Of a DNA stretch of 64,000 bases, positions 1 to 64,000 are shown piece after piece. The stretch spans positions 161,889-225,888 of the forward strand of contig LEKP01000001.1 in assembly GCA_001443025.1 (NCBI GenBank), given 5' to 3'. A program made the translations under genes and the position numbers. This DNA comes from Parcubacteria bacterium GBS-2. GTDB taxonomy: Bacteria; Patescibacteriota; Minisyncoccia; Minisyncoccales; GBS-2. How positions within the stretch are numbered: position 1 is the stretch's first letter; each line of letters begins with the position of its first letter. The notes beneath the pieces are model-generated. The model did not search any database, was not told the origin of the DNA, and saw only the letters and a list, made by a program, of their open reading frames with translations.

Positions 1-387
1 CCAAGAATTGCGGGAGTTGAAATCCCCGAAAATAAAAAAATATGGGTTGCCTTAACCTATATTTATGGAATAGGGCGAACTTTGAGTTGGAAAATTTTAA
101 GGGAAGCTAAAGTTAACCCTGAATTGAAGGCAAAAGATTTAAAACCCGAAGAGCTAAACAGATTAAAAGAAATTATCGAAAAAAACTATAAAGTTGAAGG
201 AGAATTAAAAAGGGAAAAACTAATGAATATTAAAAAACTTAAAGATATCGGATGTTGGAGAGGATTAAGACATATTAAAGGTCTACCTGTTAGAGGTCAG
301 AGGACTAGAACAAATTCACGGACTGTCAGAGGAAACGTGAGAAAAACAGTAGGATCTGGGAGGAGACCACCACCACAACCAAAATAA
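1..387 (+). CDS. rpsM: 30S ribosomal protein S13 (5' end cut by window edge)
   Basis: Frame 1 reads PRIAGVEIPENKKIWVALTYIYGIGRT from nt 1 and continues into track ORF 82..387. The motif is a classic S13 N-terminal sequence. It is followed by S11-S4-rpoA-L17. Confidence 0.9.
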   Translation, partial: PRIAGVEIPENKKIWVALTYIYGIGRTLSWKILREAKVNPELKAKDLKPEELNRLKEIIEKNYKVEGELKREKLMNIKKLKDIGCWRGLRHIKGLPVRGQRTRTNSRTVRGNVRKTVGSGRRPPPQPK

Positions 388-401
388 TCTTAATAACTAA
401 C

Positions 402-848
402 ATGGGGAAAAAAAGAGTAGCGGTAAAAAGCAAAGAGGAATTAATAAAAGAAGCAGAAAGGTTAGGAAAAACAAAAGAAATAAAAATCAAAACTTCAAAA
501 AAAATAAAAGAAGGGAAAATTTATATTTTTTCGTCATACAACAACACAGTTATTACCTTAACCGATACAAAGGGAAATGTGATTTATTGGACTTCAGCTG
601 GAAAAGTAGGATTTTCAGGAACTAAAAAAGGGACTCCTTACGCCGCTTCAAGAGCAGCTGAAGAGGCAGCCGAAGCTGCAAAACAGATTGGACTTGAAAA
701 AATCGAAGTGTTAATAAAGGGAGTTGGCTCAGGAAGAGAATCTGCTCTTCGAACATTAGGAGCAAAAGGTTTAAATATAGTGGCAATAAAAGATATTACA
801 CCAATACCATTCGATGGTCCTAGGCCACCAAAAGTAAGAAGAGTATGA
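402..848 (+). CDS. rpsK: 30S ribosomal protein S11
   Basis: The 148-aa product carries the S11 core GKIYIFSSYNNTVITLTDTKGNVIYWTSAGKVGFSGTKKGTPYAA. Position in the operon fits. Confidence 0.95.
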   Translation: MGKKRVAVKSKEELIKEAERLGKTKEIKIKTSKKIKEGKIYIFSSYNNTVITLTDTKGNVIYWTSAGKVGFSGTKKGTPYAASRAAEEAAEAAKQIGLEKIEVLIKGVGSGRESALRTLGAKGLNIVAIKDITPIPFDGPRPPKVRRV

Positions 849-1477
849 ATAAAAGAGCAAAATGTAGAATTTGTAGAAGATTAGGTGTAAAACTTTTTTT
901 GCGTGGGGAGAAATGTCTATCTCCAAAATGTGCGATGGTGAAAAGACCTTATCCACCAGGGCAAAAAGGAAAAAGAAGGTCTGCACCGCCTTCAGAATAT
1001 AAGAGAGAATTAATGGAAAAACAAAAATTGAAGTACTGGTATAATTTGAAGGAGAGGCAACTTAAAAAATACGTGGAAGAGGTTTTAAAAATGAGAGGAA
1101 AGGTAAAAGACGCTTCCGTACTATTGATTCAAAATTTAGAAAAAAGATTAGATAATGTAGTTTATAGGTTAGGTTTTGCGTCTTCAAGAGATCAAGCAAG
1201 ACAAATGGTTTCGCATAAATTTTTTCTGGTTAACGGAGAATCTGTTAATATTCCATCGTATAGATTGAAAGTTGGAGATGTAGTTACATTGAAGCCCCAA
1301 AAATTAAAAAAGGTCATTTTAAAAGATATAAAAGAAAAATTAAAAAAACACACCCCGCCAAGTTGGTTATCACTTGATCCTGAGAAATTAGAAGGAAAGC
1401 TTATTGCAGAACCAAAGGTTGAAGAAATAGCTCCACCCGTTGAAGTTTCTGCAGTATTTGAATTCTATTCAAGATAA
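845..1477 (+). CDS. rpsD: 30S ribosomal protein S4
   Basis: 210 aa with an N-terminal Cys-rich zinc segment and an S4 RNA-binding domain (LDNVVYRLGFASSRDQARQMVSHKFFLVNG). ATGA overlap with rpsK. Confidence 0.95.
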   Translation: MNKRAKCRICRRLGVKLFLRGEKCLSPKCAMVKRPYPPGQKGKRRSAPPSEYKRELMEKQKLKYWYNLKERQLKKYVEEVLKMRGKVKDASVLLIQNLEKRLDNVVYRLGFASSRDQARQMVSHKFFLVNGESVNIPSYRLKVGDVVTLKPQKLKKVILKDIKEKLKKHTPPSWLSLDPEKLEGKLIAEPKVEEIAPPVEVSAVFEFYSR

Positions 1478-2196
1478 TGATTCCACTACCTTCAAAACCA
1501 AAAATTATAAAAAAAGAAGAAAACAAAGCAGTCTTTGAAATAGAAGCTCTTTATCCTGGCTATGGAGTGACGATTGGAAATGCCCTAAGAAGAGTTTTAC
1601 TTTCTTCTTTGGAAGGAGCGGCGATAACTCAAGTTAAGATAAAGGGAGTACCACATGAATTTTCTACAATTCCTGGAGTTTTAGAGGATGTAGTGACGAT
1701 AATGCTTAATTTGAAAAAGTTAAGATTTAAGATGATCGGAGAAGAACCCCAAAGAGCGATTCTTGTGGCTAAAGGAGAAAAAGAGGTGAAAGGAGGAGAT
1801 TTTGATTTACCCACTCAGCTGGAATTAGTAAACCCTGATTGCCATATTGCTACTTTAACCTCAAAAAACGCAAAACTTGAGATGGAAATTTTAGTAGAAA
1901 AGGGAATTGGGTATTTACCACGAGAAAGAAGGAAGAAAGAAAAGTTAGAAATTGGTACAATACCAATGGATGCTATATTCACGCCTATAAAGAGAGTAGC
2001 GATGCAAACTGAAAACATGAGAGTCGGAGAAAGAACTGATTTTGATAGATTATTTTTAGAAATTGAAACTGATGGAACTATTACTCCTGAGGAAGCTTTT
2101 GCTAAAGCCTGCGAGATTTTAATGACCCAATTTTCATTCTTAAGAGAAGGATTAGAAAAACATGAGAAAAAGACACAAGGGAAGAAAGTTAAGTAG
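1477..2196 (+). CDS. rpoA: DNA-directed RNA polymerase alpha subunit, N-terminal domain only (239 aa)
   Basis: Alpha-NTD motifs are present (GYGVTIGNALRRVLLSSLEGAAIT, RVGERTDFDRLFLEIETDGTITPEEA). The ORF ends about 15 aa after the NTD and is overlapped by rplQ. Confidence 0.85.
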   Translation: MIPLPSKPKIIKKEENKAVFEIEALYPGYGVTIGNALRRVLLSSLEGAAITQVKIKGVPHEFSTIPGVLEDVVTIMLNLKKLRFKMIGEEPQRAILVAKGEKEVKGGDFDLPTQLELVNPDCHIATLTSKNAKLEMEILVEKGIGYLPRERRKKEKLEIGTIPMDAIFTPIKRVAMQTENMRVGERTDFDRLFLEIETDGTITPEEAFAKACEILMTQFSFLREGLEKHEKKTQGKKVK

Positions 2197-2512
2197 AAAA
2201 AGAGATCAAAGAAAAGCATTGCTAAAATCTCTGGCAAGAGAGCTTTTTTTGAAAGAAAGAATAACCACTACTGAAGCAAAAGCAAAAGAGCTAAGATCTT
2301 TTGCGGAGAGGTTTATTGAGAGAGCGAAAGAAAAGAATTTGGCAAACATTAGATATGTTGCTAGATTTTTTGCAAAAGATGTGATAAAAAAACTTTTTGA
2401 CGAAATTGGTCCCAAATACAAAGAGAGAAAAGGTGGTTATACAAGAATTTTAAAACTAGGTCAAAGAAAATCTGACGGTGCTAAAATGGTAATAATTGAG
2501 TTAGTGAAATGA
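2162..2512 (+). CDS. rplQ: 50S ribosomal protein L17
   Basis: N-terminus MRKRHKGRKLSRKRDQRKALLKSLARELF is canonical for L17. 116 aa. Confidence 0.9.
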   Translation: MRKRHKGRKLSRKRDQRKALLKSLARELFLKERITTTEAKAKELRSFAERFIERAKEKNLANIRYVARFFAKDVIKKLFDEIGPKYKERKGGYTRILKLGQRKSDGAKMVIIELVK

Positions 2513-2856
2513 ATAGAGAAACTCATATAATAGACGCAACCGGAAAAGTCTTGGGAAGATTAGCAAGCCAGATTGCGATTTTGTTGATGGGAAAGCATAA
2601 AAAAGATTATGACCCATCTAAAGATATGGGAGATTTTGTAATTGTAAAAAACGTCGATAAAATAAAACTTTCTGGGAAAAAACTTGAAAAAGAAATTTAT
2701 TATCGTCATTCAGGATATATTGGGGGATTAAAAGAAATACCGATCAAAAAAATTTTTGCGAAAAAACCGGAATTCCTTTTAAAAAAAGCGGTCTATGGAA
2801 TGCTTCCAAAGAATAGGCTTAGAAAAAAAATGATAAAAAGGCTAAAATTTGAATAA
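2509..2856 (+). CDS. rplM: 50S ribosomal protein L13 (short, 115 aa)
   Basis: Sequence IIDATGKVLGRLASQIAILLMGKHK...YYRHSGYIGGLKE matches L13. Confidence 0.9.
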   Translation: MNRETHIIDATGKVLGRLASQIAILLMGKHKKDYDPSKDMGDFVIVKNVDKIKLSGKKLEKEIYYRHSGYIGGLKEIPIKKIFAKKPEFLLKKAVYGMLPKNRLRKKMIKRLKFE

Positions 2857-3259
2857 CATGTCAGAAGAGAAAAAATATTGGCAAGGAGTAGGGAGAAGAA
2901 AAACTGCGGTTGCTGTTGTAAAGATCTTCAAAGAAAAAGACCCTTCTTTTTTAGTTAACGAAAAGCCTTTAGAGAAATATTTTCCGCTTTTTGAGTTACA
3001 AAAAATTGCAAAGGCTCCACTTGAGCTTTTAAAATTAGAGAATAAATTCAAAGTTTTGGCGTTAGTTAGTGGAGGAGGATTAGTTGCTCAATCTGAAGCG
3101 ATAAGATTAGGATTAGCGAGAGCTTTAGTGACATTTAAAGAAGAATTTAGAAAAAAATTAAAAAAGGCTGGATTTTTAAGAAGAGATCCGAGAGCTAAAG
3201 AAAGGAAAAAACCAGGATTGAAACGTGCGAGAAGAGCTCCTCAGTGGCAGAAGAGGTAA
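2849..3259 (+). CDS. rpsI: 30S ribosomal protein S9
   Basis: Sequence GVGRRKTAVAVV...GGGLVAQSEAIRLGLARAL...DPRAKERKKPGLKRARRAPQWQKR matches S9. An alternative ATG lies at 2858. Confidence 0.9.
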   Translation: MNNMSEEKKYWQGVGRRKTAVAVVKIFKEKDPSFLVNEKPLEKYFPLFELQKIAKAPLELLKLENKFKVLALVSGGGLVAQSEAIRLGLARALVTFKEEFRKKLKKAGFLRRDPRAKERKKPGLKRARRAPQWQKR

Positions 3260-3269
3260 AGTTAAAAAA

Positions 3270-3288
3270 AGGAGATGAAACATCTCCT
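3270..3288 (-). terminator. Hairpin AGGAGATG-AAA-CATCTCCT between convergent genes
   Basis: Perfect 8-bp stem. On the minus strand it is followed by T7 (the A7 at 3263-3269 on plus), so it is a good intrinsic terminator for the GT2 gene. It may also stop the S9 operon. Confidence 0.6.
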
Positions 3289-4336
3289 AACAACTCTTTG
3301 GCGTGGCATTGAACTCCTTTTTTCTTTTCAAAAGAGCTATTACTGATGGTAAATAGTGGATATAGGCTGCAAGTGGCGCAAGGATGATAAGAATAAATGT
3401 TCTTTTCAATGGTATTTTTAGGATCGCTGAGCCAATTCCAGTACAAATCATTGCTTGAATTATTGGAAATATTCCTATATACCCTTGTAAGATCATCAAG
3501 GGTAGGAGAATATAGATCGTCCCTGAGAGCAATTTGACAATTATAAAAGCCTTGATTTTCTTTTTGTGTAAGTATTTTAGATCGTTGATTACTCCTGATG
3601 CCCATCTCCACCGTTGTCTCAATAAATCTTTGATCCTAAGAGGCGCTTTAGTAATAATTTTCTCTCGGGAGAACTTATATCTATATTTCGCAGAGGTAGA
3701 AATAAGAGCGAAAGCGAAGGCATTATCTTCTGTGATACTCTCTCTGTTCCATGTGATTTGATCTTCTAGTCGTTTTGTGATGACAATTCCTCCTCCCCAA
3801 AGAGTGAGAGGAGATGTTTTCTCGTACAGTGAAAACTCAGGAATAGTCAGACCAATTCTAAAAGTTTCGATAGTCTCAATTATTAAGTTCTGTGCGATTG
3901 GTACTTCTTGGAATTGAATAATATCCGCGTCGGTCGGGATTTCTTTGAACTGTGGTAACGAATCTTCATCAAGAAATAATGTATACTCATTTTCTGGTGG
4001 TTGGTTAATTCTTGCCCATTCAAGGTCTCTTCCTTTCCACTTTGCCTCGCATTCAAATTCCTCTGGTACCACCTTTACGTTCGCTTCAGACAATTCTTGT
4101 ATTTTTCTTTTTGTAATGATCAAAGGATTTTTGTTGCAGTAATTTATGCAATGTTCTACTGTTTTCTTTAGAACTTCTACTTCTCTTCCAAGTGTCAAAA
4201 TTTTAATTGTAAAGTCTCTGGTAGTGCTAGTGTTCTTGTGTGTCTTCTGAGAGTGATGGTAGTAATAAAATAGAGCAATGTACCACCACACTGTCGTTAC
4301 AATCCAAGGGAAGAGGATCAACAACCCCCATTCCAT
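3287..4336 (-). CDS. Family-2 glycosyltransferase-like membrane protein
   Basis: DxD-like LFLDEDS and a Q(R/Q)xRW-type motif LRQRWRWASG are present, with N- and C-terminal TM helices. A strong SD GGAGGTGA lies at 4341-4348 (minus strand). Confidence 0.6.
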   Translation of the reverse strand: MEWGLLILFPWIVTTVWWYIALFYYYHHSQKTHKNTSTTRDFTIKILTLGREVEVLKKTVEHCINYCNKNPLIITKRKIQELSEANVKVVPEEFECEAKWKGRDLEWARINQPPENEYTLFLDEDSLPQFKEIPTDADIIQFQEVPIAQNLIIETIETFRIGLTIPEFSLYEKTSPLTLWGGGIVITKRLEDQITWNRESITEDNAFAFALISTSAKYRYKFSREKIITKAPLRIKDLLRQRWRWASGVINDLKYLHKKKIKAFIIVKLLSGTIYILLPLMILQGYIGIFPIIQAMICTGIGSAILKIPLKRTFILIILAPLAAYIHYLPSVIALLKRKKEFNATPKSC

Positions 4337-4419
4337 TCCCTCACCTCCTTTTGGTATATTATTTTAAAGTATACCATTAAATCAGGAAAATTTCAAGGCC
4401 AAAAAAAAATAATTAATCG

Positions 4420-5178
4420 TTGAAAATGCTTAAAGAGTTAATAGATAAATTTTATTTGGAAAGAGAGAAAGAAAAAAAGAAAAAAGAAAAAGAAAGAGTA
4501 AGGTTTTTTATTAGTGAAGCAGGAAAATGTCCTAGGATGATATTTTTTAGATTTAAGAAAGCACCAGCAGAAGAGATTGAGCCTGAAAGACTAAGAATCT
4601 TTGAGGAGGGAGAAATAATTCAACAAAGAATTCTGAGACTCCTTTTTTCTTTGGGAATTGTCAGGGCGACTGAAGTTCAAATTCCTCCTCAGGAATTGGT
4701 TGCAGGCAGAGCAGATGCAATTATTTCCTTTACTGATAAAACTTTTTCTGATTTGGGAATTGACCTCAAAGAAAAAATAGAGCCTGGAATTCCCTACGTT
4801 TTAGAAATAAAAAGTGTTTCTGGAAAAATAAATTTAAAAAAGCTTCCTCTTCCAGATCATATTAACCAACTACAGCTTTATTTACACTTTTTCAAAATTA
4901 AAAAGGGAATCTTGCTTTATCTAAACAAAGATACTCAAAAAATCACTGAATTTATTTTTGAATATGATAAAAACTTAGTAGAAAAAATTTTGAATTGGTT
5001 TTTGAAATTAAAAGAAAAGATTGAAGCAGATTTAGTCCCCATTAGATTACCTGATTGGCCTGACAACTGGCAATGTCAAAATTGCGAATTTTTCGAAATT
5101 TGCAAAATTGCAGGTGAAAGAGAAATATCGTGGGAAAAATTAAAAAAAGAAATTGAGAAAGGAGAAATTTTATCTTAA
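4420..5178 (+). CDS. Cas4/RecB-like PD-(D/E)XK exonuclease with 4-Cys cluster
   Basis: N-terminal Cys (GKCPRMIFF), GRADAII, VLEIKSVS (ExK), QLQLYLHF (QxxxY) and C-terminal CQNCEFFEIC (Cx2Cx5C). The ATG at 4426 is the likelier start. Confidence 0.65.
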   Translation: MKMLKELIDKFYLEREKEKKKKEKERVRFFISEAGKCPRMIFFRFKKAPAEEIEPERLRIFEEGEIIQQRILRLLFSLGIVRATEVQIPPQELVAGRADAIISFTDKTFSDLGIDLKEKIEPGIPYVLEIKSVSGKINLKKLPLPDHINQLQLYLHFFKIKKGILLYLNKDTQKITEFIFEYDKNLVEKILNWFLKLKEKIEADLVPIRLPDWPDNWQCQNCEFFEICKIAGEREISWEKLKKEIEKGEILS

Positions 5179-6375
5179 AAGAGGGTCGGTTTCAAAAAGT
5201 TTTCCATCTTTTTTGAAATAAATTTTTTTGGTTTGAAAACTAAAAGATAAATCTTCTCCAGGAAGTTCTTTTAATTCATAAACATTAATTTTATCTCTTT
5301 TATCTGTTTCTAAGAGTTTAATTTTATTCTGAAAAATCAAAATTAGATAGTCTTCGTTGAACCAGTAGACTTTATCGATTTTTTCTGAGAATCTGTTTAA
5401 AAAATCGTTTTTTCCGTTTTCAAAGAGCCAGATTTCATAATCTGAAAAAATGGCAAGTTTTTTTGAGCCTGGAGATGGTTCAATTCCTTTAAGGTTTTCA
5501 AAAATTTTTTCAAATTGTGCGTCTTTTAAAAAATAAAGAGCTCCTTGAGTTTCTAAAAATACCCAATCATTAAATATTCGCAGTCTACAGTCTCCGATTA
5601 AGGAAAAAGGTTCGTTGTTTAATCTTCTTCCATTTTTTAAAAGGTATCCTGAATTTTCAAAAAAATATTCACTTTCTTCTATTTTTTTAAAACAAATTAC
5701 GTTTTCAGGAATAATTTCTTCCTCCTTTTCTCTAATTTGGGGTGGAATTTTTTTAAGATTTAAAAGAAAGTTTTTTATTTCTTCTTCAATTTTTAATTGA
5801 ATTTCAATTTGTTCTGAATTTTCATTAAAATTCAATCCTAAGAATTCAGTTTCTTTTTTAAAATCTTCTTCACTTAACAAATAAGATTTTATTTTTTTCT
5901 CAAGGGAATAAGATTTTAAAACCCATTGTTCTTCATTCTTTTCCTTTAAAATTAATTCTTTTCCGTTTGGCAAAATCCAAAATTGATCGATATCAGATAA
6001 AATTTGATAAAAATTTAAATTTTCTGGAAATAAAATTAGGTTCTTTACTTCAGTGACCTTTTCTTCTTCCACTTCTAGTTCCTTTTCCCATGGGAAATAC
6101 CCCTCTTTTGTAACTCTTACTTTATACTTCTTCGGTAAAAGATTGTCTATCAGCAGAGAGCCAAAAAAAGAATCAGTTCTTTTCTTAATTTTTCCATCAA
6201 TTGAAACCTCCACTTCCTTAGGTATTGCTTTAATAAAGATCCCCCCTGTTTTTGTTACTTTCCTTTTTTCAAAATCAAAGCGATAACCCAACGAGTAAAA
6301 GACCAAAATTGGTCCAAATATTAAAAATATCAAACACAAGGAAAAAAATAAAATTTTCCTTTGCCAATTTTTCAT
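5170..6375 (-). CDS. Membrane-anchored PEGA-domain protein
   Basis: N-terminal TM helix, then a PEGA-like segment (VEVSIDGKIKK...YKVRVTKEGYFPWEKELEV). The rest is unassigned. Confidence 0.45.
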   Translation of the reverse strand: MKNWQRKILFFSLCLIFLIFGPILVFYSLGYRFDFEKRKVTKTGGIFIKAIPKEVEVSIDGKIKKRTDSFFGSLLIDNLLPKKYKVRVTKEGYFPWEKELEVEEEKVTEVKNLILFPENLNFYQILSDIDQFWILPNGKELILKEKNEEQWVLKSYSLEKKIKSYLLSEEDFKKETEFLGLNFNENSEQIEIQLKIEEEIKNFLLNLKKIPPQIREKEEEIIPENVICFKKIEESEYFFENSGYLLKNGRRLNNEPFSLIGDCRLRIFNDWVFLETQGALYFLKDAQFEKIFENLKGIEPSPGSKKLAIFSDYEIWLFENGKNDFLNRFSEKIDKVYWFNEDYLILIFQNKIKLLETDKRDKINVYELKELPGEDLSFSFQTKKIYFKKDGKLFETDPLLR

Positions 6376-6393
6376 TTTTGTTATTTTATCAGA

Positions 6394-6422
6394 TTGATAA
6401 AAATTTTAAAATTTTCTAAAAT
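6394..6422 (+). promoter_or_regulatory. Sigma70-type promoter of mreB-1 (leaderless geometry)
   Basis: TTGATA (6394-6399), 17-nt spacer, TAAAAT (6417-6422), then 6 nt to ATG 6429. Confidence 0.55.
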
Positions 6423-6428
6423 AGATTT

Positions 6429-7436
6429 ATGATTATCAGAAAAATAGGAATTGATCTAGGAACTTGCAATACAATTGTATTTATCCCAAAAAAAGGCGTC
6501 GTTTTTAAGGAGCCTTCGGTAGTGGCTGTTTCAATTCCTGACAATAAAATTTTAGCAGTAGGACAATCCGCGAAAGAAATGCTCGGGAGAACACCAGATA
6601 CAATCAAAATTTACCGACCACTAAGAGAAGGAGTAATTGCTGATTTTAGAGTAACCTTGGCGATGATTAGGTATTTTTTAAAAAAGATTCTTGGTGTTCT
6701 TTCCTTTTTAAAGCCCGAAATTTTAATTGGAGTTCCAGCAGGAGCAACTTCTACGGAAAGAAGAGCTTTGATCGAGGCAGGACTTGGGGCAGGAGCTAAA
6801 GAAGTTTTTTTAGTAAAACAGCCAATTTTGGCAGCCTTGGGTGCAGGAATTCCGATTGAATCTTGTTCTGGAAACATGGTAGTTGATATTGGCGGAGGAA
6901 CTACCGAGGTAGCGGTTATCTCTTTGGGAGGAATTGTTACTTTCAATTCAATAAGAGTAGGAGGAGATAAATTAGATGTAGCAATTTCAGAGTATATAAA
7001 GAAAAAATATAATTTAGCCATTGGTGATCAAACCGCAGAAGAAATTAAAATAAAAATTGGTACTGCAATTTTCGAGAAGCAACCACTCGATTTGGAAATT
7101 AAAGGAAGAGATTTGGTTTCTGGTTTGCCTCGAAATATTAAAATTACTTCAAACGAAGTTTGCGAAGCAATCTCAGATGTACTTTCTGAAATAATACAAA
7201 TCATAAAAAAGACCCTAAGAGAAACTCCCGCAGAACTATCAGCAGATATAATGGAAAAAGGCCTTGTCTTAACAGGAGGGAGTTCATTATTAAGAAATCT
7301 TCCAGAATTTTTTGAAAAGTCGATTGGAGTTCCGGTGATTTTAGCAGAAGAGCCTTTATTTTGTGTTGCAAAAGGCACAGGTAAAATTTTAGAAAGTTTA
7401 GATCTTTATAAGAGGGTGTTGATGACTAAAAAATGA
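6429..7436 (+). CDS. mreB: Rod-shape/actin-like protein MreB (paralogue 1)
   Basis: IGIDLGTCNT, VVDIGGGTTEVAVISLGG and LTGGSSLLRNL match actin/MreB phosphate and adenosine motifs. Confidence 0.9.
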   Translation: MIIRKIGIDLGTCNTIVFIPKKGVVFKEPSVVAVSIPDNKILAVGQSAKEMLGRTPDTIKIYRPLREGVIADFRVTLAMIRYFLKKILGVLSFLKPEILIGVPAGATSTERRALIEAGLGAGAKEVFLVKQPILAALGAGIPIESCSGNMVVDIGGGTTEVAVISLGGIVTFNSIRVGGDKLDVAISEYIKKKYNLAIGDQTAEEIKIKIGTAIFEKQPLDLEIKGRDLVSGLPRNIKITSNEVCEAISDVLSEIIQIIKKTLRETPAELSADIMEKGLVLTGGSSLLRNLPEFFEKSIGVPVILAEEPLFCVAKGTGKILESLDLYKRVLMTKK

Positions 7437-8260
7437 TTTTAGGACACGAAAAACAAATTGAATTCTTGAGAAAAATTCTAAATTCTGGGAAAATTCCACA
7501 TGCATTTTTGTTCTGTGGGAAAGAGAGAATAGGAAAAAGAAAAGTTGCATTGGAATTTGTATCTTGGATTTTGGGTTCTTCCCCTGATAATCACCCAGAC
7601 TTCTTTTTTTTGGCACCTATCAAAGATCAGATTTCGGTTGAACAAATAAGAGAGTTAATTTGGAAAATTTCTTTGAGGCCGTTTAAATCAAGGTACAAAA
7701 CTGTAATTATTGATTCTGCTCATCGAATGACCTTGGAAGCTCAAAATGCTTTTTTGAAGACTTTAGAGGAACCGAAAGGCAACTCCATAATAATTTTAAT
7801 TGTTGAAAGCGAAAATTCGCTACTTTCGACAATTGTTTCAAGATGTCAAAAAATTAAATTTTTTAGTGTAAAAAAAGAAAAAATAAAGGAATTTTTACGC
7901 AAAAAAGGATTGGACGAAGAAAGAATTGAGAAAATATTGAAATTCGCTGAAGGAAGACCGGGAATGGCTATTGAACTTTTTGAAAACTCCAAAAGACTCG
8001 AGGCATTTGAAAAACTTGAAAAAGATTTGGTAAAAATAGGAGAGAGAGAAATTTTATTTAGATTTCAAAAGGCTAACGAACTTCTTCAAAATTTTAATCT
8101 TTTTGAAATTCTAGAAGTCCTGGCGAATCAGTTTAGAGCGAAAATTTTTGATAAAAAAGCGAGAGGATTTTTAAAAGAAATTCAAAAGATTTATTTTTCA
8201 GCTAAAATTTCAAACATCGATAAAAGGTTGGCCTTGGAAATACTATTTTTAAAATTATGA
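7433..8260 (+). CDS. holB: DNA polymerase III delta' subunit
   Basis: GHEKQIEFLRKILNSGKIPHAFLFCGKERIGK followed by AQNAFLKTLEEP and SRCQ, the clamp-loader AAA+ signature. Confidence 0.75.
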   Translation: MILGHEKQIEFLRKILNSGKIPHAFLFCGKERIGKRKVALEFVSWILGSSPDNHPDFFFLAPIKDQISVEQIRELIWKISLRPFKSRYKTVIIDSAHRMTLEAQNAFLKTLEEPKGNSIIILIVESENSLLSTIVSRCQKIKFFSVKKEKIKEFLRKKGLDEERIEKILKFAEGRPGMAIELFENSKRLEAFEKLEKDLVKIGEREILFRFQKANELLQNFNLFEILEVLANQFRAKIFDKKARGFLKEIQKIYFSAKISNIDKRLALEILFLKL

Positions 8261-8835
8261 AGGACCAAAAAGAAAAAATAGATTATCGGCAAATCATCGA
8301 AAAAGCAAAACCGGAAATGGAAAAGGCAGTAAAAACTTTTGAAGAGGAGCTAAAAGCCTTAAAGAGTTCGAGAGCTTCCTCAGAATTAATTGAAAATTTG
8401 CAGGTCGAATGTTTTGGTCAAAAATTTCCTTTAAGACAGTTGGGGCAAATTTCAATTCCTGGACCAAGACAAATTTTAATTTCACCTTGGGATTCTTCTT
8501 ACATTGAGCCGATAGTAAAAGCAATCGAAAAATCTAGTCTTGGTCTTACTCCGGTAGTAGATCAGAATTCGATCAAGATAAATTTACCTCCGGTAACTGA
8601 GGAATTCAAGAAAAATTTGTTAAGAATTCTATCTCAAAAGAAAGAAAGCGCTAAGAAGAAAGTAAGAGAAGCAAGGACTAAGGCATGGGATCAAATTCAA
8701 AAAGCATTTTTGGAGAAAAAACTTTCAGAAGATCAAAAGTATAAAGGAAAAGAAGAACTTCAAGATTTGGTGGAAGAGTTTAACGAAAAAATAGAAGAGG
8801 TTGCAAAAAGAAAAGAAAAAGAAATTTTGGAATAA
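8257..8835 (+). CDS. frr: Ribosome recycling factor
   Basis: 192 aa with RRF-like sequence (LKSSRASSELIENLQVECFG...PLRQLGQISIPGPRQILISPWD). Confidence 0.9.
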   Translation: MKDQKEKIDYRQIIEKAKPEMEKAVKTFEEELKALKSSRASSELIENLQVECFGQKFPLRQLGQISIPGPRQILISPWDSSYIEPIVKAIEKSSLGLTPVVDQNSIKINLPPVTEEFKKNLLRILSQKKESAKKKVREARTKAWDQIQKAFLEKKLSEDQKYKGKEELQDLVEEFNEKIEEVAKRKEKEILE

Positions 8836-8838
8836 ATT

Positions 8839-9903
8839 ATGCTTGATTTTCTTTTAGTTTTTCTTTCTTTAATTTTCTTGATAATATTGCACGAATTTGC
8901 CCATTTTTTAGCAGCGAAAAAATCTGGAGTGTTGGTTGAAGAATTTGGAATTGGCTATCCACCTCGAATCTTCGGAAAGAAAATTGGAAGCACACTATAC
9001 TCAATCAACCTTTTACCTTTTGGCGCATTTGTAAAATTAGAAGGAGAAATAGGAAATAAAGGTTTTTCTGCCCAACCTCTTTCAAGAAGGATAATCATTG
9101 TTTTAGCAGGAGTAATTTCTTTTTGGGTAATTTCATGTCTTATTTTTATCTTTCTTTTCAAGTTTGGAATACCAGTTGCCATTCCTGATGAAGAAATTTC
9201 TAAAACTGCAAAAATTCAAATCATTGAAATAGCAAAAAACTCTCCAGCTCAGACTGCTGGTTTGATGGCCGGAGATGTAATCAAAGAAGTAAAGATTCAA
9301 AACTTAAAATTTGAGATTAAAAAAGTAAGTGAATTTCAAGAACTAGTTCAAAAATACAAAGGAGAAAAAATGATTTTAACAATAGAAAGAGGAAAAGAAA
9401 ATCTTGAGCTAGAGGTGGTTCCAAGGACTAATCCTCCAAAAGGAGAAGGGCCGATTGGAATAGTATTGGTAAGGGTTGATATTAAAAAATATCCTTTTTT
9501 TGAATCAATTTTTGAAGGAGTAAAAATGACCATTAATTTGACCTTCCAGATCATCAAAGGATATTTTTTAGTCGTTAAAAATATACTTGAAGGTGTTTCT
9601 CCTCAAGTAGAGTTAGCTGGACCAGTAGGTATTTTCAATATAATGTATCAAACGTCGAAAGTAGGAGTAATTTATTTTTTTAATCTTTTGGCAACTATTT
9701 CTATTTATTTGGCAATTTTCAACCTTCTTCCAATTCCGGGATTGGACGGCGGAAAACTCGTTTTTTTATTAATTGAAGGAATAAGAAAGAAAGCCATTTC
9801 TCAAGAAACTGAAAATAAAATTACCGCTTTCTTTTTTGGACTTTTAATAATTTTGATAATCTTGGTTACAATAAAGGATATTAGCAAAATTTTAAATCAA
9901 TGA
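8839..9903 (+). CDS. rseP: Site-2 (M50) membrane metalloprotease, RseP-like, one PDZ
   Basis: HEFAHFLAAK (HExxH), a PDZ-like NSPAQTAGLMAGDVI segment, and C-terminal NLLPIPGLDGG. Confidence 0.85.
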   Translation: MLDFLLVFLSLIFLIILHEFAHFLAAKKSGVLVEEFGIGYPPRIFGKKIGSTLYSINLLPFGAFVKLEGEIGNKGFSAQPLSRRIIIVLAGVISFWVISCLIFIFLFKFGIPVAIPDEEISKTAKIQIIEIAKNSPAQTAGLMAGDVIKEVKIQNLKFEIKKVSEFQELVQKYKGEKMILTIERGKENLELEVVPRTNPPKGEGPIGIVLVRVDIKKYPFFESIFEGVKMTINLTFQIIKGYFLVVKNILEGVSPQVELAGPVGIFNIMYQTSKVGVIYFFNLLATISIYLAIFNLLPIPGLDGGKLVFLLIEGIRKKAISQETENKITAFFFGLLIILIILVTIKDISKILNQ

Positions 9904-11150
9904 GGCAATCCTTACTTTTTTCACGGACTCAAAGGAAATTTCCACAAAACGAGACTTTTATTAATACAAAACTTTTAATCAGAGCTGGTTTCATAGATAA
10001 ACTTTCTGCGGGAGTTTTTAATTTTTTACCTTTAGGTTTCCGGGTCTTAAAAAAAATTGAAAAAATTATTAGAGAAGAAATGGAAAAAATTGGAGGACAG
10101 GAAATTTTAATGCCTGCTTTGCATCCAAAAGAGAATTGGCAGACAACCGGCAGGTGGGATGAAGTAAAAGAACTCTTTAAATTAAAAGCTGGAAAGAAAG
10201 AATTTGTTCTAGGGCCCACCCATGAAGAGATCATTACTCCTTTAGCCAAAAAAATTATTAAAAGTTATAAAGACTTACCCTTGTACATTTTCCAAATCCA
10301 AGAAAAATTTAGGAATGAAAAGAGAGCAAAATCAGGTCTTTTAAGGCAAAGAGAATTTTTAATGAAAGACCTGTACTCTTTTCACACAAGTAAGGAAGAT
10401 TTAGATTCTTTTTATGAAAAAGTGAAGGAGGCATATTTCAAAATTTTTGAAAGGGTTGAAATTCGAGAAAAAACTTATTTAACCTTTGCCTCGGGAGGTA
10501 CTTTTTCAAAATTTTCTCACGAGTTCCAAACTGAATGTTCGGCGGGGGAAGATACAATTTTTGTTTGCAAAAATTGTAAGCAAGCAATAAATAAAGAAAT
10601 AAAAAACAAAATAAGAAATTGTCCAAATTGCAACGGAGGTTCTTTCGAACAAAAAAAGGCGATTGAGGTGGGGAACATTTTCAAGCTTGGCGAAAAATTT
10701 TCAAAACCTTTCAAACTTACTTTTTTAGATAAAGATGGTAAGGAAAAATTTGTTCAGATGGGATGTTATGGGATTGGGTTAGGAAGATTAATGGCGACAG
10801 TTGTTGAGATTTTTCACGATCAAAAAGGAATAATTTGGCCGAAAGAAATTTCTCCCTTCCAGGTTCATTTAATTCCTCTAGGAAAAGAAAAGAGAATTAA
10901 AGAGACAGCAGAAAGGATTTATAATGAATTAATAAAGGAAAAAATTGAAGTCTTGTATGATGACAGAGAAAAAACGCCGGGCGAAAAATTCGTTGATTGC
11001 GATTTAATTGGAATTTCTCTACGAATGGTTTTATCTGAAAAGACTTTAGATAAAAAAAGCGTTGAATTTAAAGAAAGGAAGACAGGAAATTTGAAGTTAG
11101 TTAAAATTCCAAAGGCGATAGATTTTATAAAAAATTTCTATGCTCAATAA
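9900..11150 (+). CDS. proS: Prolyl-tRNA synthetase (short form without large INS editing domain)
   Basis: RAGFIDKLSAGVFNFLPLG plus class II motifs (FRNEKRAKSGLLRQREFLMKD, GCYGIGLGRL). 416 aa. Confidence 0.9.
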   Translation: MRQSLLFSRTQRKFPQNETFINTKLLIRAGFIDKLSAGVFNFLPLGFRVLKKIEKIIREEMEKIGGQEILMPALHPKENWQTTGRWDEVKELFKLKAGKKEFVLGPTHEEIITPLAKKIIKSYKDLPLYIFQIQEKFRNEKRAKSGLLRQREFLMKDLYSFHTSKEDLDSFYEKVKEAYFKIFERVEIREKTYLTFASGGTFSKFSHEFQTECSAGEDTIFVCKNCKQAINKEIKNKIRNCPNCNGGSFEQKKAIEVGNIFKLGEKFSKPFKLTFLDKDGKEKFVQMGCYGIGLGRLMATVVEIFHDQKGIIWPKEISPFQVHLIPLGKEKRIKETAERIYNELIKEKIEVLYDDREKTPGEKFVDCDLIGISLRMVLSEKTLDKKSVEFKERKTGNLKLVKIPKAIDFIKNFYAQ

Positions 11151-12183
11151 GATTTTAAATTTTCTTTCAGAAGACATTGCCATAGATTTAGGCACAGCAA
11201 ACACTGAAGTTTATGTTAGAGGGAGAGGGATTGTCATTCAAGAACCGTCAGTTGTGGCTATTAATCAAAAGACAGGTCAAATTTTAGCAGTAGGGATTGA
11301 GGCAAAAAAAATGGTGGGAAGAACTCCCTCTCATATTGTGGCAATAAGACCTTTAAAGTCTGGAGTGATTTCAGATTTCGAAACAACAGAACAAATGCTC
11401 AAGTACTTTATTGAAAAGGCAAGAAAAAGAAAATTTGTAGGTCCGAGAGTAATAGTGGGAATTCCTTGGGGAGTTACTGAAGTTGAAAAAAAAGCTGTTT
11501 TGGATGCATCAAAATCAGCGGGAGCTAGGGAGGTATTTCTAATCGAAGAACCAATGGCGGCAGCGATTGGTGCTAGATTACCTGTTCAAGAGCCAGTGGG
11601 AAACTTTATCGTTGATATTGGCGGAGGAACTGCTGAAGTTGCTGTGATTTCTTTGGGGGGTGTGGTTCTAGGGAAAAGTTTAAGAATTGCTGGAGATAAA
11701 CTCAACGAGGATATTATTCGATATATTCAAGATGAATATAACTTACTGATTGGCGAGAGAATGGCAGAAACAGTTAAAATTGCAATAGGGTCTGCCTATC
11801 CTTTAAAGGAAAAAAAAGAATTTCCAGTTAGGGGAAGAAATTTGGTTACTGGACTTCCAGAAGAAATTATAGTTTCCGATGAAGAAATAAGAAAAGCAAT
11901 AGAAAAATCAGTTAGACAAATTGTGAACGAAATAAAAGCAACGCTAGATGAAACTCCACCTGAATTAGTTGCAGATATTATGGTTAACGGAATTTATCTT
12001 TCTGGAGGAGGAGCTTTACTCAAAGGGTTAGATATTTTGATCCAAAAAGAAACCAAAATCCCTACAAAAGTAGTAGACGATCCAATGACCGCAGTAGTAA
12101 GAGGGGCGGGAATTGTTTTGGAAAACTTGGATGAATTAGAAGAAGTTTTAGTTGAAACCAAAGAACTGAAACCGCCCAAATAA
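11140..12183 (+). CDS. mreB: MreB paralogue 2
   Basis: IAIDLGTANT, IVDIGGGTAEVAVISLGG and LSGGGALLKGL. About half the residues look identical to paralogue 1 by eye. Confidence 0.9.
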   Translation: MLNKILNFLSEDIAIDLGTANTEVYVRGRGIVIQEPSVVAINQKTGQILAVGIEAKKMVGRTPSHIVAIRPLKSGVISDFETTEQMLKYFIEKARKRKFVGPRVIVGIPWGVTEVEKKAVLDASKSAGAREVFLIEEPMAAAIGARLPVQEPVGNFIVDIGGGTAEVAVISLGGVVLGKSLRIAGDKLNEDIIRYIQDEYNLLIGERMAETVKIAIGSAYPLKEKKEFPVRGRNLVTGLPEEIIVSDEEIRKAIEKSVRQIVNEIKATLDETPPELVADIMVNGIYLSGGGALLKGLDILIQKETKIPTKVVDDPMTAVVRGAGIVLENLDELEEVLVETKELKPPK

Positions 12184-12184
12184 A

Positions 12185-12472
12185 ATGATTTCAAAAGAGA
12201 AAGTAAAATATATTGCAAAATTGGCTAGACTTGCTTTATCAGAAAAAGAAATTGAGAGGTATCAAAATGATCTCTCTAAAATTTTAGAGTATTTCGAAAA
12301 ACTAAAAGAAGTTGACGTTTCGAGAGTAAAACCTACTTTTCATCCTTTAAAAATTAAAAATGTTTTTCGAGAAGATGTCGAAACAAAAAAAGATATCGAA
12401 AAAATAAAAAAACTGATTGAGTTAATGCCAGAAAAAAAAGACGGATATTTAAAAGTGAAAAAGGTATTATGA
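12185..12472 (+). CDS. gatC: Asp/Glu-tRNA amidotransferase subunit C
   Basis: 95 aa. KVKYIAKLARLALSEKEIERYQNDLSKILEYFEKL is typical GatC. It directly precedes gatA. Confidence 0.85.
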   Translation: MISKEKVKYIAKLARLALSEKEIERYQNDLSKILEYFEKLKEVDVSRVKPTFHPLKIKNVFREDVETKKDIEKIKKLIELMPEKKDGYLKVKKVL

Positions 12473-13914
12473 AATTAGAAGATTTTACAATTGAAAAGAT
12501 TAAGGAGGGATTATTAAAAAAAGAATTTTCCGCTACAGAGTTGACTAAAGCGTATTTAGAAAAAATAGAAAAAGAAGACAAAAAAATTCGCGCTTTTTTA
12601 ACTCTCTCTCCTGAAATAGCGCTCAAACAAGCAAAAGAAATAGATGAAAGAATTTTCTTGAAGAAAGAACTTCCTTCATTAGCTGGAGTTCCTTGCGCAA
12701 TAAAGGATAACATTTTAGTAGAAGGAATAAAATGTACTGCAGGATCAAAAATTTTAGAAAATTATATCGCACCCTACGATGCAACGGTCATTCGAAAATT
12801 AAAAGAGGCAGGAGTAGTGATTTTGGGGAAGACTAATTTAGATGAATTTGCGATGGGAAGTTCCAACGAAAATTCTGCGTTTTTTACCACCAAAAATCCC
12901 TTAGACTTAGAAAAAGTTCCTGGAGGATCTTCAGGAGGATCTGCTGCTGCAGTAGCGGCGAATTTTTGTGTGTTTGCTTTAGGTTCTGATACTGGAGGTT
13001 CAATTAGGCAACCCGCTTCTTTTTGTGGAATTGTTGGTTTAAAACCAACCTACGGCGCTGTTTCTAGATATGGCCTAATCGCATTTGCTTCTTCTTTAGA
13101 TCAAATAGGACCGATGACAAAGAATGTGCGCGATTGTAAAGCTGTTTTTGAAGTAATTAGGGGGAAAGATGAAATGGATTCAACAAGTCTTGAAATGAAA
13201 GAAGTGAATAATTTGCGTATTCGATCTCTCGAGGAAATAAAAATTGGACTTCCAAAAGAATATTTTTTGGAAGGAATGGATCCCGAGGTTGAAGAAAAAA
13301 TTAAAAAAGCAATAAAAAAATACGAAGAGATGGGAGCTAAAATTTTAGAAATTTCTTTGCCCCACACTCCTTATGCTCTAGCCTGTTATTACATTATTGC
13401 TACTTCCGAAGCTAGCGCAAATTTGGCAAGATATGATGGGATAAAGTATGGATTTTCGATAATAAAAAATGAACAACGAACAATTGACAATTTATTGGAA
13501 GTTTATTTTAAAAGTAGAGGGCAAGGTTTTGGGGAGGAGGTTAGAAGAAGAATAATGTTAGGAACATTTTCTCTTTCAATAGGATATTACGATGCTTACT
13601 ACCTAAGAGCAGCAAGAGTTAGGAGTTTAATTATCAAAGATTTTGAAGAAGCCTTTAAGAAAGTTGATTTAATCCTTGCTCCTACCAGTCCAACTTTACC
13701 TTTTAAATTGGGAGAAAAAATTGATGATCCTTTAAAAATGTATCTTTCTGATGTGTTTACAGTTTCAGTGAATTTAGCAGGATTGCCAGCTATTTCAATC
13801 CCAGTTGGAAAAGTAGGTAATTTGTCAGTGGGTCTTCAAATTATAGGAAAACCGTTCGAAGAAGAAAAAATTTTTGATCTGGCAACCTTCTATGAGCTTT
13901 CAACAAGTAATTAA
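12469..13914 (+). CDS. gatA: Asp/Glu-tRNA amidotransferase subunit A
   Basis: Amidase signature GGSSGGSAAAVAA...GSDTGGSIRQPASFCG. Confidence 0.92.
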   Translation: MKLEDFTIEKIKEGLLKKEFSATELTKAYLEKIEKEDKKIRAFLTLSPEIALKQAKEIDERIFLKKELPSLAGVPCAIKDNILVEGIKCTAGSKILENYIAPYDATVIRKLKEAGVVILGKTNLDEFAMGSSNENSAFFTTKNPLDLEKVPGGSSGGSAAAVAANFCVFALGSDTGGSIRQPASFCGIVGLKPTYGAVSRYGLIAFASSLDQIGPMTKNVRDCKAVFEVIRGKDEMDSTSLEMKEVNNLRIRSLEEIKIGLPKEYFLEGMDPEVEEKIKKAIKKYEEMGAKILEISLPHTPYALACYYIIATSEASANLARYDGIKYGFSIIKNEQRTIDNLLEVYFKSRGQGFGEEVRRRIMLGTFSLSIGYYDAYYLRAARVRSLIIKDFEEAFKKVDLILAPTSPTLPFKLGEKIDDPLKMYLSDVFTVSVNLAGLPAISIPVGKVGNLSVGLQIIGKPFEEEKIFDLATFYELSTSN

Positions 13915-14419
13915 TGAAATTATTTCCTTTTTACTTTATCCAGAATTTAGCGGTTGGCTTTTAATTTTAAAATACATCTTTTTAGCCTTCGGTTTTTTAT
14001 TCCTTGGTTTTAGTCTTTGGGGAATTTTTAAAACGTCATGGTTAAAAAGAGCAATTTTAATAGATCTTAAAGAGTTTCTGACATATAAACCCTACTATGC
14101 AAAAACTTTTGTTCCACAATGGAAAAAAATTTTGAAAAGATTAGAAACTGATATTGAATCAAATTTTAAGTTAGCAGTAATTGAGGCGGACGAACTTTTA
14201 AATAAAGCCTTAGAAAAGACTGGCTACGGAGGAATGGATTTAGCAGAAAAATTAGAAAAAATTCCAGAAGATGTCATTTCGAACCTAGGTGAATTAAAAA
14301 AAGTTAGAAGAATAAGAGATGATATAATTGCTGACCCTTCTTATCAGCTCACTAAAGAAGAGGCACAGAGAATAATTAAAGCTTATGAAAAGGCATTAAG
14401 AGATTTACAAGTACTTTAA
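13892..14419 (+). CDS. Hypothetical membrane protein
   Basis: The ORF has two predicted TM helices and a helical C-terminal domain. No family was recognised. The ATG at 13892 is preferred over the TTG at 13874. Confidence 0.4.
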   Translation: MSFQQVINEIISFLLYPEFSGWLLILKYIFLAFGFLFLGFSLWGIFKTSWLKRAILIDLKEFLTYKPYYAKTFVPQWKKILKRLETDIESNFKLAVIEADELLNKALEKTGYGGMDLAEKLEKIPEDVISNLGELKKVRRIRDDIIADPSYQLTKEEAQRIIKAYEKALRDLQVL

Positions 14420-14473
14420 AATTTGATAAAATAATAGATCATCTAATGAGTAAATTGCTTGCGTGTTAAATTT

Positions 14474-14545
14474 AGCGGGGTAGAGGAGTAGTACCTCGCC
14501 AGCCTCATAAGCTGGAGATCGCTGGTGCAAGTCCAGCCCCCGCAA
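14474..14545 (+). tRNA. tRNA-Met(CAU), initiator-like
   Basis: Hand-folded cloverleaf. The acceptor AGCGGGG/CCCCGCA-A has a 1:72 mismatch and otherwise matches the E. coli tRNA-fMet acceptor. A11:U24 is present and the anticodon loop is CUCAUAA. The GGG:CCC anticodon-stem signature is absent. Confidence 0.7.
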
Positions 14546-14564
14546 CAATAATAGCGAATTAGCG

Positions 14565-14969
14565 AATTAGTTGATGAGTTTATGAGTGAAGAGTTTTTCT
14601 TTGAAAAGTTAGAGGTCTATTAGAGGAGTTTGAGGTTTGCAATTAAACTTTGTAAATTGGCAAGCAGTTTCCCAATAAAGTTTTCAAGAATAAGAGATCA
14701 ATTGATAGGAGCAGCGATTTCAATTCCCCTAAATATTGCTGAAGGATCGGGCAGAAAATCACAAAAAGAGAAGATAAATTTTTATAAAATAAGTAGGACT
14801 TCTTTATTCGAATGCATTCCGATTCTTGAAATTTGTTTAAGTCTAAAATTAATAGACGGGAAGGAATATGAAGAATTAAGAAAAGAAGATTTAGAACTTT
14901 CAAAAATGATTAACGGCTTAATAAAATCCCTTTAATCTACTCATCAACTAATTCACTCATCAACTAATT
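14565..14969. repeat. Inverted repeats bounding the four-helix-bundle gene cassette
   Basis: AATTAGTTGATGAGT at 14565-14579 has two perfect inverted copies, ACTCATCAACTAATT at 14939-14953 and 14955-14969. Confidence 0.8.
14582..14935 (+). pseudogene. Four-helix-bundle protein ('23S rRNA intervening-sequence protein' family) with in-frame TAG
   Basis: ATG at 14582 gives MSEEFFFEKLEVY, then TAG (14621-14623), then in frame RSLRFAIKLCKLASSFP...IPLNIAEGSGRKSQKEKINFYKISRTSLFE. This is the family pattern FEKLEVYQ...NIAEG.GR. Confidence 0.75.
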
Positions 14970-14979
14970 ACTAAATAAC

Positions 14980-15051
14980 GTCGGGGTAGCTCAATGGCTA
15001 GAGCGCTGCTCTCATAAGGCAGAGATGTGGGTTCAATCCCCACCCCCGACA
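14980..15051 (+). tRNA. tRNA with CAU anticodon, elongator type (Met or lysidine-modified Ile2)
   Basis: Cloverleaf with acceptor GTCGGGG/CCCCGAC, D arm GCTC-AATGGCTA-GAGC, anticodon loop CTCATAA and T arm GTGGG-TTCAATC-CCCAC. C11:G24 is elongator-like. Confidence 0.75.
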
Positions 15052-15056
15052 TAAAA

Positions 15057-15176
15057 TAGTAGATTAGTAAATGAGTACGGCGCTTCGCGCCTTTAGTAGA
15101 TGAGTTAAAAAATTCTCATTATCTTCTTATTAACTCATTAACTCATCTACTCATCAACTCATTTACTAATTTACTA
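15057..15176 (+). repeat. About 120-nt branched hairpin element (copy C) filling the tRNA spacer
   Basis: The outer arm 15057-15076 pairs with 15157-15176 at 18 of 20 positions. There is a side hairpin GGCGC-TTC-GCGCC (15079-15091). The inner arm AGTAGATGAGTTA pairs with TAACTCATCTACT. The core 15063-15105 recurs inverted at 19683-19725. Confidence 0.75.
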
Positions 15177-15181
15177 ATTAT

Positions 15182-15257
15182 GGGGGCGTAGTTCAGCCCG
15201 GTCTAGAACACCCGCCTGTCACGCGGGAGCCCGTGGGTTCAAATCCCATCGCCCCCG
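15182..15257 (+). tRNA. tRNA-Asp(GUC)
   Basis: Cloverleaf with acceptor GGGGGCG/CGCCCCC, anticodon loop CTGTCAC, T arm GTGGG-TTCAAAT-CCCAT and discriminator G. Confidence 0.9.
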
Positions 15258-15275
15258 CTGCCAAAATTTTGGCAG
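15258..15275 (+). other. Perfect 18-nt palindrome CTGCCAAAATTTTGGCAG immediately 3' of tRNA-Asp
   Basis: Seen directly. Candidate processing or termination hairpin. Confidence 0.5.
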
Positions 15276-15343
15276 CCAGATTCTCTCGATAAAGCAATGA
15301 GAGAATTCTGGTAAAGGTCGTAAATCTTGAAAGATAGAAAATC

Positions 15344-15607
15344 ATGGTAGAAAAAAAGCCAGACCAAGAATTCTTAGAAGCCATTGTCAAATTTCTCTGC
15401 GATCACCCTGAAGCAGCAAAAATAACAAGGACGGTAGACGAGATGGGAGTCTTGCTTTCTCTGAAAGTTCATCCTGACGATATGGGTCAAATCATCGGAA
15501 AGCAAGGACAGACTGTGAAAGCAATCAGACATTTAGTAAGGATTGTTGGATTAAAAAACCATGCCAGGGTGACGCTGAGAATAGAAGAACCAGAGAAAAA
15601 AACCTAA
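15344..15607 (+). CDS. KH-domain RNA-binding protein (YlqC/UPF0109-like), copy 1
   Basis: 87 aa with VDEMGVLLSLKVHPDDMGQIIGKQGQTVKAIRHLV (GxxG KH motif). Confidence 0.8.
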   Translation: MVEKKPDQEFLEAIVKFLCDHPEAAKITRTVDEMGVLLSLKVHPDDMGQIIGKQGQTVKAIRHLVRIVGLKNHARVTLRIEEPEKKT

Positions 15608-15629
15608 AAAAATCGAGAGAATCTGACTT

Positions 15630-15658
15630 AAAGAGGGGCTAATTTAGCCCCTCTTTTT
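15630..15658 (+). terminator. Intrinsic terminator after KH copy 1
   Basis: AAAGAGGGGC-TAATTTA-GCCCCTCTTT followed by a T run. Confidence 0.75.
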
Positions 15659-15756
15659 CTTGACAATAATTTAAAAAATGGAGAAAATATAATTGTTTTA
15701 AGCTCCGATTGATCGAAGATCTGGAGCGAAAGGTCAAAATAGAAATTCAGAAAAAT

Positions 15757-16023
15757 ATGGCAAAATTACCCGCAGATCAAGAATTCCTTGAATACGTTGT
15801 GAAGTCTCTTGTCGATCACAAAGAGGATGTAAAAGTTACGAGAAAAGTTGACGAAATGGGAGTTTTGCTTTCTCTGAAAGTTCATCCAGATGACATGGGG
15901 CAGATAATAGGTAAAGGCGGAGCGACAGTCAGGGCAATAAGATCTTTGGTAAGGTTGGTTGGGGCCAAAAATCATGCAAGAGTGAATTTAAAGATTGAAG
16001 AGCCAGAAAAGAAAGAAAGCTAA
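15757..16023 (+). CDS. KH-domain RNA-binding protein, copy 2 (tandem paralogue)
   Basis: MAKLPADQEFLEYVV...VDEMGVLLSLKVHPDDMGQIIGKGGATVRAIRSLV. The ATG at 15757 gives 88 aa, parallel to copy 1. The track start at 15709 is a TTG. Confidence 0.8.
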   Translation: MAKLPADQEFLEYVVKSLVDHKEDVKVTRKVDEMGVLLSLKVHPDDMGQIIGKGGATVRAIRSLVRLVGAKNHARVNLKIEEPEKKES

Positions 16024-16044
16024 AGATAATTTACAATTTGCCAA

Positions 16045-16076
16045 AGCGGTGCTATATTAAAAAATGGCACCGTTTT
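16045..16076 (+). terminator. Possible terminator after KH copy 2
   Basis: CGGTGC/GCACCG stem with a 14-nt loop, followed by TTTTGGTTTT. Confidence 0.35.
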
Positions 16077-16087
16077 GGTTTTAGAGC

Positions 16088-16759
16088 ATGATTACGTTTC
16101 ACATCATTACAATCTTTCCAAAAATTTTTGATTCTTTTTTGCAAGAGTCTTTTATTAGAAAGGCTCAAAAAAAGAAATTGATTAAGGTGAAAATTTATGA
16201 TCTAAGACAATTTGCTGAAGACAAGAGAAAAAGCGTAGATGACAGACCTTATGGTGGAGGGTTGGGAATGGTATTAAAAGTAGAACCGATTTATAAAGCG
16301 GTAAAATTTATAAAATCAAAAACCAAAAAACAAAAATCAAAAATTGTCCTATTTACTCCTCGAGGAAAACAGTTTACTCAAAAGATGGCTTATTCTTTCT
16401 CAAAGTTAAAACATTTAATATTAATTTGTGGAAGATACGAAGGAGTGGACGAGAGGGTTGCAAAATTTATTGCTGATCTTAAAATTTCAATTGGCCCCTA
16501 TGATTTAATGGGAGGAGAATTGCCTGCTATGATAGTAATTGAAGCAGTAACTAGATTAATTCCGGGAGTAATAGGGAAACCCCAGTTTTTAAAAGAGAGG
16601 ATTGTAAAAGGAGGATTCGTTGAGTACCCTCAATATACCAGACCAGAAGTTTTTTCTCCCGAAAAAGGAATTTATTGGAAGGTTCCAAAAGTTCTTTTAT
16701 CTGGAAATCACAAAAAAATTAGAGAGTGGAGGGAAAGAAGAAAAAAAATTATTGAATGA
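16088..16759 (+). CDS. trmD: tRNA (guanine37-N1)-methyltransferase
   Basis: ITIFPKIF...DDRPYGGGLGMVLKVEP...ICGRYEGVDERV...GPYDLMGGELPAM...LLSGNHKKIREWR. Confidence 0.92.
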   Translation: MITFHIITIFPKIFDSFLQESFIRKAQKKKLIKVKIYDLRQFAEDKRKSVDDRPYGGGLGMVLKVEPIYKAVKFIKSKTKKQKSKIVLFTPRGKQFTQKMAYSFSKLKHLILICGRYEGVDERVAKFIADLKISIGPYDLMGGELPAMIVIEAVTRLIPGVIGKPQFLKERIVKGGFVEYPQYTRPEVFSPEKGIYWKVPKVLLSGNHKKIREWRERRKKIIE

Positions 16760-16884
16760 AGCTAGAAAAATGATAAAATGATAAAAGAAGAAATTGAGAA
16801 ACTAAAAACTAGAAATAATTTTTTCAAATCTTAAAAGATAGGGCTCTAGACTAACTCGGAAGTTCTTAATTTTGTGATTTTTCT

Positions 16885-16960
16885 GGGGATGTAAGCTTAA
16901 TTGGTAAACTGAGGGACTCCAAATCCCTTATTCCAGGTTCGAATCCTGGCATCCCCGCCA
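16885..16960 (+). tRNA. tRNA-Trp(CCA), CCA end encoded
   Basis: Acceptor GGGGATG/CATCCCC, anticodon arm AGGGA-CTCCAAA-TCCCT, T arm CCAGG-TTCGAAT-CCTGG, then G-CCA. Confidence 0.85.
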
Positions 16961-16990
16961 AAATATTGTAAAGTTGTAGATTAAAATAAA

Positions 16991-17338
16991 ATGGCAAGAA
17001 TGGATAAAAAGAAAATTTTTACTTTTTTGACTTTCTCTTTGGTTCCTAGCTCAACCTTCATTGGAGGAATCTTTGGTTATTACCTTTGTAAATTATTAGC
17101 TGGTAAAAAACCCGGAGAGCAGGGGATAATAAAGTCTTTAATTTTTACATTTCACAAATGGAAAATTCATCTTCATCACTGGTTTTTAGCAACACTCTTT
17201 TTATTTTTTTCAGTTTATTTCGATTTTTTAGCGCTTTTTTCTCAATTTTTTATCGGATTTTTAACCGGAATTATCTTCCAAGGGTTTACCTATCCAGACT
17301 GGTATAAAATTGTCACCCGAGTAAAATGTCAAAGTTAA
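16991..17338 (+). CDS. Hypothetical small membrane protein
   Basis: 115 aa with 3 hydrophobic helices. It overlaps pcm by 13 nt. Confidence 0.4.
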   Translation: MARMDKKKIFTFLTFSLVPSSTFIGGIFGYYLCKLLAGKKPGEQGIIKSLIFTFHKWKIHLHHWFLATLFLFFSVYFDFLALFSQFFIGFLTGIIFQGFTYPDWYKIVTRVKCQS

Positions 17339-17964
17339 TTCATTCTCTAATTCAACAAGGGTGGTTAAAAACTCCTCAAATTATTAAAGCGTTTCAGAAA
17401 GTAAAAAGAGAAGACTTTCTGCCAAAGGAGATTAAAGGCCTTGCTGAATTGAACGAGGCTCTTCCAATAGGTTATGGGCAAACAATTTCTCAACCTTTAG
17501 TGGTTGCTTTTATGTTGGAACTTCTTCAACCAAGAGAAGGAGAAAAAATTTTAGACATTGGTTCTGGTTCTGGCTGGACAAGCGCTCTTTTGGCAGAAAT
17601 TGTTGGAGAAAAAGGAAAGGTGATTGCAATGGAAATTGTCCCAGAATTGGTTGAATTTGGGAAAAACAATGTCAAAAAATACAATTTTATTGAAAAGAAA
17701 ATTGTTGAGTTTGTCTGGGGTGATGGGTCAAAGGGTTATCCCAAAGAAGCTCCCTATGATAAAATTTTAGTTTCAGCAACTGCAAAAAAATGTTATAAAT
17801 CATGGAAAGAACAATTAAAAGTTGGAGGAAGAATTGTAACCCCCATTGGAAATTCAATCTGGCTTTTCATTAAAAAATCAGCTCCCTGTCAAGATTCTGG
17901 TGAGGGAGAATTTGAGGAATTTGAATATCCTGGTTTCGTCTTCGTTCCATTAATCGAAAAATAA
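17326..17964 (+). CDS. pcm: Protein-L-isoaspartate O-methyltransferase
   Basis: GYGQTISQPLVVAFMLELL...ILDIGSGSGWTSALLAEIVG. Confidence 0.85.
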   Translation: MSKLIHSLIQQGWLKTPQIIKAFQKVKREDFLPKEIKGLAELNEALPIGYGQTISQPLVVAFMLELLQPREGEKILDIGSGSGWTSALLAEIVGEKGKVIAMEIVPELVEFGKNNVKKYNFIEKKIVEFVWGDGSKGYPKEAPYDKILVSATAKKCYKSWKEQLKVGGRIVTPIGNSIWLFIKKSAPCQDSGEGEFEEFEYPGFVFVPLIEK

Positions 17965-17983
17965 TCTATTACATTTTTTTGCC

Positions 17984-18925
17984 ATGGCTAAAATATGTAA
18001 GAGATTTTCTGTGAAATTTCTGATAGGATTTTTTTGTTTTTTATTCTTGATTTTCTCTTTAATTTTCACTTTCTGGTGGGGAATTTTTGTTCCAAAAGAT
18101 CAGATTGCAAAAGAAAAAATTTTTTCAGTTGAAAAAGGACAAGGTCTTTTGGAAATTAGTCAAAATTTAGAAAAAGAGGGATTAATAAAAAATAAAATTT
18201 TTTTTATTCTCTATGTCCTCTTGAAAGAAAAAGAAAAAAGCCTTCAAGCAGGAAAATATTTTCTTTCTTCTTCAATGAACATTCCCCAAATTGCTCAAAA
18301 AATAATTTCTGGAGATATTGCGAAAATAAAAGTTACCATTCCAGAAGGATTTAACACAAAAGACATTGAAGAAAAATTGGGTATTAAATTGCCAGCTGAA
18401 AATTTAGAAGGATATTTATTCCCTGACACTTATTATCTTCCGGTTGATTTTACTGGAGAAGATCTTGTGAAAGTAATGAGAGAAAATTTTGAAAAGAAAA
18501 TTGCTCCTTATAAAGAAGAGATTGAAAAAAGTGGAAAAACTCTTCAAGAAATTATTATCATGGCTTCGCTTTTGGAAAAAGAAGTAAAAACGAAGGAAGA
18601 AAAAGAATTGGTAGCTGGAATTTTGTGGAAAAGGTTAAAAGTGGGAATGCCTCTTCAAGTTGATGCGACAATAACTTATCTTACTGGAAAAAAGACAACA
18701 AAAATCACTTTTGAAGATTTGCAAATCGATTCTCCTTATAACACTTATAAATACAAAGGATTACCTCCAGGTCCGATTTGCAACCCAGGACTTGAAAGCA
18801 TTTTAGCAGCTTTGTATCCTAAAGAAAGCGATTATTGGTATTATCTCTCAACACCAGATGGAAAAACTTTATTTTTTAAAACTTTAGAGGAACATAATTT
18901 AGCAAAAGCAAAATATTTAAAATGA
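17984..18925 (+). CDS. mltG: Endolytic murein transglycosylase MltG (YceG-like)
   Basis: N-terminal TM helix, then IPEGFNTKDIEEKL, EGYLFPDTYY, IIMASLLEKEV and LQVDATITY. Confidence 0.85.
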   Translation: MAKICKRFSVKFLIGFFCFLFLIFSLIFTFWWGIFVPKDQIAKEKIFSVEKGQGLLEISQNLEKEGLIKNKIFFILYVLLKEKEKSLQAGKYFLSSSMNIPQIAQKIISGDIAKIKVTIPEGFNTKDIEEKLGIKLPAENLEGYLFPDTYYLPVDFTGEDLVKVMRENFEKKIAPYKEEIEKSGKTLQEIIIMASLLEKEVKTKEEKELVAGILWKRLKVGMPLQVDATITYLTGKKTTKITFEDLQIDSPYNTYKYKGLPPGPICNPGLESILAALYPKESDYWYYLSTPDGKTLFFKTLEEHNLAKAKYLK

Positions 18926-19578
18926 AAAAAATAATAATTCCAATTTCAATAATTGCTTTGTTGGGAATTGCTGGAATTTTAATTCTTAAAGGTCAATTTA
19001 AAAAAGAGGAAATTTCTCCCAAGCTAGAAATTAAAATGTCAGAAGTTAAAGGAAAAAAGGCGGTGATGATAATTGCCTTTAGGGATTTTAGAGACGCTGA
19101 ATATTTTGTACCAAAAGATATTTTAGAAAAAGCCGGTATTGAGGTAAAAACTGCATCGAATAAGTTGGGAACTGCAATCGGAGCAGATGGAGGAGATACA
19201 AACGTGGATTTGTTGGTTTCTCAAATAAACGTTGCAGATTTTGATGCAATAATTTTTGTTGGGGGTCCTGGATGTTTAGATGCCTTAGACAATGAAGATT
19301 CTTACAAAGTAGCAAAAGAAGCAGTTTCTCAAAATAAAGTTTTAGCAGCAATTTGTATTTCACCAGTAATTTTGGCAAAAGCTGGGGTTTTAGAAGGAAA
19401 AAAAGCGACTTGTTGGACTGATCCTTTAGGATCTCAGGCAAAAATTTTAAAAGAAAAAGGGGCAATCTTTGAGAAAAAATCAGTAGTGGTTGATGGGAAG
19501 ATTATTACTGCCAATGGGCCTGGAGCTGCTGAAGAATTTGGTAGAGCAATTGTCGAGGTCTTGACAAAAGAAAAATAA
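18922..19578 (+). CDS. DJ-1/PfpI family protein with N-terminal membrane anchor
   Basis: DAIIFVGGPG...AAICISPVILAKAG (nucleophile-elbow Cys)...ITANGPGAAEEF. Confidence 0.8.
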   Translation: MKKIIIPISIIALLGIAGILILKGQFKKEEISPKLEIKMSEVKGKKAVMIIAFRDFRDAEYFVPKDILEKAGIEVKTASNKLGTAIGADGGDTNVDLLVSQINVADFDAIIFVGGPGCLDALDNEDSYKVAKEAVSQNKVLAAICISPVILAKAGVLEGKKATCWTDPLGSQAKILKEKGAIFEKKSVVVDGKIITANGPGAAEEFGRAIVEVLTKEK

Positions 19579-19597
19579 AAGATTAGTATTAAAATTA

Positions 19598-19751
19598 TTA
19601 GCCGCAGACAGCAGGTATAATTAGTAGATGAGTGAATTAGTAGATGAGTTGATGAGTAAATAAGTTGATGAGAAATCTTTTCACTCATCTACTAAAGGCG
19701 CGAAGTGCCGTACTCATTTACTAATTTACTAATAAATCCTGCCGAGGCTAA
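19598..19751 (+). promoter_or_regulatory. Putative rplJ (L10) leader stem
   Basis: TTAGCC (19598-19603) pairs with GGCTAA (19746-19751). GCAGG (19611-19615) pairs with CCTGC (19738-19742). An asymmetric internal loop lies between them (GCAGACA vs CGA). The apex is occupied by repeat element D. Confidence 0.5.
19616..19737 (-). repeat. Branched hairpin element (copy D), inverted relative to copy C
   Basis: 19683-19725 is the reverse complement of 15063-15105 with a single mismatch (42 of 43). The arms are built from TAGTAGATGAGT- and TTGATGAGT-type words. Confidence 0.8.
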
Positions 19752-19764
19752 AAGGGTTTTTTGA

Positions 19765-19788
19765 TTGTCTGCGGTGCAGACAATTTTT
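19765..19788 (+). terminator. Attenuator-type terminator 6 nt upstream of the rplJ ATG
   Basis: TTGTCTGC-GGT-GCAGACAA followed by TTTTT. The upstream segment CCGCAGACA (19602-19610) can pair with 19766-19774 as an antiterminator. Confidence 0.55.
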
Positions 19789-19793
19789 AATTT

Positions 19794-20321
19794 ATGGCAT
19801 TAACTAAAGAAAAAAAGAGAAAAATTTTGGAGCAATTGAAAGAAAGAATCGAAAAACAAAAAATAATGATTTTTGTTGATTTTACTGGTTTGAAAAATAA
19901 GGATTTTTTTGCTTTGAGAAAAAAATTAAATGAACAAGGAGATGAAATGAAAGTTGCGAAAAAAACATTAATAAACTTGGCATTGAAAGAGAAGAAATTA
20001 AACGTAGTTGATGTTAAAAAATTGATTGGAGAAATAGCAGTGATTTTCGGGATGGAAAATGAAATTTCGAGTGCAAAGACAGTTTACGAATTTTCAAGAG
20101 AGAATAAAAATTTAAAGATTTTGGGAGGGATTTTTGAAAAAAACTTTATTGATCCAGAAAAAATCGAGGAATTAGCGAAACTACCATCAAGAGAAGAACT
20201 TTTGTCAAAATTAGTTGGGAGTATTTCAGCTCCAATTTCAAATTTTGTTGGTGTTTTAAGAGCCATTCCTCAAAATTTGGTTTTTGTTTTGTCACAAATT
20301 CAATTAAAGGTCCAAAAGTAA
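19794..20321 (+). CDS. rplJ: 50S ribosomal protein L10
   Basis: 175 aa with an L10-like N-terminal domain. It directly precedes L7/L12. Confidence 0.9.
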   Translation: MALTKEKKRKILEQLKERIEKQKIMIFVDFTGLKNKDFFALRKKLNEQGDEMKVAKKTLINLALKEKKLNVVDVKKLIGEIAVIFGMENEISSAKTVYEFSRENKNLKILGGIFEKNFIDPEKIEELAKLPSREELLSKLVGSISAPISNFVGVLRAIPQNLVFVLSQIQLKVQK

Positions 20322-20333
20322 AAGAGCAATAAA

Positions 20334-20762
20334 ATGGCAGAAGAAAAAAAAGAAGAAAAAATTGAAATTCCAGAAAAGTTTAAAAAGATAGTCGAAGAGA
20401 TTGAAAAAATGTCTGTTTTGGATTTGGCAGAGCTGGTAAAGATTTTAGAAAAGAAATTTGGAGTTTCTGCTGTTCCTCAAGTTGTTACAGCACCAACTGC
20501 AGCTCCTGCAACAACTGGTGCAGCCCCAGCTGCAGAGGAAAAATCAACTTTCACTGTAGTTTTGAGCTCAGTTGGTCCTAAAAAAATTGAGGTAATAAAA
20601 ATTGTCAGAGATGTTACTGGAAAAGGATTGAAAGAATCAAAAGATCTAGTTGATGCAGTTGAAAGTGCCCCACAGGTAATAAAAGAAAACGTTAAAAAGG
20701 AAGAAGCGGAAGAGATTAAAAAGAAATTCGAAGGAGCTGGAGCAAAAGTTGAGTTGAAATAA
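20334..20762 (+). CDS. rplL: 50S ribosomal protein L7/L12
   Basis: Ala/Pro hinge ([18 protein letters not shown]) and [27 protein letters not shown]...[21 protein letters not shown]. Confidence 0.95.
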
Positions 20763-20793
20763 AAAAAGAGGGGGATAAAAAATTTATTTGGAT

Positions 20794-21930
20794 TCAGCGG
20801 TGGCTGAGATTTTTGAGCACATCCACAACGAATTCAACAATTTCTTCTAATGGAATTCGCGTCGTTGGTACATCGGGCGCAGTCAAAGAACCGTTTAGTA
20901 TAAGTCGTCCCCCTTTTTCCCCAACGAACATGTACCATTCTGGTACCTTCTCGATTTTTCCTGGTTTTTTCAAATCGTTTTTCCTTTGAGGTAACTTCCT
21001 CGTGGAGTCGAGGGAAATTTCCCGAAGCCGGAGCAGTGCTATTAAATCTTCAGAAATCTTTTCTACCCGGGAACCGAGAATTTTATTGTTAAAGAATATC
21101 TGCACGTGTCCATCCAGGTTTTTCTGTATAATTATTGCCGCCCCCTTTTCTCTTGCTACTACGTTAAATTTTGGATTGTTGGAAATACCAGCCACTATAA
21201 AGTATCTGCCAATTCTGATTCTTTGCGCTTTTTCTACCTCTTCTTTTGCTTTTTCGTACTTTTGAATGTCTGCCGCAATGAATTTCAGTACTTCCCTTGC
21301 CACTTCCGGGTCTACCGTAGCTAACTCTGCAAAATCACAGACTCTATGGAAATTGGGATTTTGAAGTAACTGATAGTAATGACGGACTCTTTTTGGCATT
21401 TTTGTTTCATCCTCAAAGAACTCCCTGATAAGTTCAGCAGCTTTTTGATTATTTCTTTTGAGTCTGCTTCGGTGGAACTCGATAATTCCAGTGGCTATTT
21501 TAATTCCAAATTCCATAATTTTCTCATCGTCATCGATTTCTCTTGCTATACTTTTAGTCATATCGTTGAGATCGAAAGGTTCACTCCTTCCCTCAAGATC
21601 CGCCCTTCGTACATGAGCAAGGATAGGTCGAAGCCACTTTTCCTCAGCTATCCCTAATTCTTCCGCTACAATCTGGGCACTGGTCTTCCCTTTGAGTCCA
21701 TGGTGATCGAACATTTGACGTCCCCGATCAATCCAGAGAACATTTTTGAAATTAATTTGAGGAGATAAAGTTTCATCCCCTTCTCCGCTAAACCAGTACT
21801 TTTGGATCTTTGCTCCATACATTTTCAGTAAGGCCACTGAAACTATACTATCTTCATCTGGCTTTCGATGCGTTGCAATAATTATTGGTCTGTCAAGCCA
21901 CCACTTTTTATCTTTATTCTTTTCCACCAA
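20794..21930 (-). CDS. DHH/MYG1-like metal-dependent phosphoesterase-like protein
   Basis: IIATHRKPDEDSIVSVALL (DxD-type motif I) and DRGRQMFDHHG (DHH). G+C is about 45% in sampled lines. TTG start with SD GGAGGTGA 6 nt upstream. Confidence 0.4.
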   Translation of the reverse strand: MVEKNKDKKWWLDRPIIIATHRKPDEDSIVSVALLKMYGAKIQKYWFSGEGDETLSPQINFKNVLWIDRGRQMFDHHGLKGKTSAQIVAEELGIAEEKWLRPILAHVRRADLEGRSEPFDLNDMTKSIAREIDDDEKIMEFGIKIATGIIEFHRSRLKRNNQKAAELIREFFEDETKMPKRVRHYYQLLQNPNFHRVCDFAELATVDPEVAREVLKFIAADIQKYEKAKEEVEKAQRIRIGRYFIVAGISNNPKFNVVAREKGAAIIIQKNLDGHVQIFFNNKILGSRVEKISEDLIALLRLREISLDSTRKLPQRKNDLKKPGKIEKVPEWYMFVGEKGGRLILNGSLTAPDVPTTRIPLEEIVEFVVDVLKNLSHR

Positions 21931-21934
21931 CTCA

Positions 21935-21985
21935 GGTCACCTCCAAACTATCTACCAAAGTCTGATAGGCAATTTGGAGGTGACC
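21935..21985 (-). promoter_or_regulatory. SD-sequestering hairpin in the 5' leader
   Basis: GGTCACCTCCAAA (21935-21947) and TTTGGAGGTGACC (21973-21985) are perfect 13-bp complements with a 25-nt loop. On the mRNA the 3' arm contains the SD GGAGGTGA. Confidence 0.65.
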
Positions 21986-22085
21986 TAGATTCCCTCTATG
22001 AGATTTTTTTGATTTTAAAGAACAAAATATTTCCTAAGCCATCTGGTAAAATGAAAGATATTTTGTTTTCACTTTGTAATTTATT

Positions 22086-22114
22086 AATTAAATCAAATTT
22101 GAAAATTTCGTCAA
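22086..22114 (-). promoter_or_regulatory. Candidate promoter for the DHH-like gene
   Basis: On the minus strand: TTGACG (22109-22114), 17 nt, TTAATT (22086-22091). This implies a leader of roughly 150 nt. Confidence 0.35.
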
Positions 22115-22245
22115 GCACAAAGAATATTGATGGGAAAATGATAGTTAAAGACAGAAATTAACAAAAGCCTTTCGATAACCAAATTTCTTTCGCGAGAACT
22201 GCTGAAATGAAAAATATCCCCCAAATGGGATTCTAATTTCAAAAA

Positions 22246-23148
22246 TCACTGAAATAGAAAGTATCCGATAATTAAGACTAAAAGAAAAAGCAAAATCAAA
22301 ATTGATTTTGGATTTTTTAAGAAAACTAAAACTTCTTTCATCAAAGGTAAAAAAACTGCAGAAAAAGAAAATGGCTTTAATTTTTTGGTGTCGGTTTTTA
22401 AAAATGGAGAAAAAATTTCTTTCAGGGAAAATTCTTTGAAAGTCTTTGCAGAAATAATTTCTTTTTTCTGTTTCGAAATTTCTTTTGAAAGAGAAACAAA
22501 AAAGGCAATACCCTTAACTTTGGAAAGTTTTTCTCTTTTTCCGTCTAATATTCTTTTGAAATCTTTATCTGTAAAACACTCTAGTTCTCTCAACTGCTGA
22601 ATTAAATTTTCATTTTGAAAAAATTCGAAAACTTCTTTCATCAAAACTAAAATTAGATCACCTTCAATTAAATTACCGCTTACTACGCTACCAAAAATCT
22701 TTAATGGATAAGGTTCAATATCCTGAAGTCTCAGTCTTTTATCAATGTCTATTATTTTTCTTCCTCTTATTAGCAGAATTTTCATTTCTCCAACTTTCGT
22801 GAAATTCAATTCAAAGTTTTTTAAGTTTAAAACTGCAAATGATAAGTTTCCTAACCATGAAACATCTCCGCTTTTTGCAATTCTTCCTAAAAATTCGTTT
22901 GTCTCTTTTAAGGTTTCCTTTAAGGCCTTTTCAGGTTTTGAAAGCGTTTTTTTATAAAATACCTCTTTGATAAATTCCGCAATTTTTTCTAAAAAATTGT
23001 GACTTTTTGGTAAAGCATTTTTTAAGGCCCCAATCAAATAAAGAGAACCTAACCTCTTTTCGTAAATGTTTTGCGGTTCAAAACAAAAACTATCAAAAAT
23101 TAAATCCTCCTTTGCTTTTGGATTGAAATAAAATTGGAAGATCCTCAT
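22246..23148 (-). CDS. Hypothetical C-terminally membrane-anchored protein (weak PP2C/SpoIIE-like fold suspicion only)
   Basis: 300 aa with one C-terminal TM helix. No catalytic motifs were recognised. Confidence 0.35.
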   Translation of the reverse strand: MRIFQFYFNPKAKEDLIFDSFCFEPQNIYEKRLGSLYLIGALKNALPKSHNFLEKIAEFIKEVFYKKTLSKPEKALKETLKETNEFLGRIAKSGDVSWLGNLSFAVLNLKNFELNFTKVGEMKILLIRGRKIIDIDKRLRLQDIEPYPLKIFGSVVSGNLIEGDLILVLMKEVFEFFQNENLIQQLRELECFTDKDFKRILDGKREKLSKVKGIAFFVSLSKEISKQKKEIISAKTFKEFSLKEIFSPFLKTDTKKLKPFSFSAVFLPLMKEVLVFLKNPKSILILLFLLVLIIGYFLFQ

Positions 23149-23153
23149 TTATC

Positions 23154-23182
23154 TTGACTTTAAATTAAAATTTTTGTAAAAT
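23154..23182 (+). promoter_or_regulatory. Promoter of the CAP-sortase operon (leaderless geometry)
   Basis: TTGACT, 17 nt, TAAAAT (23177-23182), then 6 nt to ATG 23189. Confidence 0.55.
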
Positions 23183-23188
23183 AAAATA

Positions 23189-24199
23189 ATGAATATTTTA
23201 CGCTTTTTTAAAAAAACTTTCTTTCCTTGCGTCGAAAACAATTACTTCCCTTTATTTTTAAAAGAAAAATTTTTGAATCTTTATTTAATTTTATTACTAA
23301 TTTTAAAAATTTTCACCATACCTTTAATTTTTTCGATTTCAAAAACAGTATTTTTCGCTGACATTCACAAGCCAACTTTAATTAATTTTCTGAATTTCGA
23401 AAGAAAAATAAGAGGATTACCTCCTCTCTCCGAAAACCCACTTTTGAACCAATCTGCCTATTTAAAAGCAAAAGATATCTTAGAAAAGGATTATTTTTCT
23501 CATTTTAGCCCAGAGGGCATTTCTCCTTGGTATTGGTTTAAATTAACAGGTTATGAATATCAATTTGCGGGGGAAAATTTAGCGATTGGATTTTTAGACT
23601 CAAAAGAAGTCCATGAAGCCTGGATGTCTTCTCCTTCACATCGACAAAACATTTTAAATCCAAATTATAAAGAAATTGGAATTGCAGTTTTAAAAGGAGA
23701 ATTCAACGGAAGCGAAGTCTACGTTGTTGTCCAACATTTCGGAAGCCCAAAAGTCGTTTTAGCAGAAGATAAAGAAAAATTCACTCAAAACCAAACTTCT
23801 ATACCAATTTCCACTCCAACTGAAACAAACATCAAAATTCAACCTTCTACGTCTACAGAGGGTACCACCTCTATTGGAAACACTTCAACTTTTGCTTTAA
23901 CTGAGAAAGAACAAATTTCACCCTCCCAGAAAATTACTTTCAATTTGGTAAAATTTTTAGCCCTTAGATACACCTCAATATTGAACGTCATTATTTATTT
24001 TACTCTAGCTATTTTAATTTTCTCTTTGAGTTTAACAATTTTTTGCGACATTTTCATCTATCGAAAATTCGTAATCGATTACAAAGAATTAATCCCAAGA
24101 TGGGTAAGTTTTTGTTTAATTCTTATCCTTTTTCTCTACCTCGATCAATCAAAACTTATTCAAATCATTCCTCACAAACTCATAATTCATGGATTCTAA
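23189..24199 (+). CDS. CAP/SCP (PR-1, YkwD-like) domain membrane protein
   Basis: YLKAKDILEKDYFSHFSPEG...GENLAIGF...EVHEAWMSSPSHRQNILNPNYKEIGIAV, followed by a Ser/Thr-rich linker and C-terminal TM helices. Confidence 0.75.
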   Translation: MNILRFFKKTFFPCVENNYFPLFLKEKFLNLYLILLLILKIFTIPLIFSISKTVFFADIHKPTLINFLNFERKIRGLPPLSENPLLNQSAYLKAKDILEKDYFSHFSPEGISPWYWFKLTGYEYQFAGENLAIGFLDSKEVHEAWMSSPSHRQNILNPNYKEIGIAVLKGEFNGSEVYVVVQHFGSPKVVLAEDKEKFTQNQTSIPISTPTETNIKIQPSTSTEGTTSIGNTSTFALTEKEQISPSQKITFNLVKFLALRYTSILNVIIYFTLAILIFSLSLTIFCDIFIYRKFVIDYKELIPRWVSFCLILILFLYLDQSKLIQIIPHKLIIHGF

Positions 24200-24800
24200 G
24201 AAGATTCTCCTAAAATATTTTTTAATTTTCTTTTTAATTTCTTTTTTAGTTTTCAATTGGCAAAAAATTTTCTGGATTTTCTATCCAAACTATTTTTTTA
24301 GGGTAATATCTTTTTATTTTTTTGAGAAAGAACAACTAAAAGAAAACCAAAAAAACTTGAAGCAAAAAATTGAAGAAATTTATGAAAAAGAAGACTCAAT
24401 TGAAATTCCAAAAATTAAAATTTCTGCACCGCTTATCATTGTGGAAAAAGAAGAAGAGGTTAAAAAAGCATTGGATAGGGGAGTGGTGCTCTGGCCAAAT
24501 TCAGCATTGCCTGGCCAAAAAGGACAAACAATAATTTTAGGACATTCTGCCCCTCCCAATTGGCCAAAAATAAAATATGACTGGGTATTTTCAAATTTGA
24601 ATTTGTTAGAAAAAGGAGATGAAATAATTATCTATTTCAAAAAAAAGAAGCATGTCTACCTTGTTAAAGATAAAATCTTTTTACAAAGAGGACAAGAACT
24701 TCCAGAAACAGATCCCGAAAAAACAGTTTTATTTTTAATCTCTTGTTGGCCGCCAGGGAAGGATTTTAGGAGAATTGCAGTTGAAGCAGTAAAAGAGTAA
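24189..24800 (+). CDS. Sortase-family transpeptidase
   Basis: N-terminal TM helix, His motif IILGHS, Cys motif VLFLISCWPPG (TLxTC-like) and Arg RRIAVEA. It overlaps the CAP gene by 11 nt. Confidence 0.75.
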   Translation: MDSKKILLKYFLIFFLISFLVFNWQKIFWIFYPNYFFRVISFYFFEKEQLKENQKNLKQKIEEIYEKEDSIEIPKIKISAPLIIVEKEEEVKKALDRGVVLWPNSALPGQKGQTIILGHSAPPNWPKIKYDWVFSNLNLLEKGDEIIIYFKKKKHVYLVKDKIFLQRGQELPETDPEKTVLFLISCWPPGKDFRRIAVEAVKE

Positions 24801-24801
24801 C

Positions 24802-24835
24802 AATTTCAGTTTTTCACAATTGTGAAATAGTGAAA
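24802..24835. repeat. 34-nt motif containing the 16-bp perfect palindrome TTTCACAATTGTGAAA (copy 1)
   Basis: Matches 30604-30637 at 30 of 34 positions. The inner 24-mer matches at 23 of 24. Confidence 0.8.
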
Positions 24836-24909
24836 TTCTTGAATTTTATATTTTTATCTTTATCTCAATATCTCAAGGATTTTTGAACGTTCGGGAGATT
24901 AGGGAATTC

Positions 24910-24938
24910 TTGACAAATTTTTTGGCATATTATAAAAT
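24910..24938 (+). promoter_or_regulatory. Promoter of the collagen-like gene
   Basis: TTGACA (24910-24915), 17 nt, TAAAAT (24933-24938). This is followed by SD GGAGGTGA (24945-24952) and TTG 24958. Confidence 0.6.
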
Positions 24939-24957
24939 TAAGACGGAGGTGACGAGG

Positions 24958-25821
24958 TTGAAAGAAATGGAGGGTTGGAGAGAAATTTTAAAGGGTAAAA
25001 CCAAGGAAGAAGCAAGGAACTTCCTGATGGAAGAGCGAAAGAGATTTCGACTATCAAATGAAGACATAGAAAATATTCTGAGAAGTCTCGAAGAACAACC
25101 TGCAACGCAGGAAAAAGAAGACATAGAAAATATTCTGAGAAGTCCCGAGGAACAACCTGTCGAATTTCAGGGACCTCCTGGAGAAAGAGGCCCAGAAGGA
25201 TCCCAAGGTCCTCCAGGTTCCCAAGGACCCCAAGGCCCGCCTGGACCTGGAGGAAGGGTTCCTCGGTGGATAGGAGCAATTTGCATTACAGCGGTTCTCA
25301 TTGCAATTATTGCGTTAGCCGTTGCTTTGGTGTACCACCCTGTATCCACTGATTTTCAACAATCCTTGGAGGTTCAGAATTCGCGACTTCAGGGACTACA
25401 GAGACTCATTGAAACTCAAGAGAAAATTATTGCTGATTTACAAACACAGATTGCCCAGCTAAAAAACAACCTTACATTATTACAACAGAAACTTGAGAAA
25501 CCTAATGAGGATCATGTACAAGAGGAAATACGAAAATTGCAGGAGCAGCCTAGCAAATTACAAGAAGAGTTGAATAGAATCGTAAACACTGATTTCGAAA
25601 GCGTAAACAGGTACATCAGGAAAACTCCGCTAGGATGGGACCCTAGGCAAATGGCCCAGGACCTCGAGGAGAAGTTCTGGGTCGAGACGAAGATAGTGAC
25701 AAGAGAGAATGTGCAGTATCTCTTCCTGCGTTTCAAGTGCCACTGCACAATAACACAGGAATGGTGGTGGGTGACCTATAAAGGGTTACTTCCTACCAGC
25801 GAAGCACCAGTTCAACCATAG
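24958..25821 (+). CDS. Collagen-like (GXY)9 / TM / coiled-coil protein
   Basis: GPPGERGPEGSQGPPGSQGPQGPPGPGG (about 25171-25254), TM helix WIGAICITAVLIAIIALAVALVY, then heptad-rich LQGLQRLIETQEKIIADLQTQIAQLKNNLTLLQQKLEK. The start was moved from the track TTG 24883 to 24958 because the promoter and SD lie inside the track ORF. Confidence 0.6.
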   Translation: MKEMEGWREILKGKTKEEARNFLMEERKRFRLSNEDIENILRSLEEQPATQEKEDIENILRSPEEQPVEFQGPPGERGPEGSQGPPGSQGPQGPPGPGGRVPRWIGAICITAVLIAIIALAVALVYHPVSTDFQQSLEVQNSRLQGLQRLIETQEKIIADLQTQIAQLKNNLTLLQQKLEKPNEDHVQEEIRKLQEQPSKLQEELNRIVNTDFESVNRYIRKTPLGWDPRQMAQDLEEKFWVETKIVTRENVQYLFLRFKCHCTITQEWWWVTYKGLLPTSEAPVQP

Positions 25822-25920
25822 GTTCTTTAAACAGCACCTTCAAGAAAAAAAATTCCCCCCATCTTTTTTCTCTTTTTTTTTCTAGCCCTTGAGGGAACTT
25901 GAGGGTTGGAAGAAAAAGAG

Positions 25921-25949
25921 TTGACAAACAGATTTAAAAGTGTTAAAAT
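25921..25949 (+). promoter_or_regulatory. Promoter of the Cys-rich repeat gene (leaderless geometry)
   Basis: TTGACA, 17 nt, TAAAAT (25944-25949), then 8 nt to ATG 25958. Confidence 0.6.
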
Positions 25950-25957
25950 TTTTTATC

Positions 25958-26698
25958 ATGAAGAATAATATAAAAGTTTTGATAATTCTTCTGATTTCCA
26001 TCTTTTGGGGACTACTTTTGATTTTCCATTTTCAAAAAACAGTTTCAGCTGCTACTTGCGGAAACGGAGTTTGCGAATCAGGAGAAACTTGTTCAAATTG
26101 CAGTATAGATTGTGGAAGTTGTGGTCCTACTTGTGGAAATGGGATTTGTGAATCAGGAGAAACTTGTAGTAATTGTTCTATAGATTGTGGTTCTTGCGGA
26201 CCAACTTGCGGAAACGGAGTTTGCGAATCAGGAGAAACTTGTTCAAATTGCAGTATAGATTGTGGAAGTTGTGGTCCTACTTGTGGAAATGGGATTTGTG
26301 AATCAGGAGAAGTAAACATATGCTGCAGTGATTGTCCTCCAACATGTGGAAACGGAGTTTGCGAATCAAATTGCGGAGAAAGTGCTTCAAATTGCTGTTT
26401 AGATTGTTATGTAGAACATTATCAAAAGAAATGCTATGACAACGATGTTTATTGGTACGATTGTAATGGTCAAAGAAAAGATAAATACCAAGAGTGTGGA
26501 ACTTCTGGTTGGACAGATGAATATCGATGTGCGGGAAATTGGGTTCAAAGAAAGTATATAAACAGAGGTTGTTCAAATGCACAATGTTATGCAACGGAAG
26601 AATGGAAGGATTATCAGTATTGCTCAAATTACTGCCTAAATGGAAAATGTGTTTTTCCTCCAACAGTGATAACTAAAGGAGCGGTGGTGACATATTAA
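25958..26698 (+). CDS. Secreted Cys-rich repeat protein (TCGNGxCESGETCSNCSIDCGSCGP x4-5) ending in VITKGAVVTY
   Basis: Signal/TM peptide MKNNIKVLIILLISIFWGLLLIF, 25-aa Cys repeats, a Cys/aromatic-rich domain and the conserved C-terminal decapeptide. Confidence 0.7.
   Translation: MKNNIKVLIILLISIFWGLLLIFHFQKTVSAATCGNGVCESGETCSNCSIDCGSCGPTCGNGICESGETCSNCSIDCGSCGPTCGNGVCESGETCSNCSIDCGSCGPTCGNGICESGEVNICCSDCPPTCGNGVCESNCGESASNCCLDCYVEHYQKKCYDNDVYWYDCNGQRKDKYQECGTSGWTDEYRCAGNWVQRKYINRGCSNAQCYATEEWKDYQYCSNYCLNGKCVFPPTVITKGAVVTY
26054..26311 (+). repeat. 150-bp-period tandem duplication inside the Cys-rich gene
   Basis: 26054-26161 is identical to 26204-26311 (108 nt, checked by hand). The units are 75-bp A and B modules. 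Confidence 0.85.
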
Positions 26699-26749
26699 AG
26701 GTCGAAGAAGTAATAAACAAAAAGCAATAAAACAACGAGCAATAAAAAT

Positions 26750-27415
26750 ATGAAAATTAGAAATTTAGCCTTATTAACCCTGGTGGCTACTGTTTTAGCA
26801 ATGACAACGCCAATTCAAAATGTTTTGGCAGTTAGCGCTACCTTATACGGAGAGGTGACTGATGATGGAGGAGACCCAAATCTATATGTGTGGTTCCAGT
26901 ACGGAAAGACGACTCTTTATGGTTATGAGACACCAAAACAAACCAAATATGGAACGGGAGAGTTTTCAGCAACTATTACTGGTTTGGAAATGTGTACTAC
27001 CTATCATTATCGAGCAGTTGTTAAACATGTAAATTACGACGATACTAAGTACGGAGAAGACAAATCATTTACTACTGAATGTCCAGTATCGGTTGATCTC
27101 AAGGCTAATGGTTATGATGGCCCGATTACCGTATCTTATAAAAACAGAACGATCACTTTTTCTTGGACTTCGCAGTACGCCGATACTTGCACTGCTGAAA
27201 CAATTAATAAACCTTCAAACAGTAGCGTTAATTGGTCAGGAACGAAATCCACATCTGGAAATGAATCAGTGACTTTAGATAAAGCTGGTTCCTATACTTT
27301 CAAGTTGACTTGTAAAAATAACACAAGCAATAACACAAAATACGATACTGTTCAAGTAACAGTTGAACAACCGACTTTAGGTGTGATCACAAAGGGCGCG
27401 GTTGTTACTTACTGA
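26750..27415 (+). CDS. Secreted two-domain (FN3-like 'YG.T' + Ig-like) protein ending in VITKGAVVTY
   Basis: Signal peptide, then LYGEVTDDGGDPNLYVWFQYGKTTLYGYETP...CTTYHYRAVV, a second beta domain and the C-terminal decapeptide. Confidence 0.65.
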   Translation: MKIRNLALLTLVATVLAMTTPIQNVLAVSATLYGEVTDDGGDPNLYVWFQYGKTTLYGYETPKQTKYGTGEFSATITGLEMCTTYHYRAVVKHVNYDDTKYGEDKSFTTECPVSVDLKANGYDGPITVSYKNRTITFSWTSQYADTCTAETINKPSNSSVNWSGTKSTSGNESVTLDKAGSYTFKLTCKNNTSNNTKYDTVQVTVEQPTLGVITKGAVVTY

Positions 27416-27447
27416 TTGAAAAAAAAGGGGGGCAATGTTACCTTCCC

Positions 27448-27476
27448 TTGACAATTTTTTTTATTTTTGATAAAAT
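27448..27476 (+). promoter_or_regulatory. Promoter (leaderless geometry)
   Basis: TTGACA, 17 nt, TAAAAT (27471-27476), then 8 nt to ATG 27485. Confidence 0.6.
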
Positions 27477-27484
27477 AAAAATAT

Positions 27485-28111
27485 ATGAAAACAAAAGCTA
27501 AAAAAATTATATTTTATTTAATAATGACTGCCTCAATGATTACTATTGGGGCAGGAGCGCTCGCACAAACTTGTCCTGAAAAAACAACTGTTAATGGCCC
27601 AACTAGCATTACTTTTGTTGGAGGAATTACTGATTTGGGAGGGGACACTCAGGCATATGTTTGGTTTGAATATGGAACTTCTTCTGGAAATTATACATTT
27701 AAAACGGAGAAAAAAATCGTAACTCAACTTGGAAAATATTGCATCACAGTTAATAATTTACAACCTTGCACAACCTATTACTATCGTGCTGCAATGGAAA
27801 ATAAAGCAGGTCCAAGTTATGGCGCAGAGTTGACGAAAACTACTCCTTGTACTGGACAAACTACTTCTTCTGGTCAGGTTTTAGGCATTGCTACTGCTCA
27901 ACCTACTGGATTAATAAAAACCATTTTCTCTGATTTTTTGCTTTTTCCCTTATTGATTGCTTCATTTTTACTTTTCGTTTTTAAATCTCACATTTTAAAA
28001 TGGGAAGAGTGGTTAGATGAGAGAAAGAAAGAGTATCAAAAATTCAAAAGCGAAAAACTTTTGAGGCTAAAAGTTTCCCAAATAAAGCTCAAGGAAAAGT
28101 TAAAAATTTAA
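27485..28111 (+). CDS. Surface protein: FN3-like domain + xPTG motif + TM + conserved KSHILKWEEWLD cytoplasmic tail
   Basis: Signal peptide, YVWFEYGTSSGNYTF...CTTYYYRAAM, QVLGIATAQPTGL, a hydrophobic helix and a basic helical tail. Confidence 0.65.
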   Translation: MKTKAKKIIFYLIMTASMITIGAGALAQTCPEKTTVNGPTSITFVGGITDLGGDTQAYVWFEYGTSSGNYTFKTEKKIVTQLGKYCITVNNLQPCTTYYYRAAMENKAGPSYGAELTKTTPCTGQTTSSGQVLGIATAQPTGLIKTIFSDFLLFPLLIASFLLFVFKSHILKWEEWLDERKKEYQKFKSEKLLRLKVSQIKLKEKLKI

Positions 28112-28114
28112 TTT

Positions 28115-29377
28115 ATGAAGTTTTCCAGTAAAAAATTATTCTTTGAAAATTTACTTGCGCTTTTAATTTTATTCAATTTTGCCTCTTTTTCTTTTGCAGC
28201 CAGCGCCATTTTATATGGAGAAGTCACCGACGATGGAGGAGACCCGTATCTTTATGTTTGGTTTCAATACGGAGAAACTACTGCTTATGGTTTTGAAACT
28301 CTCCGTCAGCCAAAATACGGTTTTGGAGAATTTACTGCTACTGTGTCTGGTTTAAAAGATTGTACTACTTACCATTATCGGGCAGTAGTCAAGCATCAAA
28401 ATTATGATGACACAAAATATGGAGAGGATAAAATTTTTACCACGCCTTGTCCCTCGATTACTTATCCTGCCCCAACGGTTGATTTGAAAGTGAATGGATA
28501 TGATGGTTCGGTAACTATTCCATATAATTCCTCTGCGATCTTATCTTGGACATCAAACAATGCCAATTATTGCGTAGCTTCCGGAGCTTGGTCTGGGGCA
28601 AAAGAAACTTCTGGCTCTGAATCAACCGGAAAATTAACATCAGGACCTAGAACTTATACTTTAACTTGCTATGGTCTGGGAGGTTCTGCCTCAGATAGCG
28701 TAACAATTTATCTTCAGCAAGTTTTGGGAGCTGTTGCACCCACTCTTCAAAAAAAAGTGAGAAATCTTTCCGATGGTCAAACTCAATTTTTTGATTCAGT
28801 TTATGCTGACCCCTCAGAAGTTTTAGAATTTCAAATTGTAATCCATGCTGGATCTGGAGTTCAGAATTTGATCGTGAAAGACATATTACCTGAAAAAATT
28901 ACTTTAAGACCAAATTCTTTAAAAATCGACGGGATTTCAACATCTGGAGACATTGTTTCTGGCATTTCTTTGGGAAATTTGTCTCCAAATCAAACAAAAA
29001 CAATTACTTTTTTGGCTGATATTGCCCCAGCAAACCAATTTTCTTTTGGTCAAACAAATTTAACAAACACTGCAACGATTTATTGGAATGGCAATTCACT
29101 TTCAGATACAACCACGATAATTGTTAAAAAAACAGCAGTAGCAGGAGTAGCTACTGGAATCTCAACTGGATTTGACCATTCCTTCTTTAAATATCTTTTT
29201 CCTACATCGATTTTTGGTCTAGTCTTAGTTTGGCTTTTCAGATCTCACATTATAAAATGGGAAGAGTGGTTAGATGGAATGAAAGAAAAATATCAGAAAT
29301 TTAGAGCGGAAAAACTTTTAAAAATGAAAATTGTTAAAGCGAGAACAGAGAAATTTTTGAAGGAAATATTATTTTGA
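28115..29377 (+). CDS. Surface protein: FN3-like + Ig-like + DUF11-like repeat + xSTG motif + TM + KWEEWLD tail
   Basis: The N-terminal roughly 110 aa look about 80% identical by eye to the 26750 protein. DUF11-like segment LEFQIVIHAGSGVQNLIVKDILP...TKTITFLADIA. C-terminal anchor GVATGISTGF-TM-RSHIIKWEEWLD. Confidence 0.65.
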   Translation: MKFSSKKLFFENLLALLILFNFASFSFAASAILYGEVTDDGGDPYLYVWFQYGETTAYGFETLRQPKYGFGEFTATVSGLKDCTTYHYRAVVKHQNYDDTKYGEDKIFTTPCPSITYPAPTVDLKVNGYDGSVTIPYNSSAILSWTSNNANYCVASGAWSGAKETSGSESTGKLTSGPRTYTLTCYGLGGSASDSVTIYLQQVLGAVAPTLQKKVRNLSDGQTQFFDSVYADPSEVLEFQIVIHAGSGVQNLIVKDILPEKITLRPNSLKIDGISTSGDIVSGISLGNLSPNQTKTITFLADIAPANQFSFGQTNLTNTATIYWNGNSLSDTTTIIVKKTAVAGVATGISTGFDHSFFKYLFPTSIFGLVLVWLFRSHIIKWEEWLDGMKEKYQKFRAEKLLKMKIVKARTEKFLKEILF

Positions 29378-29420
29378 AACGAAACCTAAAAATCAATTTT
29401 CCCGCAAGCGAATTTTTAAT

Positions 29421-29449
29421 TTGATTTTTTTAATAAAATTACTTATAAA
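29421..29449 (+). promoter_or_regulatory. Promoter of tRNA-Val
   Basis: TTGATT (29421-29426), 17 nt, TATAAA (29444-29449), then 7 nt to G29457, the first tRNA nucleotide. Confidence 0.5.
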
Positions 29450-29456
29450 TTAAAAA

Positions 29457-29529
29457 GGGCGCGTAGCTCAGCTGGCAGAGCGCTTCACTCACATTGAAGA
29501 GGTCGGAGGTTCAAGTCCTCCCGCGCCCA
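29457..29529 (+). tRNA. tRNA-Val(CAC)
   Basis: Acceptor GGGCGCG/CGCGCCC, D arm GCTC-AGCTGGCA-GAGC, anticodon arm CTTCA-CTCACAT-TGAAG, T arm GGAGG-TTCAAGT-CCTCC, discriminator A. Confidence 0.9.
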
Positions 29530-29559
29530 CATTTTTTATTCTGTGATAAACTAAAATTG

Positions 29560-30330
29560 ATGGATTTGGTTTTTTTAAAAATTGGTGGCTCATTAATTAC
29601 TAAAAGAAAGACCTATACTCTAAATCTAAAAAAAATCAGAGAAATTTCTAGAGAAATTCTCAGGCTAAGAAAAAAATACAAGTTTAAACTTTTAATTGGT
29701 AACGGAGCAGGATCTTTTGCTCATGTTTCGGCAAAAAAATTTAAAACTAAAGAAGGTTACATAAATAAAAAGAGTAAAATTGGTCATTGCATCGTTCAAG
29801 ACGATGCTTCAACTTTAAATAGAATTTTAGTTAAAGAATTAATAAGAGCGGGAGAAAGGGCAATTTCTGTTCAACCTTCGGCTTTTATTTTTTGCTCAAA
29901 AAAGAAGATTAAATCACTTTTCTTAGATCCAATTAAAAACTATTTAAAAAACGATTTAGTTCCAGTTGTCTTTGGCGATGTCATTTCAGATGAAAAATTA
30001 GGATGCACAATTCTATCCACAGAAGAAATTTTTAAACTTTTGGCAAAATTTTTAAAACCAAAAAAGATAATTTTAATGAGTAATGTTGAAGGGGTATATG
30101 ATTCAGGAGGGAAAGTGATTCCAGAGATAAACAGAGAAAATTTTTCAAAAATCCAAAAATTTTTAAAGGGCGCAGATAAAATCGATGTTACAGGAGGAAT
30201 GGCTCAAAAAGTGAAAGAGGCAATGGAAATAGCAAAAGAAGGAATTGAAGTTTTTATAATCGGTGGCAAAAAAAGGAATTTAGAAAAATGTCTAAAGGGT
30301 GAGAAAATCGGAACCAAAGTTTTCTTTTAA
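29560..30330 (+). CDS. Isopentenyl phosphate kinase (amino-acid-kinase fold, archaeal type)
   Basis: FLKIGGSLITKRK, GNGAGSFAH, VPVVFGDVISD, ILSTEEI and DVTGGM parallel the characterised archaeal IPK motifs. The track start at 29494 overlaps tRNA-Val, so ATG 29560 is used. Confidence 0.75.
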   Translation: MDLVFLKIGGSLITKRKTYTLNLKKIREISREILRLRKKYKFKLLIGNGAGSFAHVSAKKFKTKEGYINKKSKIGHCIVQDDASTLNRILVKELIRAGERAISVQPSAFIFCSKKKIKSLFLDPIKNYLKNDLVPVVFGDVISDEKLGCTILSTEEIFKLLAKFLKPKKIILMSNVEGVYDSGGKVIPEINRENFSKIQKFLKGADKIDVTGGMAQKVKEAMEIAKEGIEVFIIGGKKRNLEKCLKGEKIGTKVFF

Positions 30331-30331
30331 A

Positions 30332-30814
30332 ATGAAAATTTACACCTTGGGAACTTCAAACAGATCTTTAGAAGAATTTTTGGAAATATTGAAAGAATAC
30401 AAAATCACAGTTATCATCGATGTCAGACATTGGCCAACTTCAAGGTTATTTCCTCATTTCAAAAAGGAAAATTTGCAAAAATTTTTACAAGAAAATGGGA
30501 TAGAATACTATCACTTAGAAAAACTTGGTGGTTATAGAGAAGGAGGCTATGAAAACTACATGAAAACAAGAGACTTTGAGGAAGGTTTAAACGAATTAAT
30601 AAGAATTTCACAATTTCACAATTGTGAAAAAGTGAAAAACATAGCTATAATTTGCGCAGAAAAATTTCCCTGGAAATGCCATCGAGCTTTTATCTCTCAA
30701 GAATTGGAAAAGAGAAATTTCAAAGTTATTCACATCATTGAAAAAGGTCGAATTTGGGAGCCAAAAAAAGAACCAAGAGAAATTAAGCCAACTTGTCAAA
30801 AGAAAATTAAATGA
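30332..30814 (+). CDS. DUF488 family protein
   Basis: MKIYTLGTSNRSLEEFLEILKEY...IIDVRHWPTSR...YHLEKLGGYR...ICAEKFPWKCHR. Confidence 0.75.
   Translation: MKIYTLGTSNRSLEEFLEILKEYKITVIIDVRHWPTSRLFPHFKKENLQKFLQENGIEYYHLEKLGGYREGGYENYMKTRDFEEGLNELIRISQFHNCEKVKNIAIICAEKFPWKCHRAFISQELEKRNFKVIHIIEKGRIWEPKKEPREIKPTCQKKIK
30604..30637. repeat. 34-nt palindromic motif (copy 2), inside the DUF488 coding sequence
   Basis: AATTTCACAATTTCACAATTGTGAAAAAGTGAAA encodes ...SQFHNCEKVK.... Confidence 0.8.
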
Positions 30815-31455
30815 ACCTATTTTTGATTTCAGTTATTAGCTATATCTTGGGTTCAATTCCCTTTAGTTACTTGGTCGCCAGAGCTTATGGAAAAAACCTC
30901 TATCAAGTAGGTTCTAGAAACATCGGGACCGCAAATGTTTGGAGGGCAACTGGGAAAATTGAAGCAACACTCATGGCTTTAATTGGCGATTTAGGGAAAG
31001 GAATTTTGGCAGTATTTTTGGCTCAAAAATTTTTCCCAGGTCAAATCTTGCCTCAAACATTGGCTGCTTTTTTTGCGGTAGCGGGGCACAATTGGCCAGT
31101 TTTTTTGAAATTTAAAGGAGGAAGAGGATTGGCAACCTGTGCTGGAATCTTACTCTATTTGAACTGGAAAGCGCTATTTTTGATTCTTTTAGTGATTGGT
31201 TTTTGTATCTTTTTAACAGAGCTTTTAATGAAAAAGAGATTGAAATTAGAAGGAAATTTAAGACAAAAAATCAAAGGACTCTTTACCATTTTTATTTCTC
31301 AGGTTTTAGGAAGGGTAATCGGAATAGTGACTGGTGCCGTTTTAGTTTTTTTTCTCTATCCGACTACCTTTAAAATAATTTTTCCAACTGGGATTTTAGT
31401 AGCAATCAAGCACATAAAAAGAACAAAAACATTTCTAGAAGGAAAGGTAGTATGA
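30811..31455 (+). CDS. plsY: Glycerol-3-phosphate acyltransferase PlsY
   Basis: ILGSIPFSYLVAR...GSRNIGTANVWRATG...GHNWPVFLKFKGGRGLAT. Confidence 0.85.
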   Translation: MNLFLISVISYILGSIPFSYLVARAYGKNLYQVGSRNIGTANVWRATGKIEATLMALIGDLGKGILAVFLAQKFFPGQILPQTLAAFFAVAGHNWPVFLKFKGGRGLATCAGILLYLNWKALFLILLVIGFCIFLTELLMKKRLKLEGNLRQKIKGLFTIFISQVLGRVIGIVTGAVLVFFLYPTTFKIIFPTGILVAIKHIKRTKTFLEGKVV

Positions 31456-31652
31456 GATACAAGTTCATAATGAAACCTCCTCTAAAGAGGGAGTTGGAAA
31501 AAGAAATTTCGGAGTTGAAAAAAAAGAGAATGAGGTTGATTTTGAATTAACAGAAAAAGAAGAAAATTCTCAAAAATCTGCAAAAAATTAACAAAAAAAT
31601 GCGATTGGGAATGGTTTTGAAAAAATCGTTGTTTGTGGAGAGATGGATTTTT

Positions 31653-32336
31653 TTATTTTAGAGATTGAATTTTTAAATGATAAGCAACAATAGAAAAAGC
31701 CACTGCCACATTCAAAGACTCCTTTTTTCCAAACATGGGAATTTTTAAAACAAAATCTACCTTCTTTAAAGTTCTTTTATCAATTCCTCTCTTTTCGTTT
31801 CCGACTAAGATTGCCAAAGGAAATTTTGGTTTGAACTTGAAGTAGGGGAGAGCAGATTTTTCAGTTTCTAAAGCAACAATTTTTACTTCCTCTTTCTTTA
31901 ACTTTTCTATTATCTTTCCAACGTTTCTTTTGTATTCCCATTTTACGGTCTTTTCTGCTCCCAAGGCAGTTTTTTTAATTCTTTCAGGATTTCTTTCTGG
32001 AGTGGGCGTATAACCAGTTAAATAAATTTTTTCAATCGCTACTGCATCGCAGGTTCTAAAAATTGCTCCAACATTATAACAGCTCCTAATGTTATGCAAA
32101 ATTGCAAAAATTTTTTTCATAATTTCTCTCTTGACATATTTTTTTGATTTGCTAAATTGGAATTGGGCAGGGGTGGAGAAAATGACTTCTTCATTCCCCT
32201 TGCACCTTCCAAATTTCCGATAAGTTTCTTGATACACCATTTCGATTTCCAAGGAATTTCGCCGGTCCAATGGTAACTCCTTCAATTTCTCAAAGCTTTT
32301 TTCCATCACATCTTCAGGCTGTTTGAGCAATTTCAT
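31653..32336 (-). CDS. SpoU/TrmH-family RNA 2'-O-methyltransferase with N-terminal extension
   Basis: NVGAIFRTCDAVAIEKIYL...AILVGNEKRGI...LKIPMFGKKESLNVAVAFSIVAY. Confidence 0.8.
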   Translation of the reverse strand: MKLLKQPEDVMEKSFEKLKELPLDRRNSLEIEMVYQETYRKFGRCKGNEEVIFSTPAQFQFSKSKKYVKREIMKKIFAILHNIRSCYNVGAIFRTCDAVAIEKIYLTGYTPTPERNPERIKKTALGAEKTVKWEYKRNVGKIIEKLKKEEVKIVALETEKSALPYFKFKPKFPLAILVGNEKRGIDKRTLKKVDFVLKIPMFGKKESLNVAVAFSIVAYHLKIQSLK

Positions 32337-32411
32337 TGACTTCAGTAATTAGTTCTTCTTTCTTCAATGATGCCCCTGCCCCTTTTTTGCCCTAATGGGC
32401 CATTTTTTATT

Positions 32412-33332
32412 TTAAATTTTGATTTCAACAATATCTTCATCGTTCAATATATAATCTCTTCCTACAATTTTGAAATTTCTTGAATTTTTCTCATAAAGCT
32501 TCGCTCCCTTAAATCTTTTTACCCATTCCTCATTTATTTCTTTTACAAAATCAATTAACTTTGTCCCTCTTTTTAAAATAAAAGGATTTTCAAAATCAAC
32601 CTCTTTTTTTGGCTCTTTTGGATAAACTCTAATTATCTTTAGCGACTCAAAAATTTTTCTTTTTAACTCTTCAACCTTAATTTTTTCTTTTGTTGAAATT
32701 CCCAAAATCTCAAAATCTTTCTTTATTTTTTCAAAATTTTCTCTTCCTTTTTCTAAATCAATTTTGTTCCCCGCAATCAAAATTTTTTCTTTTTCAATTT
32801 TCCAATCATTCAAAATTTGTTTAATTTCTTTTAGTTGGTTTTCAGGATTGTTTTCTAAATCTACTAGAACTAAAATCGAATCTGCTTGTTTTGCAAGATT
32901 TTTTAGCCAACCGGGTTTAAAATCTCCCGTTAAAGGAGGAGTATCTACGATTTGAATCAAAATATTTTCATATTTTAGCATTCCAGGAGTTGGCAATTGA
33001 GTTGTGAAAGGATAATCTCCAACTTTAAAATTAGTATCACAAAGTGCATTCGTTAAAGAAGTTTTTCCAGAGTTTGGAGGACCCAAAATTAAAACCTGTC
33101 CTGCCCCTTCCTTTTTCACAAAATAAATTTCCTCTCTTTTTATCTTTTTTGGCTGTACTCTTTTTAACTTTGCTATTTTCTTTTTTATTTCTTCTTGGAC
33201 CCTTTCTGTTCCTTTGTGCTTTGGACAAATAGCAAGCATTTCTTGCAAAATTTCAATTTTCTCTTGAATGTCTTTAGTTTGATTTAATTTCCTTTGCAAT
33301 TCAAAAAATTGGGGAGGCAAATTTGCTGGCAT
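32412..33332 (-). CDS. DRG/Rbg-like (archaeo-eukaryotic type) OBG-family GTPase with C-terminal TGS domain
   Basis: KHKGTERVQEEIKKKIAKLKR, G1 GPPNSGKTS, FTTQLPTPG, DTPP, NKIDL, and a TGS-like segment IRVYPKEP...PFILKRGTKLIDF. Confidence 0.75.
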   Translation of the reverse strand: MPANLPPQFFELQRKLNQTKDIQEKIEILQEMLAICPKHKGTERVQEEIKKKIAKLKRVQPKKIKREEIYFVKKEGAGQVLILGPPNSGKTSLTNALCDTNFKVGDYPFTTQLPTPGMLKYENILIQIVDTPPLTGDFKPGWLKNLAKQADSILVLVDLENNPENQLKEIKQILNDWKIEKEKILIAGNKIDLEKGRENFEKIKKDFEILGISTKEKIKVEELKRKIFESLKIIRVYPKEPKKEVDFENPFILKRGTKLIDFVKEINEEWVKRFKGAKLYEKNSRNFKIVGRDYILNDEDIVEIKI

Positions 33333-33338
33333 TATTTC

Positions 33339-33361
33339 ATTATAGAAAAATCTGATATAAT
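33339..33361. promoter_or_regulatory. Back-to-back divergent -10 boxes in a 35-bp intergenic region
   Basis: Minus strand: TATAAT (33339-33344) lies 6 nt from the ATG at 33332. Plus strand: TGaTATAAT (33353-33361) lies 6 nt from the ATG at 33368. Confidence 0.5.
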
Positions 33362-33367
33362 CAAAAA

Positions 33368-33895
33368 ATGGAAATTAAACAGTTAATAGTTGGTCCTCTT
33401 TTAACTAATTGTTACATTTTAATTTCAGACGAAGAAGCAGTAGTTATTGATCCTGGAGCTGGATTGAAAAAAATTTTAAAGGAAATTGAGGGAAAGAAAT
33501 TAAACTACATAATTTTAACTCACTACCATTGGGATCATACTCTAGGAGCTCAAAAGTTAAAAGAGAAAACCGGAGCCAAAATTTTAATTCACAAAGGAGA
33601 AAAAGATTTTATAAAATTTCAACCAGATCAATTTTTGGATGGGGGAGAGGAAATAAGAGTTGGGAATGAATATTTGAAAATCATTCATACCCCAGGCCAC
33701 ACAAAAGGCTCAATTTGCATTTTAGGAGAAAATTTTATTTTTACAGGAGACACGATTTTTGAAGATGGAGTGGGAAGAACCGATTTGCCAGGAGGATCGG
33801 AAGAAGATTTAAAAAAATCTTTAGAAAAATTGGAAAAAATCATAAAAAAGGGAATGAAAATTTATCCAGGACATGGCGAGTCTTTTGAAAAATGA
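33368..33895 (+). CDS. MBL-fold metallo-hydrolase
   Basis: LTHYHWDHTLGA (HxHxDH), HTPGHTKGS and GDTIFEDGVGRTD. Confidence 0.85.
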   Translation: MEIKQLIVGPLLTNCYILISDEEAVVIDPGAGLKKILKEIEGKKLNYIILTHYHWDHTLGAQKLKEKTGAKILIHKGEKDFIKFQPDQFLDGGEEIRVGNEYLKIIHTPGHTKGSICILGENFIFTGDTIFEDGVGRTDLPGGSEEDLKKSLEKLEKIIKKGMKIYPGHGESFEK

Positions 33896-34428
33896 TCAAA
33901 GTTTTTAATGGGAAAAGATTGAAAATAAGAGAAATGAATCGATCGGATTTAAAAAGAGCGAAAGATTTTTTAGATTACATTAACTCTTTAGTTGAAGAGG
34001 GGGCGATGATTTCGGTTAAAAAGAAAAAAACTCTGGGGGAAGAAAAAGAACGGCTAAAAAACCAAATAAAAGAAATTAAAAATAAAAGAAAAATAATAAT
34101 TTTAGCTGAAGATAAAAATAAAATTGCTGGAATTTGTGAGTGTTGGTTGAAAAAAGAAAGGGAATCTCACGTTGGAGAGGTTGCAATTTCAGTGAGAAAA
34201 GAATATCGGGGAATAGGCCTTGGAAAATTTTTATTGAGCGAAATCTTAAAATTGGCAAAAAAGAAATTAAAGCCAAAAATATTTCGTCTTTCAGTTTTTG
34301 AAACAAACAAAATTGCTCAAAATCTTTACAAAAAATTTGGGTTCAAAAAAGTCGCTAAAATTCCAAAACAGATTGAATACAAAGGAAAATTGATTGCTGA
34401 AATTGTAATGATAAAGGAAGCAAAATGA
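33892..34428 (+). CDS. GNAT-family N-acetyltransferase
   Basis: VRKEYRGIGLGKFLL acetyl-CoA loop plus the YKKFGFKKV tail. Confidence 0.75.
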   Translation: MIKVFNGKRLKIREMNRSDLKRAKDFLDYINSLVEEGAMISVKKKKTLGEEKERLKNQIKEIKNKRKIIILAEDKNKIAGICECWLKKERESHVGEVAISVRKEYRGIGLGKFLLSEILKLAKKKLKPKIFRLSVFETNKIAQNLYKKFGFKKVAKIPKQIEYKGKLIAEIVMIKEAK

Positions 34429-34850
34429 AAAAAGAAAAAATTTTAGTTTCTGCTTGCCTTTTGGGAATAAATTGTAAATACGATGGGACCTCAAACAAAA
34501 ATGAAAAAATTTTGAAATTGGCAAAAAATTATATTTTAATTCCAGTTTGTCCTGAAATTTTAGGTGGGTTATCTATTCCGAGAGAACCCGCAGAGCAAAA
34601 AGGAAAAAGAGTAATTACAAAATCTGGAAAAGATGTAACAAAATATTTTGAAAAAGGAGCAAAAGAAGTTTTGAAAATTTGCAAAATTTTAAAAATCAAA
34701 AAAGCAATTTTGAAACAAAAGAGTCCATCTTGTGGCTGTGGAAAAATCTATGATGGAACGTTTTCAGGTAGGTTAATAAAGGGTGATGGAGTAACAGCTA
34801 AACTACTAAAGAGAAATAAAATAAAAATTTTCACCGAAGAAGACATCTAA
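34425..34850 (+). CDS. DUF523 family protein
   Basis: ILVSACLLGINCKYDG...KQKSPSCGCG. Confidence 0.75.
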   Translation: MKKEKILVSACLLGINCKYDGTSNKNEKILKLAKNYILIPVCPEILGGLSIPREPAEQKGKRVITKSGKDVTKYFEKGAKEVLKICKILKIKKAILKQKSPSCGCGKIYDGTFSGRLIKGDGVTAKLLKRNKIKIFTEEDI

Positions 34851-34942
34851 TCTAATATTTGCACATTTGTACAATTAATCAAATGTGAAAATATCAAAAA
34901 ATAGAATGAAGAGCAATAAAACAGCGAGCAACAATTAAAAAT

Positions 34943-36085
34943 ATGGATAAGGAATCAAAAAAGAAAATTAAGATTTTTGGAATTGCTTCTTTTTTGAATG
35001 ATATGGGTTCTGATATGATCTATCCTGTTTGGCCCATTTTTGTGAGATCTTTGGGAGCGAATATGTCGGTTTTGGGATTTTTGGATGGGCTTGGCGATGC
35101 TCTAGTTTCAGTTTCTCAAGCGATTTCAGGGTACATTTCAGACAGAATTCAAAAAAGAAAAATTTTTGTTTGGCTTGGATATTTAATGGGAGGACTTTCA
35201 AGAATTGGCTATGCTCTTTCTAAAAATTGGATTCATTTGATTCCTTTTAGAATTTTAGATAGAGCAGGGAAAATTAGGTCTGCGCCAAGAGATGCTATCA
35301 TTGCGGATTTATCTACTGATCAAGATAGGGGAGAGAATTTTGGGTTTTTAAGAATGATGGATAATTTGGGAGCTGTAGCTGGAATTTTGTTTTGTATTTT
35401 ATTAGTTAACTTTTTGGGCTTTCAAAAACTTTTTCTTTTGGCTTCGATTCCTTCTTTAATCGGAGTTTTTTTGATTTTAATTTTTATTAAAGAACAAAAG
35501 AGAGATTCAACCAAAATTTTCAAAGGAATTTCTTTAAAATCTTTTACTCCTCAATTTCGCTACTTTTTGATTTTGAGTTCAATTTTTTCTCTCGGTGCTT
35601 TTTCTTATTCATTTTTACTAGTTTTTGCCAAAGAATTTGGCTTTGAAACAGGATTTATTCCAATTCTCTATTTGATTTTCACCGCGGTCGCTTCCTTATT
35701 TTCAATTCCGTTTGGCAAGCTCTCTGATAAAATTGGCAGAAAGAAAGTTTTAGAAATTTCGTTTTTCTTTTGGATTTTGGTTTGTTTATTTTTTTTACTT
35801 TTAAGAAATTACCTTGGAATAATTTTAGCTTTTATCTTTTATGGACTTCACAAAGGAGCCCTAGAACCATCGCAAAGAGCTTTCGTTTCTGAATTGGTTC
35901 CCTTAGAAGTTAGAGCTTCAGCTTTAGGGGGCTATCAGATGGTTACTGGACTTTTTTCGTTTCCTGCTTCATTCTTGGCTGGAATTTTATGGGACAACAT
36001 CGGAGCTTTCGCCCCCTTTATTTTTTCTTTATCTTTGACAACTTTAGCTCTTTTTTTACTTTTTAAGCTGGATGTTATAAAATAG
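34943..36085 (+). CDS. MFS transporter
   Basis: About 12 hydrophobic helices with MFS-like loop motifs GYISDRIQKRK and GKLSDKIGRKK. Confidence 0.8.
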   Translation: MDKESKKKIKIFGIASFLNDMGSDMIYPVWPIFVRSLGANMSVLGFLDGLGDALVSVSQAISGYISDRIQKRKIFVWLGYLMGGLSRIGYALSKNWIHLIPFRILDRAGKIRSAPRDAIIADLSTDQDRGENFGFLRMMDNLGAVAGILFCILLVNFLGFQKLFLLASIPSLIGVFLILIFIKEQKRDSTKIFKGISLKSFTPQFRYFLILSSIFSLGAFSYSFLLVFAKEFGFETGFIPILYLIFTAVASLFSIPFGKLSDKIGRKKVLEISFFFWILVCLFFLLLRNYLGIILAFIFYGLHKGALEPSQRAFVSELVPLEVRASALGGYQMVTGLFSFPASFLAGILWDNIGAFAPFIFSLSLTTLALFLLFKLDVIK

Positions 36086-36094
36086 AAAAAAATC

Positions 36095-36289
36095 ATGGGA
36101 AAAACAATTTTTCTGGTATTACTTTTTCTAGTTTTTATTTTTTCTTTTGGACTTTCTTTTACTATTTTGTATCATTTTCAAAGATTCAAACCAGTACTAT
36201 TTTTTCAAGGTAAAAAAATTATCTCTGCTTTGTTCTTTGGTTATTTTTTCTTTCTTCTAATTTCTATTATTTCCTTTTTGTTAATTTAA
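36095..36289 (+). CDS. Small hypothetical membrane protein
   Basis: 64 aa with two hydrophobic helices, tightly packed in the operon. Confidence 0.35.
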   Translation: MGKTIFLVLLFLVFIFSFGLSFTILYHFQRFKPVLFFQGKKIISALFFGYFFFLLISIISFLLI

Positions 36290-36293
36290 GCCA

Positions 36294-36842
36294 ATGATAA
36301 TTTTACAGCAAAATGAAAAAATTTATCTTGTGAAAAGAAAACACGAAATAATTTTAAAACTTCTAATCTTTCCATTTCTCTTACTTTTTATTGTTTTTTT
36401 ATTTTTGATGCTTTATTTCTTTTTTTCAGAAATTTCTTGGCCGAAACTTTTTATAGAAAAATTCCCAGAAATTTCGAAATTTAAACTAAATTTTATTATC
36501 TCTTTTATTTTTTCCTTGAGTTTACCTGTTTTGTGGACATTGATATTTTTTATTATTACTAAATATTATCTTACCTATTGGGTAGTCACGAACCAAAGGA
36601 TAATCGAAGTAAAATTAGTAGGATTTTTTAACGTTCAATACTCGAGTATTGAATTAGATAAGATCCAAGACATCACTATAAGAATAAAAGGGCTCTTGCC
36701 TTTCCTCCTTCGGTTTGGTGATTTAAGGATTCAAACTGCTTCTGAAAAGGGAGAATTTGTTTTTGATCAAGTTGGGGATCCAGAGATAGTGAAACAAGTT
36801 ATTTACGAAGCAAAAATCGATTATCAAAAAATAAAAACATGA
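36294..36842 (+). CDS. Membrane protein with bacterial PH (bPH_2/DUF304, YdbT-like) domain
   Basis: Two TM hairpins followed by WVVTNQRIIEVK...IELDKIQDITI...GDLRIQTAS. Confidence 0.6.
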   Translation: MIILQQNEKIYLVKRKHEIILKLLIFPFLLLFIVFLFLMLYFFFSEISWPKLFIEKFPEISKFKLNFIISFIFSLSLPVLWTLIFFIITKYYLTYWVVTNQRIIEVKLVGFFNVQYSSIELDKIQDITIRIKGLLPFLLRFGDLRIQTASEKGEFVFDQVGDPEIVKQVIYEAKIDYQKIKT

Positions 36843-37120
36843 TTACAGTCATAAAAAAAGGAGGCGAGGTTGAAGCATTTAATTTAAACAAAATCAAAAA
36901 ATCTTTGGTTTCCGTAATTGAAAGAACTGATCTTTCTCAAGAAAAAAAGAACGAAATAGTTGAAAAAATAACAAAGAAAATTTTAAAATTCGCAAAAAGA
37001 CGAAAAGAGATTTTCACTTCTGAGATAGAAGCACTCATTCTTATGGAACTGGAGAAAGAATGCTCTCAAGCTATGAAAATTTGGAGAGAATATAGACTAG
37101 CAAAAGTTGAAAATCCTTAA
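36839..37120 (+). CDS. Stand-alone ATP-cone domain protein
   Basis: MITVIKKGGEVEAFNLNKIKKSL...FTSEIEALILMELEK fits the ATP-cone pattern. 93 aa. Confidence 0.55.
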   Translation: MITVIKKGGEVEAFNLNKIKKSLVSVIERTDLSQEKKNEIVEKITKKILKFAKRRKEIFTSEIEALILMELEKECSQAMKIWREYRLAKVENP

Positions 37121-37125
37121 AAAAT

Positions 37126-38061
37126 ATGGAAATTTTATCTGCACTCATAATTATTTTTGGTTTAACAATATTTGAAGTGGTAATAAGCATTGATAATGCG
37201 ATAATTAATGCTGATGTTTTAGCAACGATGGAGCAGAGATATCGAAGGTGGTTTTTAATTTACGGAATTATCATTGCAGTATTTTTGATTAGAGGATTGT
37301 TGCCTTGGTTGATAGTTTGGATCGCGAATCCTTCTTTGGGACCAGTAAATTCTTTTCTTTTTGCTTTTTCTGATAATCCCGAGATAAAAGAATCGCTTGA
37401 AAAATCAGCTCCTCTTATTTTAATGACCGGCGGTATTTTTTTAATTTTTTTGTTCTTACATTGGCTTTTCTTAGAGCCAAAACATTTTGGTTTGATAGGT
37501 GAAAAGTTTTTTAGTAAACAGGGAGCTTGGTTTTTTGCAATTGCTTCTTTAATTTTGACTTTAGTCATTTGGTTTTCATTAAAAAGAGATCCTCTTTTGG
37601 CTTTTACTGCTGCGCTAGGATCTTCGCTTTTCTTTTTAGTTCACGGATTTAGAGAATATGCAGCAAGAATGGAAATGGAGGCAAGAGAAAGCAATCAAAA
37701 TCTTTCAGCAATCAGCAAACTTTTATACCTTGAAGTTTTAGATGCCTCCTTTTCAATCGATGGAGTAATTGGAGCTTTTGCATTTACGTTTGCTGTGCCT
37801 TTAATTCTTTTGGGAAACGGAATAGGATCTTTCATTGTTAGAGAGCTTACAATCAAGGGAGTGGAAAAAATCAAAAAATATATTTTTTTAAAAAATGGAG
37901 CTATGTATTCAATATTTTTCTTGGGCTTATCAATGACTCTTCGTAGTTTTGGAATCGAAATTCCAGAGATTCTTTCGCCATTGGTAACCTTTGTGATTAT
38001 TGGATTTTTCTTCTGGAAATCAAAAGCCTTTTTGAATACGAAATTAAACAATGAAAGATAA
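37126..38061 (+). CDS. TerC/DUF475-family integral membrane protein
   Basis: FEVVISIDNAIINADVL and a second EVLDASFSIDGVIGAF repeat. Multi-pass membrane protein. Confidence 0.6.
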   Translation: MEILSALIIIFGLTIFEVVISIDNAIINADVLATMEQRYRRWFLIYGIIIAVFLIRGLLPWLIVWIANPSLGPVNSFLFAFSDNPEIKESLEKSAPLILMTGGIFLIFLFLHWLFLEPKHFGLIGEKFFSKQGAWFFAIASLILTLVIWFSLKRDPLLAFTAALGSSLFFLVHGFREYAARMEMEARESNQNLSAISKLLYLEVLDASFSIDGVIGAFAFTFAVPLILLGNGIGSFIVRELTIKGVEKIKKYIFLKNGAMYSIFFLGLSMTLRSFGIEIPEILSPLVTFVIIGFFFWKSKAFLNTKLNNER

Positions 38062-38737
38062 GAAAAAATTTTTGATTAGAGAGCTCCCAAAAGTTGAAAG
38101 ACCAAGAGAAAAATTGATAGAGAAAGGGGTTGAAAATTTGAAGGATGAGGAGCTTTTAGCAATTTTGTTGAGAACTGGGACGAAAGAAAAATCAGCTCTT
38201 GATTTAGCAAAGCAAATTTTAAAAAAGTTTTCAAAAAAGAAATTCCAAAAACTAAAATTTCAAGATCTAATTAAAATTAAAGGAATTGATAAAGCAAAAG
38301 CCTGCACGATTTTGTCAGCAATTGAATTCACAAAAAGAATCTTAAAATTAGGAGAGGAAACATTACCAAAAATTGAATCTGTAAAAGATGTAGTCGCTCA
38401 ATTTTCATATTTAAGAGAAAAACAGAGAGAGCATTTGGGAGCTTTGTATTTGAACGCAAGAAACGAAGTCGTTTTCAAAAAACATTTGTTTGTCGGAACA
38501 TTAGATTCCAACATTTGCCATCCAAGAGAAATTTTCAAATACGCTCTAGATCAAAACGCCGCCTCAGTAATTTTGGTTCACAATCATCCTTCTGGCGATC
38601 CAACTCCATCAAAAGCAGATTTGGAAATTACAAAGAGAATTAAAGAAGCTGGAAAGATAATGGGAATTGAAATTTTAGATCATGTTATTATTTCGAAAAA
38701 CAAAGTTTTCAGTTTCAAAGAAAAAGGATTAATCTAA
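38051..38737 (+). CDS. radC: RadC-like JAB-domain protein
   Basis: ELLAILLRTG plus HhH, then the JAMM motif ILVHNHPSGDPTPSKADLEITKR. Confidence 0.85.
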   Translation: MKDKKKFLIRELPKVERPREKLIEKGVENLKDEELLAILLRTGTKEKSALDLAKQILKKFSKKKFQKLKFQDLIKIKGIDKAKACTILSAIEFTKRILKLGEETLPKIESVKDVVAQFSYLREKQREHLGALYLNARNEVVFKKHLFVGTLDSNICHPREIFKYALDQNAASVILVHNHPSGDPTPSKADLEITKRIKEAGKIMGIEILDHVIISKNKVFSFKEKGLI

Positions 38738-38764
38738 AAATTTTTTAAAATTTTAAAAAAGGAC

Positions 38765-38794
38765 TTGACAATCTTTTTTGTTTTCCTGTATTTT
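38765..38794 (+). promoter_or_regulatory. Promoter of greA (leaderless geometry)
   Basis: TTGACA (38765-38770), 18 nt, TATTTT (38789-38794), then 7 nt to ATG 38802. Confidence 0.45.
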
Positions 38795-38801
38795 AAAAAT
38801 T

Positions 38802-39257
38802 ATGCCAAAGAAATTAACCCCTGAGGCCTACGAAAAATTAAAAAAGGAATTGGAATATTTGAAAACAGAAGGAAGAAGAGAAATTGCAGAAAGATTAAAA
38901 CATAGTGCTTCTTTTGGCGATTTAACAGAAAACTTTGCTTACCAACAAGCAAGAGAAGATCAAGAATTTCTTGAGAGGAGAATCGCCGAATTAGAGTCGA
39001 TTTTAAGCGACGCAGTAATAATCACTAAAAGGAAAAATAAAAAAACAGTTGATGTAGGTTCTATAGTGACTCTTTTCTTTGACGGGAAAGAACAAAAATT
39101 TCAAATTGTCGAGCCAGAAGAAGCAAACCCAACAGAAGGAAAGATTTCTTTCAAATCTCCTTTAGGTCAGGCGATTTTGGGCAAAAAACCCGGAGATGAA
39201 TTTTTGGTAGAGACTCCAGACGGAAAAGTAAAGTGCAAAATTCTAAGGATTGAATAG
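38802..39257 (+). CDS. greA: Transcription elongation factor GreA
   Basis: MPKKLTPEAYEKLKKELEYLKTEGRREIAERLKHSASFGDLTENFAYQQAREDQ...SPLGQAILGKKPGD. Confidence 0.9.
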   Translation: MPKKLTPEAYEKLKKELEYLKTEGRREIAERLKHSASFGDLTENFAYQQAREDQEFLERRIAELESILSDAVIITKRKNKKTVDVGSIVTLFFDGKEQKFQIVEPEEANPTEGKISFKSPLGQAILGKKPGDEFLVETPDGKVKCKILRIE

Positions 39258-39354
39258 TAAATTCAAATGAACGAAAACTATAACAGAAACAGAAGAAAGA
39301 ACGAGCTCTTTGTACGTTTCAGAGTTTAAAGTGCTTGTCATAAAAATATAAAGC

Positions 39355-40710
39355 ATGAGACCAAATCAAATTTTAGAAACTGAGGCGGTTGTTGAAGAAA
39401 GAATTTTTAGTGTCTCAGAATTTTTGGATTTTTTGAACGAAATTTTAGTTCCGAAAAAGGTAGTCATTCAAGGAGAAGTAGGGGAAAAGATAAACAATTA
39501 TCCAAAGTATAGTTTTTTTAATCTCTTGGATAAGGACGGCTCTCTTTTAAAATGTTTTGTTTGGAGAGAAGTTATAGATAATTTGGGGGTTAATATTGAA
39601 CCTGGGATGGAAATTAGAGTGGTGGGTTTTCCTGAGGTTTTTAAAAAGAGGGGGGAATTGAATTTTCAAGTTGAGAAAATCGAACTAATTGGGGAAGGAA
39701 TTTTAAAAAAACAATTTGAAATTTTAAAGAAAAAACTTGAAGCTTTAGGATATTTTAATCCTGAAATTAAAAAGCCCATTCCAAAATTTTGTGAAAATAT
39801 TGGAGTTATTACTTCAAAGATTGGAAGAGGAGCTTTGAAGGATTTTCTAACTCATTTGGGAAATTTTGGCTTTAAAATCTTCTTTTACGAAACTAAAGTT
39901 GAGGGAGTTTTTGCGCTAGAAGAAATCGTAACCGCAATTAATTGGTTTAACCAAAATATGCCGAATTTGGATGTTTTAGTTTTAATTCGAGGAGGTGGTG
40001 ATTGGGAGAGTTTAAAGCCTTTTAATTCTGAAGAAATAGTAAAAGTAATTTTCTCGTCAAAAATTCCAATAATTACTGGAATTGGACATGAAGATGATAC
40101 AACCCTAGCTGATTTAGCAGCTGATTTGAGGGCATCTACACCGACCGCTGCAGCAAAAATTTTGAATGAAAGTTGGAATTTGGCAAAAATTAATCTTCCC
40201 AAACTTGAATTAAATTTGAACACTCTTTTAAAAAAAGTTTTTGACGCTGTCGAAAGGAAACTTACTCTTATCAAGAATGATTTGACTTTAAAAGTGCAAA
40301 AAGAAATCTTCTCAAGGAAAAAAGAAATTGCTAACCTTGGGGGAAACTTAAACTTAAGATTTAAGCATTATTTTAGAAAGTTCGAGTTTTTAGAAAAAAA
40401 TTTTAGTAAAAATTATTTTGAAATTAAAAAAATAATCAAAAACCAAAAAGAAAAACTAAAAATAATTCTTGAATCTCTAAATGAGAATAAAAATCGGTGG
40501 CAAAAAAGGTTGAAAGAGTATTTAAAACAAGAAGAGAAAAAACTTTTGCTTGCTAGTCCTTATTTAAAGTTGAAACAAGGTTACACAATTACTGAAGATC
40601 AGTTTGGAAAAATTATCAAAGATCCTTCAAAATTAAAAGTTTCTCAAGAAATCATAACGAAATTTTTCAAAGGTCAAGTTGTTTCAAAAATTAAGAAAAT
40701 AAGGAGATAG
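39355..40710 (+). CDS. xseA: Exodeoxyribonuclease VII large subunit
   Basis: N-terminal OB fold, then GVITSKIGRGALKDF...LIRGGGDWESL.PFN...GIGHEDDTTLADLAADLRASTPTAAA. Confidence 0.9.
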   Translation: MRPNQILETEAVVEERIFSVSEFLDFLNEILVPKKVVIQGEVGEKINNYPKYSFFNLLDKDGSLLKCFVWREVIDNLGVNIEPGMEIRVVGFPEVFKKRGELNFQVEKIELIGEGILKKQFEILKKKLEALGYFNPEIKKPIPKFCENIGVITSKIGRGALKDFLTHLGNFGFKIFFYETKVEGVFALEEIVTAINWFNQNMPNLDVLVLIRGGGDWESLKPFNSEEIVKVIFSSKIPIITGIGHEDDTTLADLAADLRASTPTAAAKILNESWNLAKINLPKLELNLNTLLKKVFDAVERKLTLIKNDLTLKVQKEIFSRKKEIANLGGNLNLRFKHYFRKFEFLEKNFSKNYFEIKKIIKNQKEKLKIILESLNENKNRWQKRLKEYLKQEEKKLLLASPYLKLKQGYTITEDQFGKIIKDPSKLKVSQEIITKFFKGQVVSKIKKIRR

Positions 40711-40711
40711 C

Positions 40712-40918
40712 ATGTCAGAAGAAAAATTTAATTTCACCAAGGCGTACAAAGAAATAGAGGAAATTAATGAATGGTTCCAGAGAGAAGATATCGATCTAGA
40801 CGAAGCTTTAAAAAAATATGAAAGAGGGATGGAATTAATAAAAAAGTGCAAAGAAAGATTAAAACAGGCAGAGAATAAGTTTGAAGAGATAAAGAAAAAA
40901 TATTTAAAAGATGAGTGA
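40712..40918 (+). CDS. xseB: Exodeoxyribonuclease VII small subunit
   Basis: 68 aa. FTKAYKEIEEINEWFQREDIDLDEALKKYERGMELIKKCKERL. Adjacent to xseA. Confidence 0.85.
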   Translation: MSEEKFNFTKAYKEIEEINEWFQREDIDLDEALKKYERGMELIKKCKERLKQAENKFEEIKKKYLKDE

Positions 40919-41063
40919 TTTTTTCCAATTTACAAATTTCCATTAAATTTATTCAAGTCAAAGTCTTATAGAGAAAATACTTTACCTTTTCCTCAGGGGA
41001 ATACTGACGCTTATAGTTTCTGCCAAACGAGGAAGAAATTTTCACCCTCTTTTTTATTAAAGT

Positions 41064-41092
41064 TTGAATTTTATATAAGTTTAAGTTAAAAT
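41064..41092 (+). promoter_or_regulatory. Promoter of the second PD-(D/E)XK nuclease gene
   Basis: TTGAAT, 17 nt, TAAAAT (41087-41092). The leader here is 34 nt. Confidence 0.45.
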
Positions 41093-41126
41093 CATTCAAA
41101 GAGGAAAATTTAAAACTTCAACAATT

Positions 41127-41840
41127 ATGGCAGAAAATGAAAGATTAAAATACATCGGAGTAAAGGAACTAGGAAATTTAGCAAAAGGAGATTTTTGTCC
41201 AAGATGTTTTTGGTACGAGAAACATTTCGGTCCTTTCCCAAGCTTTTTTCCTGGTGTGTTTAATGTGATAGATAGAAACTTAAAAAACAGTGTTTGGACT
41301 CGATGGAAAAAAGAAGGAAAACTTCCAGAATGGTTGAAGGTGGATAATGTAACAAAAATTTTGACAGCAGATAGCATTGGGGTTGTAGAGAAAAGGCACG
41401 GACAAAAATATTTAGTTGCTAAACACAAAAAAAGCGGTTTGATTTTGAGGGGAGCACCGGATTTAATTCTAAAACTAAAAGATGATACAGTTCATATTAT
41501 CGATTTTAAAACCTCCCAATTTAAAGAAGAAGATCAGTTCTTCCCAATGTATGAAGTCCAACTGAATGGTTACGCGCTATTGGCGACAAAAATGAAAGTA
41601 TCAAAACTTTCTTTGGTTTACTTTAATCCAACAAACGAAATTCCGAATGAAATTTTTACAAAAGAAAATTTTATGTTAAGTTTTGGACCCAGAATAGTTT
41701 CTGTTGAGATAAAAACAGGTTTGATAACAGAATTACTAATGAGAGCAAAAGAAATTTTAGAGTTAAAAACACCGCCCTCTCCAAGAGAGAATTGCAAAGG
41801 AACTTGTTATTACATAGAAAAAATCCTTGAAAGTTTTTAA
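41127..41840 (+). CDS. PD-(D/E)XK nuclease, Cas4-like with CxxC...CxxxC
   Basis: GDFCPRCFWYEK, LRGAPDLIL (D), IIDFKTSQ ((D/E)xK), YEVQLNGYALL (QxxxY) and C-terminal NCKGTCYY. Confidence 0.55.
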   Translation: MAENERLKYIGVKELGNLAKGDFCPRCFWYEKHFGPFPSFFPGVFNVIDRNLKNSVWTRWKKEGKLPEWLKVDNVTKILTADSIGVVEKRHGQKYLVAKHKKSGLILRGAPDLILKLKDDTVHIIDFKTSQFKEEDQFFPMYEVQLNGYALLATKMKVSKLSLVYFNPTNEIPNEIFTKENFMLSFGPRIVSVEIKTGLITELLMRAKEILELKTPPSPRENCKGTCYYIEKILESF

Positions 41841-42077
41841 AATTGAGAAATTCTTTACTCGTTTCCATTTTTTAACATTACTTTTTCAAAGAAAAAACAC
41901 AATTTAATTATCTTCGAAAGCAGAGTAGTTTTGAAATTACAAAAAAGAAAAAATTTAAGTCAAATCAAGACAGGAAATAAGGGGATTTAATTTCTTTCAA
42001 AAATAGTCTCTTCAAGCGAAAGGTTTTAAAGAAACTAACAACATTATCTAAAAAGAAAAAAAATTTTAAGAACTTAT

Positions 42078-42731
42078 ATGACCTGTCGGACACTTTTAAT
42101 TGCAACCTTTAATCCAGGAAAATTTAGAGAATACAAGATAATCATTAATCAAATTTTAAAACTATCTTTAAATTTGATTTCGCTAAAAGATTTAAAAATT
42201 AACGAAAAAGTTGAAGAAAAAGAAAAAAATTATAAAGACAACGCGATCTTAAAAGCAAAATTCTATTGTAAAATTTCAGGGCTCCCGACATTAGCAGATG
42301 ATTCTGGTTTAGAAATTGATTACTTAAAAGGATGGCCGGGAGTTAAAAGTAGAAGAAATGAGGAAGGAAAAGAGCTTTCAGACAAAAAATTGATAACAAT
42401 GGTCATGGAAAAACTAAAAGGAGTGCCTTTTGAAAACAGAACTGCTAAATATAGGGTAGTTGTTGCATTAGCTTTCCCTTATAAAAAGAGAATTTACACT
42501 TTTGAAGGAAAAAGAGAGGGAATTATCGCTGAAAAACCAGCTAAAAAAATTTGGAAAGGATTTCCTTACGATTCAATTTTTTATTTGCCAGAAAAGAAAA
42601 GCGTTTTTGTAAATTTAACCCCAAAAGAGAAAGCACAATTTTCTCATAGGTTGGAAGCCTTAAAGAAAGCCTTGCCATTATTCAAAAGAGCATTTTTACA
42701 AAATGACAAGAAAAATATTAATGAAAAATAA
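42078..42731 (+). CDS. rdgB: Non-canonical purine NTP pyrophosphatase (RdgB/HAM1)
   Basis: LLIATFNPGKFREYK...ADDSGLEIDYLKGWPGVKS...FSHRLEALKK. Confidence 0.8.
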   Translation: MTCRTLLIATFNPGKFREYKIIINQILKLSLNLISLKDLKINEKVEEKEKNYKDNAILKAKFYCKISGLPTLADDSGLEIDYLKGWPGVKSRRNEEGKELSDKKLITMVMEKLKGVPFENRTAKYRVVVALAFPYKKRIYTFEGKREGIIAEKPAKKIWKGFPYDSIFYLPEKKSVFVNLTPKEKAQFSHRLEALKKALPLFKRAFLQNDKKNINEK

Positions 42732-42884
42732 AATCTCTCTTGAAATAATAATTAAAATATTATGGCGAAAAATTACCGTTGAAGGTAAACTTATTGAGAC
42801 CTAATCGTTCAAAGAAAAACATCAAAGAAAAACAGAAATCATTTTAAAAGAATCATCATAATTTGAAATAGGGAAATTAATAAA

Positions 42885-44012
42885 ATGATCAAATTCAAAA
42901 TAATAAAAAAGTCAAAAAAAAGCAAAGCGAGATTAGGGGTACTAGAAACCCAATACGGAAAAGTAGAAACTCCTGCTTTTGTTCCAGTAGCCACTCAAGC
43001 AGTTGTAAAAACTTTAGATTCAGAAGAAGTTTTAGAAACAAAAACTCAAATTTTAATTTGTAATACCATTTATTTACATTTTAGACCTGGTGAAGAAATA
43101 GTAAAAAAAGCTGGTGGTCTTCATAAATTCATGAACTGGCCCAAGCCTTTAATGACCGATTCTGGCGGATTTCAAGTCTTTAGTTGGGGGTTTGGGATGG
43201 AATACCAGAGTGGGAAATTTTTCACAAAAGATTTGAAAGGTGAGATTCGTTGGGGTCAACAACCAAAACTTTTAAAAATCCAAGAAGACGGAGTAATTTT
43301 TACTTCGCCTTTAGATGGAAGTAAAATTTTTTTTGGTCCTAAAGAATCCATTAGAATTCAAGAAAAACTAGGGGCGGATATTATTTTCGCGTTTGACGAA
43401 TGCACGCCTCCAAATGCAAGTTATGAATACATGAAAAACTCTCTGGTTAGGATTCATAAATGGGAAAAAGAATCTCTTGAGTCCAAAAAGAGCAAACAAG
43501 CTCTTTTTGGAATTGTTCATGGAGGAAGGTTTAAAGATTTGAGAATTCAAAGTTCAAAATTTATTGGTTCTTTGCCGTTTGATGGATTCGGGATCGGTGG
43601 TGATTTGGGGAAAACCAAAAGAGAAATGATTCAAATTCTTAGATGGTCTTTTACCCATTTACCGGAAAATAAGCCTCGACACTTGTTGGGGATTGGTTAT
43701 CTAGAAGATATTCCAAGAATTATTAGAGAGGGGATAGACCTTTTTGATTGTAATGCTCCTACCCATTATGCGAGGAGAGGAATTGCGTTCACTTCTGAAG
43801 GAGTAATAGATTTGGAAAAAAGAAAAGAAAGAAAAAGATTAGATAAAAACTGTTCTTGTTTTGTTTGCCAAAATTATTTTAGAGATTATATTTCTCACTT
43901 ATTAAGAGCTAAAGAAATCACTGGTTTGAAGTTATTAACTTTTCATAATCTTTACTTTTTCAATACTTTCGTTGAAAAAATCCGCGAGCAAATCAAAAAA
44001 GGAAAATTTTAA
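42885..44012 (+). CDS. tgt: Queuine tRNA-ribosyltransferase
   Basis: FVPVATQAVVKTL...LMTDSGGFQVFS...AFDECTP...GIVHGG and the zinc site CSCFVCQNYFRDYISHL. Confidence 0.92.
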   Translation: MIKFKIIKKSKKSKARLGVLETQYGKVETPAFVPVATQAVVKTLDSEEVLETKTQILICNTIYLHFRPGEEIVKKAGGLHKFMNWPKPLMTDSGGFQVFSWGFGMEYQSGKFFTKDLKGEIRWGQQPKLLKIQEDGVIFTSPLDGSKIFFGPKESIRIQEKLGADIIFAFDECTPPNASYEYMKNSLVRIHKWEKESLESKKSKQALFGIVHGGRFKDLRIQSSKFIGSLPFDGFGIGGDLGKTKREMIQILRWSFTHLPENKPRHLLGIGYLEDIPRIIREGIDLFDCNAPTHYARRGIAFTSEGVIDLEKRKERKRLDKNCSCFVCQNYFRDYISHLLRAKEITGLKLLTFHNLYFFNTFVEKIREQIKKGKF

Positions 44013-44029
44013 AAAGCTTAAAGCATTTT

Positions 44030-44476
44030 ATGGAAAATTTTGAAATTTGTATTAGAGCAATCATTCAAAATAGAGGAAAGATTTTAGTTTGTTTTCATAA
44101 AGAGAAAGGTTATTATTTTTTCCCTGGCGGGCATTTAAATTTTAGAGAAAAGATCACTAAAGCGCTTGAAAGAGAACTCAAAGAGGAATTGGGAATTAAA
44201 ATTCAAAAATTCTCTCTTGTTGGTTTAGTCGACAATATCTATGAAGAAGAAGGCAAAGAACATCATGAAATCAATTTGGTTTTTCATGTCATTCCTGCAA
44301 GAATAACTTCTCAAAGTAGAGAAAACCATATTTCATTTTTCTTTTTTGATAAAAAGAGATTCGAAAAGGAAAAAGTTTTACCGATTGCTCTACAAAGGGC
44401 GATCTTGAAATGGCAAAAAAATAAAAAATTCTTCTGGGTAAGCCAAATTAAAGAGAAAACAATTTTCCATAAATGA
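44030..44476 (+). CDS. NUDIX hydrolase
   Basis: Nudix box GGHLNFREKITKALERELKEELGI. Confidence 0.85.
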   Translation: MENFEICIRAIIQNRGKILVCFHKEKGYYFFPGGHLNFREKITKALERELKEELGIKIQKFSLVGLVDNIYEEEGKEHHEINLVFHVIPARITSQSRENHISFFFFDKKRFEKEKVLPIALQRAILKWQKNKKFFWVSQIKEKTIFHK

Positions 44477-45378
44477 GAAAAATTTTAAAAAGAAATAAAA
44501 CTTTTATTGCGGTTATTGTTGGTGCTTTGATTGTTGGAGTAATTTATTTTTCGCCAAAAAGAATTGAAAAGCCCGAAATTTACACGGGTCAGACCGATGT
44601 AAAAACTTGCAAAAATTTACCGGAATTACCAGATGGAACGGTAAAATTGGTTACGAAAGTTATCGATGGTGATACATTTTTGATTGAGGGAGGTCATTCG
44701 GTGAGGATTTTGGGAATTGACGCTGATGAAAGAGGATATCCTTGTTATGATGAAGCAAAAGAAAGATTAGAGGAATTAATTTTAAACAAAGAAGTAAGAT
44801 TAGAAAAAGGAAAAGAGGATTTTGATCACTATTGTCGTTATTTGAGATATATTTTTGTAAACGACAAAAATGTTGGTTTGGAATTGGTTAAAGAGGGATT
44901 GGCAGTGGCAAGATTTTATCCAGAGGATGTAAAGTACAGAGAGGAAATTTCTTTGGCAGAAAAAGAGGCGAGAGAAAAGAAAATCGGTTGCAAGTGGGGA
45001 AGTGTAATTAAAACTGAAGAAAGAATGAAATTTCAATGGGAAAGATTAACTGAAGAGAAAACCGGCTTGAAAGTGATTGGTGCTTGCCAGGCCGGGAATT
45101 ATTATGGAAAAGAAGTAATTGTTGAGGGAAAAGTTGTTGACACTTATCGATCAAAGAAAAACAATGTCTTTTTAAATTTTGGGAAACCCTACCCCAATCA
45201 ATGCTTTTCAGTAGTAATTTTTAATTCCGATTTGTACAAATTTGTAGAAAGTGTCGAAAAGTATTATAATCAAAAAACAGTAAGAATTAGGGGAAAAATT
45301 CAAGAATATCAAGGGAAACCACAAATCATTTTAAAAGATCCTTTACAGATTGAAGTAGGAAAACAAGAAGAAAATTGA
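44473..45378 (+). CDS. Membrane-anchored thermonuclease (SNase-like) with C-terminal OB-like extension
   Basis: VIDGDTFLIEG...VRILGIDADERG...YCRYLRYIFV...GLELVKEGLAVARF. Confidence 0.7.
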   Translation: MRKILKRNKTFIAVIVGALIVGVIYFSPKRIEKPEIYTGQTDVKTCKNLPELPDGTVKLVTKVIDGDTFLIEGGHSVRILGIDADERGYPCYDEAKERLEELILNKEVRLEKGKEDFDHYCRYLRYIFVNDKNVGLELVKEGLAVARFYPEDVKYREEISLAEKEAREKKIGCKWGSVIKTEERMKFQWERLTEEKTGLKVIGACQAGNYYGKEVIVEGKVVDTYRSKKNNVFLNFGKPYPNQCFSVVIFNSDLYKFVESVEKYYNQKTVRIRGKIQEYQGKPQIILKDPLQIEVGKQEEN

Positions 45379-45396
45379 TTTTTTTGGTTTTAATTA

Positions 45397-45711
45397 ATGA
45401 TAAAAAGCAATCCAAAAATAAATTACGTCGTTGATGTTTTGATGTTTATTTGTTTTTTAATTACTGCCATTTCTGGGATTTTGTTTTTACTTTTTCCTGA
45501 AGGTAGAAGATCTGGTTGGTATCAAATTGGAGGTTTCACAAAGGGTGAGTTAAAAGATTTCCACACTATTTTTGGAATCTTAATGATTATATTTGGGACA
45601 ATTCATTTTCTACTCCATTGGCGATGGATAGTGACAATGACAAAGAGTTTTTTCAAAAAAGGGGAAAAACGCTTCAGCAAAAGAAATTCTGAGATCGTAA
45701 AATGGAATTAA
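45397..45711 (+). CDS. DUF4405-like small membrane protein
   Basis: Two or three TM helices with HTIFGILMIIFGTIHFLLHWRW. Confidence 0.45.
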   Translation: MIKSNPKINYVVDVLMFICFLITAISGILFLLFPEGRRSGWYQIGGFTKGELKDFHTIFGILMIIFGTIHFLLHWRWIVTMTKSFFKKGEKRFSKRNSEIVKWN

Positions 45712-46176
45712 ATAATAAAAAAGTTTTGATTTTATATTTTTCTTTTCATCACAAAAACACTGAAAAAATTGCCAAGGCAATGGCTGAAGTTTTGGGAGCG
45801 GATTTGATTGAAGTAACAAAAGCTGATCCGCAAATGATTTTCAATTACGATTTAATCGGTTTTGGTTCTGGAATTTATGCTTTTTCTCATCACAAGCCGT
45901 TATTTGAATTTTTAAAGAAGCTAAACAATATTCCAAAAAAGAAAGCTTTTATCTTTTCTACCAGCGGACCGTCAAAAGATGAAAAGTTCCATAAAAAAAT
46001 TGAGAGGCGTGTTAATCAAAAAAGGTTTTGAAATAATTGGCGAATTTAATTGTTTGGAGTTGGACACTTTTGGTCCCTTGAAATTAATTGGTGGAATCAA
46101 GCAAGAGAGACCAAACGAGTCAGACATTTAAAAAGCGAAAGAATTTGCTAAAAATTTAATAAGTAAATTAATTTAA
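45702..46176 (+). pseudogene. Flavodoxin-domain protein, disrupted (A7 frameshift + in-frame TAA)
   Basis: Frame 0 reads KVLILYFSFHHKNTEKIAKAMAEVLGADL...FIFSTSG...FHKK to the A7 run at 45993-45999. The family-typical continuation LRGVLIKKGFEIIGEFNCLELDTFGPLKLIGGIKQERPNESDI is in frame +1. It is followed by TAA (46129-46131) and then KAKEFAKNLISKLI. Confidence 0.7.
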
Positions 46177-46205
46177 AGGTCGAAAATTTAAAAAAATAAA
46201 AAATT

Positions 46206-46589
46206 ATGGAAACTACAATACTTTTGGCAAAATTTTGGGGATGGTTTTTAACAATCTCTTGTTTGATTTTTTTCTTGAAGAAAAGTTTGATTGAGGAATT
46301 ATTTAGATTGCTGGAAAATAAGGGTTTTGTGATACTTTCTGGATATTTGGCTTTTTTGATTGGTCTGGTTTCTATAATTTTGCACAATCTCTGGGTTTTA
46401 GATTGGCGAGTAATTGTTACAATTTTTGGATGGGTTTCTTTAATTAAGGGAATTGGGAGGTTAGCTTTTCCCGAAGCTCCATCGAAAACAGCCGAGAAGT
46501 TAAGAAAAAATCCAGTCTTAATTCAATTACTTTTGATTTTTGGTATTATTTTAGGGGCTTTCTTGATTTGGAAAAGTTATAATTTATGA
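46206..46589 (+). CDS. Hypothetical membrane protein
   Basis: 127 aa with 4 hydrophobic helices. Confidence 0.4.
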   Translation: METTILLAKFWGWFLTISCLIFFLKKSLIEELFRLLENKGFVILSGYLAFLIGLVSIILHNLWVLDWRVIVTIFGWVSLIKGIGRLAFPEAPSKTAEKLRKNPVLIQLLLIFGIILGAFLIWKSYNL

Positions 46590-47500
46590 GCAGAAAAACT
46601 CTTTTTATAATTTTGGCTTTTGTTGTCTTGGCGTTGATTTTGACTCATTTTTATTTTTCTCTTTATAAAGAAGAAAAAGCTAATAATGAGGCGGAAATTC
46701 CAAACCCAGCTTCTGTTTTTTGTGAAAAACAAGGAGGGCAATTAGAAATAAGAAATTTTAAAGACGGTCAAAAAGGATTTTGCCTTTTTGAAGATGGTTC
46801 AGAATGCGAAGAGTGGGACTTTTATTATGGAAAATGCAAAAAAGGAGAAAAATTTTGCAAAGACCTTTGCGGAGATGGAATTTGTCAAGCGATAGTTTGC
46901 ATGGCAGTAGGATGTCCTTGTGCTGAGACAAAAGAAACTTGTCCAGAGGATTGCGGAGAAAAAACAGAAATTCCTTGCGCCAAAGAAGGAGAAAGAGTAA
47001 ATAGAAACCCTTTGCTTGGTCCAACTGATCAAAAATGTTGCGAGGGATTGGTGGAAGTTAGAGAAAGTAGGTCTTATAGTGTTTGTAAAAAAGGACAAAC
47101 AGTTTTCCTTTATTACTACAATCCAGAAAAAGACAAAGATGAATTAGGAAACATTAAGTGTTCAAGAGACGGTTTAGTCCCAATTGAAAGGCAAATTCCA
47201 GTTTCTCAAACACCAATTAAAGATACGATTGAGCTTTTGTTAAAGGGAAAAGAAAATTTAACTGAGGAGGAATTAAACCAAGGAATTACTACAGAATTTC
47301 CATTAGATGGTTTTGAATTAAAATCTGTAAATTTAAAGGAAAATGGAACTTTGATTTTGGAATTTAATGATCCTTTGAATAAAACAGTTGGAGGAGCTTG
47401 CCGAGTTGGAATTTTATGGTTTCAAATTGAAGCTACTGCAAAACAATTTCCTCAAGTCAAAGAAGTTAAATTTTTACCAGAAAGTCTTTTTCAGCCTTAA
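46586..47500 (+). CDS. Secreted/anchored protein: DUF333-like + CGDGIC Cys-rich + GerMN-like domain
   Basis: ASVFCEKQGGQLEIRNFKDGQKGFCLFEDGSECEEWDFYYGKC, CGDGICQ...CPEDCG and C-terminal TIELLLKG...LKSVNLKENGTLILEFN. Confidence 0.55.
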   Translation: MSRKTLFIILAFVVLALILTHFYFSLYKEEKANNEAEIPNPASVFCEKQGGQLEIRNFKDGQKGFCLFEDGSECEEWDFYYGKCKKGEKFCKDLCGDGICQAIVCMAVGCPCAETKETCPEDCGEKTEIPCAKEGERVNRNPLLGPTDQKCCEGLVEVRESRSYSVCKKGQTVFLYYYNPEKDKDELGNIKCSRDGLVPIERQIPVSQTPIKDTIELLLKGKENLTEEELNQGITTEFPLDGFELKSVNLKENGTLILEFNDPLNKTVGGACRVGILWFQIEATAKQFPQVKEVKFLPESLFQP

Positions 47501-47571
47501 AGACTGAGCTACATTTGAGCAAAAATTAAATCAATCCCAAAAAACAAAAGGTTAAAATTTAAATAAAAAAC

Positions 47572-49230
47572 ATGAAGAATTTTAAAGTATCAATTCTAAT
47601 TTTTACGTTAATTTTTGCTTTTGAAGGAATTGTTCTCGCTCAGAAAATTCCAGAGGTAATTCAAGATGAGGAAGTTTCAATAAAAGAACTTGAAATCTCA
47701 GAGCCCAAAATTCTACCCGACAATCCATTTTATTTTCTGAAAAACTGGCAAAGAGCAATCAGATTGTTTTTTGCCTTCAGTGAAAGCAAGAAAACTGAGT
47801 TGAGGTTAAAATTTGCTAACGAAAGGTTGGTTGAAATGAAAAAGTTGATTGATTTGAAAAAAGATCCAAGATTTCTTGAAAAAACCCTAAACGAATTTCA
47901 AAAGGAAGTTGAAAAAATTTCAAAAGAAAGCGGAGAAAATTTGAAAAAGTTTTCTGAAAAACTGGTTCATCAACAAATTTTACACCAAAAAATTTTAGAG
48001 AAATTGGAAAGTCAAGTTCCACCAGAAGTTTATCAAAAAATAAAAGAACATAGAGAAAAACATTTAGAAATATTTGCTCAAGTAATGCAAAAAATCGAGA
48101 CAAAAGAGAAAATTGGAGAGATGATAGCTAATGAGTTGGCGAAAATAAAAGGAAGTCAATTTAAAGAATTTAAAGATTTAGAAATGCTTGAGGAATTGAA
48201 AGAAAAAATGCCAGAGGAGGTGAAAGAAAAAATTGAGGAAAAAAAATTAGAGATTGAAGAAAAATTTAGAAAAAAATTAGAGAAATTATCAAATGAAGAA
48301 AAAGAGAGGTTTAAAAATTATTTAGAACAAATTTCAGGAAGTAAATTAAGGCACTTGGAAATAATTTCTAATTTAGAAGCAGAGGAAATTTCAGAAAAAT
48401 TAAGTGAGGTCTTAAAAGAGGCAAAAGAAAAGAAAATAGAGAAAATAGAAAGAGAGGAAATTTCACTATCTCAAGCTACCACCCAAATTCAAAAAGCAGA
48501 AAATGAAATAATCAAAGCAGAGGAAATATTAAGTCAAATTTTAGACAAAGAATATAGAGGAAAAGCTGGAAATAGACTTTTGGAATTAGCAAAAATACAT
48601 TTAAAAGAGGCTAAAGAAGCTTTTAATGAGGGGAAATACCCAAAAGCATTTGGATTAGCTAGTGCAGCTTATCATGAAGCTCTAAACGCTCAAAGAATTA
48701 TTAAAAAAATTGAGGAAGTTGAAAGACTTCAAGAAAAGATTGAAAATACCCTAACAGGAACACTTAAAGAATGTAAATGGACAATGAAAGGATGTGAAGA
48801 AGAATTTGGTAAATGTTATTGCATGGAAACTCCGGAATTAGGCTGTGAAATTCTTTGTGCAAGCAAAGAAGAAAAGGAAAAATTAAAAGATTTTCTTAAC
48901 AAAAAAGTAATCCTCATTGGAGTCAACAAAAAATCAACTTCTCCAATTATGTGTCCGTGTCGTTTAGAATATAGAGCAATTATGGAATTAGACAGAGAGA
49001 GTCATTGTCTTATGGTCTGGGATCCAGTGTGTGGGAAAGATGGCAGGACTTATTCTAACGAATGTGTAGCGAGATCAGCTGGAGTTGAAATTGATTATAA
49101 AGGCGAATGTAAAAAATGGAAATGTGAAAAAGATGAAGATTGCTCCCAGCCCAGGTGTCCTGGAGTAAAATCAAAATGCATTGATGGAAAATGTGTTATC
49201 CCTCGGTGTCCTTCTCTGTTGGAAGAGTAA
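47572..49230 (+). CDS. Secreted DUF5667-like / long coiled-coil protein with C-terminal Kazal-type inhibitor domain
   Basis: Signal peptide, PDNPFYFLKNWQRAIRLFF, about 330 aa of Glu/Lys-rich helix, then the Kazal pattern CLMVWDPVCGKDGRTYSNECVARSAGVEIDYKGEC. Confidence 0.65.
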   Translation: MKNFKVSILIFTLIFAFEGIVLAQKIPEVIQDEEVSIKELEISEPKILPDNPFYFLKNWQRAIRLFFAFSESKKTELRLKFANERLVEMKKLIDLKKDPRFLEKTLNEFQKEVEKISKESGENLKKFSEKLVHQQILHQKILEKLESQVPPEVYQKIKEHREKHLEIFAQVMQKIETKEKIGEMIANELAKIKGSQFKEFKDLEMLEELKEKMPEEVKEKIEEKKLEIEEKFRKKLEKLSNEEKERFKNYLEQISGSKLRHLEIISNLEAEEISEKLSEVLKEAKEKKIEKIEREEISLSQATTQIQKAENEIIKAEEILSQILDKEYRGKAGNRLLELAKIHLKEAKEAFNEGKYPKAFGLASAAYHEALNAQRIIKKIEEVERLQEKIENTLTGTLKECKWTMKGCEEEFGKCYCMETPELGCEILCASKEEKEKLKDFLNKKVILIGVNKKSTSPIMCPCRLEYRAIMELDRESHCLMVWDPVCGKDGRTYSNECVARSAGVEIDYKGECKKWKCEKDEDCSQPRCPGVKSKCIDGKCVIPRCPSLLEE

Positions 49231-49283
49231 AATAAATTTGAATAAAGTTTGTGTTTTTAGACATATTGAGTTAATATAAAGTA

Positions 49284-49775
49284 ATGACAAGAAAATCAAT
49301 TGCTCTTATAATTTTTTTTATTTGTTTAATTGGTGGAGTTTTTGCTTTTTGGGAATTTCAGAAAAATAGCAAAGTTTCAAAACCTGAAAAAGCAAAGCCA
49401 ACCCAAGAAAAAACTTCGCCTTATTTTTTGGTGGAAAAAGTTTATTTTACCGAGACAGATGATCCCAATACTGTTTTGTTAAACATTAAAATTAAAAGAA
49501 ACAAAATTGCTCAATACAAATACCAAATCCATTTTCCACCCCAAGAGGGCACTGCTCAAGGAATAGGTCCCATTGAGGTAGAGTTTGGTGCTCAACCCAC
49601 TGAATTTAAAGAAGAAGTTACAACTACTCCTGAGACATTAATCCAAGAATTCATTGCCAGAAGCTATCCTGACAACGTTCCTGAATTTGGCAAAAGTTAT
49701 TTTTGCAAAATTAAATTTTATTTAACAAACGGAAAAGAATACAATTGGGAAGGAAATGTTGGTTGGGAAAAATGA
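49284..49775 (+). CDS. Hypothetical N-terminally anchored protein
   Basis: 163 aa with one TM helix. ATGA coupling to the next gene. Confidence 0.4.
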   Translation: MTRKSIALIIFFICLIGGVFAFWEFQKNSKVSKPEKAKPTQEKTSPYFLVEKVYFTETDDPNTVLLNIKIKRNKIAQYKYQIHFPPQEGTAQGIGPIEVEFGAQPTEFKEEVTTTPETLIQEFIARSYPDNVPEFGKSYFCKIKFYLTNGKEYNWEGNVGWEK

Positions 49776-52204
49776 AATTAAAAAATAGATTTTTAGCTTT
49801 GTTTTTTATTTTTCTAATTTCTCTTTATTTTTTACCCCAACCTTCGTTTGCTAAAGAAAAACAAGATTTCAATTTACTCTTTTTCATAAAATCAAAAATT
49901 AATTCCATTTTTTCCTCTGTAAAGTCTTTCTTTTCTCAAAGTTTTAACAGTTTGAAAATCAAAATTTTTGGGCAAAAAGAAGTTACTCAAACAAAATCAC
50001 CAACTCCACAATCTCTATCAGTTTCTGAATGGAAAAATTGGGAAGTAATTTCTGAAGGAGTTAATGAATCAAAATACAAAATTTCAATTGGTAATCAGTT
50101 ATTAGAAGGAATAGAATTGAATCTTTTTAGTTCGGCCAATGGGGATATAAATAAAGATTTCATAACAATAAGAGTTTTTGGTTTGCCTCAAACAGTTAAT
50201 GGACAAACGATTGAACCCATTTTAGGATGGACAAAAGCAGGTTTTGAAAACGATAACAGAGAAACAGTTGGGGGAGCACATGTTCTTTATTACATTCTTC
50301 CTCAAAGAGATTTTGTAAATTATATTGAAATTACACTTTCTTCTCCAAATGGAAATCCTCATTTAATTTTAAACAAATCTTTTGCTCGAAAATGGGAACC
50401 GTTTGTTGATTATGTTACTGACGCCCAATCTAGTGCTGGTTGGTCGTATTATCTTCCTTCAAATCAACTTTTAGAAGGCAAAAAAGGAGGAATGGCACTC
50501 TTTGCTTGCGGGGCAGGAACTCTTCACAATTGCCCCATGGAATCAAACATTAATTACTATTTGGCAAAAAGATTTAAATTACCAAAAAGAGAGGGAAAAC
50601 CAGAAATTTATATTGAAACAGGGTATGTTGGCGGAATTAATGTAGCTCCAGAAAGCGCTTACGGTGCTTCCAATTTTCAGGCAAAAGTTAACGCTGGAGT
50701 AGGTCAGGGATTTTGGATTAATGAAGCTGAATTCAAAGGAAAATCTCAAACTCTTTGGCAGATAAAACACAATCCCGCAGCTTTTGCTACAGAACAATCA
50801 GCAGAAGCTGGAGCTTCCGCAATGATCGATATTTTAATAGACATTGGAGAAGATTTTGTTCAATCTCCCGCAGGAAGGCTCATATTAAAAGCTTTAAGTT
50901 ATCTTACCTTTGTTTATGATGTTTATTCGCTAGTTGGAAGCTTGGACTACAATGAAATCGTTTCAGAATCAAAAAGAGTGGTTTTTTCTCCAGCTCCAGT
51001 CGATCCAAATGATGATAATTTAGTTTATGTTTGGCTTCGGGGAGAAGGAGTAGTGAGAGTGGCTGGATTGAGTGGAATTGAACTAAATTTTATTGGACAA
51101 TCTCCATTTGGCGATCCTCTTTTGGAAAGATTAGGAGATACTGTTTGGAATCTTCCAGAAGGAGGGTTTCAAATAGGTGGAATTTTGTTGCACTATCACA
51201 TTCCTCGAGTAGTTGAAGTTCAACCCGTAGGAGAAAACCTTCCAGTAAATTCCACTTTTACTATCAAGTTTACAAAACCAATTAATATAAAAAGTCTTTT
51301 GGAGCAAGATAGTATAATTGTTGATTATCACCCAAAAAGAGAAGGATTTTATTTCCCTTTTCATTACAACTTAAGTTCCGATGGAAGGACCCTCTATTTG
51401 ATACCAAATTATAGACTTCATTATGACACTTTCTACAAAATTACTCTTTCCTCCAAAATTCAAGATACCGAGGGTTTTTCATTAGAACCTTTTGAATTTT
51501 CTTTCACTACTGAAAAAAACCCCAATCCCCAAAAAGATCTTTACATTAAAATAAGTGTGATGAGTTATTCTGGAAAAGAACCATTTTCTGCTTTAAATTT
51601 TGGTGATATCTTTGAAGTTATTCCCACCGATATTCCTTGGTCTGAATATGAAAAATCTCTTCGAGAACAAGGCGGAGTACAAGGTTTAATGCGCACTACC
51701 CATCCAAATTTCGATTGCTACAACGAAGAAAAAGGATTTATTTTTACCCTTAATAACAAATTCTACTTTGCCCCCTATCTTTCAAAAACTTGTCCTTATA
51801 AAGTAATTTTTGAACTCACCAAAAAATTAACTCCAGAAAAAGTAAAAGCTCCAAGTGCAACCATTGAAATTAAATACTTCCGCGGAAATGCCTACGTTGC
51901 AGAGCAAGTAGGAATTAAAAGTGGAGCGATCTTTAATTTAGAACCAATTACTTATCAAGAATATTCTGCAATAGGAGATTACTTTGCCAACGGAATTTTT
52001 CATTCAAAAGATTTTCATTGCCTTGATGGAAAGGAACTAAAAGTTTATGCTCTAATTAGGAGTCCATTTGCTACAATTCCAGACAAACCAGAAGCAATGT
52101 TTTCAGTAAATTTTGTAAGAGGGATTTCAAGTTCTGCTCCGGTTGATTTTGTTGTTTACAGCCCAGATGAAAATTGCAAGGGTGCTTGGAGGTTTGTAAA
52201 ATAA
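49772..52204 (+). CDS. Large secreted hypothetical protein with SbsA-Ig/Big_5-like domain
   Basis: Signal peptide MKLKNRFLALFFIFLISLYFL. Ig-like segment VVEVQPVGENLPVNSTFTIKFTKPIN...YKITLSSKIQDTEGFSL. The ATG at 49772 (ATGA overlap) is preferred over the TTG at 49745. Confidence 0.5.
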   Translation: MKLKNRFLALFFIFLISLYFLPQPSFAKEKQDFNLLFFIKSKINSIFSSVKSFFSQSFNSLKIKIFGQKEVTQTKSPTPQSLSVSEWKNWEVISEGVNESKYKISIGNQLLEGIELNLFSSANGDINKDFITIRVFGLPQTVNGQTIEPILGWTKAGFENDNRETVGGAHVLYYILPQRDFVNYIEITLSSPNGNPHLILNKSFARKWEPFVDYVTDAQSSAGWSYYLPSNQLLEGKKGGMALFACGAGTLHNCPMESNINYYLAKRFKLPKREGKPEIYIETGYVGGINVAPESAYGASNFQAKVNAGVGQGFWINEAEFKGKSQTLWQIKHNPAAFATEQSAEAGASAMIDILIDIGEDFVQSPAGRLILKALSYLTFVYDVYSLVGSLDYNEIVSESKRVVFSPAPVDPNDDNLVYVWLRGEGVVRVAGLSGIELNFIGQSPFGDPLLERLGDTVWNLPEGGFQIGGILLHYHIPRVVEVQPVGENLPVNSTFTIKFTKPINIKSLLEQDSIIVDYHPKREGFYFPFHYNLSSDGRTLYLIPNYRLHYDTFYKITLSSKIQDTEGFSLEPFEFSFTTEKNPNPQKDLYIKISVMSYSGKEPFSALNFGDIFEVIPTDIPWSEYEKSLREQGGVQGLMRTTHPNFDCYNEEKGFIFTLNNKFYFAPYLSKTCPYKVIFELTKKLTPEKVKAPSATIEIKYFRGNAYVAEQVGIKSGAIFNLEPITYQEYSAIGDYFANGIFHSKDFHCLDGKELKVYALIRSPFATIPDKPEAMFSVNFVRGISSSAPVDFVVYSPDENCKGAWRFVK

Positions 52205-52208
52205 TTCA

Positions 52209-52682
52209 ATGGCAAAATATAAAAATTTAATAATCGCTTTAATATTGGTGATTTTGGGTATTGGAGCAATTTCTCAAAAATTTTCTCAAAAAAGTGGAAC
52301 AACAACAGGGAAAACGAAATGCGAATGGGTTGCTATTTCCCAAAAATACAAATCAGGAATTTGTTCAGGTTCTTTTAGAGATGGAGAAGCCACAATTGAG
52401 TTAAAGAAAATTCCAATTGAAAATGTAAAACTAAATTATGCTCTATTTCAACAATGCGAAAAAAGCAAAAATCTTTTATTTTGTAGTGGCCAAACTTCAG
52501 AATGCTCAGTCATTTCAGAAGTTACACCTTTTAAAGTAAAATGCCCTCCTTTTACTCTACCAGCAAAAATTGAGTTCAGGTTTCTTTTGCCAATGGAAAC
52601 AGAAACAGAATGCTACAATAGTTATTCTCGACAACCAGCCAACACTTGTTGGTTTGGAGAAGCCAGGCTCTATTTTTACTAA
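52209..52682 (+). CDS. Hypothetical secreted Cys-containing protein
   Basis: 157 aa with an N-terminal TM/signal peptide. It starts 4 nt after the previous stop. Confidence 0.4.
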   Translation: MAKYKNLIIALILVILGIGAISQKFSQKSGTTTGKTKCEWVAISQKYKSGICSGSFRDGEATIELKKIPIENVKLNYALFQQCEKSKNLLFCSGQTSECSVISEVTPFKVKCPPFTLPAKIEFRFLLPMETETECYNSYSRQPANTCWFGEARLYFY

Positions 52683-52737
52683 AAATTAAATTTTTGCAAA
52701 AATCTTTTTTAACTGTAGTTTTTGGCAGATTTTCCTC

Positions 52738-52766
52738 TTGACAATATTTCTTGTTAAGAATAAAAT
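52738..52766 (+). promoter_or_regulatory. Promoter of the Fur-family gene
   Basis: TTGACA, 17 nt, TAAAAT (52761-52766), then 10 nt to ATG 52777. An imperfect 7-1-7 inverted repeat TAAGAAT-g-ATTACTA (52772-52786) overlaps the start. Confidence 0.6.
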
Positions 52767-52776
52767 CTAATTAAGA

Positions 52777-53154
52777 ATGATTACTAATAAGAAAGAAAGG
52801 TTAACAAATCAAAAAAGAGTGATTTTGGAATATTTGAAATCAGTAAAAACTCATCCTTCAGCAAAAGAGGTTTATTTTGAGGTTAAAAAGAAATTGCCTC
52901 AAATTAGCTTGGGGACGGTCTATCGGGTCTTGAATCAATTGAAAGAAAAAGGAGAGGTAAGAGAAATTTTAACAGAGGTTAGCCATTTTGATGGAGATAC
53001 AAGTTTTCATTCTCATTTTATTTGTGAAAAGTGCAAAAAGATTTTTGATGTGTTTGAAGAAATCCCAGAGCTGAAAAATAAAAAATTAAAGGTCGGCAAA
53101 ATAAAAGATTATCAAATTATTTTTTATGGCTTTTGCAAAAAATGCAAAAAATAA
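52777..53154 (+). CDS. Fur-family metalloregulator (PerR/Fur-like)
   Basis: Winged helix HPSAKEVYFEVKKKLPQISLGTVYRVLNQL, HSHFICEKC and CKKC (two CxxC motifs). Confidence 0.85.
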   Translation: MITNKKERLTNQKRVILEYLKSVKTHPSAKEVYFEVKKKLPQISLGTVYRVLNQLKEKGEVREILTEVSHFDGDTSFHSHFICEKCKKIFDVFEEIPELKNKKLKVGKIKDYQIIFYGFCKKCKK

Positions 53155-53413
53155 AGTAATTTGTCACGATTGCAAAAAGAAAATTGAAACAGATGGTAGC
53201 GAAATTAAGGACGGGAAAATGTTAGTTTATGAGAGTGGGGGAGAAAAAATTACTATTTTTAAATGCAACGATTGCTTTGAGAAATCTCAAGAATTGAGAA
53301 ACTATCAGCCCTGTGAAGTTTATTCAAGAGTGGTTGGATATTTAAGACCAGTTCAGCAGTGGAATTTGGGAAAACAACAAGAATTTAAAGAGAGAAAAGA
53401 ATATAAAATTTAA
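53126..53413 (+). CDS. Stand-alone NrdD C-terminal-like module (Zn ribbon + glycyl-radical-type motif)
   Basis: CHDCKKK...CNDCFEK followed by [30 protein letters not shown]. This matches the C-terminal pattern of class III RNR (R-V-x-G-Y...wN.GK..E...R). 95 aa. Confidence 0.55.
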
Positions 53414-53460
53414 AAAAGTCGAAATTAAAAAGGTCAAAAATATTAATAAAAAACAAAATC

Positions 53461-54135
53461 ATGGAAAACACAACTCAAAAGAGAATACCTCTTTTGGGAG
53501 AAGATTTCCCCAAGATAAAGGTCCAAACCACTCATGGAGTATTGGAATTGCCAGATCATTACAAAGGGAAATGGTTTGTTTTGTTTAGCCATCCAGCAGA
53601 TTTTACTCCAGTTTGCACGACAGAGTTTGTAGCATTCCAGAAAAGATATGAAAAATTCAAAAACTTAAATTGCGAATTGATTGGTTTAAGCATTGACCAG
53701 GTTTTTTCACACATTAAATGGGTAGAATGGATTAAAGAAAAATTGGGAGTTGAAATTCAATTTCCAATAATTGCAGACGACACTGGAAAAGTAGCTGAAA
53801 TGTTAGGATTGGTTCATCCTGAAAAAGGAACTAACACTGTGAGAGCTGTGTTTGTGATAGATGACAAAGGAAAAATCAGAATCATTCTTTATTATCCTCA
53901 AGAATTAGGAAGAAATATTGATGAAATTTTGAGAGCGATAGAAGGAATACAAATTTCTGACAAATATTCAGTAGCGATACCAGCTAATTGGCCAAATAAT
54001 GAAATCGTTGGAGAAAATGTGATAATTCCACCTGCAAAAGATGAAAAAACAGCAAAAGAAAGATTAGAGAAGGCAAAAAGAAAAGAAATTGAGTGTTTTG
54101 ATTGGTGGTTTTGCCACAAAAATATTAAGAAATGA
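53461..54135 (+). CDS. Peroxiredoxin, Prx6/archaeal-type with C-terminal CxxxxxC
   Basis: [18 protein letters not shown], and a C-terminal [10 protein letters not shown] like archaeal thioredoxin peroxidases. Confidence 0.88.
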
Positions 54136-54395
54136 AAAATAAGTTGTTAAAAGGAATCGAAAAATTTAATGAAATTAGAGTACCGGAGGCAAAAGCTGAA
54201 CTAGTAGAAATTAAAGGAAATGAAGTTTTGGTCAGATTTTCAGGACATATGTGTTTTACTTGCGGAACCTATGATTATTTTGATGATTTAATTTATGAAA
54301 TGAAAGATTTGGGAATTGATCTTGAAATACAAGGATTTAAAAGAGAAAATGGAAATAGATACTTAGTTTCTTATTTAATTAAAGGTCGAAAATGA
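54132..54395 (+). CDS. Small CxxC protein translationally coupled to Prx
   Basis: 87 aa with [17 protein letters not shown] overlap with the prx stop. No family recognised. Confidence 0.4.
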
Positions 54396-54426
54396 AATTG
54401 TGCTAATTTAAAATCATGGCAAAAAA

Positions 54427-55011
54427 ATGCAAAAAACCAAAAAAATCAAAAAAGACCCAGTAACAGTTTCAGATCCAAAACCAGTAAAGAAAGGTTCAAA
54501 GACAGAAGAGAATTTATGGAAAGCTTTTGCTGGAGAAGCCCAAGCCAGAAATAAATATACTTATTTTGCCAAGATTGCCAGAGAACAAGGTTTTGAACAC
54601 ATTGCAGCAGTATTTGAAGAGACAGCCCAAAACGAATTAGAACATGCCAAAATGATTTGGAAACTTTTGGGGAAATGGGCAGACACAAAGGAAAATTTAA
54701 AGATGGCAATTGAAGGTGAGCATTATGAATGGACAAAAATGTATCCTGAATTTGAAAAAGTGGCAAGAGAAGAGGGGTTTGAAGATGCGGTTAAATTTTT
54801 TAGAGAAGTAGCTGAAGTTGAAGAACAACATGAAAAGAGATTTAAAAGATTGCTAGAAGAATTAGAAAAAGGAGAGGTATTCAAAAAGAAAGAAAAGGTA
54901 ATGTGGGTTTGTAGAAATTGTGGATATGTGCATTGGGGCAAAACCGCACCAAAAGAATGTCCAAATTGCAGACATCCCCAGAGTTATTTTGAAGTGAGGT
55001 GCCAGTATTAA
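54427..55011 (+). CDS. rbr: Rubrerythrin
   Basis: Diiron four-helix motifs ([22 protein letters not shown]) and C-terminal rubredoxin CRNCGY...CPNC. Confidence 0.9.
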
Positions 55012-55057
55012 TTCAAAAGTCAAAACTCAAAGGTCAAAAGTTAAAAACCAAAATTTT

Positions 55058-55441
55058 ATGGTTCAAATAAAGCAAATTTACAAGTGTTCAATTTGCGGAA
55101 ATATTGTTGAAGTGTTATATGCTGGCGGAGGCACTTTAGTTTGTTGCGGAAAACCAATGGAACTTTTGGTTGAAAAGACCCAAGATCAGGGAATGGAAAA
55201 GCATGTTCCAGTAATTGAAAAAACTGAAGATGGCGTGAAAGTAAAAGTTGGATCTGTTGAACATCCAATGGAAGAAAACCACTACATTCAATGGATAGAA
55301 TTGATTGCAAATGGAATTTCTTTTAGAAAATTTTTAAAACCAGGGGAAAAACCTGAAGCAGAATTTAAAGTAAAAGCAGAAAACCTTGAGGCAAGAGAGC
55401 ATTGCAATTTACATGGATTGTGGAGAGGAGGAACTAGTTAA
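55058..55441 (+). CDS. dfx: Desulfoferrodoxin (2Fe superoxide reductase)
   Basis: N-terminal [10 protein letters not shown]...VCCG, then EKHVPVIEK and [19 protein letters not shown]. Confidence 0.9.
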
Positions 55442-55516
55442 TTCATTAATCTTACATAAATAAAGATCACAAAAATTCTACTCGAAAAATATCTTGTAAA
55501 TTTTTTAATCCTCGCA

Positions 55517-55633
55517 TTAAAAAACATTCTCACATTCTGTAGAATGGGGAGATATTATTATGTGGCGGAAATGGTTTAGAGATTTTAAATTAAAGTTTTA
55601 AACTAGCTTGAAAGAGTCAATTTTTTGTAGGGA
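55517..55633 (+). repeat. Repeat module copy 1 (R1 55517-55555, R2 55604-55633)
   Basis: R1 TTAAAAAACATTCTCACATTCTGTAGAATGGGGAGATA and R2 TAGCTTGAAAGAGTCAATTTTTTGTAGGGA each recur near 57.1 and 57.8 kb. Confidence 0.8.
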
Positions 55634-55643
55634 AATTGGCTGC

Positions 55644-55671
55644 TTGACATAGATTCTCAATTCGATAAACT
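55644..55671 (+). promoter_or_regulatory. Promoter of abiEi-abiEii
   Basis: TTGACA (55644-55649), 16 nt, TAAACT (55666-55671). 30 nt separate the -10 box from ATG 55702. Confidence 0.5.
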
Positions 55672-55701
55672 AAAGATAAGAATTATTCTGGCTTTTAGTT
55701 T

Positions 55702-56274
55702 ATGAAATACGAGAAAAAGCCAATTTCAAAAATTTTGCGTTCCCCAAACACTGTTTTTACTTTTAAAGAGATCTCTTTAATTTGGGGAGACCCTGATAAA
55801 AAAGCCACAATTTCAGCAATTAATTATTATGTAAAAACTGGAAATCTTTATCGAATTCGTCGAGGGATTTACGCAAAAGATAAAAATTACGACAAGTTTG
55901 AATTGGCAACCAAAATTTACACCCCCTCTTACATTAGTTTTGAAACAGTCCTGACTCAAGCTGGCGTTATTTTCCAATTTTACTCTCAAATTTTTGTCGC
56001 ATCATATTTGAAAAGAGAAATTTTGATTGATAATCAAAAATACACTTTTCGGAAAATTAAAGATTCGATTTTAACAAATCATACGGGCTTGGAGTTTAAA
56101 AACAATTATTGGATAGCCTCTCCTGAAAGAGCATTTTTAGATTTACTTTATCTAAACAAAAACTATCATTTTGACAATTTAGATCCTTTGGACAAAGAAA
56201 AAATTTTTGAAATTTTACCAATTTATAAAAATAAGACATTAGAAAAAAGTGTAAAAGAAATTTATGGCTCTTGA
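55702..56274 (+). CDS. Type IV toxin-antitoxin AbiEi-family antitoxin/transcriptional regulator
   Basis: TGNLYRIRRGIYAK...TPSYISFETVLTQAGVIFQ pattern. It overlaps the AbiEii gene by 11 nt. Confidence 0.7.
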   Translation: MKYEKKPISKILRSPNTVFTFKEISLIWGDPDKKATISAINYYVKTGNLYRIRRGIYAKDKNYDKFELATKIYTPSYISFETVLTQAGVIFQFYSQIFVASYLKREILIDNQKYTFRKIKDSILTNHTGLEFKNNYWIASPERAFLDLLYLNKNYHFDNLDPLDKEKIFEILPIYKNKTLEKSVKEIYGS

Positions 56275-56959
56275 TATTTCAAAACACAAAAACATCCTTT
56301 TGAAAATTTTAAAAGATATTTACAGCAACACATCCATTGCGCCTCTTTTGGGCTTCAAAGGTGGAACCGCTCTTTATCTATTTTATAATCTTCCTCGATT
56401 TTCTTTAGATTTGGATTTCGATCTTTTAGATGAAAAAAAGGAAGGTTTTGTTTTTCAAAAAATTTTGGAACTCGTAAAAGAATATGGAAAAATAAAAGAC
56501 AAAAGAAAAAAGAGATTTAGTTTGTTTATTTTGATTTCTTATGAAGAAAAGGCGCCAAATATTAAAATTGAAATCAATCTCAGACCGTTTGGTTCAAAAT
56601 ATGAAATTAAATCCTATCTTGGAATTCCAATGAAAGTGATGAAAATAGAAGACATTTTCGCTCACAAATTAGTGGCAATGTTTGAAAGATTTGGCAAGGC
56701 AAACAGAGATATTTTTGATAGTTGGTTTCTTTTGAAAAAAGATTTTCCAATTAACAAAGAAATTATAAAAAAGAGAACAGGAATGGAGCTCAAAGAATTT
56801 TTAAAAAAGTGCATAGAAAAAATTGAAACACTTCCAGAAAAGCGAATTTTAGCTGGAATGGGCGAACTTTTAGATGAAAAGACAAAAATTTGGACAAAGA
56901 AAAATCTTAAAAAAGATCTTTTGTTTTTACTGAAATTAAAACTCGAAAGTGAAAAATAA
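56264..56959 (+). CDS. AbiEii/AbiGii-family nucleotidyltransferase toxin (DUF1814)
   Basis: FKGGTALYLFYNLPRFSLDLDFD plus KLVAMFER...RDIFD. Confidence 0.8.
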   Translation: MALDISKHKNILLKILKDIYSNTSIAPLLGFKGGTALYLFYNLPRFSLDLDFDLLDEKKEGFVFQKILELVKEYGKIKDKRKKRFSLFILISYEEKAPNIKIEINLRPFGSKYEIKSYLGIPMKVMKIEDIFAHKLVAMFERFGKANRDIFDSWFLLKKDFPINKEIIKKRTGMELKEFLKKCIEKIETLPEKRILAGMGELLDEKTKIWTKKNLKKDLLFLLKLKLESEK

Positions 56960-57085
56960 ATTCCTTCTTAAAACTACTTTTTTTGGCAAAAATAAACGTA
57001 AAAATTCTGATAATAAGGAATTAAAATAAAATTCAAAATTAAAACGAAATTCAAGCTTAAAATGAAATTCAAAACTTCTTTTGAG

Positions 57086-57792
57086 TTAAAAACATTCTCA
57101 TATTCTATAGAAAGTTGAGATAAAAAGTTGTTGCTTTACTGATAGCAGCACCAATATTTCCAAGAAGTTTTATGGCAACCAGCTCTATAAGCTTCACCAC
57201 TTGAGCGATAACAATAACCATTGCACTCATATGGTGCAGATTTGGGGCAGCAAACCCTTCCTGTCCAACAATAACCTGGCGAACAATACTGACATCCTAT
57301 ACTGACTTTACTGCCAGAAGTGCCGCTTCCACCACTGGGAGCACTGCCTACCTCTTTGAAAGTTTGATAAATAAATTGGCACATTTGATCTTGAGTATTT
57401 GGATATTTGCCAGTAGCGCAGTTATAAGAGTAATAAATTAAGTAGCCAAACAAAATAATCAGCGCTATTTGGATACATGCTGTGATAATTTCTCCTGCTT
57501 TTGAAGGTTTGGAGGGTTTTGAAGGAACCTGGACCGGAGTTGGCGTTTTTTTAGGTTCTAATTTTTCTTTTAAAGCTTCAACAGACCCAACCAAATTAGT
57601 CCCGCAATTTTTACAAAATTTATCCTCGGGATTAACTTTTACTCCACAATTTGGACAAAAATTTGGCACAATATTAATTTTCTTTAAAAGCTTCCTCAAC
57701 CTTTCCTTAACTTTACTTTAAATTACTCTCTTTTGTCAAACAAAATTTTTAAGAGAAAATTTTAGCTTGAAAAAATCAATTTTTTGTGGGGA
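57086..57792 (+). repeat. Repeat module copy 2 (R1' 57086-57122, R2' 57763-57792) with a minus-strand gene between the halves
   Basis: R1' matches R1 at about 33 of 38 positions and R2' matches R2 at 27 of 30 (hand alignment). Confidence 0.8.
57136..57699 (-). CDS. Zinc-ribbon / TM / Cys-rich ectodomain protein
   Basis: FCPNCGVKVNPEDKFCKNCGTNL, Pro-rich linker, one TM helix, and a C-terminal domain with about 14 Cys. G+C is higher than the flanks. Confidence 0.5.
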   Translation of the reverse strand: MRKLLKKINIVPNFCPNCGVKVNPEDKFCKNCGTNLVGSVEALKEKLEPKKTPTPVQVPSKPSKPSKAGEIITACIQIALIILFGYLIYYSYNCATGKYPNTQDQMCQFIYQTFKEVGSAPSGGSGTSGSKVSIGCQYCSPGYCWTGRVCCPKSAPYECNGYCYRSSGEAYRAGCHKTSWKYWCCYQ

Positions 57793-57919
57793 GGATAAAT
57801 ATGATGATTATCAATAATTAGAAAAATAAATTTTAAAAAAAATGAGATGCGATATCTAATCTATGTAAAGAATATTAGTTGAAAACAATCATTTTTTTAT
57901 TTAAAAATTAAATAAGGAA

Positions 57920-60736
57920 ATGAAGTTTTATCTTGCGGAAATTAAAAAAGAAGAGGATTTAAAAAGGCTTTTTATTGAAAAATGGAACTGGAATTTTCCT
58001 AAAATTTCTAATTTATTTTTTAATTTTCCAGAAGAGATTAAAAACAAAATAGCTGACTTTTCTCTTTTGGTAGAAAAAGAAAATTTTAAAATTCTTTTTT
58101 TCAATCTCCATAACTTAACGAATCCAGAAAAAGAACTCAAAAAACTTGAACGAAAAATTATTACTCACCCTGAACTTAAAAGTAATGTAGATACATCCGT
58201 TTTTATTTTTAGTGGAAACAATTTCGAATATTTAGATTTTGTTAAAGGAGAAAAGATAGGAACTAATGTTAAAACTAAAAGATTTTTTATTTCTCCAGAA
58301 AATCGAGACAAATTAAGAACTCCTTGCGAACAATTAGAAAACTTAAAATTAGAGCCCTCAAAGATTTCTTACTCTTACATTAAAAGTAAGATTGAAGAAG
58401 CCTTTAGCGTTGAAGCAGTTACTGAAAGATTTTACAAAGAGTATATTGAGATTTTTCAAAAGATCAAAAAAATTTTAATCAAGCAAAAAGTAGACATCAG
58501 AGAAAAAGAAAGAGAGAGCAAATTAAGAGATTTTATTCATCAAATTTTGAACCGAATAATGTTTCTCTATTTTGTTCAAAAAAGAGGATGTTTTGGAGGT
58601 GATAAAAACTTTTTAGCAAATTTTTGGGACGATTATAAAAGTAAATTTAAAGGTCAAAATAAATTTCATTCTGATTGGTTAAATGTTTTATTTTTTGATG
58701 CTCTCTCTAGACCATCTAGGCCTTTTGAAGAAAAGAAAGATCTTGGTAGATTTAATGAAATTTTAAAAAACGTCCCTTATTTAAACGGTGGTTTGTTTGA
58801 AAAAGATGAACTAGACGAGATTGGTTGGAAAATTCCAGATGAGCTCTTTGATGATATTTTTGACTTTTTTGAAAGTTACAATTTTACTATCGAAGAAAAT
58901 ACCCCTTTTGAGATTGATATTGCTATCAATCCTGAAATGCTTGGGAACATTTATGAACACTTAGTAAGTGTTGAAGAAATAGAGGAACAAGCAAGGGCTG
59001 GGATTTTTTACACTCCAAAAGTTGAAATTGATTTAATGATAAGAAGATCTCTGGTTGAATTTTTATTCAATAAAACAAAGATTTCAAAAGAAAAATTATA
59101 TCAATTTGTGTTTCCAGAAGAAGAATCTCAAATAAAAGATCCTTTTACAAAAGAAGAGGCAGAAAAAGTTTTAAAAGAATTGGATGAAATTTTAATTTTA
59201 GATCCTGCTTGTGGATCTGGGCATTATCTAGTAGTGGCTGAGCAAATTCTTTATGAGTTAAAAAAAGTTTTATGGGAAAAATTAAAAATGGCACATTCGA
59301 GCAAGTATGAAGAAAAGAAAAAGATCATCGAGAAAAATATTTATGGAAATGATATTAAACAATGGGCAGTAAACATTGCAAAATTAAGGTTGTGGCTTGA
59401 TCTTTTCGTAGACGCTGAAGAAGAACTTTTAACTAATAAAACTTACCCCCTTTTGCCTAACCTAAATTTTAAAATTAGGTATGGAGATAGTTTAGTTCAA
59501 AGATTAGGAAAAGAATTAATTACCTTGCGCAGTTTTATAACTTTAAATAAGGACGAAGTGAATCTTTTAAAGGAAATTCAAAAAAATAAAGTTAAAGTGT
59601 ATAAAAACGAAATAAGTGCAAAATTAGTAATAAGCAGAGAAAAGGATTTGTTTTTTAAAATTATTAAACGAAAAGAAATCAATATTCAGAAAGATATTCA
59701 AAGTTTGAATGTAGCAAAATATAAACGTAACATATGGGGAAATGTTGAATTAGATATTAACAAACAAAAGGAAATAGATGAGAAAAAACAAGAGCTTAAA
59801 TATTTGAAAGAATTTGAAAATTATATAAAAAATGAATTAGCTAAAAACAAAGAAATTCCTATGATTTGGGATTTGGCTTTTGCTGAAGTTTTTCAAATGA
59901 AAAAAGGATTTGATATTGTTATCGCAAATCCACCTTATGTGAGACAAGAAAGAATTGAAGATTTGCAGGGGTTTTATTCAAAAAAAGAATACAAAGAAAA
60001 ACTCATAGAACAAACTAAATTAGATTGGAGCTATGATTATGAAGGCCGTTCAAAATTTGGAACAAAATCTCCAATTCCAGAAAAATTTGATAAAAAATGC
60101 GACCTTTATGTTTATTTTTATTTGAAAGGATTAAAACTTTTAAATCCAGACGGAGTTTTGTGTTATATTTCTTCAAATTCTTGGTTAGATGTTGGTTTTG
60201 GAAGAGTATTGCAAGAAGTTTTAATTAAAAGATGTCCAATAGTTGCAATTTATGATAATCAAGTTAAAAGGTCGTTTAAACATGCCGATGTAAATACAAT
60301 TATTGCTGTAATTAAAGCACCAAAAGAAAAAGATTTTGATGAAGAAGTAAAAAATAATGAAGTGAAGTTTGTAATGTTCAAAAAACCCTTTGAAGAGATA
60401 ATGTATTCTGAAATTTTTATTGATTTGGAAAAAAATTACAATTTGAAAGAATTTCAAGAAGGAAAAAGAAGAGAAAATGAAATTTATAGATTACACATTG
60501 TTAATCAAAAAGATTTGTGGGAATTTGGTAAAGATGAAAAAACTGGAGAATATACAGGCAATAAATGGGGCGGAAAATATTTAAGAGCACCAGAAATTTA
60601 TTGGAAAATTTTAGAAAAAGGAAAGGGAAAATTGGTAAGATTGGGAGATATTGCTGAAGTTCGTCGTGGATTTACAACCGGCGCCAACGAATTTTTTTAT
60701 GTGGAGGATGTAACAGATAAAATTGAAGATGAATGA
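57920..60736 (+). CDS. Eco57I/type IIG-like gamma-class N6-adenine DNA methyltransferase, N-terminal part (ends inside the specificity domain)
   Basis: Helical N-domain (ILNRIMFLYFVQKRG), FYTPKVEIDLM, motif I ILDPACGSGHYL, NIYGNDI, motif IV DIVIANPPYVRQE and RRGFTTGANEFFYV, followed by a stop after 10 more codons. Confidence 0.8.
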   Translation: MKFYLAEIKKEEDLKRLFIEKWNWNFPKISNLFFNFPEEIKNKIADFSLLVEKENFKILFFNLHNLTNPEKELKKLERKIITHPELKSNVDTSVFIFSGNNFEYLDFVKGEKIGTNVKTKRFFISPENRDKLRTPCEQLENLKLEPSKISYSYIKSKIEEAFSVEAVTERFYKEYIEIFQKIKKILIKQKVDIREKERESKLRDFIHQILNRIMFLYFVQKRGCFGGDKNFLANFWDDYKSKFKGQNKFHSDWLNVLFFDALSRPSRPFEEKKDLGRFNEILKNVPYLNGGLFEKDELDEIGWKIPDELFDDIFDFFESYNFTIEENTPFEIDIAINPEMLGNIYEHLVSVEEIEEQARAGIFYTPKVEIDLMIRRSLVEFLFNKTKISKEKLYQFVFPEEESQIKDPFTKEEAEKVLKELDEILILDPACGSGHYLVVAEQILYELKKVLWEKLKMAHSSKYEEKKKIIEKNIYGNDIKQWAVNIAKLRLWLDLFVDAEEELLTNKTYPLLPNLNFKIRYGDSLVQRLGKELITLRSFITLNKDEVNLLKEIQKNKVKVYKNEISAKLVISREKDLFFKIIKRKEINIQKDIQSLNVAKYKRNIWGNVELDINKQKEIDEKKQELKYLKEFENYIKNELAKNKEIPMIWDLAFAEVFQMKKGFDIVIANPPYVRQERIEDLQGFYSKKEYKEKLIEQTKLDWSYDYEGRSKFGTKSPIPEKFDKKCDLYVYFYLKGLKLLNPDGVLCYISSNSWLDVGFGRVLQEVLIKRCPIVAIYDNQVKRSFKHADVNTIIAVIKAPKEKDFDEEVKNNEVKFVMFKKPFEEIMYSEIFIDLEKNYNLKEFQEGKRRENEIYRLHIVNQKDLWEFGKDEKTGEYTGNKWGGKYLRAPEIYWKILEKGKGKLVRLGDIAEVRRGFTTGANEFFYVEDVTDKIEDE

Positions 60737-61334
60737 AAAAATTAAAACATTTTATAATCGTAATAAACCAATAATACTTTTAATATTAGCCTTTATCTGT
60801 GTTGTTTTGGATTTTATATGGTGGAAAATTTTTATTAAATCATCATATGATTTTATATTATTCATTACCTTTTTAGCCATTTTATGGTATAGTTGGGAGA
60901 CTAAAAAACTTAGAGAAGAAACTGCCTCTCAAAAGCACCTGAATGTTTTTCCATTTTTAGTAGTAAAGGAGTATGATGACGGATTGTATGTAGTGAATAT
61001 TGGACGTGGTCCTGCAATGTGGCCTGAAGTGTCTGGAGATTTTACTATAGGTACACCATCTTTTTTATATTCACGAGTAATTCCTACAATTTTTGATGAT
61101 CCTTATGCAAAAATCCGTTTGTTTCCAATTTCTGTTGGTGAATTAGAGAGCCGGGAGGATTATCAAAAAGAAAAAGAAAATAAAAAGAACGAAAAAAGAA
61201 ACACTATTGATTCTCAAATTTCGTCCAAAAGAGGTGAAATAATATTAAAATATAAGGATATTTATGAAAAAACGTACGTCAGTAAAATTCAATTGACTCC
61301 ACTTGGCCCATATTTAGAAGAGTATAAATTTTGA
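60729..61334 (+). CDS. Two-TM hypothetical protein embedded between the methyltransferase halves
   Basis: The ATG at 60729 overlaps the upstream stop (TGA 60734-60736). Two N-terminal TM helices and a soluble domain of about 130 aa with no recognised family. It ends 6 nt before the next ATG. Confidence 0.5.
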   Translation: MNEKIKTFYNRNKPIILLILAFICVVLDFIWWKIFIKSSYDFILFITFLAILWYSWETKKLREETASQKHLNVFPFLVVKEYDDGLYVVNIGRGPAMWPEVSGDFTIGTPSFLYSRVIPTIFDDPYAKIRLFPISVGELESREDYQKEKENKKNEKRNTIDSQISSKRGEIILKYKDIYEKTYVSKIQLTPLGPYLEEYKF

Positions 61335-61340
61335 AGAATT

Positions 61341-62186
61341 ATGAAATTTTCAGAAATCAAACACAAAATTAAAAATTTAGGAGAGTTTAAGAGTTTAGAA
61401 GAAATTAAAAAAGCAGGGTTGAGAATTGTAAGAAATACAAAAACAGGTGATTATTGGTTGATTGAGGAAGAATTTTTGAAACCGGTGATAAAGAGCCCGA
61501 GAGAGTGCAAAACAATTTTGATTAAACCCGAAGATTTAAAGTATAAAGTTTTGATGGTGCATAAATCAAAAGAAGAATTAAAAGGGAAAAAAGTTTTAGA
61601 TTATATTGAATGGGGAGAAAAACAAGGATTTCATAAAAGACCAACTTGTAAAAGTAGAAAATGGTGGTGGAGCTTAGAAGAATATGCTTCTGAGTTTTTG
61701 TGGTGGGTTAATATAGGAGATAGATATTTGCTTTTTTGGAATAAAAAACGACTTATATCAGATAAAATGTTTTACAATATCTATCCCAAAATTAAATATT
61801 CTTATTGTTTCGCTGTATCTTTAAATTGTACATTAACTAGGCTGAATGCTGAAATATATGGTCAAGAAATGACAGGAGCAATTACGGTTTTAACTCACAC
61901 CGTAGAAATGATGAAAAAGATAGAAGTATTACACCCAGAAATTCTTGAGATTGAGAAGTGCAAAAAGATTAATTTTAACAGAAATGTTAAAATCCATTTC
62001 ACCGAACTCGGTTTCGACCCCAACAAACCAATTCGCGAGCAAGAACCAAATCCTTTACCGGATAGAAAAGCATTAGATGATATTGTTTTTGATGCTTTGG
62101 GTTTAACTGAGGAAGAAAGAAAAGAAGTTTATTGGGCAGTTGCAGAATTAGTTCAAAATAGATTAAAAAAGGCAAAATCAGTGTAA
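61341..62186 (+). CDS. Methyltransferase C-terminal (target-recognition-like) part as a separate ORF
   Basis: EEEFLKPVIKSPRECKTILIKPEDL...VLDYIEWGEKQGFHKRPTCKSRKWWWSL...SLNCTLTRLNAEIYGQ. This pattern normally follows the RGxTTGxNxFF motif in single-chain enzymes of this family. Confidence 0.6.
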   Translation: MKFSEIKHKIKNLGEFKSLEEIKKAGLRIVRNTKTGDYWLIEEEFLKPVIKSPRECKTILIKPEDLKYKVLMVHKSKEELKGKKVLDYIEWGEKQGFHKRPTCKSRKWWWSLEEYASEFLWWVNIGDRYLLFWNKKRLISDKMFYNIYPKIKYSYCFAVSLNCTLTRLNAEIYGQEMTGAITVLTHTVEMMKKIEVLHPEILEIEKCKKINFNRNVKIHFTELGFDPNKPIREQEPNPLPDRKALDDIVFDALGLTEEERKEVYWAVAELVQNRLKKAKSV

Positions 62187-62233
62187 ATTTATGGTAACAC
62201 TTGTGATACTTTATTCAGTTATGGTAACACTTT

Positions 62234-62262
62234 TTGGTTTTTCTGTTACTTTGTGATAAAAT
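62234..62262 (+). promoter_or_regulatory. Promoter of the Fic gene (leaderless geometry)
   Basis: TTGGTT (62234-62239), 17 nt, TGaTAAAAT (-10 at 62257-62262), then 8 nt to ATG 62271. Confidence 0.45.
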
Positions 62263-62270
62263 ATTGACTG

Positions 62271-63332
62271 ATGAAACCGTACCATCCGCCAAAATTACCA
62301 GTAAAATTAGAACCAAGTAAGTTTTACTTAGAATTAGCTGATGCAAGTTTAGAATTGGGAAATTTAAATGGGCTTTGCCAAAATTTACCCAATCCTTCTA
62401 TTTTAATTGCTCCTCTTTTATCTAAAGAGGCAACTGTGAGTTCTAAAATCGAAGGAACAAGATCAACCGTTTCTGATGTTTTAAAATTTGAGGCAACCGG
62501 AATTCCTAAATATGATGATACAATTGAAGTTTCAAACTATAAAAGGGCAATGCTAATGGCAATTGACGTCCTAAAGGAGAGAAAATTAGATTTGAGTTTT
62601 ATTAAAACTTTACATCAAATACTTTTAGAAAGAGCGCGAGGTTATCAAAAAAGAGGAAAATTTAGAGAAGTTCAAGTTTGGGTTGGAGTCAAAGGAGCAA
62701 AAATAGAAGAAGCAAGTTATATTCCTCCAGAACCTTTCTTGGTTCCAGAGTATATGGAAAATTTAGAGAATTATATTTTGAGCGAAAATCAGGAGCATCC
62801 TTTAGTTAAAATTGCGATTATCCATTATCAGTTTGAGGCAATTCATCCTTTTGAAGATGGAAACGGAAGGATTGGAAGGTTATTAATTCCTCTCTACCTT
62901 TATTGGAAAAAAATTTTAAATTTACCAATTTTGTATATTAGTGGTTATTTTGAAAGATATAGAGATGAATATATTGATAAGTTAAATTATGTAGACAAAA
63001 CTCAAAACTACGAAGAATGGATTAAATTTTTTTTAATTTCTATTAGGAATCAATCTAAGCAGACACAAACTTTGATATACAAGATTTTGAAATTGAAAGA
63101 AAATGTTGAGGAAAAAATTAAAAAGATAAAATCTCCTTACAAACAGGAAGTTATAAATTTGATGTTTTCAAAACCATTCTTTCGGAGAAGTGATTTGAAA
63201 CTTGAGAAAATGACCTCAATTCGGCTACTGAAAAAACTTGTTTCTTTTGGTATTTTGGAAGAACTGGATATTAAAGGAATAAAAGGGAAAGTTTACGTTT
63301 TTAATGAATTAGTTAAAATTTTATCTTACTAA
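62271..63332 (+). CDS. Fic-family protein (AMPylase-type)
   Basis: Canonical Fic motif HPFEDGNGRIGR, plus a C-terminal winged-helix-like tail. Confidence 0.88.
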   Translation: MKPYHPPKLPVKLEPSKFYLELADASLELGNLNGLCQNLPNPSILIAPLLSKEATVSSKIEGTRSTVSDVLKFEATGIPKYDDTIEVSNYKRAMLMAIDVLKERKLDLSFIKTLHQILLERARGYQKRGKFREVQVWVGVKGAKIEEASYIPPEPFLVPEYMENLENYILSENQEHPLVKIAIIHYQFEAIHPFEDGNGRIGRLLIPLYLYWKKILNLPILYISGYFERYRDEYIDKLNYVDKTQNYEEWIKFFLISIRNQSKQTQTLIYKILKLKENVEEKIKKIKSPYKQEVINLMFSKPFFRRSDLKLEKMTSIRLLKKLVSFGILEELDIKGIKGKVYVFNELVKILSY

Positions 63333-63334
63333 AG

Positions 63335-64000
63335 ATGCATGACATAATTGACAATTCAAAAATTAAATTGGTTGATGTTTTAAGAGAGAAGATTTCTATT
63401 TCAAAAAGAGCAAGGTTTGCTGTAGGTTGGTTATTTTTAAGTGGTTTTAGAGAATTGAGAAATGAAATTGAGAATCTTGAAAAATTAGAAATTTTGGCTG
63501 GTTCAAGAACTAATAAACAAACCGCAGAAGCGATACTTTTGGAGAAAAAATGGGAAAAAGCAGTAAAAGATACTTTAGAAAAAACACGATATTTACCAGA
63601 AGAAAAAAGAAAAGAGATTTTGGAAGAGGAATTTAGAGGATTAATGAATGATTTAAGTTATATTAAACCAACTCAAGAAAATATCGAGTTTTTGAAATGG
63701 TTCTTAGAAAAACTAAGGGAGAAAAAAATTGAAATTAGAATTTACTATAAAGAACCACTTCACGCAAAACTTTACTTGTTTGAGTACAAAGACAAAAAGT
63801 ATGGATTAGGAGAGGCAATTGTGGGATCGAGCAATTTCTCAGTGAGTGGGTTTGAGTTAAATACAGAATTGAATGTTAGAGTTTTGGGTGATGAAAACTA
63901 TATATTGTTGAACAATTGGTTTGAAGAAAGATGGAAAGAAGCCGAACTGACCGAATTTACTGAATTAGCTCAATTGGCAATCGAAAAATCTTGGGCTTTT
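63335..64000 (+). CDS. PLD-family nuclease domain protein, 3' end beyond the window (likely N-terminus of a PLD-helicase)
   Basis: Not in the ORF track because no stop is reached. Hand translation gives MHDIIDNSKIKLVDVL...RFAVGWLFLSGF...HAKLYLFEYKDKKYGLGEAIVGSSNFS, the HxK(x)4D...GSxN PLD motif. It starts 2 nt after the Fic stop. Confidence 0.7.
   Translation, partial: MHDIIDNSKIKLVDVLREKISISKRARFAVGWLFLSGFRELRNEIENLEKLEILAGSRTNKQTAEAILLEKKWEKAVKDTLEKTRYLPEEKRKEILEEEFRGLMNDLSYIKPTQENIEFLKWFLEKLREKKIEIRIYYKEPLHAKLYLFEYKDKKYGLGEAIVGSSNFSVSGFELNTELNVRVLGDENYILLNNWFEERWKEAELTEFTELAQLAIEKSWAF

Follow-up and report, generated by a model that had tools for sequence, protein, structure and literature searches.

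Why do two adjacent and otherwise unrelated secreted proteins of an ultra-small (Patescibacteria/CPR) bacterium end in the same ten residues? The preliminary description of this locus reported that a Cys-rich protein and an FN3-like protein both end in VITKGAVVTY. It attributed this identity to selection on the peptide rather than to recent gene conversion, and it suggested that the tail could be a new sorting or secretion signal, a donor strand for fiber assembly, or a Lys nucleophile for sortase-mediated ligation. Within the 64-kb stretch of DNA that we analyzed (the window), the observation holds. The Cys-rich ORF (25940/25958..26698) and the ORF for the FN3-like plus PKD-like protein (26750..27415) both end in VITKGAVVTY, at 26666-26695 (stop TAA) and 27383-27412 (stop TGA), and a six-frame search that allowed up to 4 mismatches found only these two copies. 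The two 30-nt stretches differ at 8 positions, all of which are third codon positions and synonymous. The 60 nt upstream are 13/60 identical, which is the background level, so this is not a recent duplication or gene conversion. BLASTP found no similarity between the two proteins outside of the tag. Neither protein has any residues after the tag, so neither has a TM segment or an xTG motif. We would make one correction: the likely start of the Cys-rich gene is the ATG at 25958, as the GTG at 25940 lies inside a promoter-like site.

The tag is not peculiar to this window, which had been named beforehand as a way that the idea could fail. More than 100 homolog clusters and 44 distinct metagenomic loci carry P-x-V-[IV]-T-K-[GP]-[AV]-[VI]-[VI]-T-Y, always at the exact C-terminus and never internally. 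In particular, of 116 clusters of homologs of the FN3-like protein, down to about 45% identity, nearly all end in V[IV]TK[GP][AV][VI][VI]TY. (A scan of GTDB species genomes with an exact pattern found only 7 loci because the pattern was too strict; a scan of metagenomes with the protein alignment was far more productive.) Across 46 distinct tag DNAs from other loci, differences at third codon positions (6189) far exceed those at first positions (1966) or second positions (1434), which shows purifying selection on a peptide that must be exactly C-terminal. The stop codons after these 46 tags are TAA (41), TAG (4), or TGA (1). We also considered whether TGA might be read as an amino acid, but 45 of the 46 tags are followed by TAA or TAG, and the ORFs of the window are intact under table 11.

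The tag proteins belong to a conserved operon: a CAP protein, a sortase, a variable "tip" protein with a tag, a "shaft" protein of about 220 aa with a tag, and then one or two anchored proteins. In the window, a CAP/YkwD-domain membrane protein (23189..24199, + strand), which is always paired with the sortase, is followed by the sortase itself (24189..24800, + strand; Pfam Sortase, 9.3e-18). The sortase contains the motifs that hold the catalytic residues in known sortases (ILGHS, ISCWPPG, and RRIAV), although it scores below the cut-off of every NCBIfam sortase class. Of 21 tag loci with enough flanking sequence, 17 contain the sortase. The Cys-rich tip protein (25958..26698, + strand) has a signal or anchor helix, 4-5 copies of a 25-aa CGNGxCE..NC..DC repeat, a Cys-rich domain of about 95 aa, and the tag (26657..26698; PPTVITKGAVVTY plus TAA), which is conserved in all close Cys-rich homologs. 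The number of repeats varies between strains: P0267 is 99% identical but has two repeats fewer. The 221-aa shaft protein (26750..27415, + strand) has a signal peptide (residues 1-27, with a predicted cut at VLA|VS), an FN3-like domain 1, a PKD/Ig-like domain 2, and the tag (27368..27415; QPTLGVITKGAVVTY plus TGA). The first anchor protein (27485..28111, + strand; 208 aa) has a "CPEKTTVNG" type of domain 1 at its N-terminus, a sorting motif (AQPTG, 27896-27910), a TM segment (27911-27982), and a long basic tail. The second anchor protein (28115..29377, + strand; 420 aa) has a domain 1 (28199-28453, with a predicted mature N-terminus of ASAILYGEV), a PKD-like domain, a DUF11-like domain, a sorting motif (GISTG, 29156-29170), a TM segment (29171-29239), and a basic tail. 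The sortase presumably processes these [VAI][SP]TG proteins. The adjacent genes for proteins with a tag or domain 1 all happen to be in the same frame. A promoter-like site (25921..25949, + strand; TTGACA, 17 nt, TAAAAT, with TG) lies ahead of the tip and shaft genes and a twin site at 27448-27476 precedes the two anchor genes, but these are consensus matches only.

What is the tag? We found that it matches strand A/A' of a widespread FN3-like domain. Domain 1 has weak Pfam hits (PF16656, Pur_ac_phosph_N-like) and Foldseek matches to tandem FN3 structures, and a domain-1 profile hits 26,052 proteins, the best 150 of which are tandem arrays. The 1,051 internal copies of the domain have the consensus P-P-T-V-T-T-x-A-A-T-x-[IV]-T-x-T before S-A-T-L-N-G. 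Against a position matrix built from these copies, the tag of the tip protein scores 14.0 bits, while shuffled tags score −1.8 ± 4.2 and only 0.04% of them reach the tag's score. Also, 431 other C-termini reach at most 10.8 bits, and only 0.02% of 14,680 random 13-mers reach the tag's score. Fifty distinct tags average 10.6 bits, and in 46 of these 50 the last residue aligns at position −2, while the predicted mature N-terminus of the acceptor starts at −1. In contrast, the shaft's own tail (TLGVITKGAVVTY, which lacks the PP) scores only 2.0 bits.

The domain at the start of the shaft and anchor proteins lacks this strand. In an AF2 model of the shaft (pLDDT 91), domain 1 (26831..27085, + strand; residues 28-112) has six strands (B, C, C', E, F, and G; pLDDT about 97) and no A strand, and it begins at strand B (VSATLYGEV) right after the predicted cut. 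Domain 2 is complete, with strands at residues 114-205, and the tail (residues 206-221) lies outside of them. Searching this model against the PDB with Foldseek, and searching PDB chains by profile or sequence, returned only generic tandem FN3/Ig hits (Ihog, Tie2, RbmA, and CfaE-CfaB) with low TM-scores and no informative relative. AF2 with 9 sequences gave a mean pLDDT of 62 for the Cys-rich tip, which is too low to interpret. By itself, the mature acceptor aligns to the HMM of the canonical domain only from position 27 onward, while a chimera of the tip's tail and the mature 420-aa anchor aligns from position 11 as FPPTVITKGAV-VTYASAILYGEV. So, the tag plus the next protein's predicted mature N-terminus rebuilds the canonical sequence, apart from one deleted residue. 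The HMM scores of such chimeras discriminated poorly (107.4 with the tip's tail and 101.5 with the shaft's tail, versus 99.5 ± 1.8 with shuffled tails, so that the shaft's tail gains only about one standard deviation), because the canonical strand is rich in T, V, and A and the HMM is heavily down-weighted. This is why we relied on the position matrix instead.

The distribution of the two parts among proteins is also informative. In 38 of 38 tag loci with downstream sequence, the next real gene encodes a protein with an N-terminal domain 1, and most of the complete ones also have a TM anchor. Of 90 distinct proteins with an N-terminal domain 1, 36 end in a tag and 46 end in an anchor by our automatic criteria, and none has both. 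On inspection, the remaining 8 were five with a TM stretch near the C-terminus, one tag variant, one apparently truncated ORF, and one that remained unclassified. In the window, the tip has a tag but no domain 1, the shaft has both, and the two anchors have domain 1 but no tag.

Related loci encode the same modules as one fused protein. Loci without tag proteins encode a single sortase-anchored protein of 800-1270 aa that starts with a Cys-rich module, and in one of these loci (L080) the module is homologous to the one in this window (1e-10). In another such locus, residues 813-1200 of protein L063_4 are colinear with the whole 420-aa anchor (3e-49), but there domain 1 has its own contiguous A strand (PDVETEYATNIDDD-RATLRG). 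Protein L053_11, which has no tag partner within 14.6 kb, also has its own A strand.

Features that are specific to the split form appear on both sides. The tag has Lys at −9, which is found in 1.8% of canonical strands, and a terminal aromatic residue at −2, which is found in 5.5%. The acceptor has E+6, D+9, and D+13 at 88-95%, versus 9-15% in canonical copies. Where the Lys is lost (L-type tags), E+6 is relaxed to D or Q in 7 of 13 cases, versus 2 of about 110 for K/R-type tags. Furthermore, the tip and shaft tags within a locus match each other better than tags from different loci do (7.37 versus 6.19 of 10 positions; 0 of 10,000 shuffles reach this). However, both the covariation and the within-locus matching are confounded by phylogeny and, in some loci (L006), by gene conversion.

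The explanation that we favor, with moderate confidence, is that the tag is the detached first strand of an FN3-like domain of the kind that forms long tandem arrays in giant surface proteins, as if a tandem-domain adhesin had been cut between strands A and B at each joint. The upstream polypeptide would keep strand A as its extreme C-terminus (P-P-T-V-I-T-K-G-A-V-V-T-Y-COOH), and the downstream polypeptide would begin, right after removal of the signal peptide, with strand B (V/A-S-A-T/I-L-Y-G-E-V). After Sec export, the tag of one protein would insert as a donor strand beside strand B of another protein's domain 1 and complete its beta-sandwich in trans. The Cys-rich protein (donor only) would sit at the tip, the 221-aa protein (acceptor and donor) could add one or more shaft units, and the 208-aa and 420-aa proteins (acceptor only) would form the base, which the adjacent sortase would cleave at [VAI][SP]TG and fix to the envelope. 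Our data establish the conservation and exact C-terminal position of the tag, its homology to strand A, the missing strand in domain 1, the census of donors and acceptors, the operon, and the fused counterparts; the site of signal-peptide cleavage (from the −3/−1 rule only), insertion in trans, polymerization beyond 1:1 contacts, non-covalent bonding, and attachment to the wall by the sortase are inferences. The support for insertion in trans is indirect and comes from the donor-only and acceptor-only proteins and from the topology of the shaft. There are precedents for such joints: type V pili use C-terminal donor strands whose exact C-terminus is essential (PMC13655056), and donor-strand pili exist in CPR bacteria (bioRxiv 10.64898/2026.03.03.709456).

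Some observations do not fit easily. First, AF2 is very confident in the six-stranded domain 1, which might therefore be stable alone and need no donor. Second, the shaft's tail has a pLDDT of about 91 in the monomer model yet forms no beta ladder. Third, in the large KP-type clade, the acceptors keep a CPxNTxVxG segment that looks like strand A', yet their partners still carry full-length tags, which leaves the register of the proposed joint uncertain in that clade. Also, no chaperone or other device that would prevent premature self-assembly was identified.

Overall, the preliminary interpretation is partly supported. Selection does act on the peptide rather than on the DNA, the sortase is real and co-occurs with the tag, and a donor strand is the one of the three proposed roles that the evidence favors. 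The preliminary description also stated that the idea would fail if the decapeptide were simply the last strand of a shared globular domain. In our reading it is a strand of a globular domain, but it is the first strand, and the remaining strands are encoded at the N-terminus of other polypeptides.

Among the alternatives, none of which we consider likely, one is that the tag is a recognition signal for another machine, such as the CAP protein, the sortase acting as a non-catalytic receptor, a C-terminal-binding PDZ-like protease, or a cell-wall component, which would retain or process the proteins, so that the resemblance to strand A would be only historical. CAP and sortase are tightly linked to the locus, and the strict need for a free C-terminus and a terminal aromatic is typical of C-terminal peptide recognition. 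However, CAP-sortase pairs are equally present in loci that have no tag proteins at all (L063, L067, L068, L072, and L080), so they do not depend on the tag. Also, this proposal does not explain why tag proteins are always followed by proteins that start exactly at strand B, nor the near-seamless reconstitution of the canonical sequence. More specifically, a new sorting or secretion signal has no support: ten to thirteen residues are followed by a stop, without the TM helix and basic cluster or the beta-sandwich domain of about 80 aa of known C-terminal sorting tags (LPXTG, PEP-CTERM, GlyGly-CTERM, PGF-CTERM, and T9SS CTD), and no Pfam or NCBIfam model for a sorting signal or a pilin family matched the tag.

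A second and equally unlikely possibility is that the shaft's tail folds back to complete its own domain 1, which would give a circularly permuted FN3, and that the tip's tag makes at most a single 1:1 contact, so that no fiber forms. Monomeric pilins of another donor-strand system do self-complement before assembly (type V pili, PMC13655056), and the high pLDDT of the tail could reflect a fixed position in cis. But DSSP shows no strand pairing for the tail, and in textbook FN3 geometry strand A starts at the pole opposite the domain's C-terminus. As the tail follows domain 2 after a linker of only 7 residues, it cannot reach its own domain 1, whereas a head-to-tail neighbor can. Moreover, the tip has a tag without an acceptor and the anchors have acceptors without a tag, so trans pairing would be required at least for those.

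Third, the tag might dock as proposed and then be locked covalently, with an intermolecular isopeptide bond between its conserved Lys and an Asp or Asn of the acceptor's acidic E-x-x-D-D-G-G-D loop, as a natural split domain akin to SpyTag or SnoopTag. The Lys is specific to the tag, the acceptor has acquired invariant acidic residues, and there is a weak hit (E = 0.046, far below the cut-off) to the model for the streptococcal pilin isopeptide domain. This seems unlikely because the Lys is replaced by L, I, or S in whole subclades that keep the rest of the system, because no isopeptide-domain family (CnaB or similar) was detected in Pfam or NCBIfam, and because FN3 domains are not known to form such bonds.

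Still less likely is that the Lys is the nucleophile that resolves the sortase acyl-enzyme formed on the xTG-bearing paralogs, as in the polymerization of Gram-positive pili. A sortase is adjacent, the paralogs carry [VAI][SP]TG, and Lys is present in about 85% of tags. However, in sortase-assembled pili every distal subunit needs its own sorting signal, and here only the would-be proximal proteins have one, so ligation to the tag would leave the product unanchored. The Lys is replaced by L, I, S, or R in whole subclades, the sortase scores far below the cut-off for class C (its best NCBIfam hit, 45.6 versus 160 bits), and there is no YPKN-type pilin motif. The terminal aromatic also suggested an outer-membrane beta-signal, but there is no beta-barrel and CPR bacteria are not known to have an outer membrane. 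Finally, although the tag is homologous to an inter-domain strand, a functionless relic of a truncated tandem-domain protein is very unlikely given its conservation in more than 100 clusters with mostly synonymous change, its invariant position, the Lys and Tyr that it has acquired, and its retention in this window's tip protein even though the preceding PKD domain present in relatives was lost.

If our explanation is correct, then Patescibacteria may build a hybrid type of surface fiber that we did not find described, although we propose this more tentatively. In this view, modular subunits would be joined without chaperones by a naturally split FN3 domain, with a polarity from tip donor to base acceptor, interchangeable and variable tip modules, and only the base subunit fixed to the envelope by a dedicated CAP-sortase pair. 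CPR bacteria live attached to other cells, and their surface appendages are central to that lifestyle. Apart from type IV pili, only one other pilus system (Pam, in a 2026 preprint) has been characterized, and our literature searches for this tag or system found only that preprint as a related CPR system. This locus would add a second donor-strand system with a different geometry, and the only case that we know of in which donor-strand joints are combined with a sortase-anchored base. It also provides a simple genomic signature, namely a C-terminal PxV[IV]TK[GP]AVVTY followed by a gene whose mature product starts at SATLxGE, that can be used to annotate hundreds of proteins now labeled hypothetical. 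A natural 13-residue tag that docks onto an FN3 domain of about 85 residues could be useful as a portable connector in protein engineering. More generally, it would illustrate gene fission inside a domain, with function rescued by strand complementation.

How does the proposed system compare with known ones? In the type V pili of Bacteroidia (FimA/Mfa1; PMC13655056, PMC4789730, PMC5789003), a C-terminal donor strand takes the place of the first strand of the acceptor's beta-sandwich, the exact C-terminus matters, the bonding is non-covalent, there is no usher, and tip, stalk, and anchor subunits are defined by which of donor or acceptor they carry. The sequence logic is the same here, with insertion inferred. 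However, type V pilins are outer-membrane lipoproteins with transthyretin-like domains, their groove is opened by gingipain cleavage of an existing strand, and their donors sit on the base side, so that tip pilins lack donors. Here the fold is FN3-like, the groove would be present as soon as the signal peptide is removed, the proposed polarity is reversed (the tip is donor only and the base is acceptor only), the base carries a sortase signal, and the organism is not known to have an outer membrane. The shaft's signal peptide ends in VLA|VS with no lipobox Cys, and no FimA or Mfa family was hit in Pfam or NCBIfam.

Like the proposed fiber, the Pam pili of CPR bacteria (Troman et al., bioRxiv 10.64898/2026.03.03.709456) are CPR-specific, with Sec-exported, Ig-like subunits that are joined by donor-strand exchange without a trans-envelope machine, and their base protein has tandem FnIII-like domains and a C-terminal TM helix. 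The Pam donor is the inter-domain linker strand and the acceptor is a truncated Ig-like C-terminal domain. Pam pili have TM-anchored PapD/FimC-like chaperones (PamC/D) and pilins of 38-55 kDa, and no sortase is reported in the pam operon. In our locus, the proposed donor is the extreme C-terminus, the proposed acceptor is an N-terminal FN3-like domain that lacks strand A, and no PapD-like domain was found among the eight proteins spanning 22246-29377.

Chaperone-usher pili (Pap/Fim) share the principle that an incomplete Ig-like fold is completed by a strand from the neighboring subunit, with ordered adhesin, rod, and terminator subunits. But they use an N-terminal donor extension to replace the C-terminal G strand and they need a periplasmic chaperone and an outer-membrane usher; none of these was detected in the locus, and the extension here is C-terminal. 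In sortase-assembled Gram-positive pili, a sortase gene is also clustered with genes for tip, shaft, and base proteins, and the base proteins carry an LPXTG-like motif, a TM segment, and a basic tail. However, every pilin of that type has a sorting signal and the subunits are joined covalently through a pilin-motif Lys, whereas here the tip and shaft have no sorting signal at all and only the general Pfam Sortase domain is matched.

Donor-strand filaments are also found on monoderm and archaeal cells without an outer membrane, including TasA of B. subtilis, archaeal bundling pili (PMC9245690), and cannulae (bioRxiv 10.1101/2024.12.30.630787). Self-assembly after Sec export without a chaperone is stated for the cannulae. 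TasA and the bundling pili reportedly assemble in this way as well. These filaments are reportedly homopolymers, in essence, with donor strands at the opposite (N-terminal) end and with other folds, and none is known to be coupled to a sortase-anchored base or built from a split FN3 domain. Finally, in engineered split-domain tags (SpyTag/SpyCatcher and SnoopTag), a terminal beta-strand peptide complements a domain from which that strand has been removed, and the tag is portable between unrelated cargo proteins. Those tags derive from CnaB domains, are man-made, and rely on an isopeptide bond, while here the proposed split is natural, the fold is FN3-like, and no covalent chemistry is indicated.

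The two ORFs, 25940/25958..26698 (Cys-rich) and 26750..27415 (FN3-like plus PKD-like), both end in V-I-T-K-G-A-V-V-T-Y followed by a stop codon (TAA and TGA, respectively), and a six-frame search that allowed four mismatches found no other copy in the window. The two 30-nt stretches differ at eight positions, all of which are third codon positions and all of which are synonymous. In contrast, the 60 nt upstream are 13/60 identical, which is background level, and BLASTP found no other similarity between the two proteins. So, the preliminary description of a shared C-terminal decapeptide was correct, and the identity is kept at the protein level.

The tag is a feature of a family rather than of this pair of genes. 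A search with the 221-aa protein (26750..27415) returned 116 clusters, mostly of 210-230 aa and all annotated as hypothetical. Down to about 45% identity, nearly all of these end in V[IV]TK[GP][AV][VI][VI]TY. Close homologs of the Cys-rich protein end in C-x-x-P-P-x-VITKG[AV]V[VI]TY. In 85 loci that we retrieved, the pattern never occurs internally. Across 46 distinct tag DNAs, differences at the third codon position dominate (6189, against 1966 and 1434 at the other two positions), and the stop codon that follows is TAA 41 times, TAG 4 times, and TGA once. The Lys is not universal, as variants with L, I, S, or R fill whole subclades. Divergent tag variants also exist on extra proteins in four of the retrieved loci, L015 (2942-3652), L018 (1476-2111), L009, and L010: these end in ..PRVITRPITW, ..PRVITKMITW, ..PPKVKTGKVETY, and ..PPEVRTGRVVTY. 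In addition, "half tags" that end at ..PPTVVTR or ..PPGVRTR occur on the products of the first gene in three other loci (L020, L030, and L047). These variants may encode pairing specificity. In one JGI assembly of the same strain (locus L086, 2917-2949), the gene caller reports a 10-aa "gene" just upstream of the 221-aa protein, at the position of the tag in the other assemblies. Presumably, the Cys-rich repeats upstream are collapsed or broken in that assembly, which would be an assembly artifact of the repeat.

The window is 32% GC, and its relatives are labeled Patescibacteria, Nomurabacteria, or Paceibacterota. One operon recurs in 44 distinct tag-bearing loci. It encodes a CAP/YkwD membrane protein; a sortase (Pfam, 9e-18), in which the sequence motifs that hold the catalytic His, Cys, and Arg in known sortases are present; a variable first protein that ends in the tag; a ~220-aa two-domain protein that ends in the tag; and one or two proteins that start with the same FN3-like domain and end in G-A-A-T-x-[VAI]-[SP]-T-G, a TM segment, and a ~50-aa basic tail. 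(We will term these last three kinds of proteins the tip, the shaft, and the anchors, after the roles that we propose for them below.) Of 21 loci with enough flanking sequence, 17 contain the sortase and the CAP gene. In this window (23189-24800) and in most loci, a CAP/YkwD-domain protein with C-terminal TM segments is always immediately upstream of the sortase, and in this window the two genes overlap by 11 nt. As the pair also occurs in loci that have only one fused anchored protein, it looks like a conserved two-gene module. The ORF between the sortase and the tip gene (24883-25821) has a short collagen-like G-P-P-G stretch, a TM segment, a long coiled coil, and a Trp-rich C-terminal domain (..EWWWVTYKG..). 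It is conserved in the closest relative (locus L008), but other loci have a ~160-aa Cys-containing small protein in its place.

The anchor proteins share an unusually long and conserved sorting region (window 27896-28111 and 29156-29377, and 44 anchors in the loci): G-A-A-T-x-[VAI]-[SP]-T-G-L-T-N-N-I-F-x-D-S-F-L-L, then a TM segment, then a ~40-50-aa amphipathic basic tail (..W.E..KK.Y...K..K.L.LK..). This tail is much longer than in classical LPXTG signals, and no NCBIfam model matches it. Three near-identical promoter-like sites (TTGACA, 17 nt, TAAAAT, with 11 of 12 matches) are present at 24910-24938, 25921-25949, and 27448-27476. At least the second and third end about 9 nt before an ATG (25958 and 27485), which suggests leaderless or near-leaderless transcripts and separate transcription of the coiled-coil protein, of the tip plus the shaft, and of the anchors. 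If so, then the listed starts (GTG at 25940 and TTG at 24883) are probably wrong. All four consecutive genes (tip, shaft, 208-aa anchor, and 420-aa anchor; 25940-29377) are in the same reading frame, but this is probably a coincidence. Downstream of them, a tRNA-Val (CAC) at 29457-29530 overlaps the listed TTG start of the next ORF (29494-30330), an amino-acid-kinase-family protein. The true start of this ORF is probably downstream; gene calls in other samples give 256 aa.

To ask what the tag is, we first examined an AF2 model of the 221-aa shaft protein (mean pLDDT 91). In this model, domain 1 (residues 28-108) has six strands and begins at strand B, domain 2 (residues 114-205) is a complete Ig-like sandwich, and the tail (residues 206-221) lies outside both domains. 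A profile of the window's three domain-1 copies hit 26,052 proteins, and the top 150 of these are giant tandem arrays with up to 39 matched stretches per protein. From 1,051 distinct internal copies, the segment that precedes "SATLNG" has the consensus P(-15) P(-14, 75%) T V(-12) T T(-10, 86%) x A A(-7) T x [IV](-4) T x T. This segment is strand A/A' of the domain. The tail of the tip, PPTVITKGAVVTY, scores 14.0 bits against the matrix built from these copies. For comparison, shuffles score -1.8 +/- 4.2 and only 0.04% of them reach the score of the tag; 431 other C-termini average -10 and reach at most 10.8; and only 0.02% of 14,680 random 13-mers reach it. Fifty distinct tags average 10.6 bits. 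However, the shaft's own tail, which lacks the PP, scores only 2 bits.

In 46 of the 50 tags, the best alignment has one single-residue deletion and places the last residue at position -2. By the -3/-1 rule, the signal peptides are predicted to be cut at VLA|VSATL (shaft) and SFA|ASAIL (420-aa anchor), so the mature acceptors would begin at position -1. Also, an HMM of canonical domains aligns the acceptor alone from position 27, but it aligns the chimera of the tip tail plus the mature 420-aa anchor from position 11, as FPPTVITKGAV-VTYASAILYGEV. In short, given these predicted cuts, the tag plus the N-terminus of the next protein rebuilds an ordinary domain junction, and the domain is split between strands A and B.

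Comparisons across loci support this view. First, in all 38 tag loci with downstream sequence, the next real gene encodes a protein with N-terminal domain 1. Of the complete ones that our pattern recognized, 29 of 32 passed the test for a TM segment plus a basic tail, and the other three showed a TM stretch on inspection. Of 90 distinct proteins with N-terminal domain 1, 36 end in a tag and 46 end in an anchor by our automatic criteria, and none has both. (On inspection, the other 8 were five with a TM stretch near the C-terminus, one tag variant, one apparently truncated ORF, and one that we left unclassified.) Second, some loci have the CAP-sortase pair but no tag proteins, and these encode one 800-1270-aa anchored protein that begins with a Cys-rich module. 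In one such locus, L080, this module is homologous to the tip of this window (1e-10). In another, residues 813-1200 of the protein L063_4 are colinear with the whole 420-aa anchor (3e-49), but there domain 1 has its own contiguous A strand, PDVETEYATNIDDD. The protein L053_11, which has no tag partner within 14.6 kb, likewise keeps its own A strand. Thus, the same modules exist both fused and split.

Third, in relatives the tip carries a PKD-like domain before the tag, while in this window that domain is gone but the tag remains, so the tag is portable and is selected for in its own right. In the tip protein, window 26052-26311 contains 3.5 copies of a 75-bp tandem repeat that encodes the 25-aa module TCGNG[VI]CESGETCSNCSIDCGSCGP. 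A 99%-identical protein from other samples (P0267, 196 aa) has two repeats fewer, and family members have 1-5 repeats, so the tip varies in length between strains.

Fourth, features that are specific to the split form occur on both sides. The tag has Lys at -9 (1.8% in canonical strands) and a terminal aromatic residue at -2 (5.5%), and the acceptor has E+6, D+9, and D+13 at 88-95%, as compared to 9-15% in canonical copies. Where the Lys is lost, E+6 is relaxed in 7 of 13 cases, against 2 of about 110, although this comparison is confounded by phylogeny. Similarly, tip and shaft tags within one locus resemble each other more than tags from different loci do, but this is also confounded by phylogeny. 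Finally, half tags (PPxVxT[KR]-COOH) appear only in loci whose acceptors retain a CPxNTxVxG segment that resembles strand A', and our inferred register between tag and acceptor is uncertain for these CP-type acceptors.

The most likely explanation, in which we have moderate confidence, is that the tag is a natural split-FN3 donor-strand connector that assembles a sortase-anchored surface fiber. We infer that after Sec export, the tag inserts beside strand B of domain 1 of another protein. On this reading, the Cys-rich protein (donor only) would be the tip; the 221-aa protein (acceptor plus donor) would be a shaft unit that could repeat; and the 208-aa and 420-aa proteins (acceptor only) would be bases, which the sortase would cleave at [VAI][SP]TG. 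The interpretation in the preliminary description was partly supported, as a donor strand for fiber assembly was one of several roles that it suggested for the tag. Insertion in trans, the length of the polymer, the noncovalent nature of the joint, and the linkage to the wall are our inferences from sequence and were not demonstrated by this analysis, but the proposal is directly testable.

An alternative is that the tail of the shaft completes its own domain 1. This is sterically unlikely because strand A of an FN3 domain starts at the pole opposite the C-terminus of the domain, while the shaft's tail follows domain 2 after only seven residues. In contrast, head-to-tail pairing reproduces the geometry of the tandem arrays. 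It is also possible that domain 1 does not need a donor, as AF2 is confident in the strand-less domain on its own. Furthermore, the shaft's tail has a pLDDT of about 91 in the monomer model without any beta pairing (DSSP assigns it no strand), which we cannot explain, and we identified no chaperone.

We found no paper that describes this tag or this arrangement. We tested for the defining features of chaperone-usher pili and did not find them in the locus, and likewise for those of sortase-polymerized pili. The Pam pili of CPR bacteria share the donor-strand principle and the phylum, but they use a linker-strand donor and PapD-like chaperones, and no sortase is reported in their operon. The closest system in logic is the type V pili, which also use a C-terminal donor strand that replaces the first strand of the acceptor and whose exact C-terminus is essential. 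However, type V pili differ from the system proposed here in their fold, lipoprotein export, protease activation, polarity, and host phylum.

Follow-up and report, generated by a model that had tools for sequence, protein, structure and literature searches.

Many strict anaerobes have no source of DNA precursors other than class III ribonucleotide reductase (RNR), and a single exposure to oxygen destroys this enzyme irreversibly. If a genome carries, among genes for the response to oxidative stress, a small gene for nothing but the C-terminal end of this enzyme's NrdD protein, the question is whether that gene supplies a replacement for the damaged part, one half of a divided enzyme, or something else altogether. 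Such a gene occurs in Parcubacteria bacterium GBS-2 (contig LEKP01000001.1); we refer to the whole 64-kb stretch that was analyzed as the window, and to the product of the gene, a stand-alone NrdD C-terminal module, as the mini-protein. An earlier note on this DNA had proposed a spare part for RNR and, as the alternative, a split nrdD.

GrcA/YfiD of E. coli and Y06I of phage T4 are autonomous glycyl radical cofactors, i.e., spare parts for pyruvate formate-lyase (PFL). Activated glycyl-radical enzymes (GREs) are cut by oxygen at the radical glycine, and in the case of PFL the glycyl-radical domain (GRD) lost in this way is replaced by GrcA/YfiD that PFL-AE has activated; reviews of 2021 and of June 2026 know spare parts for formate lyases only and treat the other GREs as an open question (PMC8683613, PMC13450708). 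In the searchable (i.e., not subscription-only) literature, we found no prior description of an NrdD spare part, of an autonomous GRD for RNR, or of a split NrdD.

The 95-aa protein and its family

The mini-gene lies on the forward strand at positions 53126..53413 and encodes, from an ATG start, a protein of 95 aa. The earlier note had described two CxxC pairs followed by an RVVGY motif of the glycyl-radical type, and both the coordinates and the residues proved correct: The first Zn knuckle, C13-H-D-C16, is encoded on the forward strand at 53162..53173, the second, C47-N-D-C50, at 53264..53275, and the glycyl-radical loop and tail, which begin at C63 and include RVVGY, at 53312..53386, with Gly71 (codon 53336-53338) as the predicted radical site. 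Across an alignment of 33 sequences, C13, C16, C47, C50, C63 and G71 are invariant along with 17 other positions; the invariant residues include D15 in the first knuckle, K46 directly before the second, and, in the loop and tail, C63, E64, Y66, S67, V70, G71, Y72, R74, P75, Q78, W79, N80, K83 and E86. The motif that characterizes NrdD (R-[VI]-x-G-Y, then W-N-x-G-K..E) is therefore present, with G71 and its flanking residues invariant, and a four-ligand Zn site just upstream of the Gly loop is predicted from C13, C16, C47 and C50.

That the protein resembles the C-terminus of NrdD, as the earlier note had held, is borne out by profile searches. The alignment with the Pfam family NRDD (PF13597) scores 48.7 bits (E 6.2e-13; curated cut-off 26.2) and is confined to positions 510-562 of 562, i.e., to the last 50 or so positions of the profile. 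The NCBIfam NrdD model TIGR02487 behaves likewise (E 2e-10, positions 540-580 of 581), and all five NCBIfam NrdD models align at their extreme C-termini only, with 14-40 bits against equivalog cut-offs of 326-585. The PFL-type domain Gly_radical (PF01228) gave no match to the 95-aa sequence at E<=1. The order of elements is that of the NrdD C-terminal domain (as in phage T4, E. coli and T. maritima; PDB 1H79, 4COI, 4U3E), in which a four-ligand Zn site is followed by the R-V-x-G-Y loop and by W-N-x-G-K-x-x-E. The catalytic core of NrdD (a ten-stranded alpha/beta barrel with the finger-loop cysteine that carries the thiyl radical) is absent from the mini-protein, as is the ATP-cone. Judged by these matches, the product is what a class III RNR has at its C-terminus, a Zn ribbon and a glycyl-radical domain, without the catalytic barrel. 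Because it has only 95 aa and matches the profiles at their C-termini only, the mini-protein is not an NrdD enzyme, and because the catalytic core is missing, the name 'anaerobic ribonucleoside-triphosphate reductase' under which it appears in public is wrong for it; the public records label members of the family either 'hypothetical protein' or, mistakenly, as full NrdD.

Nor is a barrel encoded nearby, in agreement with the earlier note: Searches of the 64-kb window with phmmer and tblastn revealed no NrdD barrel, no NrdG and no other RNR, the sole match to Patescibacteria NrdD and NrdG queries being the Gly loop of the 95-aa ORF itself, and the CxxxCxxC motif of radical-SAM enzymes occurs in the window only within a repeat protein. 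Structure prediction was of low confidence. An AlphaFold2 monomer model based on the 33-sequence alignment had a mean pLDDT of 60.8, with only the Zn-ribbon hairpin moderately confident and residues 61-71 of the Gly loop below 50; a Foldseek search of the PDB with this low-confidence model returned no match at E<=0.001, and the only match of a profile search among PDB sequences was a weak one, to the Gly loop of T. maritima NrdD (E 0.16).

Proteins of this kind are numerous. A word-indexed search with the mini-protein yielded at least 889 clusters (90% identity). Of these, the best 120 are all 91-117 aa long and 64-97% identical, and those with a named source belong to Patescibacteria (Parcubacteria, Minisyncoccales, Staskawiczbacteria). 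When 1.84 billion representatives at 50% identity were searched exhaustively with a profile, 4038 matched; none of the best 150 exceeds 159 aa in length, and 111 of these 150 have the full architecture of CxxC...CxxC and Gly loop. A second clade comprises at least 464 clusters from Desulfobacterota and from an ANME-1 (Methanophagales) MAG. Members of the family are thus known from Patescibacteria, Desulfobacterota and an ANME-1 archaeon; among the best 120 matches in the Desulfobacterota clade we saw MAG names only and no cultured host. Many family members have an extra C-terminal tail with a CC or CxC motif. The exact protein of the window is present on 13 public contigs, all shorter than 50 kb and all with identical context. 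Comparison of the mini-gene with those of ten relatives gave dN/dS values of 0.05-0.20, by which the gene is real and under purifying selection.

All Zn-ribbon members, across phyla and context classes, have in common a first knuckle CHDC, a beta-hairpin of about 30 aa and a second knuckle KCxxC[FYH]xK, whereas the local full-length NrdDs have CPxHGY...CPxC in its place. Because the CHDC-type ribbon is common to mini-proteins of different phyla and the local NrdDs have another, the sequences indicate that the mini-proteins are one coherent paralogous family and not the products of repeated recent truncations. On account of the distinct ribbon, we also rejected a recent duplication of the 3' end of nrdD as their source.

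Operon, neighborhoods and partner enzymes

The earlier note had placed the mini-gene between a peroxide-type regulator and a peroxiredoxin, and this is how the genes are arranged on the forward strand of the window. The regulator (52777..53154, 125 aa) belongs to the Fur family (Pfam FUR, E 2.7e-25) and is PerR-like: Its best NCBIfam models are those of PerR, at 95.9 and 90.5 bits against 61 for Fur, all of these scores being under the equivalog cut-offs. Its 3' end overlaps the start of the mini-gene by 29 nt, an overlap that recurs in seven relatives (L001, L084-L086, L088, L094, L107), and the mini-gene is probably translationally coupled to it. The mini-gene is followed by a 1-Cys peroxiredoxin (53461..54135, 224 aa; AhpC-TSA, E 5.5e-34, together with 1-cysPrx_C; PRK13189, 379 bits, cut-off 211), by u87 (54132..54395), a conserved 87-aa protein with a CFTCG motif and no Pfam or NCBIfam match that is kept at the same position in L001, L085, L090, L117 and L166-L169, by rubrerythrin (54427..55011, 194 aa; NCBIfam RuberyRbr, 233 bits, cut-off 200), and by desulfoferrodoxin, or superoxide reductase (55058..55441, 127 aa; TIGR00320, 207.8 bits, cut-off 146.9), the last gene of the putative operon.

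The likely start of this operon is a promoter-like site on the forward strand at 52738..52766, directly 5' of the regulator, with the sequence TTGACA-17-TAAAAT (11/12 matches) and the best score between 52100 and 55800. It lies downstream of a terminator-like hairpin of the preceding gene (52651-52669), and the next promoter-like site after the desulfoferrodoxin gene is at 55644. Because no terminator-like site was detected on the forward strand between the promoter and the end of the desulfoferrodoxin gene, the six genes from the regulator onward look like one operon. In several relatives (e.g., L086, L089, L098, L111, L119), a perfect 6-1-6 palindrome, TTATTAATAATAA, is situated over the -10 hexamer at the same position; it resembles Fur/PerR boxes and is a putative operator. 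The window's own copy, TTGTTAAGAATAA (52751..52763, forward strand), also overlaps the -10 hexamer and is a candidate operator, degenerate in comparison with that of the relatives. Going by the gene order and by this box-like palindrome, degenerate as it is in the window, the mini-gene may be under PerR control.

Is the association with stress genes peculiar to this organism? We classified the surroundings of 107 loci (each denoted by L and a number) from the species genomes of GTDB and from JGI and ENA metagenomes. At 32 of them the mini-gene adjoins PerR, rubrerythrin, desulfoferrodoxin or peroxiredoxin, as in the window, so that the recurrent link of such ORFs with oxidative-stress genes, which the earlier note had raised, does exist. 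Further neighbors related to oxygen are rubrerythrin (L018), hemerythrin (L005) and, in a Desulfobacterota MAG, an arrangement of Rrf2, mini-gene, rubrerythrin and flavin reductase/rubredoxin (L033). Another 39 loci have the order nrdD-mini-nrdG, with a canonical radical-SAM gene of the NrdG type downstream. The remaining 36 of the 107 have no recognizable neighbor; many are on short contigs, and the Desulfobacterota copies look monocistronic. No other GRE was seen in the neighborhoods of family members, in which nrdD and nrdG are the only recurrent enzyme partners. In a neighbor-joining tree, a weak one given the short alignment, the window falls within one large Parcubacteria clade of stress-linked members, which is nested among clades linked to nrdDG. 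Because the stress-linked members from Desulfobacterota form a separate clade in this weak tree, the stress association appears to have arisen more than once.

Two features of these neighborhoods count on the other side. Where the mini-gene is part of an nrdD-mini-nrdG operon, its product is presumably made together with an intact NrdD, which a role in stress repair alone would not call for, and the third of the loci that have no informative neighbor (36/107) counts against a spare part.

The partner enzymes are of two kinds. At about 27 of the 39 nrdD-mini-nrdG loci, the upstream NrdD has a Zn ribbon and Gly loop of its own. At five others (L016, L023, L029, L032, L149), NrdD lacks the GRD and ends a few residues past its own Zn ribbon, so that the mini-protein has the only Gly loop at the locus; between the genes there are just 24-136 nt, not enough for a second loop to have been overlooked. 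In addition, ORFs of 49-64 aa that consist of the Gly loop only follow truncated NrdDs at L057, L061, L071 and L082. By its sequence, a GRD-less NrdD resembles the enzyme after cleavage by oxygen. The persistence of such NrdDs, interspersed in the neighbor-joining tree among loci with intact NrdD, suggests that the mini-protein is able to deliver the radical in trans; that it is a genuine trans-acting radical domain of NrdD we regard as very probable.

A close relative has both the stress operon and an nrdD-nrdG pair. On JGI contig Ga0527077_0027 (695,565 bp), the operon of the window (PerR, mini-gene, peroxiredoxin, u87, rubrerythrin, desulfoferrodoxin) recurs within 587,741-608,037, and a complete nrdD and nrdG, followed by AdoMet synthase, are found at a separate locus, within 4,751-18,868. 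The mini-protein of this contig (P0006) is 85% identical to that of the window, and its NrdD (P0364), of 705 aa with ATP-cone and NRDD domains, keeps its own Zn ribbon and Gly loop. An nrdD with its own C-terminal Gly domain, the gene for which the earlier note had suggested searching together with nrdG, is thus available in this relative. A 239-aa radical-SAM gene situated 7 kb downstream of the mini-gene in L001 was considered as an NrdG and rejected: It scores 31.6 bits with NrdG2 (cut-off 131), its identity to the NrdGs of Patescibacteria is about 31%, and the same contig has the true NrdG at another place, beside nrdD.

A probable spare radical domain and its rivals

We give a probability of about 0.6 to the reading that the mini-protein, under the control of PerR, serves class III RNR as a spare radical domain in the manner of GrcA/YfiD. 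The comparative genomics (i.e., the stress operon, the intact NrdD of the close relative and the nrdD-mini-nrdG loci) supports the role in RNR repair that had been proposed for it. Because the mini-gene shares an operon with a PerR-like repressor, peroxiredoxin, rubrerythrin and superoxide reductase, its expression is expected under oxygen or peroxide: Oxidative stress would derepress the operon, and the mini-protein would be made upon exposure. Oxygen cuts activated NrdD at the radical glycine, and this inactivation is irreversible. After the detoxifying enzymes had restored anoxia, NrdG, the radical SAM activase, would put a glycyl radical on Gly71, with the Zn ribbon of the mini-protein perhaps serving as the handle that is recognized by both NrdG and the barrel. 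The activated mini-protein would then dock on the cleaved NrdD such that its Gly loop is placed opposite the finger-loop cysteine, and dNTP synthesis could return without remaking an enzyme of about 700 aa. For the family as a whole, the odds lean slightly toward a first spare-part system outside PFL, in which widespread Zn-ribbon mini-proteins, activated by NrdG, replace the oxygen-cleaved radical domain of class III RNR, are sited in nrdDG operons or under PerR/Rrf2 stress control, and in some lineages have taken over fully to yield natural two-piece NrdDs.

The most serious rival, although an unlikely one, is that the mini-protein is a stress-induced decoy or regulator that is itself non-catalytic: By competing for NrdG or by capping the NrdD barrel under oxygen, it would avert activation and, with it, irreversible cleavage. 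Residence in a PerR-type operon suits such an inhibitor, and the apparent retention of all residues of an NrdG substrate is equally expected of a decoy. However, lineages with a GRD-less NrdD need a productive mini-protein, since they would otherwise have no class III RNR activity, and a constitutive place between nrdD and nrdG, as at 39 loci, would be odd for an inhibitor.

A second possibility is that the NrdD of the window's genome lacks the Gly loop, in which case the mini-protein would be its only radical domain and an obligatory subunit of a two-piece enzyme. Natural two-piece arrangements do exist, both where a GRD-less NrdD is next to a mini-protein and where the short Gly-loop-only ORFs follow truncated NrdDs, and to this extent the alternative of a split nrdD holds for some relatives. 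It does not hold, as far as tested, for the clade of the window: Because the complete NrdD P0364 is encoded on the same contig as the PerR-mini operon, the mini-gene there is, judging from this close relative, a surplus copy rather than part of a divided nrdD. Moreover, the 120 closest homologs of the NrdD lineage whose C-terminus best matches the window's mini-protein all (120/120) have their own Gly motif, and an indispensable subunit of the sole RNR would hardly be placed under a stress repressor, at a distance from nrdDG. We consider this possibility quite improbable for the window.

Equally doubtful is that the module serves another partner, having borrowed only its fold from NrdD, e.g., as the radical domain of a different GRE barrel or as a Zn-ribbon thiol sensor of the peroxide regulon. 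The 36 of 107 loci with neither RNR nor stress neighbors, the extra cysteines at the C-terminus of many members and the invariant C63 would all be in keeping with such a role, but the similarity of the Gly loop to that of NrdD is difficult to reconcile with it. Over residues 61-95, the identity of the window's mini-protein with the ends of full-length NrdDs from Patescibacteria (L039, L157, L158) reaches 94%, and for the Gly loop the identity with genuine C-termini of NrdD is 85-94%. It also co-varies with the adjacent NrdD: Of 22 unique pairs, 17 have the neighboring NrdD as the closest counterpart of the mini-protein over a 34-aa segment of the Gly loop (permutation p<1e-4), and even rare variants (QFN for QWN; GYYRP) are common to the mini-protein and its neighbor. 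Co-evolution with a common barrel and activase could explain this co-variation, as could gene conversion; by either route, the loops of the mini-protein and of NrdD would stay interchangeable. The restriction of recurrent enzyme neighbors to nrdD and nrdG, with no other GRE seen near family members, likewise argues against another partner. Lastly, that the mini-gene is a spurious ORF or the non-functional remnant of a degraded nrdD, as might be supposed from the public labels and from a frameshifted copy in one close relative (L117), is extremely improbable and effectively refuted by the dN/dS values, by hundreds of conserved full-length members with a CHDC ribbon absent from NrdD, and by the conserved operon position and perR overlap.

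Relation to known systems and significance

If the mini-protein is a spare radical domain, its closest analog is GrcA/YfiD. Both are small stand-alone C-terminal GRDs (95 aa in the mini-protein, 127 aa in GrcA/YfiD), both are linked to oxygen stress, and both occur in addition to a complete parent enzyme with a GRD of its own (for the mini-protein, in the close relative and at the 27 or so loci with intact NrdD); by analogy, activation by the activase of the parent enzyme would be expected for the mini-protein as well. In contrast, the two are not homologous at the family level, the mini-protein being derived from NrdD (PF13597) without a match to PF01228, and a Zn(Cys)4 ribbon occupies the position of the disordered N-terminus of GrcA. 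The mini-protein presumably targets RNR instead of PFL and is found mainly in Patescibacteria and Desulfobacterota. It would have arisen from NrdD independently of GrcA/YfiD.

A further parallel is offered by the split class II RNR NrdJa/NrdJb (e.g., of Pseudomonas aeruginosa), in which the C-terminal module with its Zn finger is a separate polypeptide (PMC9669993). The loci at which a GRD-less NrdD precedes the mini-protein are alike in this respect, whereas in the clade of the window, to judge from the close relative, NrdD is complete and the mini-protein an additional copy; the class of RNR and its chemistry also differ.

We think it probable that the spare-part principle extends to class III RNR, by way of an independently derived, Zn-ribbon-bearing module whose family has hitherto been unnamed. 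Recognition of this family corrects a systematic mis-annotation, in which its members pass for 'anaerobic ribonucleoside-triphosphate reductase' or for hypothetical proteins. It would also provide a minimal substrate for the study of the NrdG activase, and the natural two-piece NrdDs are ready-made test systems. If the proposed role is true, a cheap replacement of 95 aa would allow anaerobes with small genomes and poor biosynthetic capacities, of which the Patescibacteria are the main example, to resume DNA synthesis after transient oxygenation.

Variants of the mini-protein and two-piece NrdDs

A CC, CxC or GCC tail is present at the C-terminus of many mini-proteins, i.e., relatives of the window's stand-alone NrdD C-terminal Zn ribbon and Gly loop (e.g., L005 10001-10306, L098 9965-10288 and L025 10164-10427), including 18 of the 120 best matches, and it may form an extra redox or metal site. 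This tail occurs in most members of the Moranbacteria-type and L097-like clades, and the mini-protein of the window lacks it. In L117, the closest metagenomic relative by DNA (93% identical), the mini-gene (207-495) is disrupted by a frameshift that leaves two ORFs, of 63 and 61 aa, which overlap. Either the frameshift stems from an error in sequencing, or this copy is a pseudogene. The same mini-gene locus is present three times (L151, L152 and L153) on the 274,338-bp contig C687J13896_1000006, at a spacing of exactly 90,651 bp. The pattern resembles a concatemer assembled from a circular element, or from a fragment of a genome, about 90.6 kb in size.

Distinct from the Zn-ribbon mini-protein family are Gly-loop-only ORFs of 49-64 aa, without a Zn ribbon, each situated directly 3' of an NrdD that ends just past its own Zn ribbon (L057 448-636, L061 1665-1856, L071 9971-10165 and L082 10004-10153) and each followed downstream by nrdG. 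The hosts of these loci are Hippea, Anaerolineales, Leptospiraceae and a gammaproteobacterial MAG, and their enzymes are simple two-piece NrdDs from phyla other than that of the window.

Promoter and small proteins of the stress operon

In the promoters of six loci (L086, L089, L098, L111, L118 and L119), the perR-like start is preceded at a distance of about 30 nt by a perfect palindrome, TTATTAATAATAA, which overlaps the -10 hexamer; in some loci it is followed downstream by a second element, AATAATTATTA. The palindrome is a candidate operator of the Patescibacteria PerR-like repressor.

Between the peroxiredoxin and rubrerythrin genes, the window encodes a conserved protein of 87 aa (54132-54395) that bears a CFTCG motif; this protein matched no Pfam or NCBIfam family and gave only weak thioredoxin-like or NifU-like hints; it holds the same operon position in L001, L085, L090, L117 and L166-L169. 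In L002 and L003, the regulator is separated from the mini-protein by a different protein of 84 aa, with a 'hybrid-cluster-protein-associated redox disulfide domain'.

Other genes of the window

Directly downstream of the stress operon is an AbiEi-like/AbiEii toxin-antitoxin pair (55702-56959), which, together with a downstream Eco57I/MmeI-type (type IIG) restriction-modification enzyme of 938 aa (57920-60736), makes up a small defence island. Elsewhere, a 25-aa Cys-rich repeat (TCGNGxCESGETCSNCSIDCGSCGP) occurs three times in tandem in a 252-aa protein (25940-26698) that matches no Pfam family; a product called its neighbour (47572-49230) has a Kazal-type inhibitor domain.

nrdD genes and their neighbours in relatives

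Several Patescibacteria NrdDs are long, at 1022-1663 aa (L049, L058, L063, L134, L140, L155 and protein P0344). Because P0344 holds LAGLIDADG and intein-splicing Pfam domains, intein-containing nrdD genes appear to be common in Patescibacteria. In the close relative with a complete nrdD-nrdG (L164 6001-10024), an archaeal-type AdoMet synthase gene (PF01941) directly follows nrdD and nrdG, a gene order that ties the radical-SAM activase to the supply of its cofactor.
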